Shown here: positions 1 through 41,106 of the stretch, one piece after another
Layout: every line of letters begins with the position of its first letter
Position numbering within the stretch: position 1 is the stretch's first letter
Source: Phycisphaerae bacterium
GTDB lineage: Bacteria > Planctomycetota > Phycisphaerae > Sedimentisphaerales > Anaerobacaceae
DNA length: 41,106 nucleotides
NCBI GenBank assembly: GCA_029858035.1
Contig: JAOUFU010000001.1
Span: 1 to 41,106, forward strand
Reading direction: 5' to 3'
Position numbers and translations under genes: made by a program
The notes under the pieces: generated by a model
The model's database searches: none
What the model was told of the DNA's origin: nothing
What the model saw: the letters and a program-made list of their open reading frames with translations, nothing else

Positions 1-1093
1 AACTCAACTTTGTTTGCCACACGCCACCGGCATCCACTTTCTGCATCGGCGTCTCTTCCGGCTGCCAACTATTAAAGTCCCCCGCTACCTGGACGCTCTC
101 GGCGCGCGGATACAGTGTAACGAATACTACAGCATCATTCATCTGATTGACGCCATAATAGTCGGAAAGCTTGACATCGATATCAGCCGACTCCGGTCTT
201 TCATTCATCGGAGCCTGCACAGTCTTGATGGCGGGCTTAGCTGCCTGCAACAACTCATCCGCGGTGACACTCATGGATTCGAGCTGGTCAGTCAGGGATC
301 TGACGACTTCCCGGCGTTGTTGCCTGGCCTCAGAGTCAATAACTTCTTGCGCGAGTAAGCGAAAATCCCTCTGGCCCCTGCTGGCAGAATCGTATTCACC
401 GATGGGTTGGCCGAAACTGGCCGCTTCCTTTATCTTAGTATTGAAATTAACGATTGTTTCGAACATCTTATCGGCGAAGTGCTTTCGCAATTCTGCCAAA
501 ACCTCCCTTGCCATCTTCGTTCTTATATCATACATACTGGCCAGGACCCTAACATCCACCTGCTGGCTACATCGTTCGCAGAGTATATTCAGGGTCTCGA
601 GCTGTTTGCTGAGCCCATGCAGCGCAAAGTACCCGGTCTCGACAGGGACAATAACATCGGTAGCGGCCCTTAGAGCATTGAAGGTCAACAGGCTGACGGC
701 CGGGGGACAATCAATGATTGCGTATTCATACTCACCCTTCATTTCGACCAAGACATTTTTCAAACAACCCTCACACTCAGCAATACCAGCCATTTGCTGC
801 TCGAATGCAGACAGGTCTATACTGGCCGGTGCCAGCTCCAACCTATCGCTAATCTGCCACAATATTTCTGTCAGCTTTATTGGTTCATTTCTACTTTTGC
901 TTATCAGCACATCGTAGATGCTTTGTTCAATCTGCTCTTCGGGCACGGCAAGACCGACTGCGCAATGTGACTGCGGATCCATATCAACCAGCAAGGTCTT
1001 CTGGCCTGCTTCAGCAAGCGCGCTTGCCAGGTTTATTGATATCGTTGTCTTGCCACAACCACCTTTCTGATTAACAACCGCGATAGTTCTCAT
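1..1093 (-). CDS. ParA/MinD-family P-loop ATPase fused to a C-terminal CBM48-like (AMPK-beta / isoamylase-N type) carbohydrate-binding domain; C-terminus runs off the window
   Basis: My own translation of the minus strand from ATG 1093-1091 (RBS AAAGAGG upstream) stays open to nt 1. That is 364 codons with no stop, which explains its absence from the ORF track. N-terminus is MRTIAVVNQKGGCGKTTISINLASALAEAGQKTLLVDMDPQ with the deviant Walker A KGGxGKT; YAIIDCPPA is Walker B-like. A Q/E/R-rich linker follows, then VVFVTLYPRAESVQVAGDFNSWQPEETPMQKVDAGGVWQTKLS, the GDFNxW signature of CBM48/E-set glycogen-binding modules. Plus-strand ORFs 14..358, 171..917 and 407..673 are antisense shadows. Confidence 0.8.
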   Translation of the reverse strand, partial: MRTIAVVNQKGGCGKTTISINLASALAEAGQKTLLVDMDPQSHCAVGLAVPEEQIEQSIYDVLISKSRNEPIKLTEILWQISDRLELAPASIDLSAFEQQMAGIAECEGCLKNVLVEMKGEYEYAIIDCPPAVSLLTFNALRAATDVIVPVETGYFALHGLSKQLETLNILCERCSQQVDVRVLASMYDIRTKMAREVLAELRKHFADKMFETIVNFNTKIKEAASFGQPIGEYDSASRGQRDFRLLAQEVIDSEARQQRREVVRSLTDQLESMSVTADELLQAAKPAIKTVQAPMNERPESADIDVKLSDYYGVNQMNDAVVFVTLYPRAESVQVAGDFNSWQPEETPMQKVDAGGVWQTKLS

Positions 1094-1601
1094 ATAATAC
1101 CTCTTTCAGCCTTGGAAAAAGGGCTGCCATTTTGCCTATATTGCAAAATAGGATTTCAACCCAATTTATTGTAAAAATGCCACTTTCAGTACTAAAAACA
1201 GTTGACTACTTATCTATTTTATTCGGCAAAGAAATGAGAAAAACTTTATGTTTTTATGGGACGAGCCGATAAAAACCCTAAGGAATTAACGACACGAAAA
1301 AGACTCCTTTTCCGCTTCATTGAACTAACAAGGCATAAAAAGTGGTGTTGAATATGCGATTTTAACACTGTTTTGTACATTTTTGCTGTCAAATCGACTT
1401 TTTTATGCAAAGATTGAAGGATTCGCCAATAGAATCCTTACAAAGGCCAAGAATTACACTTTGTGTAACTATACCCTGGAAGGCCAATATTGAAAGGCAA
1501 GCTGGCTTTTGTTGACCGGCCAACAAAAGCTCGATACCAAACCAAAACCGAATCCCCATCAGCACGAACAGCACTTGGATCGGTTTTGAAGTCCCCATCA
1601 G

Positions 1602-1643
1602 TAAAAAGAGTGTGCCGCTTGGTTGGTGATAACCGAGCGGCAC
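1602..1643 (-). terminator. Intrinsic terminator downstream of hsp20
   Basis: The minus strand reads GTGCCGCTcGG-ttatcaccaa-CCaAGCGGCAC followed by ACTCTTTTTAC. This is an 8+2 bp stem followed by a T-run, about 30 nt after the hsp20 stop codon. Confidence 0.6.
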
Positions 1644-1671
1644 TTTATCTCAATTTATTCGCTCAAGCTTA

Positions 1672-2115
1672 TTATCCTTTAACCTTGACCTTGATTGCCC
1701 TGGACTTTTCAGCTTTGGGCAGAGTTATTGTGAGAACGCCATCTTTGCACATTGCTTCTATCTTATCAGAAGCAATATCACTTCCCAGATTCAGGTCACG
1801 TCTGAAGCTGCCAAAGGACCGCTCGACATGGTAATAACCTTTCTCCTTCTTCTCCTCTTCCTGCTTTTTTACTCCGCTGATAGTCAAGGTATTGCCGTGA
1901 ACGGAAATATCAATATCATCAGCTTTGCAGCCCGGGACTTCGGCCTTCACAAAAATCTCATCCTTCTCTTCAGCAATATCGATGACAGGCCAAGCCTTAT
2001 ATCCCACAAACGGCTTATCCAGCCCTCTGAAGAAACTATCAAACAAATCGTCCATCTCATTGTGAAGATTCGCCAAATTGTTTCTATGTCCTCTGTGTAA
2101 ATGTACCAGTGTCAT
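1672..2115 (-). CDS. Small heat-shock protein, Hsp20/alpha-crystallin family
   Basis: 147 aa with an alpha-crystallin domain: PVIDIAEEKDEIFVKAEVPGCKADDIDISVHGNTLTISGVKK...YHVERSFGSFRRDLNLG...IEAMCKDGVLTITLPK. A strong RBS (AAAGGAGGTG) sits immediately upstream of the ATG. Confidence 0.92.
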   Translation of the reverse strand: MTLVHLHRGHRNNLANLHNEMDDLFDSFFRGLDKPFVGYKAWPVIDIAEEKDEIFVKAEVPGCKADDIDISVHGNTLTISGVKKQEEEKKEKGYYHVERSFGSFRRDLNLGSDIASDKIEAMCKDGVLTITLPKAEKSRAIKVKVKG

Positions 2116-2414
2116 AATAACACCTCCTTTTCTTCTAAATAGCTATTTTTCGAATTAACTTAACCACTACAATAATTTGCAAACGACGTGCCAAACCGCT
2201 GAAAAGTGATAAGTACTCAAAAAAAGTGGGTATCGAACTCTTGGAGGCTGCCATCCATATTTACTGGCTGTCAAATTGGCATTTTTAAGCCAAAAAGACG
2301 CTATTGTTGTTTACCATACAAAGAAATGTGTACTTGCCGGGCCCATTCGATGCAAAGCTCAGAGTTTGATGAGCCAGAGTTAGCAAAGTGCATATCAAAA
2401 CCATAGCCATCAAG

Positions 2415-5400
2415 TTAATCCACTTTCTCATAAGCATTAGGAATCCGTTTCTTACTTTTGACGTCCACTATTTGGCTTGGCGAACGCGTCGAAGTGGAAT
2501 GGTTCTGAGAATCGGTGCTCAGCCCAGAGCCATACTTTTCTTTCAATATCCCTTTTTTCTGATAGCACTGCTCGGTAAAGACGGCTATCTCTGCATCCAA
2601 GTTTGGATTGGGCGAATCACCAAAGAAAGCATGGATAATCGGGAAGACCAAGTCTGATTTTCTTTTCCTCAATTCTTTTGCCATTGCCTCTATTTTGGCC
2701 GTTGCGACTCCCTCCTGCATACATGTGAAAGGCCCAACGTGAAATATCCCCGAAATGTAAGCATCTCCCCTGGGCTTAATTAAGTCGTGCATAAAGTAGT
2801 AGGTAATTCCGGTGCTTAACGGGGATTCTCCTTCAATATTTCCGTGGAACTTGTGGTTCTTTTCCAAAGTTCCAATGATCTCCATGGGCTGAGGAAGGCA
2901 GTGTCTGCCATGAAGAACTTCATGAAACGGCTGGGCAATTTTGTCAGCTATACGAGACATGTATGTTCCTTTGAGGAACGAATTGAAGAGTTTTCCGGTT
3001 TCGTTCCATGCTTCGGCCAAATCCCAGTTTTTGACAGCCAGCCTTATATCTCTTCTCGAGTTTCTCCGGTTCATCTGATTTACATACAGCAGCCAATCAG
3101 TGATGGGGTCTCTAACCATTTCCAACTGTTTTTCTTCCAATTTCTGGATCACAAAGTTGGTATAAGGGTCGTGCTGTCTCATGTATATCTCGCCAATATA
3201 AAGAACGAGAGGGAATCTGTCTTTATCTCGTAGTTTGGCTTGAGTAAATCGTGATACAGTCTCTTTGCCCCACTCTATCAGGTCTGCGGTTTCTGCACCC
3301 TTTTCAATAACTTCTCCTAATACGAGGAGCCTTTCTTCTTTCAAGTCCGTAATTTGCTGCTTATCTTCAGCATATGGCCGAAATCTAAGGGTTATGTCTT
3401 CCAACAGGTCTGAGGCGTTAATCCCCTTAAAAAGAACCTTCTGGACCTTGAGCTTGTTCGATGCGCCAACCCTCTCCGGTACGGGTATATCGAAATAATC
3501 GTTTTCTGAGGAAGGGCCTGCTATAGGGATCATCTGTAGACCTTCACGGTCCATAAATATTCGCAGTGCTTCGACGTATTTGCCGAATCTGCAAGGACCG
3601 CTTGTCGTAGGCAGCATAACAAGGTAATTCTCTTCGACGTACTGCCTGCCTTTCTTTTCGATCTGCTCACTCAGGAAGCCAAGGGCATCTCCTACGACGC
3701 CTTTTAGAGGGTGGCATACTTCGGTATGGATATGTTTTCTGGCTATTTCATAGCCTCTCTGCGTATTAGTTGGCAAGACTTCGCCGTCGATTCCAAAATG
3801 CTTGAGCGCTGAGACCGCGACGTGGGCAGCATCTCCCATGTAAGGTACGAGCCAGATTCTTTGGTCATTGTTGTCCGTGGAATATTTGCTTGGCCGTAAG
3901 CTCTCGATTCTTACCTTTTCAGGTTTGGTTTGATTTACAACTCTTTCATGGGCTTCAGTTCTTGTTATGAATGGCGCATTATTAGTCTGAGCATCGGTTA
4001 ACAATGTAAGCAAGGGCTTGCCCGCGGCTTCCTGAATCTGTTCTTCCTGGTAAATTTTTAAACTATCCGGCCCACAGGCAAAATTCATCATCCTTATGGG
4101 GAACAGATTGGTATGGCCAGCGACAAACAAGTTCGCTTTAAGAATCTTGACGCTCTGAATCCAGAATTCGTTGTCCGCCACGCCATCAATAGGAATATGT
4201 TCAAATCTATGTTCCAAAAAGATCTGCGGAATATAGTGCAAACCCCTGACTTGTGAAAACATAACGCCCGAGTTTGAGCTTGCTTCAGGATCGAGCAAAA
4301 CATAGTCGCGTCCAATACCAACATAGGCTTTTTCGTTACCTTCTTCGATTCTTTTTAAAAATTTATCACCCTCTTCATAAATTTCTTTTTTGAATTCCTT
4401 CTCCGCCTTGTCCGCATATCTTAAAGAATCTCTAATCTCTTTATCTGAAAATCTGAAGTTGAGTCTCTTAAATTCTTCCTGAAGAGAATGAACAAGAAGA
4501 TTTTCATCCCCAAAATGCAAAATAGGATTGATTTGTTTATCTTCGTCGAGAGAAAGAACATCGTTTAAAATATAACCTTCCGATTCTGTATAAATACAAT
4601 ATTTTAAATCAGGAGGATGATCCATTCTGAGCTCAATGAAACTTGGATTAAACAAATAGTCTATCTTTGGGTTTTCATTCAACACCGCTACATGCCCCGT
4701 TACCAACTTTCTTGCTATACAGAAGTCTGTTCTTGAGTTGTCGATGCCAATTTTTGCTATCTCTTTGTTGCTTTTCGGTGATACTATAGGATGAAAACCG
4801 AGCTTTTTGAATAAAGCGGCACTCCAAATGCCTTTCTCTCCGAGCGTTGCGGTGCTCCTTTTGATGCCCACGGTTCTTGTTGTTTTTTTATCTATCTCCG
4901 CAGAAAAATCTTCTTCTAATAAGTTCCCCTGCCTTTTGAAATGTCTCTCATATATTTTGTGGTATTTATCCACATAATTTGTTTTTGGTTTTCCCGCCGA
5001 CTCAGAATCTCCTTTGGGACAAAAGCCTCCTGTAACGATTCTATCGGCCTCAATGGAAAATATCTCGAGTTGACAGTCTCTTACGCCGCAGGATTTTTCT
5101 TTAAACAGCGCCCTGCAAGAAATTTTTTCTTTTTCAAAGGACATATCCACCAAATTCCAACCCCTAAAGGCAGACTCGCACCTCTTATTTTGTTCCTCCA
5201 ATTGTTTTATGTTCTCAATGATATCTAACGCCTGGCCCCATGCACCGAACATTTCCCTATGAGGAAATGCCTCTATTTGTTTGTCCGTTACTTGCGCAAG
5301 AGCAGCAAGAAAAGCTTTTCCTAATGGGGGGCCGCCCTGGGCAGAACATTTCTCTCCGACATGTTGCGAGCCACCTACGAATTTATAATAATAGCTCTCG

Positions 5401-7124
5401 GCAGTTCCCCTTATTATCGCCGCGGCTATTTCCTCTTTACTGAAGCCCTCCGCGATCAACCTGTTTTCATCCATTTCCATGAAAACGCCGCAAGTTGCAT
5501 CAATTACCGGAATCCTGTCAGCTTTTAAGGCATATTCCTGTAAGGAATTCTCTACATTCAAATCTATAATGTCAGCCATGTTTTCCAGCGTCTGGCCGGA
5601 ACCTGCCTGACAACTATAATTCATCTTTGCCTCTTTAACCACGCCGTTGGAAAAACTCGTGAACTTCATATCCTGGCCGCCTATTTCAAAAATAGTATCA
5701 ATATCAGAATCATAGTGTTTAACGCCCAGAGCATGGCAGGTAATTTCATCAGTTACTCTATCTGCGAGCTCTATCCCTTTGCTCGTCAGCTCTTCAGATT
5801 TTTTCTTGCTAATTAAAATCTTTTGATACAGCTTTCTCGCAGAACCAGTAGCACCAACTCCCCTCACAACCACCTCGTCTTTATGTCTGCTTAAGTATTT
5901 TATAACACGTTTTAATGAGCTTTCCGGATTACCATGAGTTTTAATATAGATTTTGTCAAGAAGCTGCCCTTTTAAATCAACTAAAGCGCCTTTTGTTGTT
6001 GTACTTCCCCCGTCTATTCCCAATACGACCTCTGTTCCTTTTTCTATATTTTCCGCGATATTCTTAGATTTGTCATTTACCTTTTCAAGATAGCCGGATA
6101 GAGGTGAAGCAAATTGTCTTTTTCCTCGACCATGCTCAGCAACTTTTTTAAGCTCTCCAAGATTGAAGGCGAAACTGTTGTTTTCCTCTATTCCCTTTAG
6201 CGCTGCTCCTATTGCTGCGATATTGTGAAAATGTTCCGGCCTCGTTATAGCAATGCCAAGAGATGTTTCCAGGTTTCTTCTGATAAGGTCATTACTGAAA
6301 ACGCATCCAGTTGCTATCGCGGTATTAGACTTCTCGGTACAAAATTCTCTTGTTCCAAGGACGTCGATCTTGTAATTCCTTGCCACTGTTTTGAAAAGTC
6401 CCGCCAAATTATCCTCTCTTTTTGCGCCTTCGTTCTGTTTGTGGATTAAATCAGATTGAATAACAACACCGCATCTGGCCAAGAACTCGCTAGGTTCTTT
6501 TGAGCTTTCCGCCTCTTTCACCGCGATGGAAAAGATTTGTTCCAATCTTGATTGTAACTTTCGCCTGTTTTTGATTCCGGCCTCGTGCCTTTCGCTCTCA
6601 TCCCCAATTGTTTGGGTTTTTTTAAGTTCAGGATTTGGGATTTCACCTTCAAACAACCTTCTGCATTGCTTCTCTATTAATATCCCAGAACCACCACCGC
6701 ATTTGGTTCCAGTTCTCCACTCCTGAATAATCTTTTCATGATTTATTTCTTTCACATTAAAAAAGTATGCGTCTTTTGCTCCTATATGGAATATAAATTG
6801 CGCCTCCGGACTAACTAACCCTACTCCCTTTGGAATGGTTACACTATCATAGTCGTAAATTAAACCCTCCATAACGCTTGGGAAAGACTCGGCATTGCTG
6901 CCTGTAACTGATGTGTTTTTTATCCTGCTCTCGCTGAACTTTTGCGTTATGTCCTCCCAAGCCTCTTTTATCGCTCCAACGGGATCAGCGAAATGCATTA
7001 TTGGTTTTGGGGAGTACCTTATTTTTTTATCTTCCCCAAGGACTACATAGTGCACAGAACTGCTACCAACATCAAGGCCGACAAAAAGGTTCTTAGCTGA
7101 TTCTTTCATTCCTTTTTTATCCAT
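2415..7124 (-). CDS. Giant CoA-substrate-specific enzyme activase-type fusion (two BadF/BadG/BcrA/BcrD ASKHA ATPase modules plus DUF2229-like dehydratase-related C-terminal halves)
   Basis: The ORF track gives 1592 aa from 7193. I prefer ATG 7124 (MDKKGMKES..., RBS GAAGGA 7 nt upstream), which gives 1569 aa. Two actin-fold phosphate-1 motifs are present: FVGLDVGSSSVHYVV and VLGIDGGSTTTKGALVD, the latter being the classical BcrAD_BadFG GIDGGSTxTK. The long Cys-containing C-terminal part is typical of the 1400-1600 aa 'CoA enzyme activase' proteins of anaerobes. Confidence 0.8.
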   Translation of the reverse strand: MDKKGMKESAKNLFVGLDVGSSSVHYVVLGEDKKIRYSPKPIMHFADPVGAIKEAWEDITQKFSESRIKNTSVTGSNAESFPSVMEGLIYDYDSVTIPKGVGLVSPEAQFIFHIGAKDAYFFNVKEINHEKIIQEWRTGTKCGGGSGILIEKQCRRLFEGEIPNPELKKTQTIGDESERHEAGIKNRRKLQSRLEQIFSIAVKEAESSKEPSEFLARCGVVIQSDLIHKQNEGAKREDNLAGLFKTVARNYKIDVLGTREFCTEKSNTAIATGCVFSNDLIRRNLETSLGIAITRPEHFHNIAAIGAALKGIEENNSFAFNLGELKKVAEHGRGKRQFASPLSGYLEKVNDKSKNIAENIEKGTEVVLGIDGGSTTTKGALVDLKGQLLDKIYIKTHGNPESSLKRVIKYLSRHKDEVVVRGVGATGSARKLYQKILISKKKSEELTSKGIELADRVTDEITCHALGVKHYDSDIDTIFEIGGQDMKFTSFSNGVVKEAKMNYSCQAGSGQTLENMADIIDLNVENSLQEYALKADRIPVIDATCGVFMEMDENRLIAEGFSKEEIAAAIIRGTAESYYYKFVGGSQHVGEKCSAQGGPPLGKAFLAALAQVTDKQIEAFPHREMFGAWGQALDIIENIKQLEEQNKRCESAFRGWNLVDMSFEKEKISCRALFKEKSCGVRDCQLEIFSIEADRIVTGGFCPKGDSESAGKPKTNYVDKYHKIYERHFKRQGNLLEEDFSAEIDKKTTRTVGIKRSTATLGEKGIWSAALFKKLGFHPIVSPKSNKEIAKIGIDNSRTDFCIARKLVTGHVAVLNENPKIDYLFNPSFIELRMDHPPDLKYCIYTESEGYILNDVLSLDEDKQINPILHFGDENLLVHSLQEEFKRLNFRFSDKEIRDSLRYADKAEKEFKKEIYEEGDKFLKRIEEGNEKAYVGIGRDYVLLDPEASSNSGVMFSQVRGLHYIPQIFLEHRFEHIPIDGVADNEFWIQSVKILKANLFVAGHTNLFPIRMMNFACGPDSLKIYQEEQIQEAAGKPLLTLLTDAQTNNAPFITRTEAHERVVNQTKPEKVRIESLRPSKYSTDNNDQRIWLVPYMGDAAHVAVSALKHFGIDGEVLPTNTQRGYEIARKHIHTEVCHPLKGVVGDALGFLSEQIEKKGRQYVEENYLVMLPTTSGPCRFGKYVEALRIFMDREGLQMIPIAGPSSENDYFDIPVPERVGASNKLKVQKVLFKGINASDLLEDITLRFRPYAEDKQQITDLKEERLLVLGEVIEKGAETADLIEWGKETVSRFTQAKLRDKDRFPLVLYIGEIYMRQHDPYTNFVIQKLEEKQLEMVRDPITDWLLYVNQMNRRNSRRDIRLAVKNWDLAEAWNETGKLFNSFLKGTYMSRIADKIAQPFHEVLHGRHCLPQPMEIIGTLEKNHKFHGNIEGESPLSTGITYYFMHDLIKPRGDAYISGIFHVGPFTCMQEGVATAKIEAMAKELRKRKSDLVFPIIHAFFGDSPNPNLDAEIAVFTEQCYQKKGILKEKYGSGLSTDSQNHSTSTRSPSQIVDVKSKKRIPNAYEKVD

Positions 7125-7936
7125 CTCTTTTCCTTCTGTCCTTTCACCATCAAAAGCCGGTGTTTCTACCGCGGCAACTCTTAGCACCGCCAACTCAACG
7201 GCCCACGATAAGGGCTACCCACCGAAGAAGACCGGCACAATGGCTGTCGGGCAAGGAAGTGATTGGGCTGGAAACCATCATGCATTTGCCGCCGAGTTGC
7301 TTTTGGCAACCTACAATCAAAACAACAGTAACCATACAAAGCAATTTTGCGACACCTCTTACGCCCATAACACAATGGCTTGGGGTGGTACCCAATCACC
7401 TGAATCAGCGCTGCTGATTTCGACGGTATCTTTCTATCTGTGCCCGCCTACCAAATATCACCTTCTTGCAGATAACCACAATTGCAGACAACTTACCTAA
7501 TAAAACAGAAAAAGCAAGGACTAAATCTCAACAACCCTGTTCGCCAAAGTAATTAACCTGTTAACAAAGATGTTGAACCCTACAACAACTAACAACGACA
7601 TTATAAAATATTTATCCCCGTCAATTCTACCAGAAAAAGAAGTAAATAATCCAACCGATTCCTAACAAACAAAGGTAAACAGTTACCCTCTTTAACTTCT
7701 TTCCACATAATCTTTTAGGATCTCTCGTACAAGAAATATAACAAGTTAACCACGCATACTAATACTTATACTAAATTTAGTTTATCAATAAGATAATCGT
7801 TTTTCCAACTTTTCACAAAGCTCCTCTGGCTATCCTAAGTTTATTGTTTAGCTAAAGATAGCTGAGTAGCCAGACCCTTCTTTCGATTAGACTTTTGGCA
7901 AAAAGAACTCGCGTAGAAATTGTCGTAGAAAAAGCA

Positions 7937-7964
7937 TTGCATTCAACATTTTGTAGGTTATACT
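7937..7964 (+). promoter_or_regulatory. Candidate sigma70-type promoter for the ribokinase-like gene
   Basis: TTGCAT (7937-7942), a 16-nt spacer, then TATACT (7959-7964), about 25 nt upstream of the ATG at 7990. Pattern match only. Confidence 0.25.
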
Positions 7965-7989
7965 TAATCATTGAAAGGAATTTTTGAGG

Positions 7990-8949
7990 ATGTTAGAAAG
8001 GATTCCTAAAGTAGTTGTGGTTGGTGGCACATATGTTGATATGGCAATAAAGTGTCGCCAAATCCCACCTCCGGGGCGGAGCGTTTCCGGCTCTGCTCTC
8101 TCATATACAACCACTGGACCAGGGCCAAACCAAGCGATGGAAGCCGCCCTGTGTGGCTGCGAGGTGTATCTCATCAGCAAGGTCGGCGGCGATACATTTG
8201 CTCAGATGGCCAAGGAAACTCTGGCGGAGTTCAACGTTAATATTGACTTCGTCTATAGCGCCGAAGCCAAGAATACAGGCGTCATCGTAACGCTGGTCAA
8301 TTCCGCAGGTGAGAACGCCAGTTGTGTATATACGGGTGCCAATAGTGCTTTACGTTCACAGGAAATCAATGCGGCGGAGCAGGTTATATCGGAGGCTGAT
8401 GTTTGCCTAGTTCACGGCAGATTGCCGCATAAAGCGATTGTAAGAGCGATTCGTTGCGCAAAACTGCACAATACGAAGATAATTCTCAACCCTGCGAGAC
8501 CTATCGAGCAGCCCAACCAAACGAGCGGCGAGTTACCCATTGAGTATTTCTCAGTTGACATCCTTATCCCCAATCTTTATGAGGCAGCTGATATCACCGA
8601 TCAATCTGATGCAGGCATCCGAACGGCAAAGCTGATCGGAAGTGATCTGGTAGCTAGGGGCGTTAACTGCGCGGTTATCACTATGGGTAAGCGCGGCTGT
8701 ATGGTTGTTGACAGAAGTAGTGCTGACCACATCCCTGCTTTTGAAGTTGAACTTGTTGACCAAACCTGCAGAGGGGATGCCTTTGCCGGAGCACTTGCCG
8801 CTTATTGCGCCGTAAAGGACGATGTTAGAGAAGCAGTAAAATTCGCCTCTGCAGCGGGAGCATTGGCCTGTACGAAATTCGGCTCAACAGAAGCCCTGCC
8901 TACGAAAGCTGAGATTATTGAACTCCTGCAGAAAGAAGAAATGGGGTGA
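7990..8949 (+). CDS. PfkB-family carbohydrate kinase, ribokinase-like
   Basis: The protein is colinear with ribokinases over its whole length: VVVVGGTYVDM, NTGVIVTLVNSAGENASCVYTGANSAL, ILIPNLYEA, AVITMGKRGC, VDQTCRGDAFAGALAAY (catalytic GD motif) and FASAAGALACTKFGSTEALP. ATG 7990 is preferred over the TTG at 7984 used by the ORF track. Confidence 0.8.
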   Translation: MLERIPKVVVVGGTYVDMAIKCRQIPPPGRSVSGSALSYTTTGPGPNQAMEAALCGCEVYLISKVGGDTFAQMAKETLAEFNVNIDFVYSAEAKNTGVIVTLVNSAGENASCVYTGANSALRSQEINAAEQVISEADVCLVHGRLPHKAIVRAIRCAKLHNTKIILNPARPIEQPNQTSGELPIEYFSVDILIPNLYEAADITDQSDAGIRTAKLIGSDLVARGVNCAVITMGKRGCMVVDRSSADHIPAFEVELVDQTCRGDAFAGALAAYCAVKDDVREAVKFASAAGALACTKFGSTEALPTKAEIIELLQKEEMG

Positions 8950-8987
8950 TTACATTTTACCCATACGACTCATCAAAGTCTACACGA

Positions 8988-10241
8988 TTATTGACCATTT
9001 ATGAGCAAATATTGTGGATTTTGTGATATAGTCAACTCCAGACCGCCATTTTTCTCGGCAGAGGCTGTTCTTTTTTCCTCCTTGCCAAGGAAGTGGAAGA
9101 TCCTCACATCACGGGCTTCTATAGGTAATGTTACCTTATGTTCTTTGCCTATCGTCCAGATTGCCATCGCCTCGGCTTTTTCCCTGGTCAGTATGAAGGC
9201 GAAATCTTCGTCGCTGCCCAATTCAAGTCGTTTGTCGATAGAGAATCCGGATAGAATGGAGGAGAAGGTCTCGGCTGCAAGGTAAGCTGGCTTGGGTTTT
9301 AGGTCGTGCATTACGGTTCCAAAATGATGTTCTCTATCGTTTGGATTGGTGCCATCGTTTTTCCAGTCATACCAGATGCTGACGGGGATTTTCTGGTATA
9401 GATTGATCAAAAACACTCTGGCCAGATACTGGGCCTGCTGCTCATTGGAAAGGCGGGCGTTGTCCCAGTTGATGTTCGAGTAGCCCCATTCGCCGGAGAT
9501 TATGGGAATATTCTTACCTTCAGGAGCGTAGAGTTTCATGAGTTCGCGGAGTCGAGCGTAGTCTTTGATCACGGTTTCGGGCGGGTGGGGACGGTATGGA
9601 TGGACACTAAGGACGTCGATCCACTTTAGCAGCCCTCTCTTGAAGCAGTCCTCAAGCCATTTGAAAGGGATTGTCGATGTAGCCGGAGCAACGACCAAGC
9701 CGGTATTGTCGGCTTTTTTAAGTCGGGCTGCCGTTACTTTAACAAGCTTGCAGTAATCGTCAACATTTGGCTGAGGTCTCCAAAACAGCTTTATGTTAGA
9801 CTCATTCCATATCTCCCATAGAATTCCTTTGCCTGAATATCTGGCTGCGGCAGCTTCGGCGAAGGCGGCGAATGCCCTGCGTCCCTGCTCTGTGCAGACG
9901 GACCTGTCTGACTCATAAAGTCGATTGCTGTAATCGAGAATATACAGGATGCGTATGCTTCGTTTGGAGCATCCTTTTGTCAGGGCGTCATAACCGGATT
10001 TCTCGAATTCGTAGACTCCTTTTTCTCTCTCGATAGCTTCCCATGTCAGGTCCATCCTGATGAACTTAAATCCTGCATCAGCGATTAAATCCAAATCCCG
10101 CGGATTGCCCCTGAAATGTATGTTGACGCCGAAGCCATTCGGCACTGTTAGGGTGGGCATTTGAGCCGCTGCCGTACAGGGGCACGCAGCTATCCCCAAA
10201 AATACACAGATGGCGAAAGAGATGTAATAGTGTTTAATCAT
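8988..10241 (-). CDS. Secreted glycoside hydrolase, clan GH-A (GH5-like (beta/alpha)8 barrel)
   Basis: 417 aa with an N-terminal signal peptide (MIKHYYISFAICVFLGIAACPCTAAAQ). Contains GVNIHF...FKFIRMDLTWEAIE, the acid/base motif WEIWNESN (the NE of clan GH-A) and a nucleophile-like IISGEWGYS. Confidence 0.65.
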   Translation of the reverse strand: MIKHYYISFAICVFLGIAACPCTAAAQMPTLTVPNGFGVNIHFRGNPRDLDLIADAGFKFIRMDLTWEAIEREKGVYEFEKSGYDALTKGCSKRSIRILYILDYSNRLYESDRSVCTEQGRRAFAAFAEAAAARYSGKGILWEIWNESNIKLFWRPQPNVDDYCKLVKVTAARLKKADNTGLVVAPATSTIPFKWLEDCFKRGLLKWIDVLSVHPYRPHPPETVIKDYARLRELMKLYAPEGKNIPIISGEWGYSNINWDNARLSNEQQAQYLARVFLINLYQKIPVSIWYDWKNDGTNPNDREHHFGTVMHDLKPKPAYLAAETFSSILSGFSIDKRLELGSDEDFAFILTREKAEAMAIWTIGKEHKVTLPIEARDVRIFHFLGKEEKRTASAEKNGGLELTISQNPQYLLINGQ

Positions 10242-10445
10242 TGGTTCAGATCTCCTTTAATTGCCAAAATGGTGTATGTAATTTATCCTTAGCAAGTACA
10301 TTTGATTATACGCAATTGGTTAAGGCATCACCGGCGAACAAGACGGGTAGCCGACACTGTCGATAGTAGTTAGTGTAAATGTAAATTTCACCCCTGTCCA
10401 TAGTTTTTGAAATCAGCCCAATTGTGTATGGAAGGCCACCGAATT

Positions 10446-10463
10446 TCAATCAAAAGCGCACAT
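10446..10463. repeat. Copy 1 of a perfect 18-bp direct repeat, TCAATCAAAAGCGCACAT
   Basis: Exact match to 10554-10571, with starts 108 bp apart. It lies in the 481-bp non-coding region between the divergent glycosidase and portal genes. Confidence 0.9.
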
Positions 10464-10553
10464 TGATTCCTTGGGGGGACAGTTGCTGGTTGTCGGGGTA
10501 ATACGCAAAACGGTCATATTTCCCGTTAAGATGGGTAAGAATTTTGCAAAAAA

Positions 10554-10571
10554 TCAATCAAAAGCGCACAT
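10554..10571. repeat. Copy 2 of a perfect 18-bp direct repeat, TCAATCAAAAGCGCACAT
   Basis: Exact match to 10446-10463. Confidence 0.9.
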
Positions 10572-10722
10572 ACCCAAAGACAAAATCAGGAAAAAACAAA
10601 TTTTTTTTACTCCTTTTCTCACATAGGCTTAGTGAAAACCGGCCGTCAAAAAACACTTAATTTTTCGTATCAAACGTGAACATTCGTGCATTTATAGAGA
10701 GACGTTGTTTTTTTGGTGATTT

Positions 10723-12294
10723 GTGAATTGGTGGGATTTAATTATGGGATTTGACCTTTGTATCTTTAAGGATGAGCAGTTCGGGGCGGATTACGTCGAG
10801 TGGCTCGTTGATGAACACTCGGTGGATATTCGGACACACTTTTCGAAGATGTGGGAATATTACGCAAACATCAGGCAGGAAGTAATCAGCGTTGACGGCC
10901 GACGGGATTCGACAAACGGGCGATGCTATGTGCAGGCACAGGAATATGGGCTGCCTCCCAGGATAACCGGGTTCGTGCATTCGGCAAATACAGGTGTTTT
11001 CGGTGGACGGCGAGTACGCGATGTGCAGCGAAAAGAGGTGGTGATTGAGAATGATATCGCGTGGCGAATAAACGCAGCGGTGGATTTTTTGTTCGGAAAA
11101 CCAGTTAGCTTTGTGTCCAAATCGCCGGATAGTCAAAAACAGGCAAGAATAGAATCCATATTGAAAGCAGTGTTTGGGGCTAACGGCGCTGTCGGATTTT
11201 TTCAGGATATGGCAGTGCTCGGAAGTGTTTATGGTTTCGTTGATTGCCTCGTTAGGCCCAGTGACGAGATCTTAGAAAGCATTTCCTCCTCCTCCCAACC
11301 TCCTTCATTTAAAGATGTGCTGCAATTGGCACGGACAATCGACCTGGAACTGATTGAAGCACCGAGAGCACTGCCTGTTCTGGAAGAAAACGACTATAAA
11401 AAAATCAGATATTACGTGCAGCACTTTTACCAGAGGAGAAACGCCTTGAGCAGGAAAAACACTTTTCTTGCGAAACTGCTGTCGCCGAGCAGAAGGAACA
11501 GCGATAGCCGGCAAGTAATTGCGGTGACGGAGATTACTTCGGCCTTGGCCTGGCAGAGGTATGAGGACAAACAGATCGTTGCCGAGAGCGAATTGCCGTG
11601 GGGATTTTTGCCGGTAGTGCATATCCAGAACATCGCCCAGCCATACTATTACGAGGGCCTGAGCGATGTCGAGTCGCTGATATCGCTACAGGATGAGCTT
11701 AATACCAGGTTGAGCGACAGGGCGAGCAGAATTACGTTCCAGGCATTTAAGATGTATCTTGGCAAAGGGATAGAGGGCTTTGAGGACAGGCCGGTATCGC
11801 CAGGCAGGATGTGGTACACCGACAATCCGGAGGCGGCTATTGAAGAATTCGGGGGAGATGAGGCAACGCCAAGCGAGGATTTGCATATTGCTGAGATTAG
11901 AGAGGCAATGGATAAGACAAGCGGGGTCTCGCCGGTGGTGGCGGGGGTTTTGAAGAATAAACTTGGCAATCTTACAAGTGCTGTGGCCCTTAGGCTGACG
12001 TTCATGGGGATGCTCTCGAAGAATGAACGAAAGAGATTTACTTATACCGAAGGTCTGAAAAAAATCGCACAGATGGTTCTGACGATGCTCGATAGGGCCA
12101 ACATCTACAAAACCAGCAAGGCGGATAGAGAGATCGACATTATTTTCCCCAGTCCTCTGCCTGAGAATATGATGGAGAAGCTAAAGGAGGCGCAAATTAA
12201 AAAAGAATTAGGTGTTCCGACAGAGCAGGTGCTCAGAGAGTTAGGTTACGATACCATGAATGAGAGAGAAAATTCTTATCAGGAGGTCTTATGA
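10723..12294 (+). CDS. Phage portal protein (SPP1 gp6-like class)
   Basis: 523 aa. N-terminal MWEYYANIRQ..., then KEVVIENDIAWRINAAVDFLFGKPVSFVS, which follows the pattern of the conserved portal N-terminal segment (N-x-I...V-x-x-L-x-G-K-P-V). The size, and the position directly upstream of scaffold and capsid genes, fit a portal. An alternative ATG start lies at 10744. Confidence 0.72.
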   Translation: MNWWDLIMGFDLCIFKDEQFGADYVEWLVDEHSVDIRTHFSKMWEYYANIRQEVISVDGRRDSTNGRCYVQAQEYGLPPRITGFVHSANTGVFGGRRVRDVQRKEVVIENDIAWRINAAVDFLFGKPVSFVSKSPDSQKQARIESILKAVFGANGAVGFFQDMAVLGSVYGFVDCLVRPSDEILESISSSSQPPSFKDVLQLARTIDLELIEAPRALPVLEENDYKKIRYYVQHFYQRRNALSRKNTFLAKLLSPSRRNSDSRQVIAVTEITSALAWQRYEDKQIVAESELPWGFLPVVHIQNIAQPYYYEGLSDVESLISLQDELNTRLSDRASRITFQAFKMYLGKGIEGFEDRPVSPGRMWYTDNPEAAIEEFGGDEATPSEDLHIAEIREAMDKTSGVSPVVAGVLKNKLGNLTSAVALRLTFMGMLSKNERKRFTYTEGLKKIAQMVLTMLDRANIYKTSKADREIDIIFPSPLPENMMEKLKEAQIKKELGVPTEQVLRELGYDTMNERENSYQEVL

Positions 12295-12815
12295 ATCCGA
12301 GTGAGGCTCAGGACATTTTGTCAGCAGACACAGTAGGACACGGCGACGATGACAACTTGAAACTTGTTCCAGTATCCGAATCCATCCACTATCGGAAAAG
12401 GGCACAGAGTGCCGAGAAAAAAATCGAAGTTTTGGCTGAACAATTAGCTGAGGCAAAAGCGGAGGCCAAAAAGACGGCCAAACAGTTGGGCTGCATCCAG
12501 GTCGAGCAAAAGCTGGTTCGTGAATTAGCTGCTGCCGGGACTGTTGATCTGGAGACGGCTGTGTTGATTGCCAAAGCCAGAATGGAAGGGGAAACCGAAG
12601 CGGACATTGATAGTGTTATAAGGCAGTTGAAAAAGGAAAAACAATATCTGTTTGCAAGTGCCAACAGAACTGTGATGGCGACAAAGACTGCAGGGGCTAA
12701 GGAGCGAATGGAGGGCAACCAGACGGTTCTTGAAAGAGCGGCCAAGAAGGCGGCGACAACTGGTAACCGAACAGACTTGCAGGAGTATTTGAAGCTGCGA
12801 AGGAATTTTATTTGA
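12291..12815 (+). CDS. Phage scaffolding-like coiled-coil protein
   Basis: 174 aa, helical and charged (RKRAQSAEKKIEVLAEQLAEAKAEAKKTAKQL). It sits between the portal and capsid genes. The ATGA overlap with the portal stop, with AGGAGG 5 nt upstream, indicates translational coupling. Confidence 0.55.
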   Translation: MNPSEAQDILSADTVGHGDDDNLKLVPVSESIHYRKRAQSAEKKIEVLAEQLAEAKAEAKKTAKQLGCIQVEQKLVRELAAAGTVDLETAVLIAKARMEGETEADIDSVIRQLKKEKQYLFASANRTVMATKTAGAKERMEGNQTVLERAAKKAATTGNRTDLQEYLKLRRNFI

Positions 12816-12827
12816 TTGGCTAAAATG

Positions 12828-12845
12828 ACCAGCGAATTCGCTGGT
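12828..12845 (+). promoter_or_regulatory. Perfect palindromic stem-loop between the scaffold and capsid genes
   Basis: ACCAGCGAATTCGCTGGT forms a 7-bp stem with a 4-nt loop. It lies 13 nt after the scaffold stop and 23 nt before the capsid ATG. Confidence 0.5.
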
Positions 12846-12868
12846 TATAAACGAAAGGAGAGAAATAT

Positions 12869-14023
12869 ATGGCTTTTACAGGAAAAGCAACTTATTCAGC
12901 GGGTACGACATTGCCGGAATTGGCCGAAGATGTATCGGATTTGATCGGGATAATCTCGCCCTATGAGACGCCTTTGCTGGATGCTTTGGGGGATCCGATG
13001 CGAGAGGCAACAAGCACACATCACGAATGGATCGAGGATGAACTTTTGCCTAATAGGGATGCTGTTAACGACAGCACCTTTACTGATCCGGCAGCTGACA
13101 CCGATTTTGTGGTTGATAATGGCAGCAGGTTCCGTGTGGGTGACCAGATTCAGGTCGAAGGAGCGGAGGAACTAATGCTTGTCACCAGTATCAACGGCGA
13201 TACGCTGACAGTAGTTCGCGGCTATGCGGGCACTACATCGGAAGACCTTGCCGATAACCAGGTAATTAACATTCTGGGAAATGCAGCTCTTGAGGGTGAC
13301 AACAAGCCCGACGCGAGGTTTACCAATCGAAGCAGATGTGGGAATTACACCCAGATATTTACCGCTGCGGTTGAAGTGAGCGGAACCGACATTGCTGCGA
13401 GCCAACTGGGACTGGCTGATGAGTTGGATTTTCAAAAGCAGGAACGGCTGCGGGAGTTGATTCGCGATCTGGAAAATACGGTTATCAACGGTGGACAGCC
13501 GACCGGCAGTCCTGAAGGTAGCAGCTCTGTAAGGAGGTCGATGAAGGGAATTATTCAGCACATTTCAACGAATGTTTTCCATACCGGTGATAGCGGTTTC
13601 CCGAGTGGTACCGACCTTGATGAGACAAAGGTAAATTACGTGCTCAGGAAGATATGGGAGAACAGTAACGGCAATGTGGACTTGATTGTCGTGGGCGGTT
13701 TTCAGAAGCGAAAGATAAACGCGTTCTGCGCAGACAGCCGAACCTACGCGGCTAACGATACGACTTTCACCAATATGGTTAGTGTTTACGAAAGCGATTT
13801 CGGCATCTGCAGAATTGTTACTTCAAGGTGGATACCACAGGACGGAGTTTTGTTCCTGGATTCATCGAGGCTTAGCGTGCTGCCTTTGGCGGGACGAGGT
13901 TTCCATTTCAAACCTTTGGCAAGCAGTGGTGACTATGAGTGCGGCGAGCTGATTGGCGAATATACCCTGGAGCTCAAGAACGAAATGGCACATGGACTTA
14001 TTCGCGATCTAAGTATCAGCTAA
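12869..14023 (+). CDS. Major capsid protein, HK97-fold, SU10/DUF5309-like type
   Basis: 384 aa with RBS AAAGGAGA. The N-terminus (TTLPELAEDVSDLIGIISPYETPLLDALGD...HEWIEDELLP) matches my recollection of the SU10-type coat-protein N-terminus. The size and the position after the scaffold are typical of a coat protein. Confidence 0.72.
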   Translation: MAFTGKATYSAGTTLPELAEDVSDLIGIISPYETPLLDALGDPMREATSTHHEWIEDELLPNRDAVNDSTFTDPAADTDFVVDNGSRFRVGDQIQVEGAEELMLVTSINGDTLTVVRGYAGTTSEDLADNQVINILGNAALEGDNKPDARFTNRSRCGNYTQIFTAAVEVSGTDIAASQLGLADELDFQKQERLRELIRDLENTVINGGQPTGSPEGSSSVRRSMKGIIQHISTNVFHTGDSGFPSGTDLDETKVNYVLRKIWENSNGNVDLIVVGGFQKRKINAFCADSRTYAANDTTFTNMVSVYESDFGICRIVTSRWIPQDGVLFLDSSRLSVLPLAGRGFHFKPLASSGDYECGELIGEYTLELKNEMAHGLIRDLSIS

Positions 14024-14076
14024 ACAGTATGGGTCTATATCGGGCGCAATCCTGATAGGTCGGAGCGTCCTGTGTG

Positions 14077-14109
14077 GGTGCCCAAAGGAGAAACAATTCT
14101 TTGGGCACC
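14077..14109 (+). promoter_or_regulatory. Strong stem-loop immediately downstream of the capsid gene (attenuator or mRNA-stabiliser candidate)
   Basis: GGTGCCCAAAG-gagaaacaatt-CTTTGGGCACC gives an 11-bp perfect stem with an 11-nt loop. No U-tract follows. Confidence 0.55.
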
Positions 14110-14146
14110 TGACCGGCCCGGTTACACGAGAAAGGGACTAAAGAAA

Positions 14147-14803
14147 ATGGTTAGTTTTTCAAGCGATGTGGACATTTTGAGATACGAGCCGGTACTGTTC
14201 GGAGAATTACACCTGCCCGGGCAGGTATTGGCGACAGGAACGGGCGGGACACTCAGCGGGACGACATTTACTGCAAGTGGAGCAGATTTTGTAAGTGCGC
14301 AGGTCTCAGCAGGCGGAGTTGTATATATGCATACTGCAGATGGTTCGCTGGATGGGGCGTATGAGATAGTTTTTTTGGATTCATCGACACAGCTCAGCGT
14401 TTCAGTAATCAGGTCGGATTCAGATGCTGCTGCTGTAGCGCCGCCGTCTGCTACAGGTATATTTTACCGCGTCAGCACATTTGTGCCACAGGCCGGAGAA
14501 GTTGGTTTTCGGTTGACAGAACACTTTGGTATTAAGCCGGGCAATCCTGCAAGCATCTATGATGCTGATGATGTTCTGGATACAGATGTATTGAAAAGGG
14601 CATCGGTCTTTGGAGTCATCTCAAGTGTATATGCAATGTTAGCCAGCAAGGCCAAAGATGAGAATTTCTGGAAGAAGAGTCTGCATTATCAGAAACTTTT
14701 TGAGAGGGCAAAAGAGCGGTGTCGACTTAGTATTGACATCGGCTCAGATGGAGTGGCTGATGTCACCAGAGTGGGAGCGTTTGTAAGGTTGGTCCGGGAT
14801 TAG
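14147..14803 (+). CDS. Hypothetical virion protein (occupies the position of a head-tail adaptor or head-completion protein)
   Basis: 218 aa from ATG 14147 (MVSFSSDVDILRYEPVLFGEL...). The ORF-track GTG start at 14072 lies inside the hairpin and is unlikely. I recognise no family. Confidence 0.45.
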   Translation: MVSFSSDVDILRYEPVLFGELHLPGQVLATGTGGTLSGTTFTASGADFVSAQVSAGGVVYMHTADGSLDGAYEIVFLDSSTQLSVSVIRSDSDAAAVAPPSATGIFYRVSTFVPQAGEVGFRLTEHFGIKPGNPASIYDADDVLDTDVLKRASVFGVISSVYAMLASKAKDENFWKKSLHYQKLFERAKERCRLSIDIGSDGVADVTRVGAFVRLVRD

Positions 14804-14821
14804 TTAGCGAAAGGAAGGCAA

Positions 14822-15193
14822 ATGAGTGCTGCTTTGGATGGGCAAAGTTTGTTTGATAGTCAGCAGTTAGAGATTGAATTGGGCAGTATTAGTCGTGATT
14901 CGATAGAAAGAGCGGTGCCGGGACTGGACGGCGTGCTCAGTGTTGATCTGGGGGGGCGCAGCAGGAAGATAAGACAGAAATGTGTGCTACGGGCGAAAAG
15001 CCGATCTCAAATGGATGAGAGAATCAGCGCAATATCGGCCTTTATGGATGGCAATACACATACGCTAATGACCAACGGCGGTAAGGAGTTTGAAAATCTG
15101 CGGATGGATGTTTTCAAGGTGAGCAAAGAGCGAGCGGGCGGTGGTGGTATAGTTATCGATTATGAAATCGTTTATACACAGTTAAAGGTTTAG
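14822..15193 (+). CDS. Hypothetical small virion protein
   Basis: 123 aa with RBS AAAGGAAGG. The segment ERAVPGLDGVLSVDLGGRSRKIRQKCVLRAKS...GNTHTLMTNGGKEF loosely recalls N-terminal domains of Mu-type tail or baseplate proteins. This is a weak impression only. Confidence 0.4.
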   Translation: MSAALDGQSLFDSQQLEIELGSISRDSIERAVPGLDGVLSVDLGGRSRKIRQKCVLRAKSRSQMDERISAISAFMDGNTHTLMTNGGKEFENLRMDVFKVSKERAGGGGIVIDYEIVYTQLKV

Positions 15194-15198
15194 CAATA

Positions 15199-15975
15199 AT
15201 GGTACTTACCAGCAGTGGGATAGACAACATAAGGGTGTTTGAGTTGCCCTGTGGTATTTGGGCTGACGGTGAGTCCGTTGGAAGCCCACGGACAGCTTTA
15301 GTAAAGTGGCGGTCTGTTTGGGCTGACAAGTTTTATCAGATTTATGTCAACGGCCAATATGCAGGGGCGACGGTTGACAGTCAGCAAAGGCAAATGATTG
15401 TTCAGATACCAACCTCTTTAGAGTCGCCGGTTCGGATTGAGGTCTTTGCCATCGAGGCGGAACAAGCAACGACTGATTTTAGCAGTGAGATTGAATCGTC
15501 AATTGGACAGAGCGGCCGAGTTAGGATCAGTATGCTGCGTTGTCAGAGTTTGCCGATTAGTGCAATTGCTCAAGTCTACTTTGACAACGGTACGGGTGAA
15601 ATCGATTATGACAAGGCGCTCAATGATTCGCCGATTAGAATCTGGCCTACCCGCCAGGATAAAGCAGGATTTGGTATGAGCAGGTTCGGCATTAGTGATT
15701 TCGGTTATGACTCGGCGGCGGCGGTAGGGTTTGGAAAGGGTGGATTTGGTTATGGTCAGTTTGGTCTTGACGCTGATTCGTTAGAGTGGATAAGCCCAGC
15801 GATGCGCGCGGGCATTTACAAATATGCCATCAAGGTTACTGACGAGGTGGGCAATGAAAGCGGCGGCAGCGAGACGGACCAAGTCGTAGTGATACCAGCA
15901 GCAAGGCCAGCTGAGAAGATAAACATTTCTTCGTTTAATAAGCAGACGAACCAATTAGTGTTGGGTATCTCGTAA
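15199..15975 (+). CDS. FN3/Ig-like virion protein with an FG-dipeptide-rich insert
   Basis: 258 aa. Contains VYFDNGTGEIDYDKAL and GIYKYAIKVTDEVGNES, a beta-sandwich module paralogous to ORF 19062..19748. The insert is GFGMSRFGISDFGYDSAAAVGFGKGGFGYGQFG (nt 15667-15765). Confidence 0.5.
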   Translation: MVLTSSGIDNIRVFELPCGIWADGESVGSPRTALVKWRSVWADKFYQIYVNGQYAGATVDSQQRQMIVQIPTSLESPVRIEVFAIEAEQATTDFSSEIESSIGQSGRVRISMLRCQSLPISAIAQVYFDNGTGEIDYDKALNDSPIRIWPTRQDKAGFGMSRFGISDFGYDSAAAVGFGKGGFGYGQFGLDADSLEWISPAMRAGIYKYAIKVTDEVGNESGGSETDQVVVIPAARPAEKINISSFNKQTNQLVLGIS

Positions 15976-15996
15976 GAGGACAGCAAGGAGAGCATT

Positions 15997-16785
15997 ATGA
16001 GTGAAGTGTATCCATCTGATAATGAATTGTTAAACATACAATCTGACAGTGAGACTGGTGTTGAATATATTCCTACCGGTACATCGCCATATTATTTACA
16101 GTTTCGAAAATTGCTGTATCGACTATTGCTTGCTGCACGGCGGGCGAACGATTTGCGGGTTTACGACGATGGCGGACTGGATATTGGTGTAAAGGCTGGT
16201 AAGTTTTGGCTGGGTACGGAGCAAGTGAGCTATAACGGTTCTTCCGGAAATACACTGGCAGATGATAAGGAAAATATTTACGTGTATCTGGATTCGGCTG
16301 GCAATCTCGTCAGCAACGAATACAACAGCTTCCCTGATATGGTGACCACGCCTCATATACGCTTGTCGAATGTAAGCACGTCAGATGGGGATATCGAGTC
16401 AATAACCGATTGTCGCATGGGTCATAATTTTGTGATGCCGTATGAGGCTGGTGGTGTGAAAAAGACGATTGAGGCGCATACTGCTGATGATACACTGACA
16501 GTGGAGGAATCCGGCAGTGTTCATACGAATCTTGGTGCTACAGCAACGGTTACACTTACGCTGCCGGCATCGGCGCCGGAAGGTACGATATTTAACTTCG
16601 CGGTCCAGGCAGTACAGGAACTGCGAGTTGACCCGGGCACCGCGGCCATTCGGGACGACAGTGGTCAGACCGTTGGCAAATACAAGGCAGCAGATGCGAT
16701 TGGTGAATGTTTAATACTGATTGCTGATTCGAACAGTGATTGGGCCACTATTGCCAAGCACGGCACCTGGACAGAGGAAGCATAA
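15997..16785 (+). CDS. Hypothetical tail/fibre-like protein
   Basis: 262 aa with RBS AAGGAGAG. The composition is beta-rich and S/T/G/D-rich (LGATATVTLTLPASAPEGTIFNF...). No family recognised. Confidence 0.4.
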   Translation: MSEVYPSDNELLNIQSDSETGVEYIPTGTSPYYLQFRKLLYRLLLAARRANDLRVYDDGGLDIGVKAGKFWLGTEQVSYNGSSGNTLADDKENIYVYLDSAGNLVSNEYNSFPDMVTTPHIRLSNVSTSDGDIESITDCRMGHNFVMPYEAGGVKKTIEAHTADDTLTVEESGSVHTNLGATATVTLTLPASAPEGTIFNFAVQAVQELRVDPGTAAIRDDSGQTVGKYKAADAIGECLILIADSNSDWATIAKHGTWTEEA

Positions 16786-16795
16786 GAGCAGAGAA

Positions 16796-17113
16796 ATGAG
16801 AAATCATCCGCTATACCAAAAGCTAAAGCAAATAGCAATTGATAGAAATTACACCCTCGAGCAGGTGCAATTTTTAAGTTTTGCTCAGGCAACAACTTTA
16901 CTGGGTGAAAGACCTGCGAGCACCACTTTTCTTGAGAACATGAAACAGGACATAATTATGGAACTGTGGGATCGCGACGATGAGGCCAACCTGCAGCAAG
17001 TAAGGCAGAAGATTAAAACCTGGCTCGATGCCAATTTCCCTAATTGGGCAGACGAATGGGACAGGGAGGGCGGCAAACCATGTATAAAACTATGGCTGAA
17101 AGGTAAACCTTGA
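16796..17113 (+). CDS. Hypothetical small acidic helical protein
   Basis: 105 aa from ATG 16796 (MRNHPLYQKLKQIAIDRNYTLEQVQ...). The longer ORF-track start at 16721 would overlap the preceding gene by 65 nt. Confidence 0.4.
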   Translation: MRNHPLYQKLKQIAIDRNYTLEQVQFLSFAQATTLLGERPASTTFLENMKQDIIMELWDRDDEANLQQVRQKIKTWLDANFPNWADEWDREGGKPCIKLWLKGKP

Positions 17114-17114
17114 T

Positions 17115-18605
17115 ATGGGGAATATATGGTCGACAAATGAATCCGTTTTTTTTGTTGGCGGACGCGGCACGAAAGCCGGTGACGCCAATGCCGGCGGCGG
17201 CTGCACAAAGGATGTATGGGGCGATTTGAAATCGCCTAACTTGTCGCTTTCAGATGTAATGGGGACAAATGGAGAGCCGGTTTCTGACCCGTCTGCCTGG
17301 AACGGCTCTGCAACGGCTTGTACTGTTACTCAGAGTTCGGCTGGTAAGCTACTTATAACTAAGACGGGGGCTTTTACCAACGTTATTGCAGAACTCATCG
17401 CTAATGTAAATTTTTCGTCTGTCTATGGTGATGGCCGGTTCAGGGTAAACGCTGCACAATTAACCCCTAATACGATTGAAATCGAATATCCTTACTCTGT
17501 GGATAATACCTGTGACGTAAAAGTAGGCGGTGCTTTTGATAAACTACAGACGGCTTTGGATAATACGACAGCCGACCAGACATCCTATAACGATGTTAAT
17601 ATCCTGACAAATAAATCAATGACATTTTCAGGGACGGGAGACCGAATAGACATTGATGCAGGCGGAGGTAATGGCAACGCTGGCACCTGGAAACGTATAA
17701 TAGGCATTGACGATAATGGAGTAGAGCTTGCTGCTGGTTCTTACGTCCAGTTTGATGCTAACGGTTATGCCTGCCATGTGTTTAAGGTTTTGAATGTTCA
17801 TTGTATTGAGTTTAGACATATCTGTGTTAGCGATGCTGCTAATACCCACTATGGTTTTTATATTACGGCTACAGGCTATTACCAAGGCTTCTTATTGAAA
17901 GACTGTAAGTCTACAGGCTGTAAGTATGGGGTGTATAGCGATACTTTCTATATTAGAGGACTGATCATAATGGGTGGTTACTACAGTTCAGCTACAGGTC
18001 CCGCTCTTTGCTTTCAAGCTTGTCGATGGGTTAATGTATTAGGGGTTGAGTTAGTGGGAAGTTTGGCAGGAGCGTTGATAGACGGGGATGTGATAGGGAC
18101 GTTGCTTGTTGACGGCTGTGTCCTTCGTAAGACAGGCAACTACAGCTTAGGTATACACTCTAACAATTGGGACACTTTTCTTGTTATACGCAACTGTGTG
18201 TTTTATGACATTGATGATTGTATAAAGCTGAATGATGCCGAGTCCCGACTGGTTCAGCACAACAACATTTTCTTATTGCACACTGCCGCCACAGGTGAGG
18301 TCATAAATAGAGTAGCGGGCAGTATTATGTATAGCGATTACAGTTGTGCCTGGGCGATTGATGGAGAACCAATGGCTTCCGGTCGTTGGGGAGGAAATGG
18401 TCTGCCGGAACATGCTATTGAACAAGATCCTCAATTCGTGGATGCGGATAATGGTGATTTCAGGCCACGGAATCAAAATGTTTTGCGAGGAGGCAAGCCT
18501 GATATAGCTGACAATGAAACTGAGATGGGGGCTATTTTGCAGAAATACCAGTTTGCAAGGCGGGCAAAAGCGGCGAATTTTGGCAGGCTGCAAATCATGC
18601 GATAG
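17115..18605 (+). CDS. Right-handed parallel beta-helix protein, tailspike/depolymerase-like
   Basis: 496 aa with repetitive G/N/C-containing coils (CIEFRHICVSDA..., GFLLKDCKSTGCKYGVYSD..., FLVIRNCVFYDIDDCIKLND...). The C-terminal EQDPQFVDADNGDFRPRNQNVLRGG is the ending typical of Beta_helix/pectate-lyase-fold proteins. Confidence 0.6.
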   Translation: MGNIWSTNESVFFVGGRGTKAGDANAGGGCTKDVWGDLKSPNLSLSDVMGTNGEPVSDPSAWNGSATACTVTQSSAGKLLITKTGAFTNVIAELIANVNFSSVYGDGRFRVNAAQLTPNTIEIEYPYSVDNTCDVKVGGAFDKLQTALDNTTADQTSYNDVNILTNKSMTFSGTGDRIDIDAGGGNGNAGTWKRIIGIDDNGVELAAGSYVQFDANGYACHVFKVLNVHCIEFRHICVSDAANTHYGFYITATGYYQGFLLKDCKSTGCKYGVYSDTFYIRGLIIMGGYYSSATGPALCFQACRWVNVLGVELVGSLAGALIDGDVIGTLLVDGCVLRKTGNYSLGIHSNNWDTFLVIRNCVFYDIDDCIKLNDAESRLVQHNNIFLLHTAATGEVINRVAGSIMYSDYSCAWAIDGEPMASGRWGGNGLPEHAIEQDPQFVDADNGDFRPRNQNVLRGGKPDIADNETEMGAILQKYQFARRAKAANFGRLQIMR

Positions 18606-18615
18606 GAGTTAAACA

Positions 18616-19059
18616 ATGGCAAATACCGCGATCGAAATACCTTTTTATGTTTCAAATGATGGAGAGCCACTCACTGGTGCAGCAGCCCAAATGGACTTTG
18701 AAAGCTTAAAGACATTGGCAGGTACCGACAAGTCGGGCAGCGCCCCGACAATTGGCGAAATCGGCGACGGCTGGTATAAGTTCAGCGTTGCGTACGGAAC
18801 GGCACCGTTTGATTCAGGCGATCTTGTGGGGGTTGTAGACGCCGACAAAAATGGGAATAACAACTTGGCTAATGCTGAGCGATATATTCCTATAGAGGTT
18901 CGGTTGGATTTTTACGCATTGATGCGGTTGGTCAATAAAATGAGCCAGAACAAGACAACGGGTGATATGGCTATAAAAGATTCTACCGGCAACACGATTT
19001 TGGAGTTGAGTATTGCTGATGGCGAGAACACCTTGGACCGAGAACCTGGGATTGCTTGA
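18616..19059 (+). CDS. Hypothetical virion protein
   Basis: 147 aa with RBS TAGGAG. No family recognised. Confidence 0.4.
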   Translation: MANTAIEIPFYVSNDGEPLTGAAAQMDFESLKTLAGTDKSGSAPTIGEIGDGWYKFSVAYGTAPFDSGDLVGVVDADKNGNNNLANAERYIPIEVRLDFYALMRLVNKMSQNKTTGDMAIKDSTGNTILELSIADGENTLDREPGIA

Positions 19060-19061
19060 TA

Positions 19062-19748
19062 ATGGATGCTAAATTTTTCGAAAGTTTATATGAAGGTGAC
19101 TCGGCAGATGGTGTCAAAGTTGGGATGGGCTTGACCGGAGGGGATTTTTGGCCTCGCATAGCCGGTTGCTCTATGCTCTATCGTGGGACCGCCATGAACC
19201 TGATAGATTTTACGAACATACTGGCCGTGTCTGAGGCAGAGGCTTCTGAAATTTCGCCGCCAATTTATGCTTCACACGATAATGGGTCGATATATTTCTA
19301 CGTTATTCGTCGGGCCAATAATTTCGGCCGTGAAGAACGTACTTTAGCTGCTGCGGTCAAGGTTTCAATAGATGCCAGTGGTGATCTGGCGCAGCCGCAG
19401 CCCAATAGTGTTTTCGAGACAGGAGCCGAGCAGGTGGATGGCAGTAAAGTACAGCTTGTCTGGTATTATTGCCCCATCGAACAACAGTCACCACCGGTGT
19501 GTTTCAATGTTTATTATGATGCTGGTACAGGGCAAATCGATTATGAAGACCCAATTGCTACGATTAGCTATGTCGGCCGGATGTTTTACATTTATAAAAG
19601 TGGTCCACTCAACACCGGCAAATATCTGTTTGCCATAAGGGTTGAAGATTCTGCTGGAATGGAAAATGCTTCATTGGCCCGGATAAAGATCGAGCTTAAT
19701 ATCGCAAGTCCCGGTGTTATCAATATTCTTAGCGCCAAAGCGGTTTAA
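19062..19748 (+). CDS. FN3/Ig-like virion protein, paralogous module to ORF 15199..15975
   Basis: 228 aa from ATG 19062. Contains VYYDAGTGQIDYEDPIA and GKYLFAIRVEDSAGMEN, which mirror VYFDNGTGEIDYDKAL and GIYKYAIKVTDEVGNES. Confidence 0.5.
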   Translation: MDAKFFESLYEGDSADGVKVGMGLTGGDFWPRIAGCSMLYRGTAMNLIDFTNILAVSEAEASEISPPIYASHDNGSIYFYVIRRANNFGREERTLAAAVKVSIDASGDLAQPQPNSVFETGAEQVDGSKVQLVWYYCPIEQQSPPVCFNVYYDAGTGQIDYEDPIATISYVGRMFYIYKSGPLNTGKYLFAIRVEDSAGMENASLARIKIELNIASPGVINILSAKAV

Positions 19749-19830
19749 TGAGAAACATGAATGAAACTGTGGCTTGACTTCCGTGACATGGGGCACAAGC
19801 TACAAAGTTACGAATCACGAGATACAAGGT

Positions 19831-21669
19831 ATGTCTAACAGGATTGACTTTTTCCAGTCAACTCAAACGCAAATGGTGCTTCCCGCGTCTTCTGTATCGA
19901 TTTTAGTCGGCGGTAAGTTGTGTCCTTTTCTTGAGCCAATAGAAATTGTGCGCAGTGGTTGGCCGGAGTTTAGCTGGGCCAGATTAGCTTATAATCCTGC
20001 TGCGTACGCGAACGCCGACACGGTCGTTGCTGAAGATATTGAGACCGAACTTGCAATGGGAGAGCACGTTTGCATCCAGCAAATTTATAACGGTATCCCG
20101 CCGGGCGCGGCAGCTTTTGCATTATCACTTTTTGAGGGGCAAATAGAGGGCATAGAGACAGAGATTGTGCCTAACGGCGAAAGGGTTGAAATCGTTGTGA
20201 AAGATTTTAGCGCAAACCTGAAACGCATCACCGTCTATGGCCGGCGAGTCGACGATTCAGACGGCACGAGTTTGTTTTTGGCTGGTATTGATACCGTATT
20301 TAATCCTGATGGCAAGACCAATGCCAATCCGGAGCCGATACAAGTTAACGGCAAGAGCTATACAGTTTTTTGTGCCGAACCGTCTCAAGGCTGGCCTTGG
20401 AGCTCCGCGGAGGTGATTGATTACCTTCTCTGTGAATATTTGCCGGGCGGCCAATTGCAGACGCCGGGAATTGAGCAGCTGCGGGCGCTGACCGAGAACC
20501 AAACAGTTCGAGATCTTGATGTGACCGGTTTGAATCTGATAGAAGCTCTGCATCGTTGCTGCGAGAGGATTGGCTTAAGATTCAAATTTGTTCCCCGGCC
20601 TGTGCCGACCGGCCCCGGCCAGGCGATTGTGTTCTATAAGGGTGGTACTGGCAGAGCAGTCGAGTTAAATTGTCAGCGTACTGGTGAGCAGTTTAGCATA
20701 TCAAAAACAAATATCGCAACTTTGAGCAGGAGGGGAAATTTTTGGCCGGTGACACATAAATATATAGGCCAGGGTGATTTCAAAGTTTATGAAGGGACCT
20801 TCGAACTGGTAAAGGCTTGGGATACTGCTGATGAGGATACCGATTATGATAAGTTCTCTCCTTCGACAAACCCTGATTTTCACCAGGCCAAGGATGTATA
20901 TCGTAAGTGGTGCCTCAATGAAGCAAGCGACTATAGCGGTGCTCCATACAATCAGGGTAATGCATTTGATTTTTCAAAGGTTTTCGGGAGTGGGAATTTT
21001 ATGTGCCGTCGCAGGCGCTTTTGGCCGGCCCTCACCACTGACAAACAGGGCAGGTCGCTGGGCTATTTTTTACAGGTATCGTTCGATAACGGCTTGCATT
21101 GGTGGCAGTACCTTTATGCTTTCAATAACCTGCTCGATGAATGTGGAGTTTGGCTTAGCAGTGACCGGCTTGATGTTAACACTTGGATAGCAGCTCTGAA
21201 GGGCGTTTTGAAGTTCAGAATAACTGCATCAGTTGTCAGCGATGAGAGATTAAATTGTTTGTTAGCAGACGGCCCTGTCGGCTCAACAGCACCTGTGGTT
21301 GAGCATATAATTACCCTGCCTCGTCAGTTCAAGTATCGCAAGATATCAGGCCGAAGTATCTTTGCAAATATCAACGATGATGCGCTGGGCGCTCCGGATG
21401 AGGTGGATGATTCTACTGCGTTATATGAATTAGTGCGGAAAAGAGCCCAGACTGGTTCTGAGGTTATCCAGATAACATCTGTGCAGACGCCGCACCTGGT
21501 CTTTGATTATAGAGTTGGCGACAGGGTGATGTCCAGCCCTGAGAGTAGAGATCTGTTGGGTTGTAAGAGTGATAACCGAAGTACAAGCTGGATAGAGCGG
21601 GTGCAGATGGATTTTACAAAGCAGTGTACGAATTTAAAAATCGTTCGTAAAAGGATACCACAGTTATGA
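19831..21669 (+). CDS. Large hypothetical tail protein (hub or nozzle candidate)
   Basis: 612 aa from ATG 19831 (MSNRIDFFQST...); the ORF track starts at TTG 19774. It is the largest product of the cluster. The segment LFEGQIEGIETEIVPNGERVEIVVKDFSANLKRITVYGR weakly recalls gpD/Mu gp44-type hub proteins. No P-loop is present. Confidence 0.4.
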   Translation: MSNRIDFFQSTQTQMVLPASSVSILVGGKLCPFLEPIEIVRSGWPEFSWARLAYNPAAYANADTVVAEDIETELAMGEHVCIQQIYNGIPPGAAAFALSLFEGQIEGIETEIVPNGERVEIVVKDFSANLKRITVYGRRVDDSDGTSLFLAGIDTVFNPDGKTNANPEPIQVNGKSYTVFCAEPSQGWPWSSAEVIDYLLCEYLPGGQLQTPGIEQLRALTENQTVRDLDVTGLNLIEALHRCCERIGLRFKFVPRPVPTGPGQAIVFYKGGTGRAVELNCQRTGEQFSISKTNIATLSRRGNFWPVTHKYIGQGDFKVYEGTFELVKAWDTADEDTDYDKFSPSTNPDFHQAKDVYRKWCLNEASDYSGAPYNQGNAFDFSKVFGSGNFMCRRRRFWPALTTDKQGRSLGYFLQVSFDNGLHWWQYLYAFNNLLDECGVWLSSDRLDVNTWIAALKGVLKFRITASVVSDERLNCLLADGPVGSTAPVVEHIITLPRQFKYRKISGRSIFANINDDALGAPDEVDDSTALYELVRKRAQTGSEVIQITSVQTPHLVFDYRVGDRVMSSPESRDLLGCKSDNRSTSWIERVQMDFTKQCTNLKIVRKRIPQL

Positions 21670-22001
21670 GTAATGGACGGGAGAACACAAGCAACCGAGA
21701 GCTATTGGAAAGGTTAGCCAGAGAAGGTACCCAGGCTGAGCGGGAAGTATCTATTGTTACCTCACCCGGCGCCAGAGAGTCCGGCTGGGCGATTAAAGTG
21801 AAGAGTCATAGCTCCTACAATGTCTATAACGTCATCGCTGTTGAGATAGGAGATGCAGGCTCACTGCCGGTCGAAATCGGCCAGCAGATGCAGGCGGTCA
21901 ATCTTGCTGAGTCGTTTCTTCAGGCGGGAACGCTGTCGGCGGGGACGTATGCGGTAATGCTTAGGGTCGGTGATAAGAACGTTTTCTATGCTGAGCCGTG
22001 A
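21666..22001 (+). CDS. Hypothetical small protein
   Basis: 111 aa, with an ATGA overlap with the preceding stop codon. Confidence 0.4.
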   Translation: MSNGRENTSNRELLERLAREGTQAEREVSIVTSPGARESGWAIKVKSHSSYNVYNVIAVEIGDAGSLPVEIGQQMQAVNLAESFLQAGTLSAGTYAVMLRVGDKNVFYAEP

Positions 22002-22419
22002 AATTGGAGATGACAGACGTGAGACAAAAGATGAGGGACGTTTATCTGAACCTGTGCCATTAGGACAAATCCTTCCAGAAGTCATGAGAAATATAAAGGA
22101 ACGAGTTGAAGCTAATAGCGAAATGAATGATGCCAAATTTGAAAAGCCACGAGGCTGGGAGTTTAATAGGCAGATAAATGTCTCTGTGCTGGTTCAGTTG
22201 GTTTTTCTTGGATCTTTGATTGTGGGTAGCTGGGTCAATCTGCAGAGACAACTTGACCTGTTACAGCACGATGTGACGTATCTGTGTCAGTGCCAAAAGA
22301 ATTTTGATGTAAAACTGGAGTCGCTTTCGGCAACGAGCATTTCCTACGAATACCGCCTTCGTGCACTCGAGAAATATTCTTCTAAGGCCGATATCGCGGA
22401 TGGATATTTAAGACCTTGA
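21988..22419 (+). CDS. Membrane-anchored coiled-coil protein, last gene of the cluster
   Basis: 143 aa from ATG 21988. It has a single hydrophobic span (VSVLVQLVFLGSLIVGSWVNL) followed by a heptad-like segment (QRQLDLLQHDVTYL...LRALEK). Confidence 0.4.
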   Translation: MLSREIGDDRRETKDEGRLSEPVPLGQILPEVMRNIKERVEANSEMNDAKFEKPRGWEFNRQINVSVLVQLVFLGSLIVGSWVNLQRQLDLLQHDVTYLCQCQKNFDVKLESLSATSISYEYRLRALEKYSSKADIADGYLRP

Positions 22420-22530
22420 TTGGTAAGGAGAACCAACAGCCATTGTTACTATTGGCAAATCGGAAAGAAAGTGAAAGGTGCTATCGCGTTGATATAGCAG
22501 ATTTACACGATCATACGTGTGATTAATTGT

Positions 22531-22698
22531 ATGGACTGCGGATTTTGTATGGTAGAATGCTTCTCATGTCGACAGTTTGACCGAGTTGCCAAAAATCTGC
22601 GAATCAAGGGTTGCATTCAGTGCGGTAAGTGTTTTCGACTAAAGTTTTGTATGGGTTGGCGTCATAGATTTTGGTGTCGTATCATCTTGGAGAGTTAA
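22531..22698 (+). CDS. Possible Cys-rich mini-protein (55 aa), not in the ORF track
   Basis: My own translation gives MDCGFCMVECFSCRQFDRVAKNLRIKGCIQCGKCFRLKFCMGWRHRFWCRIILES, with 10 Cys and the motifs CxxCxxxCxxC and CxxCxxC. The stop lies 4 nt before the DUF523 ATG. There is no clear RBS, so coding status is uncertain. Confidence 0.25.
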   Translation: MDCGFCMVECFSCRQFDRVAKNLRIKGCIQCGKCFRLKFCMGWRHRFWCRIILES

Positions 22699-22702
22699 TA
22701 GT

Positions 22703-23161
22703 ATGGCAGGCAAGAGCCAGGATCGCAATGGTTACCTGTTTGATTGCGGGATCAATTTCGAACCTGTGCTTGTCAGCGCCTGTTTGCTTGGGATTCCGTG
22801 TCGTTGGCGCGGACGTAAACCAAAGAAACGCGAGAAACTAATCGATCGTCTGAAGAAAAGATATGCTCTTGTTCCCGTTTGTCCGGAACAGCTCGGTGGT
22901 ATGCCAACACCGAGAACTAGTGAAAGGCTCGAAGGCAGCGGTGCGGAGGTTCTTGATGGCAAACTGCGAATAATCGCACCAGAAACAGGACAAGACGTAA
23001 CCAGATTTCATGTCAATGGTGCCAAGCACACATTGGAGATCGCAAAAATTGTAGGTGCTCGCCGAGCCTACTTGAAGGGTGGAAGTCCTTCCTGTGACAG
23101 AGAAGGTGTGGCCGGTGAAATACTCAGGCGCGGAGGTATAAAGGTTATCCGTGTTCCATAA
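22703..23161 (+). CDS. DUF523 family protein (TudS-like [4Fe-4S] thiouracil-desulfidase family)
   Basis: 152 aa carrying the conserved DUF523 motifs: LVSACLLGIPCRWRG, VPVCPEQLGGMPTPR and KGGSPSCD. Confidence 0.75.
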   Translation: MAGKSQDRNGYLFDCGINFEPVLVSACLLGIPCRWRGRKPKKREKLIDRLKKRYALVPVCPEQLGGMPTPRTSERLEGSGAEVLDGKLRIIAPETGQDVTRFHVNGAKHTLEIAKIVGARRAYLKGGSPSCDREGVAGEILRRGGIKVIRVP

Positions 23162-23255
23162 GGTCGATATGTTTTTCGATGAAGCAGTATAAACACATTT
23201 AGATTGGGGTTGATAATCCACAGTGATAGTTGAGTAGAGTTGCATAGCGTGACTG

Positions 23256-24350
23256 TTACCAGACGACACAGTTGCATTTTTTGGGTTCGCAGCGGTTTTT
23301 CAAGATCTCCCAGATTTCGCGCGTTTCTCTGCAGAGGCTGATAGAGACTTCTTTATCGAAGCTGCGAATCATATCAATTAGAAAGGAGTAGAAATTGATA
23401 CGTTCTTTTGGCGTATAACGCAGTTTACCATCGGCGCCTCCTTTAACGAATTTATGGTCGTAGAGCCTTCGAGCACGATTGCCATATGTGTCCATTGCAA
23501 GGCGAAAATGACCTGGCAGAAGCCTTAACATGCCGATTGTTATGTTTTCGGGCGTGGTTTGAGTTAGTGTTTTCTCGATTAGCTCGGCGTAGCCGGCCTG
23601 CCAGTTTTGATAGAGAATACCAGGATCAATACGAAACCGTATTCGCCAGCCTTTGTCCTGACAGAGTTTGGCAGCACTGATTCGCTCGCTGAGACTGGCC
23701 GTGCCCGGTTCGTAAAGTTCGACTGGCTTTTGAGCGTTGAGGCTCCAGGAAACGACTGTATGTTCATTCGGCTTGATGGCAAGCAGATTGTCGATATTGC
23801 TGCTCTTGGTTAACAGCATCAGGTAAGCATTGGAAAAACCGGAGAAAAATGGAACTAATTTATCTGTCAGATTGGTTATGTGGTCGAGTGCAAGACTATC
23901 GAGCATCTCACCCATGTTGAAGCTGATTTTGTTTCGTGTGAGGGAAATTGTCTTTCGTATTTGTTTGAACATTGTGTCGTAGTTGATATTTATCTTGATA
24001 AATGGGGAGTACTTGCGATACACGAACGCCAGATAACAATATGTACAATAATAGGGGCAGCCGTTCGAGATGGGCACCAGTTTATAGTAGGGACAACAAT
24101 GAAGATTAGCGCCGAGTCGACCGTCGAACCTTCCAACGAATGATGAGGTCTGGCCTATCATCAAGGTTCTTTTTCCGGCGAGCAATGCCTGGGCGGTGGA
24201 CATTTCCGGCGAAGGGGGCTTGCGTTGATGTTCTATTATCCGCACCTTGGCAGAAGGAAATAACCTCATGATTCGTTGAGCCTCAGGGTGGTCTGCGACT
24301 TTTTGCCATAGAAGTATGGTTTTAGGTTTGAATTTTCTTGCTATGTCCAT
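23256..24350 (-). CDS. Radical SAM protein, spore-photoproduct-lyase (SplB/COG1533) family
   Basis: 364 aa. The CxxxCxxC cluster is GCPYYCTYCYL, and the overall layout resembles SPL-family DNA-repair radical SAM enzymes (...NMGEMLDSL..., ...RIRFRIDP...). Confidence 0.7.
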   Translation of the reverse strand: MDIARKFKPKTILLWQKVADHPEAQRIMRLFPSAKVRIIEHQRKPPSPEMSTAQALLAGKRTLMIGQTSSFVGRFDGRLGANLHCCPYYKLVPISNGCPYYCTYCYLAFVYRKYSPFIKININYDTMFKQIRKTISLTRNKISFNMGEMLDSLALDHITNLTDKLVPFFSGFSNAYLMLLTKSSNIDNLLAIKPNEHTVVSWSLNAQKPVELYEPGTASLSERISAAKLCQDKGWRIRFRIDPGILYQNWQAGYAELIEKTLTQTTPENITIGMLRLLPGHFRLAMDTYGNRARRLYDHKFVKGGADGKLRYTPKERINFYSFLIDMIRSFDKEVSISLCRETREIWEILKNRCEPKKCNCVVW

Positions 24351-24419
24351 AGGCGAATCTCCGGTACTGACCGCGTAATGATATTATATCGAAACTATGT
24401 GAAATTAAGGGGTGAAAAG

Positions 24420-24998
24420 ATGAAAAAGTTTTTATCGATTTCAATTGTGCTCTGTTTGTTATTATGTGGATGTGACAGCCTGCGGTTTGCACCCGGCGAG
24501 GCACAGAAGCAAAACGCTTGGCTGCATAGTCGAACCGCGGCAATCGCTGCGGCGACAGCCGAAGACGAAGCTGCTTCGCAAAAGTTGCAGGCATTGGCCA
24601 AGCTGTCGCAGCTTCAGAGCAGGGCCATCACGTCATATTATGGCCTGCCGAAGGAGTTGCCGCAGGCTGATACCGCACAGCAGGTACTTAACGAATCGAG
24701 CTGGCAGCTTGGGAGGACGGCTCTGGCCGAATCGGCGGAACGGCCCGATGCCTGGCAGATGGCCGATAACGCGCTGGAGCTGGGTATCGGTATCTGTGCC
24801 CTACTGGGCGGAGTGTACGGCACAAGGGCTGTGAGGTTCTTAAAGCAGGCCAAAACAAAATCGAAGGCCCTGCAGGAGATTATCACCGGCAATGAGCTAT
24901 TCAAGGAACAGAACGAATCATCCGTCGCTGCCTTCAAACAAGCCCAGAAGCTGCAATCTCCCCAGACACGGCAAATCGTGGCGGAAGCGAAGGTGTGA
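24420..24998 (+). CDS. Putative lipoprotein with a C-terminal hydrophobic segment
   Basis: 192 aa from ATG 24420 (RBS AAGGGGTG). The signal and lipobox-like sequence is MKKFLSISIVLCLLLCGC. The rest is Ala/Gln-rich and helical, with LELGIGICALLGGVYG as the hydrophobic span. Confidence 0.55.
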   Translation: MKKFLSISIVLCLLLCGCDSLRFAPGEAQKQNAWLHSRTAAIAAATAEDEAASQKLQALAKLSQLQSRAITSYYGLPKELPQADTAQQVLNESSWQLGRTALAESAERPDAWQMADNALELGIGICALLGGVYGTRAVRFLKQAKTKSKALQEIITGNELFKEQNESSVAAFKQAQKLQSPQTRQIVAEAKV

Positions 24999-25080
24999 CT
25001 TGATGCTCCTCCGATGGTTTGCTGGTCAATATATGTATGGTTGCGACTCGGAGTCTTTTGTAAGTCTTGTGGCAGATTGG

Positions 25081-25380
25081 TTAAGCCGGGGGCTGGTCTT
25101 TGCTGTCGGATTTGACCATTTTGGCCACGAAGCCGATGGCTAGGCAAATCGCACCTGCTAATATCAGGATTATCGCCGGTATCAAGAGCGCCAGTAGGAG
25201 CTTTCCTGTTTCAGGCACCAGGGCCCCCAGGAAGACCGTCGTGATTGCCATCAGAAAGCCGAGCAGCAGCAGCTTGTTCGGAACCGAACGGACCGCCAGC
25301 ACTGTCAGAAAGGTCAGGACCAGGAAGACCACAGAGGAAACACCAACCGCCACCGCCGCATCACCAGACATTGCAAGCAT
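25081..25380 (-). CDS. Small integral membrane protein (about 3 TM helices)
   Basis: 99 aa, almost entirely hydrophobic (AVAVGVSSVVFLVLTFLTVLAV..., LLLLGFLMAITTVFLGALV..., LLLALLIPAIILILAGAICLAIGF). Confidence 0.55.
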   Translation of the reverse strand: MLAMSGDAAVAVGVSSVVFLVLTFLTVLAVRSVPNKLLLLGFLMAITTVFLGALVPETGKLLLALLIPAIILILAGAICLAIGFVAKMVKSDSKDQPPA

Positions 25381-25493
25381 ATCAAATCTCCTAAGTCAGT
25401 ATAACATGTTTTGCCATATTATAGTATCGCGCTGGGCCGTAGCAGGCAACAGTTTTCCGGCTGAGGGGCTTTTTTTTACACTGCGGAGAGGGA

Positions 25494-25522
25494 TTGACCT
25501 GGCGGGGCGATTTTGATATTGT
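25494..25522 (+). promoter_or_regulatory. Candidate sigma70-type promoter for the DUF503 gene
   Basis: TTGACC (25494-25499), a 17-nt spacer, then TATTGT (25517-25522), about 65 nt upstream of the ATG at 25589. Confidence 0.3.
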
Positions 25523-25588
25523 AATCCGTTGGCTTGGTATAGCAGGATTAGTAGAGCAGATACGAAGAACGAGTATTAAGAGTCAGGT

Positions 25589-25873
25589 ATGATTATCGGT
25601 GTGATGAAAGCTGAGATTCATATGCAGGGAATCACCTCACTGAAGGGAAAGAGGAGCATCGTCAAAAGCGTTATTGGTCGACTAAAGAGCAGGTTCAATG
25701 TCTCCGTTTCGGAGGTTGACCATCAGGACCAAAAGAGGAGTGCAGTTATTGGGATGGCATTGGTCTCGAATGAAACCCGTTTTATAGACCAGCAGTTCGA
25801 TGCAATAATTAATTTTATACAGAGAGACGGTCGATTCTACCTCGGACAAATTGAGCGGGAAACTTTTTCATAA
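25589..25873 (+). CDS. DUF503 (YlxP-like) family protein
   Basis: 94 aa. MIIGVMKAEIHMQGITSLKGKRSIVKSVIGRLKSRFNVSVSEVDHQDQKRSAVIGMALVSN matches the characteristic DUF503 pattern. Confidence 0.75.
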   Translation: MIIGVMKAEIHMQGITSLKGKRSIVKSVIGRLKSRFNVSVSEVDHQDQKRSAVIGMALVSNETRFIDQQFDAIINFIQRDGRFYLGQIERETFS

Positions 25874-25919
25874 TGCGATGCCTGTGTGAGGATGTTTTCA
25901 ACGGCATTTATGTAGTCTC

Positions 25920-26960
25920 TTAGAGAATCCTGTATGCGATAAAACTTGCGCAGAAAAGGATATCAATCGCTATTGCTAAAGAGAGAATAATCCGCCGCAG
26001 CGCAGCCAGTCGCAGTTTTGCGCGTGCCATAAAGAATATCACGGCTGTCGTGATTGCGCCGAGTATGTATAGCTTTGCGGTTTGTGTCAGGAGCCTTGCG
26101 TATTTTGCCCCAAGCCCTGCAAATATGTTGTGGTATTTTATCGCCAAAAGCAGGGTCATAATGGCAAGGGCCGCCATAATCATTGTGGTAATCAGGACCC
26201 ATTTTCTGTCGGCATAGCCGGCCAGGGCAAATCCCTGTATCCCCATACCAATCAGGATCGAGCAGCACAAAACAGGGATGGTCAGCCATATAATCGGGCT
26301 GATGTTGAAGAAGGGACCGCAGAAAGCCAGTATTGTACCGACGGCAAAGATTGCCATTATGCCGAACCGCCGGGCTTTCACCAGCATGGATGAACCGAGA
26401 ATCAGTGCAGCTATAGGGACATGGTAGAAGCCGACCAGAGGCATCGTTCTCTCAAGCGCGACGAGCGGAGCCAAAAGACCTGCTAATTCGACTAAATGTA
26501 ACTTAGTGTGTATTGGAATTGGGAAAAGGCGGTATTGGACGGATATTTGGAAAGCAAGCCATATCACCAAAAACGGCAGGGTTGAGAGCGGCGCGCTTAT
26601 CCACCACCGCTTTCTTTTCGAGTAGAGCGCGGCCGGGCAAAGCAGCCACGGTATACTTGCTGCTAAAAGACCGACCGATGGGTGGAAGCCGGATAACCAG
26701 AGCCCAAAGGGCCCAAAGCCATAGATGGCTCCTGCAAAAAAAGAGCCGACAAACGAAGATACCCACCGCCGACTCAGTACAAAACAGCCCAGAGCTGCTA
26801 GGCAAACATTTACAACCACAAGGTACTGAAGCGGACCGAACTTTTTGAAATACGGCTGAAACAGGCAGAAAGCAAAAACGGCATAAATGCCTGCTGATGC
26901 AGCGAACTTAGCGAACTTTATTTTGGATTTGTGACTATCGATTTTCAATACGCAAGTCAC
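25920..26960 (-). CDS. Polytopic integral membrane protein of unknown function
   Basis: 346 aa with about 9-10 hydrophobic spans. No family recognised. Confidence 0.5.
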   Translation of the reverse strand: MTCVLKIDSHKSKIKFAKFAASAGIYAVFAFCLFQPYFKKFGPLQYLVVVNVCLAALGCFVLSRRWVSSFVGSFFAGAIYGFGPFGLWLSGFHPSVGLLAASIPWLLCPAALYSKRKRWWISAPLSTLPFLVIWLAFQISVQYRLFPIPIHTKLHLVELAGLLAPLVALERTMPLVGFYHVPIAALILGSSMLVKARRFGIMAIFAVGTILAFCGPFFNISPIIWLTIPVLCCSILIGMGIQGFALAGYADRKWVLITTMIMAALAIMTLLLAIKYHNIFAGLGAKYARLLTQTAKLYILGAITTAVIFFMARAKLRLAALRRIILSLAIAIDILFCASFIAYRIL

Positions 26961-26998
26961 GGCCTTTTAAATTTTAGAATTATCTTGTAAAGCCCTGA

Positions 26999-28486
26999 TT
27001 AGAGGGGAATTTTTGTTTCTCTTACCTGCTTTGCAGGTGCTTTCTCTACATCCACTATATCTATTGCTGATTTGGGACGTGCTTGTTTTGGGCATTCACC
27101 AGTCCAGCAATACAGACAGAGTTTCTCTTTGGGCAACCCAATAGCCTGAACCATATCATCCACATCTTGATATCTAAGCGTGGAGACATCTAAATCCTTC
27201 TTAATCCATTCAACCATCCTTTTGTATTTTCCGCTGTTTGTGTCAATATATTTTGACACATTTTTTAGGTCATGGCCTTCCAGACTGCGAATGGCTTTGC
27301 GGGCGGCAAGTTCATGGGTGGAGCGTGTGGAAAGGTTGAACCGGCATGGAAACATCAGTGGTGGGCAGGCGGGTCTTACGTGTATTTCCTTGGCGCCGCA
27401 ATCCCAGAGTTTCTTTATGGTGAAGTTCTTAAGCTGCGTTCCCCTCACGATAGAATCTTCGCAAACAACAATGCTGTTGCCCTTAATGACCTCTTCAATG
27501 GGGATGAGTTTCATCTTTGCAATGAGGTCGCGTGTCTGTTGTGAAGGTGGCGTATAACTTCTGCCGTATCCCGGCGTATATTTCACAAGTGGCCGTCTAA
27601 ATGGCTTCCCGGATTCCATCGCATACCCTAATCCGTGCGCAGCACCGGAGTCAGGAACACCTGAGACCACGTCGACATTAATGTCCTTGTCACGTTTTGC
27701 AAGGCAGCGGCCACATCTTTCCCTGACAATTTCTACGTTTATTCCTTCATAGCTTGACGCGGGAAAGCCGGTATATATCCATAGAAATGCACAAATTTGG
27801 TTTATGTTTCCTTTACTTGCTCTTCTTTGCACTATGCCATCTTCATTGATCAGGATTATTTCTCCCGGCTCGAGGTATTTTGTTATCTCGAAGTCATTAT
27901 TTGGAAAAGCGCAGGTCTCACTCGTGACCGCCCATGCATCTTCCCGCTTGCCTGTGATAAGTGGCGTATATCCAAATCTGTCTCTTGCCGCATATATGCC
28001 GGCTCGGTTGAGCAGCAGAAGTGAGCAGGAGCCCTCTATAGCATCAAACATTTTCTCTATGCCGTCTACGAGGTCGTTTCCCTGGCTGATTAGTTTTGCA
28101 ATCAGCTCGGTAGCATTAACCGCTTTTTTGCTTACCTCGCTGAAGGAGATTCCTTTCTTTAACAGCTTTGCCGCTAACTCCTCGGTGTTTTCTATGATTC
28201 CGTTGGTGACTATGCAAAAAGGCCCGAATTTTGAGTTTAGATAAATAGGCTGTTCATCCGAGGCACTGATTACACCAATGCCCTTGTTGCCTTTCATGTG
28301 CTTATAGTCGTCATAAAATTTTGACTTGAACTGGCTCTGGCTCACGTCATGTATCTGGCGCGTGAAATCCTCTCCAAGCACCGCCAAACCTCCATATTCG
28401 GTTCCGAGATGCGAATGGTAATCTGTGCTGTAGAGAAGAGTTTCTGCGCAGTCACCCTTTGAGACCACTCCAAAGATGCCGCTCAT
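26999..28486 (-). CDS. PurF-like amidophosphoribosyltransferase paralog with a degenerate glutaminase active site
   Basis: 495 aa from ATG 28486-28484 (strong RBS AAGGAGGT 5 nt upstream); the ORF-track start at 28558 is an upstream extension. The N-terminus is MSGIFGVV, with AGC Ser where class-II amidotransferases have the nucleophile Cys. The PRTase motifs are intact: VSGVPDSGAAHGLGYA and IVVCEDSIVRGTQ. Confidence 0.75.
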   Translation of the reverse strand: MSGIFGVVSKGDCAETLLYSTDYHSHLGTEYGGLAVLGEDFTRQIHDVSQSQFKSKFYDDYKHMKGNKGIGVISASDEQPIYLNSKFGPFCIVTNGIIENTEELAAKLLKKGISFSEVSKKAVNATELIAKLISQGNDLVDGIEKMFDAIEGSCSLLLLNRAGIYAARDRFGYTPLITGKREDAWAVTSETCAFPNNDFEITKYLEPGEIILINEDGIVQRRASKGNINQICAFLWIYTGFPASSYEGINVEIVRERCGRCLAKRDKDINVDVVSGVPDSGAAHGLGYAMESGKPFRRPLVKYTPGYGRSYTPPSQQTRDLIAKMKLIPIEEVIKGNSIVVCEDSIVRGTQLKNFTIKKLWDCGAKEIHVRPACPPLMFPCRFNLSTRSTHELAARKAIRSLEGHDLKNVSKYIDTNSGKYKRMVEWIKKDLDVSTLRYQDVDDMVQAIGLPKEKLCLYCWTGECPKQARPKSAIDIVDVEKAPAKQVRETKIPL

Positions 28487-28575
28487 ATTTACCTCCTTTG
28501 TGATATGTGATTTTCGTTCAGAGTGCTTAGCGACGCTGCTAAGCCATGTAATTGCCACATTTTGTCATCCATAAG

Positions 28576-29649
28576 CTATTTAAGGATTACTTTGCCGGTC
28601 CCTGTTGTGATTCTTCCTATTCTATAAACCTTCTCGCCGAAATGCGAGAGTTTTTTAGCTATCGAATTGGCGAAGTCCTCCGCCACTATCAGCACGAATC
28701 CTATCCCCATATTAAAGACCCGGAACATCTCAGCCTCTTCGACGGGTCCTGATTCTTGTAGAAATGAAAATATCTTGTGCTTTGGCCAGCTCGATTTTTT
28801 AATAACCGCATTGCAATCTTTCGGCAGCACTCTCGGAATATTCCCAACAAGCCCACCGCCTGTAATGTGGGCCATGCCGTGGACGATGCGTTTGACCTTA
28901 TACTTCGAGAGCAGTTTCACTATCGGCCGAACATAAATCCGCGTCGGCTCCAGCAGGACGTCGCCCAGCATGGCACCGTCGAGTTCCTCCAATGTATCGG
29001 TCGTTTTAAGATTAGCCTGCTTGAAACAGATATTGCGAACGAGTGAATAGCCGTTACTGTGCAATCCGCTTGAGGCCAGGCCGAGTATTACATCACCTTT
29101 CCTGATTGTTTTGCCGTTGATGATTTTTTTCCGCTCGACTATACCTACTGCGAATCCGGCCATATCGAAGTCTCCTTTGCCGTAGGTATCCGGCATTTCA
29201 GCGGTTTCACCTCCTATCAAGGCACAATCAGCCAGGCAACAGCCGGCGGCGACGCCCTTTATCATTTCGGCAATTATCTTCGGCTCCAGTTTATTGACAG
29301 CCAGATAGTCCAGGAAGAACAACGGTTCGGCCCCCTGAACGAGCATGTCATTGACGTTCATCGCCACCAAATCGATGCCTACAGTGTCAAACTTTTTGAT
29401 TTTGCCGGCTATTTTAACTTTGCTGCCTACGCCATCGGTGCAGGCTACCAGGACCGGGTTTTTGTAATTCCTTTTGAAGAGTCTTTCATCGTAGTCGAGA
29501 CGAAACATTCCTGCAAACGCATTCTCGGATTCTATGACTCGCGGCCCGAATGTGCTGGCAACGCAGGACTGGATTTGCCGAACCATCTCGTCGCCGGCAT
29601 CGATGCTCACGCCCGTTTGTTCGTAGCTGATATATTTCGTATCTTGCAT
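28576..29649 (-). CDS. purM: Phosphoribosylformylglycinamidine cyclo-ligase (AIR synthetase)
   Basis: 357 aa with typical PurM motifs: FAGMFRLD, LVACTDGVGSKVKIA, GIDLVAMNVNDMLVQGAEPLFFLDYLA, LIGGETAEMP, GLASSGLHSNGYSLVR and AHITGGGL. Confidence 0.93.
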   Translation of the reverse strand: MQDTKYISYEQTGVSIDAGDEMVRQIQSCVASTFGPRVIESENAFAGMFRLDYDERLFKRNYKNPVLVACTDGVGSKVKIAGKIKKFDTVGIDLVAMNVNDMLVQGAEPLFFLDYLAVNKLEPKIIAEMIKGVAAGCCLADCALIGGETAEMPDTYGKGDFDMAGFAVGIVERKKIINGKTIRKGDVILGLASSGLHSNGYSLVRNICFKQANLKTTDTLEELDGAMLGDVLLEPTRIYVRPIVKLLSKYKVKRIVHGMAHITGGGLVGNIPRVLPKDCNAVIKKSSWPKHKIFSFLQESGPVEEAEMFRVFNMGIGFVLIVAEDFANSIAKKLSHFGEKVYRIGRITTGTGKVILK

Positions 29650-29667
29650 TTCGCTTTAAGAGTTATG

Positions 29668-31104
29668 CTACACGTTGTCTTTATCGAACATATACATCTG
29701 ATTGTGTTCCATAGAAAACTTGTTAAACGCAATATCTACCGGAATTGGATATTTGCCGATCCAGCAGGCAGTACAATAGTGGTCTTTCGGCAGTGCCGCA
29801 CAAGACAGCAAACCATCGAGCGATTGGTAACCAATACTGTCCACTTCAAGAAATTCTTTGATTTGCTCCAGATTGCGATTATTTGCCAGCAGTTCTTCTT
29901 TGGTGGGAAAATCGACACCGTAAAAACAGGGGAATCTTATCGGCGGGCAGCTCACCCGCAAATGGATTTCCTTTGCGCCTGCCTGTCGTAGAGCCCTGAT
30001 CTTGCCTCTTGTGGTCGTGCCGCGAACGATTGAATCGTCCACGACTACGACACGTTTGCCGCATACGGCTTCTTTTACCACGGCCAGCTTCAGTTTCACT
30101 TCGAGTTCTCTTAATTTTTGGTCCGGAGAGATAAATGTTCTGCCAATGTAGTGGCTCCTGACCAGTCCCATATCGAAAGGCAGCTTGCTTTGTTCTGCGT
30201 ATCCTATAGCCGATGATGTTCCTGAGTCCGGCACGGGTATTACTACGTCTGCATTGGCCGGATGGTCTATTGCCAGTTGCTTTCCGAGTTTTTTTCTAAG
30301 TTCATGCACGTTTTCGCCGAAAATCAGAGAGTTTTGTTTTGCGAAATAGATATGTTCAAAGATACAGTGGGCTGGTGTGATAGTGCCGGGTTTGACGAAA
30401 AATCTGCTGGAAAGGCCGTTTTTGTCCAGTTGAACGATTTCACCGGGTTCAACTTCGCGAATGAACTTTGCCTCTACGGCATCGAGAGCGCAGGTTTCAC
30501 TGGCTACGACGAAGCTTCCTTTTTCGGTTTGGCCGATGCATAAAGGTCTGATGCCGCAAGGGTCACGGGACGCTTCAATCCGGTCGGCAAACAAAAACAG
30601 CAGGCAGTAAGCTCCCTGAAGGTGATTCAATACGTGTGCCAATGGGTCGGGTTTGGCAACATGGGTCGGCTTTGCAAGCAAATGGATAATTATTTCAGTA
30701 TCACCTGTTGATTTGAAGATACTGCCGTATGCCTCGTATTCATCCCGTAGCAGCGAAGCGTTTACGAGATTGCCGTTATGGGCCACTGCCACCTGCCCAC
30801 CGGAGTACTCGGCCAAAAGAGGCTGACTGTTAACGGCCTTGCTGGCACCCGTCGTTGAATACCGCACGTGGCCGATCGCTATTGGGTTAGCCAGTTTCTC
30901 CAGAAGCCCCGAACCACTGCGGAAAACCCTCCTTATCATACCCATACCTGTATGGCACCGGATTAAGTCAGTGTTGCTGGAGGCGATCCCTGCTGATTCC
31001 TGACCGCGGTGCTGAAGACTATGCAAACCGACATAGGTCTTTTGAATGGCTTCCTCATCACCAAAAATGCCGAATAAACCGCAGCTTTCCTTTTTTTCGG
31101 ACAC
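29668..31104 (-). CDS. purF: Amidophosphoribosyltransferase (canonical, with short propeptide and Fe-S cysteines)
   Basis: 478 aa. MSEKKES-CGLFGIFG carries the nucleophile Cys after a propeptide. Also present: LQHRGQESAGIA, IGHVRYSTTG, VAHNGNLVN, GDTEII, PVPDSGTSSAIGYA and VVVVDDSIVRGTT, plus C-terminal CxxxxxC/CTAC cysteines. Confidence 0.93.
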   Translation of the reverse strand: MSEKKESCGLFGIFGDEEAIQKTYVGLHSLQHRGQESAGIASSNTDLIRCHTGMGMIRRVFRSGSGLLEKLANPIAIGHVRYSTTGASKAVNSQPLLAEYSGGQVAVAHNGNLVNASLLRDEYEAYGSIFKSTGDTEIIIHLLAKPTHVAKPDPLAHVLNHLQGAYCLLFLFADRIEASRDPCGIRPLCIGQTEKGSFVVASETCALDAVEAKFIREVEPGEIVQLDKNGLSSRFFVKPGTITPAHCIFEHIYFAKQNSLIFGENVHELRKKLGKQLAIDHPANADVVIPVPDSGTSSAIGYAEQSKLPFDMGLVRSHYIGRTFISPDQKLRELEVKLKLAVVKEAVCGKRVVVVDDSIVRGTTTRGKIRALRQAGAKEIHLRVSCPPIRFPCFYGVDFPTKEELLANNRNLEQIKEFLEVDSIGYQSLDGLLSCAALPKDHYCTACWIGKYPIPVDIAFNKFSMEHNQMYMFDKDNV

Positions 31105-31253
31105 GACCGGAACCTATTGGTTTCTGAAATTATTTTCGTATTGTGAATTTCACGGTTGATGATTCAATTCGCGATTCACGAATCAGTATTTTAGTAGATT
31201 GCTCACCTAAGTCAACTAATTCTCGGATTGTGCCGGAGTTGAAGCATAAAATG

Positions 31254-31281
31254 TTGACAGATTCGTTTTTGACGGGATAAT
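31254..31281 (+). promoter_or_regulatory. Candidate sigma70-type promoter for the PPIase gene
   Basis: TTGACA (31254-31259), a 16-nt spacer, then GATAAT (31276-31281), about 50 nt upstream of ATG 31334. Confidence 0.35.
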
Positions 31282-31333
31282 GGTCCTTTTATTGCCGATG
31301 AGGTTTTTAAACGTATTAAGAAAGGTAAAAATT

Positions 31334-32425
31334 ATGAAAAGATATCTGACAATTGTGGCTTGGCTTGTAATATTAGTTGTTGCTTTTGGTTGCCGACAGA
31401 AGCCCTCTGCCGAGACCGAGAAGGAGGGACCTGAACCGAACGCCCCTGCCCAGGTTGACACGAATGTTGTTGAACCGAAACAGGCAACTAAAGCGGCGTC
31501 AGACGGAGTTGCTGTAACCGTCAACGGCGTGGCTATTATGGAAACAGATATAGAAGCGGATATTAAGAAGATGACTGCACAAGCGCCGCCTGCGTACGTT
31601 GAGCAGAACAAGGAACGATTCAGGCAACAAGTGCTGGACAGAAGGATCGCAATACAACTGATAGGCGAAAAAGCAAGGGCAGCCAAAATAACCGTTACTG
31701 AAGAAGATATACGTGTTCAGGTCAACGAAATAGTCGATCAGCAGAGGATGTCCGTAGAAGAGTTCAAGAAAATGCTGCAAAGCCGCGGCATGGATTATGA
31801 TGAATGGGAGCAACAGGTCCAGTGGGGTGTCATGCTTGGGAAATTGGTTGAGGCCGATTTTGGCGATCAGCTAACTATTACAGATACCGATGCCAACAAC
31901 TTCTATTCTGCAAATATAAAGCAGTTTGACACTCCTGAGCAGGTCAGAGTGAGTCATATTCTTGTCCTACCTGATACTACCGACCCTAACACCGACCCTA
32001 ATGAGGCAAAAGCCAAAGCGCTGGCGAAGGCGCAAGACTTGCTCAAACAAATCAAAGAGGGTGCCGATTTTGCCGAATTAGCCAAAGCTACTGGAGGATA
32101 TCCTTCGGCACCAAGAGGTGGTGACCTGGGTTTTAGACCCAGAGGTGTATGGGATGAACCCTTTGAAAAAGTCGCTTTCGAATTAAAGATCGGGCAGACA
32201 AGCGACGTCGTGGAGACCCGGTTTGGATATCATATAATAAAGGTTACCGACCGCAAAGAAGCCAGTCGTAAAACATTTGAGCAGGCCGGGGACGAGATCA
32301 AAAGCATGCTGAAGCGAAGAAAGCAAAGCGAACTTTTTCAAAAGTATCTCGTGCAGCTCAGGACCGAGGCGAACATCGTTTATCCGCCCGGCAAAGAGCC
32401 TCCACCGGCACCTCCCGGCCTATAA
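31334..32425 (+). CDS. Parvulin-type peptidyl-prolyl cis-trans isomerase, SurA/PrsA-like, probable lipoprotein
   Basis: 363 aa from ATG 31334. The signal and lipobox-like sequence is MKRYLTIVAWLVILVVAFGC. An N-terminal chaperone-like region is followed by a PpiC domain: VRVSHILV...GADFAELAK...GGDLGF...FGYHIIKVTD. Confidence 0.85.
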   Translation: MKRYLTIVAWLVILVVAFGCRQKPSAETEKEGPEPNAPAQVDTNVVEPKQATKAASDGVAVTVNGVAIMETDIEADIKKMTAQAPPAYVEQNKERFRQQVLDRRIAIQLIGEKARAAKITVTEEDIRVQVNEIVDQQRMSVEEFKKMLQSRGMDYDEWEQQVQWGVMLGKLVEADFGDQLTITDTDANNFYSANIKQFDTPEQVRVSHILVLPDTTDPNTDPNEAKAKALAKAQDLLKQIKEGADFAELAKATGGYPSAPRGGDLGFRPRGVWDEPFEKVAFELKIGQTSDVVETRFGYHIIKVTDRKEASRKTFEQAGDEIKSMLKRRKQSELFQKYLVQLRTEANIVYPPGKEPPPAPPGL

Positions 32426-32447
32426 TCGGAGGTTCACCTTAAAAAAC

Positions 32448-33251
32448 TCAGTGTAAGAGTGTGGCCGGGTCGAGATTGGCTGATTCTATATCTTTGAAGT
32501 ATTTTACGGTGCCTACCTTTAGCTCAGCGGTCGCCTCTTCGTCGCAGACGATGATACCTTTCTTGTGCAGTTGAAGGGCGCTGATTGTCCACATATGATT
32601 TACACCCTCTTCGACGGCGTGCTGCAATGCGCGGGCCTTATTATGACCGTTGACAATAATCAGGACTTCCTCAGCGTCAAGTACGGTTCCTACGCCCACG
32701 GTCAGGGCGGTTTTGGGGACTTTGTTAATGTCGTCGTCAAAAAATCGCGAATTGGCCACGATAGTGTCGTAAGTTAGTGTTTTGATGCGTGTTCTTGACG
32801 ATAGTGACGAGCCAGGCTCATTAAACGCTATGTGGCCGTCGGGACCTATGCCGCCGACAAAAAGCTTGACGCCACCTGCTTTTTTAATTTTTTCTTCGTA
32901 GCCCGCACATTCGGCTTCAAGGTCACGGGCATTGCCGTTGAGAATGTTGACGTTGTCTTTTGGAATATCTATGTGGCTGAAAAGATATTTATTCATAAAT
33001 GAATGATAGCTTTCAGGGTGGTCCTCGGGAAGATTCACATATTCGTCCATATTAAAGGTAACAACATTCTTGAATGAAACTACTCCAGACTTGCAAAGCT
33101 CCACAAGTTCGTTATACATCCCTATCGGCGAGGAGCCTGTAGGAAGGCCCAGCACAAAAGGTTTCGAGTTAAATTCAATTATCTTTTTGGCAACGTAGTT
33201 GGCGGCCCATTTGGTTGCTAATTCATAACTTGGCTCAATGATGACTCTCAT
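32448..33251 (-). CDS. nagB: Glucosamine-6-phosphate deaminase
   Basis: 267 aa, near-colinear with enterobacterial NagB: [82 protein letters not shown] and [13 protein letters not shown]. Confidence 0.95.
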
Positions 33252-33274
33252 ACATTTCTCCTTGTTCGATTTAG

Positions 33275-35272
33275 TTATTGTTGACGAAATTTCTCCATTC
33301 GGCTGATAAGCTCATCGCCGAGAGCTGTTTTGCTGGTTATATGATGTTCGATCTCAGAAACAAAACTATCTTCTTCAAAGAGTCCTCTCACCGCTGCGAA
33401 GTCGCTATGTCTTGTTGTTTCATCACCGTCGAGGCCGTACCCGATTTGAACGGTAGCGGCAAATTCCTTTTTGGCATCGGCAAAGAGGGCGTTGTCGAGT
33501 TCTACGACGGCCTTTTTCCATCTTGTTGTTAGTTCAATAATATCGTCTGCAGTTATTTTGTCAATCATTTTTGAAAGACGCTGTTGTAAAACATTTGCTG
33601 TCCAGGCCCACTCATACACTTCATATCTGCTGTGTATTGAGCGGAAAGTCTCTGTTAAATCATCCAGCGTGCGGATAGATTCGTTTTCAATATCGAAGAG
33701 TAACTTTTGAACGGCCTGTTCCGGAGCGAACAGGCCGGCCAGGTCGACCCACTTGCCAGGCCCTATGTTTGTTTCTGGCTGAAGTACCGTCCGAAGTTCG
33801 TCAACGTTTTCAAGTTGTTTGTTTTCAATCCTTTTAATAAGACAATTGCCCAGGAATTTATCAATGCTCATCTTGTAGAATTTTATGCCTCTGTCCAGAG
33901 AGGAGTTCTTAATTCTGACATTGTTGTAGGTATAGTATTCTGTGTTTTTGCCGGAGGTTGTTTTAAGCTTTTCAAGTAGCTGGCAGCCGTTGAGCATTTT
34001 CTGAATTGTATAGGGGCTTAAAAGTCTGAAATTTATGTAGTCGAGTTTTTTAGGACTTTTCCGCCTGTCGCGTCTCGGCCATTTTCGAGCGTCTCGGATG
34101 GTACCAACGCTGCGTAAATTCACACCGGGGACAAGAATGCTTTCATCTTCGTGCTCAATCAGGTATGAAAAAGGCAAATCTGAAGTATCTGAGTTCCTGT
34201 AGTGTCTTCCCATGACGACTGTAAAAGCCCCAACCTTTGCCGGCCAGAGCATATATGAGTCACTGGCGGTCTTGGAGCCCCGTTCCACTACGCCTTGATG
34301 GGTCGGTCCCAGTTTGTACATGTGGTTGCTTTGGTTAGTGCCGCTGCCGGCATTCAAAAAGGAAAACAACCCGGCAATAAGCAATGTGGATTTATGATGC
34401 GTTACGGTGTAGGGCCCCGCAAATATCGCGCATGCTTCACCGTGGAAACCACCGCAGTTGGCAAAGAATACCGAGTTTTCCGCGGAATACTGCTTGGCTA
34501 ATTCCGTGCCCTGCCCTACGAAGCATTTGCATATTATTGTGCCGTCGGTAATCTTCGAGTCGCTGCAGAAGATAAAATCTTCTGCAAAAACGCCGGGACC
34601 GATATAAACAGGGCCTTCAGGGCGGCTATTGATTGAGCCGTTCTCAAGCCTGTTTATTCCCTCGATAAGACTTAACGGGCCTACTTTCACGTTTTTGATA
34701 ATTCGGCAGTTTATAAGCTTTGCACCTTTTGCCACAAGGCCAGTAGAGGAGGTGACGGAAACGGTGTAGTGGGCTATCATTTTTTGCAGGTTTTCAATGA
34801 CTTTCGGCCGATGACGATAAAAAGCTATTATATAAGCTGTGTGGGCGGACAAGTTGTCATAAATCGGTATTTCTCTGCCGCCGGCCTCATTGACAACAGC
34901 AACCTCGGTGCCATTGCCAAATGAGCTTTCGCCTTCCACTGCAAGCAGGTCGATGTTGTCTATTACCACATCATCCTCGATTATATAGTTGGCGATGTAG
35001 TTTCTTATCTGGTTTATGTAGACATTGTCGCCGATAGTGCAATTGTGGATTGTTGCGTTGCTGATCCCTGCCGGCTTCGTAACGCCGCCGAAAAAGGATA
35101 CGTCCTTCTCAAACACACCCAGCTTTATGTAACCGCAAAAATGTGTAGATTTTACTTTTGCCGGGTCAAAGCCTTCAGCAACCTCAACCTTCGACCAGTC
35201 GGCACAACTGCAGCCTTGCTCAGTGAGCCTGGCAATTTCCTCGGAAGATAAAGGACGAAATTCTGTTGCCAT
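33275..35272 (-). CDS. DUF4954-like protein with hexapeptide/beta-helix-like N-terminal half
   Basis: 665 aa from ATG 35272 ([37 protein letters not shown]...). I remember this N-terminal pattern from DUF4954 proteins. Repetitive I/V-x-N/D-rich coils are present ([30 protein letters not shown]). The family assignment rests on memory only. Confidence 0.5.
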
Positions 35273-35389
35273 TGTTATCTCCAGTTTTTTAATGAGACAA
35301 ATTTGACATCCGGTTTTATCGCAGAACAAGTGTGTTTAGTCAAGTTTTTTTGGCCATACTATTGTTATTGAGAAGCCTGAGACTCTTGC

Positions 35390-37570
35390 TTAGAACAATC
35401 CCGGCTGGTAGCAAAACCTGACTTGGTGGTGGCCGGGCGCGAGCCGAACCGACTTGAAAGTCCCAAAAAGAAGTTCTATATCTGCTTCTTTCTCGTCTAC
35501 GAAAACCTTCCAGCCCCGATCCCAGTTATCGATAAAACTCAGGTAGCCCTCGATGGGTGCGTTGATTTCCCATATAAGCTCATCACCGGTATAGGACAAC
35601 AGTTTGCCGGGACGCTGGTAGCGGGCCGTATCGAGAAGAAAGGCCCCAACAGTGGAATGCTTTATGGATTCTGAAAAGAAAATCCTTCTCGCTTCCTGTA
35701 TGCCCAAAAATGCCCTTCTTGCCTCCAATTCATCCTCGGTTTCTTTGAGGAATTTGTTATATCTGCCAAAATACCAATTCGGCAAGACGCCGACACTAAA
35801 GTTTGGAAGGGCTATCGTGTCGTTGCGGTCAGTTCGGCGAAGATTAAACGAAGCTTCATTCACCTTTACAACATCGAAGGTGTTTCGTTCCCTATCTACT
35901 TGTCTTTGGTATGTCCACACGCGGGCGCCAACATGCCGCATCTCAACAGTCGCAACCAGCACGAGGACAGCAACCACAGTTGAAAGTGCCCTGTTGGATT
36001 TGAAGCTGACCCGTTTGCTGAGAAGCACAATTGAAAGAAATGCAGCGAACGCTACAGCGCCGTAAACAATGAATTGTATACTTTGTGGCGACAAGTGCTT
36101 GAAATATATGGTCCAGAGCCTGTCGTGAATATTATTATGGTAAAAGTAGATTTGAACACAAAGAATACATGTGTAGACCACTGCAAGCACAGCAATCGGG
36201 GCGTGTAAATATGAACGCTCCTTGAGGACAGGGGTCTTTTTGATGGAGAGTGATGATTCAAACGAAGCATAGGAAATCGACAGCAGCCAGGCAAGAATCG
36301 GGACCAGAATGATATTTAACCTCCCCCAGACGCGGAGACTGGAAAACCCGGGCATATAGTTCCAAAGCAGCCTGAACAGATACGAGTGTCGCCCATAGCT
36401 AATGTAGGTGATAATACAAATCCAGATGATAAAAAACAGTTTGATCCGGAGGTCGCCGGGGTGCTGCGGTGTCACCGTCTCTTTTCCGCCGTTTCTTCCT
36501 TCACTCTCAGGATTAACCTTACTCCGGGTAAGCATATATAGCAGGATTACCAAAAGCCCGGCAATGCTAAAGAAATACCACCCTTCTATTGATGCTGCAG
36601 GTGGATACACAAGGGAGCCTAATGTGTCCTCGAAATTGAACACATGGGCTGTGGAATATCCAAAATCTTTTCCGGCACGGTCTATGGTTTCCGCCATCAG
36701 GCGTTTAATACCGATGACATACGGGGCACAGATAACCAGAGCTGCACCGCCCGCCAATATGAAAGTTGCGAACGCGCGCCTCCGGTTTATTGTGTAAGGT
36801 CCAAACAAAGGCTCACGAAGAGGCTTGGCTAAAAATGCCAGCAGGTAAGGTATAAATAGAAAGATGCCGTAGTAGACATAATAGGGGTAGCCGCCCGTAA
36901 ACAGGCATATCAGGAAGAACGCCAGCAGGACCCCGCTGACCAAGGTGTTTTTCAGCGACTTGCTCAGTAAAATTCTGGTCAACGCATAGAGAATCCAGGG
37001 ATACCAGGCCGCCGTGTGGACGGCGTTGGGGAATCGTATAATTTCAGTGACCTTGAAGCTCACCGACATTATGAGCACGCTGAAAACAACAGCCCTCAGG
37101 TTGCTGTTTATCAGCCGTAGCCACATGAAGAGACCAAGGCCGAATATCGAAATGCCGAGAACAGTAAAAACCTGGTAGTCCAGAGGATTATACCCGCCTA
37201 AGATTTTGTACCAGAGGACCAGTAAGAGATTGAGCGGATAGAAGGCCTGGGTGAATGGATTGGTATAAAATGGATACCCTGCGCCTTCAGCCGGCGACCA
37301 GAGGGGGAAATGAAAGTCAGAAAGACAGGCTAACAGATACACTTTATATTTATAGTACAGAAGAATAAAATCGTTACCTATGGCGGTATATTGGCCGTTT
37401 ATGGCCAGAACATGGCGATAAAGATAAAGAAAAGGCCAGCAGAACACGGCTAAGGGCAGAATAAATCTTGACCAAAGGTGCCGGGATTGCCGTAAGGGGG
37501 ATACTTTATCCTTAGCAGCAGACGCTGCTTTGCGTCGTATTCGGCGTTTGATTGGCTTTTTTGAGATCAC
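35390..37570 (-). CDS. Large polytopic membrane protein, YfhO-like (GT-C type glycosyltransferase candidate)
   Basis: 726 aa with at least 12 hydrophobic spans, then a soluble C-terminal domain. The N-terminal FPLWSPAEGAGYPFYTNPFTQAFYPLNLL resembles the YfhO-family signature. It is adjacent to a GT2 gene on the same strand. Confidence 0.5.
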   Translation of the reverse strand: MISKKPIKRRIRRKAASAAKDKVSPLRQSRHLWSRFILPLAVFCWPFLYLYRHVLAINGQYTAIGNDFILLYYKYKVYLLACLSDFHFPLWSPAEGAGYPFYTNPFTQAFYPLNLLLVLWYKILGGYNPLDYQVFTVLGISIFGLGLFMWLRLINSNLRAVVFSVLIMSVSFKVTEIIRFPNAVHTAAWYPWILYALTRILLSKSLKNTLVSGVLLAFFLICLFTGGYPYYVYYGIFLFIPYLLAFLAKPLREPLFGPYTINRRRAFATFILAGGAALVICAPYVIGIKRLMAETIDRAGKDFGYSTAHVFNFEDTLGSLVYPPAASIEGWYFFSIAGLLVILLYMLTRSKVNPESEGRNGGKETVTPQHPGDLRIKLFFIIWICIITYISYGRHSYLFRLLWNYMPGFSSLRVWGRLNIILVPILAWLLSISYASFESSLSIKKTPVLKERSYLHAPIAVLAVVYTCILCVQIYFYHNNIHDRLWTIYFKHLSPQSIQFIVYGAVAFAAFLSIVLLSKRVSFKSNRALSTVVAVLVLVATVEMRHVGARVWTYQRQVDRERNTFDVVKVNEASFNLRRTDRNDTIALPNFSVGVLPNWYFGRYNKFLKETEDELEARRAFLGIQEARRIFFSESIKHSTVGAFLLDTARYQRPGKLLSYTGDELIWEINAPIEGYLSFIDNWDRGWKVFVDEKEADIELLFGTFKSVRLAPGHHQVRFCYQPGLF

Positions 37571-37575
37571 TCTGT

Positions 37576-39135
37576 TCAGCCCTTCGGCAAAGCGGGGTCA
37601 CTGAGTTTTTGTTTCTTGGCTTCGTGCGCATCTTTCAGAAGGTGCTCCAGGGTCGGTAGAGGCTTGGCGACTATGGCAATCTGGTACGAAAACAAACTTT
37701 TGGAGAGGAAGATAAGAAGACGATTTATCTGTAGAAGAAACCGCGCCAGCCGGCCGTCACCTATGGCCAGCGGAAAAGGTGCTGGTATGCCTTTTTTCGA
37801 GATGAGCTCATACCCGCATAACTCCAATGTCCGACGAAGCGTTGAAAACGTGAACAAACGACTGTGGTCCATGTCCAATATCCCGCGACGACCATAGTTG
37901 AAGCTGCCGAAAAACAAACCGGAACGGATGACAAAGAAGCCTATGTTGCCCGTGGTAATAATAAACTCCGGAGATGACCGGCTGTAACGTTCTCGCAGAA
38001 CGCGCAGAAATCGCTCTGGAGATTTCAGATGCTCTATAATGTCCAATAATAAAATATAATCCACATCGCCGAAATCATCGGAAAAATCGTATTGTTCCAG
38101 GTCTGCTTCCAGCCATTTCAAGGAGGTTTGCCGCGTCTTTTCTGAAACCTGCTTATCTATAGAGATGGTCTTTACGTTCTTGGCACCAAGATGCTCTGCC
38201 ATTAAGCCGGACCCACAACCGACATCCAACACTTTCGCACCGGGAGCTACTCGATCCAGCGCAAACTGGTGAGAGCTGAGATATCCCAATTTCGTCTGAT
38301 AAGTAGAGCTTGAGGTAAGTTGGTAATCAAACTTCGGATGATAGTAAATTCCAAGCCTCATTATTCTGGATAAAATGCATGAGCCAATGATGCGTATCGC
38401 GTATTTTATGCCGTTGACGCGGCAAATCTCATTGCCATAGAAAGTTGGAATGGGGATTTCTTTAATGCGTTTTTTCGTGTCTAACAACTGGACAATGATA
38501 TCGGTGTCAAAGTCGAAGTAGTTGGAGTTGTGCTCAAATGGAATTGATGCGAGGGTTTTTGTGTTATAGGCCCTGTAACCGCTGTGGAATTCAGACAGGT
38601 GGGATTTTAGGATGCTGTTCTGGATACCGGTAATCAGTTGGTTACCTATCCACTTATACAGTGGCATTCGACCTTTCAGTGCGTCCAGCCGGCGAATCAT
38701 TCGGGAGCCGAAAACGGCATCGGCTTCCTCATCAAGAATTGGCTGTATCATCTGGCCAAGGTACTCGGGCGCATATTGGCCGTCTCCGTGTAGAAGGACA
38801 ACGGCGTCAAAACCTTTCCTGAGGGCGTAGAAATAGCCGATTTTCTGATTGCCTCCGTAGCCCTGGTTTTTTGGATTATACAAAACGTTAATTTTGATTT
38901 CCGGTCGACGCCGGGCGTAATCCTCGGCTGCATAAAAGGTTCGGTCCGGTGATTGGTCGTCAATGACGAGAATCTCGGTGGAAAAATCCTTGTTTTTGAG
39001 TATGTCGTTTGGGATACGGTCAAGAACCGACTCAATCCATTTTTCAGCGTTATAGCAAACGACAAATATTAGGACCTTCTTCTTGTTATCTGAAGCTCCA
39101 GGAGATTCACTTTTGTTTACGCTCGTTTCTTGCAT
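37576..39135 (-). CDS. Family-2 glycosyltransferase (GtrB/CsbB/DPM1-like) fused to a class I SAM-dependent methyltransferase domain
   Basis: GT2 motifs: VLIFVVCYNAEKWI, LVIDDQSPDRT and VLLHGDGQYAPE. The methyltransferase motif I is KVLDVGCGSGLMAEHLG, with DYILLLDIIEHL as motif II-like. ATG 39135 is preferred; the ORF track starts at TTG 39183. Confidence 0.75.
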   Translation of the reverse strand: MQETSVNKSESPGASDNKKKVLIFVVCYNAEKWIESVLDRIPNDILKNKDFSTEILVIDDQSPDRTFYAAEDYARRRPEIKINVLYNPKNQGYGGNQKIGYFYALRKGFDAVVLLHGDGQYAPEYLGQMIQPILDEEADAVFGSRMIRRLDALKGRMPLYKWIGNQLITGIQNSILKSHLSEFHSGYRAYNTKTLASIPFEHNSNYFDFDTDIIVQLLDTKKRIKEIPIPTFYGNEICRVNGIKYAIRIIGSCILSRIMRLGIYYHPKFDYQLTSSSTYQTKLGYLSSHQFALDRVAPGAKVLDVGCGSGLMAEHLGAKNVKTISIDKQVSEKTRQTSLKWLEADLEQYDFSDDFGDVDYILLLDIIEHLKSPERFLRVLRERYSRSSPEFIITTGNIGFFVIRSGLFFGSFNYGRRGILDMDHSRLFTFSTLRRTLELCGYELISKKGIPAPFPLAIGDGRLARFLLQINRLLIFLSKSLFSYQIAIVAKPLPTLEHLLKDAHEAKKQKLSDPALPKG

Positions 39136-39447
39136 AGTGGACGTCCGGCGACGCGAGTCGCGATATCTTTCACGGCTTGTCAAATGTTACAGCTTTTTTA
39201 CAACGTCGAATTCAGATATAGCTGCCCAGCCTTGAAAAACTTGATATCCCCTTTTTATCAGAGCACGGCCATTTAGTCAAGCTTTTATGGCTGTTCGAGA
39301 GTTTCGACGGTTCAGGTTAATGTCACGACAACACCGGGGACGCTTTATCGTGTTAGGTGGTGTCCCCATTTTGCCTGCGCCTGAAGCTGCGCGCGCACAG
39401 GTACGATTTTTTACGAGTTGCGGAGCCGGGCGAACTCCGTAGTTAAA

Positions 39448-39465
39448 TTGCAAAAATTTTTGCAA
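39448..39465. promoter_or_regulatory. Perfect 18-bp palindrome, TTGCAAAAATTTTTGCAA (operator candidate)
   Basis: Exact inverted repeat in the 487-bp divergent intergenic region. It lies 16 nt upstream of a TTGACA hexamer (39482-39487) and about 160 nt upstream of ATG 39623. Confidence 0.4.
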
Positions 39466-39622
39466 AATTTGGAGTATTTTATTGACAAGTGTCGATAATG
39501 GTATAGAAAATAATGACTGCTTGGATAGTAACAGGCAGGCGCTTTGAAGTTTTTTCGGGATCCATTTTGTTCGTCCTTAGTTTGCTAACGGCGGAAAATG
39601 GGAACCTGCCAAGGATGGGACA

Positions 39623-40162
39623 ATGTCGAATCAGCCAAGGGTGGCGAAGGTTTTGGCAGCGCTGCTGGTTTCAATGACGGCCGGGGCAATTATCTTAATG
39701 GCCTTGGGAGATAATCCTCCTTCCGCGGGAGTGTTTTCCCTTTCTTCGCTTATACCTGTCGAAAAGGCTATTCGCTCTCGAACCTTTCAGTCCCACGGAC
39801 GCTGGGATCGCATCGAGGTCTATTATAGCGGCACCAAGGCCGGTAATATTGAGCAGTTAGCCTCGTTGGGCGGCTTGGCAAGTGCCGAGGATATCAACTG
39901 CCACTTTGTCGTCTGTAACGGTCTCGGCGGTGGCGACGGCCAGATACAGTCGACCGAGAAATGGCAAAATCAGTGGTCGATAATACCGGGCCGAACCTGG
40001 TACGGCAGCGGTCAGACTATCCGCATCTGTGTTATAGCTGACGGTAAAAGCGATCGCCCGACTGATTCCCAGAGACAAATGACGCATGTACTCATAGATG
40101 AGTTGAGCAGAAAGTTTGGAATTCGGCCCGAATTTGTCTACTATCCCGGCGATTGGCGGTAG
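39623..40162 (+). CDS. Membrane-anchored Amidase_2/PGRP-like domain protein
   Basis: 179 aa with an N-terminal TM anchor (VLAALLVSMTAGAIILMAL). It continues WDRIEVYYSG...CHFVVCNGLGGGDGQIQSTEKWQNQ...IRICVIADGKSDRPTDSQRQMTHVLIDELSRKFGI, the layout of N-acetylmuramoyl-L-alanine amidase (Amidase_2) domains. Catalytic competence was not verified. Confidence 0.5.
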   Translation: MSNQPRVAKVLAALLVSMTAGAIILMALGDNPPSAGVFSLSSLIPVEKAIRSRTFQSHGRWDRIEVYYSGTKAGNIEQLASLGGLASAEDINCHFVVCNGLGGGDGQIQSTEKWQNQWSIIPGRTWYGSGQTIRICVIADGKSDRPTDSQRQMTHVLIDELSRKFGIRPEFVYYPGDWR

Positions 40163-40222
40163 CAAGGCCGCATAATCAACCCGCTTGGTAGGATTCTCTC
40201 TGAACTTGGCTTTCCATATGGA

Positions 40223-40257
40223 AACAGGATGTGAATACGACGGATTCACATCCTGTT
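40223..40257. terminator. Perfect 14-bp stem-loop between convergent genes (bidirectional terminator candidate)
   Basis: AACAGGATGTGAAT-acgacgg-ATTCACATCCTGTT. It lies 60 nt after the plus-strand stop (40162) and 49 nt after the minus-strand stop (40306). ACTTTAC follows on the plus strand. Confidence 0.6.
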
Positions 40258-40305
40258 ACTTTACGATGTGATTGTTTTTGTTTCTGTCGCGTTTTATTGA
40301 TAGTC

Positions 40306-41106
40306 TTATAACTGGCTTTTTGCCTTTCTTTTCTTGTCTGTTCTGTTTTGCGTGGCCTTTTGCTTTGTGGGTGTCTTGTTGGTTTTCTTCACCGGGTCGA
40401 TCTTTGCCGGCGGACGGTTGTCCGGCTTAGTCAGCGAAATGCCATCAAGCGGCGGCTCAACCTTTTTCAAATCCAGTCCGAAGGCCTCAAGAATAGTGGG
40501 GGCTACGTCCTGCCTCCGGCCGTCGCGATTGACCTTCTTGTTGTTCGTGGCCAGGAAAACGTAGGGCGCAAAGCTGTGCCCTTTTCCGTCCTCATTGAAA
40601 CCGTGATCGGCCGTAATGTAGTACTGGGTCTTGTCGGCCAGTCCTAATTCTTTGACTTTGTCCATGATTTTGCCGGTCCAGGTGTCGTTGGAGATTAAGG
40701 CGTCGTTGTATTCCTTGGAGTTCTCCCCTTGCTTGTGGCCCTTATGGTCCACTTCGGCGAAGTGCACAAAGAAGAAGAATGGCTTGTCCTTGTGTTTCTC
40801 AATCAATTCGATTGCTCGGGTGCCGACTTTTTCATCAAGTGCCAGGCCGTTCTCGAACAGGTCTGTGTTCTGGCTCATATTGTAGTGCGGTTTACCTGGA
40901 ACTAAGCGGTACTTGACGCCGTTTTCCTCGATGATTTTGCCCTCGAGCTTTTTCTTGGCGGCTTGCTTTTTAGCTGCTTTTGGTTTTGCAGCTTCGGTCT
41001 CAGCAGCTTGTTTTTTCTTGGCTCTTGGCTTCTTGACCTTGGGTTGTTCGGCCTCTTCCTTGACCTTAATCTTCTGTGGCGGGTCCGCGTCCACATGGCC
41101 CTTCTT
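40306..41106 (-). CDS. Alkaline-phosphatase-superfamily enzyme (type I phosphodiesterase/nucleotide pyrophosphatase-like) with Lys/Ala-rich insert and tail; N-terminus off window
   Basis: PFFFFVHFAEVDHKGHKQGENSKEYNDAL...QYYITADHGFNEDGKGH follows the metal-ligand D-H...H and DHG layout of the AP superfamily. The frame stays open upstream of the GTG at 41094 to the window end (...KKGHVDADPPQ), so the gene is partial. Confidence 0.65.
   Translation of the reverse strand, partial: KKGHVDADPPQKIKVKEEAEQPKVKKPRAKKKQAAETEAAKPKAAKKQAAKKKLEGKIIEENGVKYRLVPGKPHYNMSQNTDLFENGLALDEKVGTRAIELIEKHKDKPFFFFVHFAEVDHKGHKQGENSKEYNDALISNDTWTGKIMDKVKELGLADKTQYYITADHGFNEDGKGHSFAPYVFLATNNKKVNRDGRRQDVAPTILEAFGLDLKKVEPPLDGISLTKPDNRPPAKIDPVKKTNKTPTKQKATQNRTDKKRKAKSQL

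Follow-up and report, generated by a model that had tools for sequence, protein, structure and literature searches.

The window, by which we mean the whole 41,106-nt stretch of DNA that was analysed, carries an 11.7-kb operon that we interpret as the head and tail half of a phage-derived particle system, ancient and chromosomally fixed in a large clade of Sedimentisphaerales (Phycisphaerae, Planctomycetota) and GTA- or PBSX-like in kind. We give this interpretation a probability of about 65%. The system is best read as being of independent origin, and our literature searches found no description of it. Vertical inheritance and purifying selection are shown for the operon; the packaged cargo and the function of the particles are only inferred, there being no particle, packaged-DNA, expression or transfer data. 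The first-pass annotation had proposed a domesticated or helper-dependent particle-forming system rather than a normal prophage. Domestication, as opposed to a normal or decaying prophage, is supported by synteny, intactness, purifying selection and co-divergence with pfkB. Dependence on a helper is not supported, since capsid, tail and terminase are all encoded by the system itself, which thus needs none.

To our knowledge, independent GTA lineages number only about five, with none from the PVC superphylum. A particle system maintained by selection across an order of abundant, mostly uncultured Planctomycetota of sediment and peat would be a new case of phage domestication. If our interpretation is true, the system is one by which genes may be exchanged in anoxic sediments, and it could move host DNA between cells in sediments and peat. 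It would also explain why metagenomes yield 'prophage' or 'viral' calls by the thousand, as a capsid search returned 4530 matches and one copy is listed in IMG/VR. Searches of the literature on GTAs and prophages in Sedimentisphaerales and Planctomycetes returned nothing relevant. The 'chronic phage' of strain ZRK32 was considered as a precedent and rejected, as it is an unrelated extrachromosomal element.

Organisation of the locus

Fourteen intact ORFs, all on the + strand, were located at positions 10744-22419 (Table 1). The ORF scan and the public gene call on the contig gave the same 14, in line with the first-pass annotation, which had counted 14 co-directional intact ORFs between 10723 and 22419. 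The portal start was better set at the ATG at 10744 (MGFDL...), conserved across related loci, than at 10723, where the mechanical ORF begins; consequently, the upstream non-coding gap is real, but its length changes from the 481 bp given before to about 500 bp. Start/stop overlaps were certain at 12291/12294, at 21666/21669 and between ORF13 and ORF14 (21970 or 21988 versus 22001); of the 'at least four' claimed originally, three are therefore secure, and two further ones hinge on the choice of start codon.

Table 1. Features of the particle operon and its surroundings (window coordinates).
Feature	Position	Strand	Evidence or remark
Two perfect 18-nt direct repeats, TCAATCAAAAGCGCACAT	10446-10463 and 10554-10571	+	repeat D11
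Conserved promoter-like motif	10659-10702	+	third site copy ATCAAACGTGAACAT at 10669-10683; -10-like TATAGA at 10693-10698
ORF1, portal protein	10744-12294	+	PF05133 7e-15; phrog_64 6e-26
ORF2, scaffolding protein, coiled coil	12291-12815	+	PF06810 1.9e-4, below cut-off; between portal and capsid genes
ORF3, major capsid protein, SU10/DUF5309 type	12869-14023	+	PF17236 SU10_MCP 5.5e-87
ORF4, conserved virion protein	14072-14803	+	no family match
ORF5, conserved small virion protein	14822-15193	+	72 loci, median identity 65%
ORF6, conserved tail-module protein	15199-15975	+	paralog of ORF11 over a common motif (repeat D2)
ORF7, conserved N-terminal anchor of tail spike or fibre	15997-16785	+	median identity 78%
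ORF8-ORF10, variable receptor-binding cassette	16796-19059	+	105-aa protein, 496-aa beta-helix spike-like protein, 147-aa protein
ORF11, conserved beta-rich tail protein	19062-19748	+	directly upstream of hub gene
ORF12, tail hub protein, gp27 / Mu gp44 / VgrG-like N-terminal domain (predicted)	19831-21669	+	AF2 and Foldseek
ORF13, conserved small protein	21666-22001	+	43 loci, median identity 67%
ORF14, small protein, last operon gene	21988-22419	+	one hydrophobic segment, by eye
Terminator-like hairpin	22503-22522	+	3' of the operon; consensus scan only

The flanks were cellular and consisted of GH5 (opposite strand), pfkB, a BcrAD/BadFG fusion, DUF523 and an SPL radical-SAM enzyme, followed by DUF503, purF-like genes, purM and SurA. 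This agrees with the original description of an opposite-strand glycosidase and of DUF523, radical SAM and pur genes. No terminase, integrase, protease, lysin or tRNA was found within the window, and no att-like flanking repeats were found around the operon. TerL gave no tblastn match anywhere in the window, and the Walker A motif was absent from all 14 products, as the earlier inspection for P-loops had indicated. A terminase hidden among the 14 ORFs was ruled out by the lack of a Walker A motif, the lack of a Pfam or PHROG match and the hub fold of the ORF12 model. Two findings that would have overturned the first-pass annotation were thus not made: no ORF of the cluster is a terminase, and the assembly is not chimeric at about 10.3-10.7 kb, because the pfkB-GH5-portal junction recurs in independent NCBI, ENA and JGI assemblies. 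For six core products, no fold or family could be recognised.

Head genes

The identities first assigned to the portal and to the SU10/DUF5309-type capsid protein were borne out by profile matches (Table 1). The portal showed a median identity of 74% over 65 species loci. ORF3 passed the Pfam gathering score for PF17236 (292 bits versus a cut-off of 24.1) and matched capsid proteins in the PDB (9ny2, 2e-21; SU10 7z45, 3.6e-6). The scaffold assignment of ORF2 has only a weak match behind it in the window copy; on the orthologs, that family is unmarked. No prohead protease was found in the operon. ORF4 (75 loci, median identity 70%, dN/dS 0.10-0.23) may act in head completion or as an adaptor; most of its orthologs start at an internal MVSFS..., which corresponds to window position 14147. 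The dN/dS of ORF5 was 0.08-0.25.

Tail genes and receptor-binding cassette

A distant homolog of ORF6 adjoins the hub gene in phage contigs L180/L181. ORF6 and ORF11 had both been labelled FN3-like; neither had a family match, and what they share is a paralogous motif. ORF7 is fused in some genomes to a C-terminal tail-spike domain (f31; phrog_2234, 1e-20), and ORF11 carries a fused N-terminal LamG-like domain in many. A single-sequence AF2 model of ORF11 was unusable (pLDDT 37). Between them, ORF8-ORF10 are swapped for other cassettes in most species (LamG-like f12 and f60, phrog_240 f13, and others), with dS saturated or high even among close relatives, and the variable cassette showed tail-spike and LamG matches. 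For the beta-helix that had been attributed to ORF9, only weak support was obtained (DUF5123, 9e-6; Beta_helix, flagged as weak on an ortholog).

The AF2 model of ORF12, built from a 41-sequence MSA, reached a pLDDT of about 60-80 over the N-terminal ~280 residues and was usable only in the N-terminal third. Foldseek against the PDB gave 12 matches at E ≤ 1e-3, all to tail or baseplate entries and most to hub proteins (3e-6 to 1e-3). Judged by this model, ORF12 is predicted to be a hub of the gp27/Mu gp44 type. Profile and sequence searches against PDB sequences returned nothing informative for ORF12, ORF9 or the 299-aa f28; hhalign of ORF12 with a 625-aa minor tail protein of a Bacillus phage was without signal; and ORF12 had no tblastn match among 50,697 phage records. 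None of the operon products could be recognised as a tape measure, tube or sheath. The first-pass annotation had called the system podovirus-like, a label that can be used only tentatively: a short tail of adaptor and nozzle would have neither tape measure nor tube, but no hub of the ORF12 kind either, and six products of the tail region are unassigned.

The C-terminal ~90 residues of ORF14 are conserved, and the protein had no family match. Its hydrophobic segment, read by eye, probably spans the membrane, and ORF14 may be called holin-like by position only.

Promoter-like region and regulation

The core motif TCAA[AT]N[GAC]NG[CA] was enriched about 10-fold over the 450 nt preceding the portal gene (61 loci), with the sites phased at roughly 99-113 bp. 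The TCAATCAAAAGCGCACAT repeats are candidate upstream sites for the binding of a regulator. An nhmmer profile search detected the promoter-like motif in 55 sequences, among them the window and duplicate assemblies, and wherever it was detected it lay on the + strand upstream of the portal. Among portal loci, a second copy was observed only in L016, where a stand-alone ORF13 paralog has its own copy of the motif. The same motif precedes the packaging operon described below in only 2 of 83 TerL loci (L162 and L111). A conserved promoter with phased sites supplies a testable regulon.

Packaging operon in relatives

Relatives carry a second conserved operon, which encodes an HTH regulator, an ABC-like ATPase, a GNAT-like protein, a ParB-like protein, a TerS-like protein and TerL. 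It includes a variable replication-initiator/HNH slot, whose replication-type gene differs between genomes (f56, f37, f78), with ParB-like, DnaD/O-like or DUF1376 genes beside TerS. TerL matched PF17289 and phrog_2 (2.8e-16), and the TerS-like protein matched phrog_24579. The TerL family had 1860 matches, the top 120 of which were 69-90% identical. The Walker A, Walker B and nuclease motifs were at least 98% conserved in 124 sequences, so that TerL is predicted to be catalytically intact as both ATPase and nuclease.

The packaging operon divergently adjoins the portal operon in 20 of the 44 loci with enough upstream sequence. It is unlinked in other relatives, including contigs with homologs of the left-flank genes of the window. 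Consequently, the statement of the first-pass annotation that the operon lacks a terminase holds for the window locus and fails for the system; what looks like a 'terminase-less' structural cluster can be just half of a split system. No TerL/regulator operon was found in the window or in its closest relatives (L003-L014), within ~8 kb upstream of the portal or in the available downstream stretch, and neither TerL nor the packaging operon could be demonstrated in the genome of the window, of which only ~45 kb is available, or in those closest relatives. In a metagenome scan, TerL contigs L125 and L148 came from the same sample as the close relatives L005 and L008.

The following sequence of events is proposed. 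A small HTH protein resembling phage late activators would bind the phased ATCAAANGNGCA sites and turn on the portal operon and, in some genomes, the packaging operon as well; its role as an activator is conjecture. The portal, the scaffold and the SU10-type capsid protein would form procapsids without a protease, and TerS and TerL, presumed to be encoded elsewhere in the window's genome, would load them with DNA. A short hub-bearing tail would then join, with spikes or fibres supplied by the rapidly swapped receptor-binding cassette, and the particles may serve the host as GTAs or PBSX-like particles.

Conservation and inheritance

Relatives of the capsid gene were present in at least 578 GTDB species-representative genomes of Sedimentisphaerales/Phycisphaerae. 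In the best 80 loci, each from a different assembly, the capsid protein was 79-95% identical. The usual setting of the cluster is between pfkB and the SPL/lipoprotein genes; the flanking genes are housekeeping genes, and no recurrent integrase was found among them. Comparison of the orthologous loci, which the first-pass annotation had recommended as a check, showed conserved synteny and intact genes: all 11 core genes were kept in the same order in 36 of 39 loci spanning the whole cluster. The dN/dS values were well under 1 at saturated dS (0.03-0.33 over all 14 genes, versus 0.04-0.25 for the flanking genes). Divergence of the cluster tracked that of the flanking pfkB (Mantel r 0.75-0.76, 0/999 permutations), and the capsid protein was better conserved than pfkB next to it. 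In a few genomes (L036, L086, L043), the portal, ORF7 or ORF12 gene was truncated, so the system is dispensable. Decay is confined to such rare lineages, contrary to the pseudogenising remnant that would have refuted the earlier proposal; none of the findings named in the first-pass annotation as refuting it was made. We also considered several paralogous copies per genome and rejected this idea: the three capsid genes of bin SM1_79 all lie in the pfkB-GH5 context, and hence are orthologs from a mixed bin.

Alternative explanations

The alternative that survives best, while still unlikely, is a PBSX-like killer or defence particle, in which the same genes and assembly would yield particles that kill competitors or interfere with phages and deliver no usable DNA. 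The fast turnover of the receptor-binding cassette is as expected under an arms race. Moreover, phage contig L090/L097 has, besides its own capsid gene, an extra pair of scaffold-like and capsid-like genes, and the extra capsid-like protein is 63% identical to the element's capsid protein, which hints at conflict between phage and element. However, no toxin or lysin was recognised in the operon. The intact TerL nuclease/ATPase fits both readings, and sequence alone cannot separate a killer from gene transfer.

It is also conceivable, with considerably less likelihood, that the packaging operon was lost in the window's lineage and that DNA-free shells or tail-bearing particles were co-opted for protein delivery, adhesion or as decoys. 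The missing TerL/regulator operon near the cluster in the window and L003-L014, where the genes are still under purifying selection, would fit such a loss. Nevertheless, the unlinked arrangement is common in other lineages that have TerL, TerL contigs co-occur in the sample of two close relatives, as noted above, and the portal gene is kept intact.

Still less plausible is a helper-dependent satellite, or an active family of temperate phages that integrates site-specifically beside pfkB. The IMG/VR listing of one copy as a viral contig (L091/L179) and the ParB-like and replication-initiator-like genes kept in the packaging operon could be taken that way, but there is no integrase and no att repeat, various kinds of cellular genes are found within the modules and separate them, cluster and pfkB diverge together, and the 80 best loci each come from a different assembly. 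A functionless cryptic prophage remnant that has not yet decayed can hardly be maintained, as the few truncated genes in its favour stand against intact core genes in 36 of 39 species loci, dN/dS far under 1 at saturated dS, and a capsid protein more conserved than the pfkB beside it.

The proposed particle system is probably not a self-propagating virus, because its genes are split by cellular genes and there is no integrase. It does not qualify as an intact temperate prophage, as contiguous integrase/att, lysogeny control, replication and lysis modules are lacking, and no lysis enzyme was identified. One feature of GTAs that it does show is that phage-derived structural genes are chromosomally fixed, vertically inherited and under purifying selection. 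Tentatively, and with somewhat less than even confidence, we propose an independently evolved GTA-type system, the first for Planctomycetota, in hundreds of anoxic-sediment Sedimentisphaerales species, with an SU10-type head, a tape-measure-less hub-bearing tail and a split regulon, in which a structural operon, a packaging operon and scattered further genes share one promoter motif.

Comparison with known systems

The element shares with the RcGTA-type GTAs of Alphaproteobacteria (Rhodobacter capsulatus) a chromosomally fixed phage-derived head-tail operon, vertical inheritance under purifying selection throughout a clade of about order rank, additional system genes elsewhere in the genome, a dedicated promoter architecture of the activator type (predicted for the element) and a hub-bearing tail with variable receptor-binding parts. 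However, the two are not related in sequence. The RcGTA capsid is of the HK97 type and comes with a protease, whereas that of the element is of the SU10/DUF5309 type and comes with a scaffold and no protease. The element's TerS and TerL lie outside the head-tail operon, in which neither a tape measure nor a tube could be recognised, and the phylum is Planctomycetota. Homology to g2-g5, the mark of RcGTA-like (type I) elements, was not met, given the PF17236 capsid and the absence of a protease and of TerL from the operon.

Like the Bartonella GTA (BaGTA, run-off replication), the element combines domesticated particles with phage replication-type genes near the packaging genes; in the element, however, the replication-type slot is variable, the proteins are unrelated, and there is no evidence of an origin or of amplification. 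PBSX and PBSX-like defective prophages of Bacillus are likewise chromosomally fixed, with tailed DNA-containing particles (inferred for the element) and a dedicated small regulator of the late operon (conjecture for the element). PBSX is contiguous, with the terminase beside the portal gene, a contractile tail and a lysis cassette of its own, whereas the element is split and has no recognised lysin. The criteria for capsid-forming phage satellites (cf-PICI) were not met, as the element has tail hub and spike genes, its own TerS/TerL and no integrase; nor were those for tailocins or contractile injection systems, as the element has conserved portal, scaffold and capsid genes.

Phages with SU10/DUF5309 capsids, and Bacillus phage 268TH002, have in common with the element a PF17236 capsid, an SPP1-type portal and a scaffold between them. 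The free phages of this group keep the order TerL-portal-scaffold-capsid, whereas the element is without an adjacent terminase, integrase or lysis genes, and its capsid protein is at most 31% identical to that of any cultured phage in the collection searched. Among the phage records inspected, the closest cultured relative by capsid and portal orders its genes as expected for a long non-contractile tail.

Gene content of the structural operon

The first-pass annotation had described 14 co-directional ORFs between cellular flanks, without a terminase, and this description of the window was accurate (see table). None of the 14 products carried a Walker A motif, and tblastn of the window with a related TerL as the query gave no match. 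The start of the portal gene was refined from 10723 to the ATG at 10744, which is kept across related loci. The portal and SU10/DUF5309-type capsid identities were upheld, the scaffold and beta-helix identities rested on weak matches only, and the other ORFs had no match in family searches. The window represented nearly all of one 44.7-kb metagenome contig (ENA k141_115412). No tRNA was found in it, nor were att-like repeats found flanking the cluster. In the right flank, two purF-like glutamine amidotransferase genes (519 and 478 aa) lay on either side of purM on the - strand (26999-31104), and only the second contained a phosphoribosyltransferase domain.

Features of the window and of the packaging operon in related loci
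Feature	Position	Strand	Basis or remark
14 co-directional ORFs	10723-22419	+	ORF calling
ORF1, portal	start ATG 10744	+	PF05133 7e-15; phrog_64 6e-26
ORF2, scaffold (weak match)		+	PF06810 1.9e-4
ORF3, major capsid protein, SU10/DUF5309 type		+	PF17236 5.5e-87; phrog_1328 4e-78
ORF9, weak beta-helix-associated match		+	DUF5123 9e-6
Left flank: BcrAD/BadFG-DUF2229 fusion, pfkB, GH5 glycosidase		GH5 opposite	cellular
Right flank: DUF523, SPL-type radical-SAM enzyme, DUF503, two purF-like genes, purM, SurA, others			cellular
Promoter-like motif, window copy	10659-10702	+
Three site copies, ATCAAA(A/C)G(C/T)G(C/A)ACAT	10446-10463, 10554-10571, 10669-10683		upstream of portal
Hairpin after -10-like element	10695-10745		equivalents in ~50 loci
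f16, HTH protein, ~140 aa			sigma-70 region 4-like; weak matches to Q-like and late-activator PHROGs
f20, ABC-type P-loop ATPase, ~215 aa			phrog_293 1e-29
f23, GNAT-like protein, ~260 aa
f29, ParB_N protein
Variable slot			replication-initiator-like f56, DUF1376 f37, or HNH+AP2 f78
f35, TerS-like protein			phrog_24579 4.7e-6
TerL			PF17289 above cut-off; phrog_2 2.8e-16
TerL loci with insert	L094: 3474-9908; L096: 3946-9894		also L118, L162, L111, L125

Head, tail and lysis proteins

The head genes comprised the portal, the scaffold and the SU10-type capsid protein, whose PDB sequence matches were phage capsid proteins (9ny2, 2e-21; SU10 7z45, 3.6e-6). A prohead protease was not found. The ORF12 model, based on a 41-sequence alignment, was poor overall (pLDDT 46), with ~60-80 for residues 20-280. 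All 12 Foldseek matches in the PDB with E ≤ 1e-3 were tail or baseplate entries, mostly hub proteins (Haloferax virus HFTV1 tail, AFP/PVC/eCIS hubs, phi812, Mu gp44 and MuSo2; E-values of 3e-6 to 1e-3), with chains of the T5 tail tip just above this limit. No tape measure, tube or sheath was recognisable in the element, and ORF12 resembles hub proteins. The initial label "podovirus-like" is not established; a "short-tailed" element is plausible.

ORF7 is a conserved N-terminal anchor, with a tail-spike C-terminus in some genomes (phrog_2234, 1e-20). The ORF7-ORF11 cassette was exchanged between species: the window type consists of ORF8, the beta-helix ORF9 and ORF10, and other types include LamG-like f12/f60, the phrog_240 protein f13, and more. 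For ORF8 and ORF9, dS was saturated or high even among close relatives, which is the signature of receptor-binding diversification. The element showed no lysin. ORF14 resembles a holin in position alone; read by eye, its sequence has one hydrophobic segment that probably spans the membrane.

Distribution and synteny

Capsid homologs numbered 4530 in a large protein collection, the best 120 being 86-100% identical and mostly from Phycisphaerae / Sedimentisphaerales MAGs. With each GTDB species represented by one genome, at least 578 genomes contained a capsid relative; the best 80 loci (79-95% identity) came from 80 different assemblies, including five complete chromosomes. Context look-ups and gene maps yielded a single architecture in relatives, [pfkB]-(GH5)-portal-scaffold-capsid-ORF4-ORF5-ORF6-ORF7-[variable cassette]-ORF11-ORF12-ORF13-ORF14-(f28)-SPL/lipoprotein-like gene. 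All 11 core genes were present in 36 of the 39 species loci spanning the whole cluster, and the remaining three each missed one small gene by tblastn.

A chimeric assembly at ~10.3-10.7 kb, which would have refuted the first reading, was rejected: the pfkB-GH5-portal junction was found again in independent assemblies, and therefore the contig is not chimeric. Paralogous copies in bin SM1_79 were also rejected, because the three capsid "copies" share the same context and are thus orthologs from a mixed bin. Cluster-bearing contigs were filed as "uncultured Pirellulales", "Candidatus Aegiribacteria", "Zixibacteria" and "Coxiella sp. DG_40"; for these and the triple-copy bin, wrong binning or labelling of MAG contigs is the probable explanation.

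Selection and inheritance

In Nei-Gojobori comparisons with ten relatives, dN/dS was 0.03-0.33 for all 14 cluster genes and 0.04-0.25 for the flanking pfkB, GH5 and SPL genes, with dS often near or at saturation. The capsid protein was more conserved than the neighbouring pfkB (median identity 84% vs 77%), and the pairwise divergence of portal and capsid followed that of pfkB (Mantel r 0.75-0.76, reached in 0 of 999 permutations). The flank proteins (106 from 32 loci) were housekeeping enzymes, with no recurrent integrase or recombinase among their listed families.

Decay was seen in a few lineages. The portal lacked its N-terminal ~300 residues in a 2.67-Mb reduced genome (L036, CP070830.1) and was frameshifted in L043; ORF7 and ORF12 were truncated in L086. 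The portal frame was in two pieces in L011 and L035, yet a single tblastn alignment covers both. Assembly errors were not excluded for these five copies. A variable, pseudogenising block under no purifying selection, another outcome that would have overturned the first-pass annotation, is not what the dN/dS values and the few decayed lineages describe. Synteny, low dN/dS and co-divergence with pfkB support its proposal of a domesticated particle system. The pattern is that of a domesticated, dispensable but selected element, not of a mobile or decaying prophage.

We also observed lower dS in most cluster genes (0.10-0.38; window 10744-16785) than in the adjacent pfkB (0.49-0.55; 7984-8949) in comparisons between the closest relatives (L004, L010). 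This could stem from recombination or sweeps affecting the cluster, or from constraint on codons.

A packaging operon in relatives

In many relatives, a second conserved operon with divergent transcription was located upstream of pfkB or of the portal gene. Its TerL family behaves as the capsid family does, with 1860 matches, of which the best 120 were 69-90% identical and ~500 aa long. Across 124 aligned sequences, the motifs WANRxGGKT, KLRCDE, DFGFxNPF, TFCDP and DHPIDALRYFF, corresponding to Walker A-like, Walker B and nuclease motifs, were ≥98% conserved almost throughout. This TerL matched annotated TerL in 748 phage records, with 22-26% identity in the ten best listed. The earlier claim of a missing terminase holds for the window locus but not for the system, since relatives carry the TerL operon; "terminase-less" is a property of the locus.

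Among the 44 loci whose upstream sequence reached 6 kb or more, 20 had the regulator genes next to the structural operon. Scanning metagenomes gave 562 TerL relatives, and 80 loci were retrieved. Of these, many held a contiguous six-gene operon (e.g. L170); in about half, 5-9 kb of other same-strand genes separated the TerS-like gene from TerL, encoding a sulfatase, a 1116-aa FAD oxidoreductase and a ferredoxin in L096, and LamG and Big_1 proteins in L094. This position within the packaging operon resembles a hot spot for insertions.

Four loci (L122, L140, L158, L168) carried homologs of the window's left flank beside pfkB and the packaging operon (ORF 171-917 at 72-73%; in L122 and L140 also the Hsp20 homolog, 66-68%), with no portal or capsid gene within them. 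The modules are therefore unlinked in several lineages. A rearrangement around pfkB, which was not reconstructed, appears to have separated them. In the window's subclade (L003-L014), the packaging operon does not adjoin the structural operon, and its presence and place there were not shown; the sole indirect hint is that two TerL contigs (L125, L148) share a sample with the close relatives L005 and L008.

A shared promoter-like motif

A ~45-nt motif was located 40-170 nt upstream of the portal ATG (consensus TTTTCGnATCAAACGTGCAGGTnnCTCCAATTATAGAG). Its profile matched upstream of the portal, on the + strand, in every locus with a detection (55 sequences, including the window and duplicate assemblies). 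The upstream half was repeated in the window as two perfect 18-mers, TCAATCAAAAGCGCACAT, at 10446 and 10554, 108 bp apart, and the promoter-proximal site copy followed 112 bp past the second. The ~99-113 bp spacing recurs, with similar phased arrays in many related loci; over 61 loci, the core motif was ~10-fold enriched upstream of the portal (2.8 vs 0.29 per kb). A hairpin of variable sequence usually lay directly after the -10-like element (mean z -1.4 vs shuffles in 50 loci, suggestive only). It may be a 5′ leader structure, though no formal covariation test was made.

In L162 and L111, the same motif stood ~70 nt before f23, which opens an f23-ParB-TerS...TerL operon; the shared motif joins the two modules into a single regulon, at least in some genomes. 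The profile search gave a second copy only in L016. There (545-941, - strand) it precedes an isolated ORF13 paralog, which lies ~7 kb away from the portal operon beside a gene read by eye as dxs. This suggests dispersed regulon members. We infer that f16 could be the activator, a conjecture, not shown, that rests on fold class, position and analogy to phage late activators.

Relation to phages and proposed function

The closest cultured relatives of capsid and portal shared ≤31% identity. In the one record inspected, Bacillus phage 268TH002, TerL-portal-scaffold-capsid precedes the genes for a major tail protein, a tape measure and minor tail proteins. IMG/VR phage contigs with a different, HK97-type capsid (L180, L181) together encode distant homologs of ORF6, ORF7, ORF11 and ORF12. 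The proteins of RcGTA are unrelated to those of the element, which also differs in capsid type and in having neither a protease nor TerL in the cluster. Full-text literature searches did not turn up any account of such an element in Planctomycetota. We class it as a phage-particle system of independent domestication; demonstrating particles would make it a strong candidate.

The interpretation with the best support is a cycle resembling that of GTAs or PBSX. An activator would switch on the split regulon, procapsids would assemble without a protease, the terminase would package DNA, a hub-bearing tail with variable spikes would be attached, and the particles would be released. Cargo, delivery and benefit (gene exchange, killing, defence) cannot be told from sequence.

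A 41-kb phage contig (IMGVR_UViG_3300033145_000895; L090/L097) had its own canonical capsid after TerL (L097:14827-15948; PDB 8h89, 5e-34) and an extra scaffold-like (92 aa) and capsid-like pair (L090:7023-8183 / L097:18-1467) amid RecT, nuclease and methylase early genes. The extra capsid-like protein was 63% identical to that of the element, and a 480-aa protein of this phage had an ORF7-like N-terminus. The pair could reflect phage-element conflict or recombination.

Because of the element, prophages and viruses will be overcounted in sediment metagenomes. IMG/VR lists a chromosomal copy with the SPL flank as a viral genome (L091 / L179, IMGVR_UViG_3300031673_016560).
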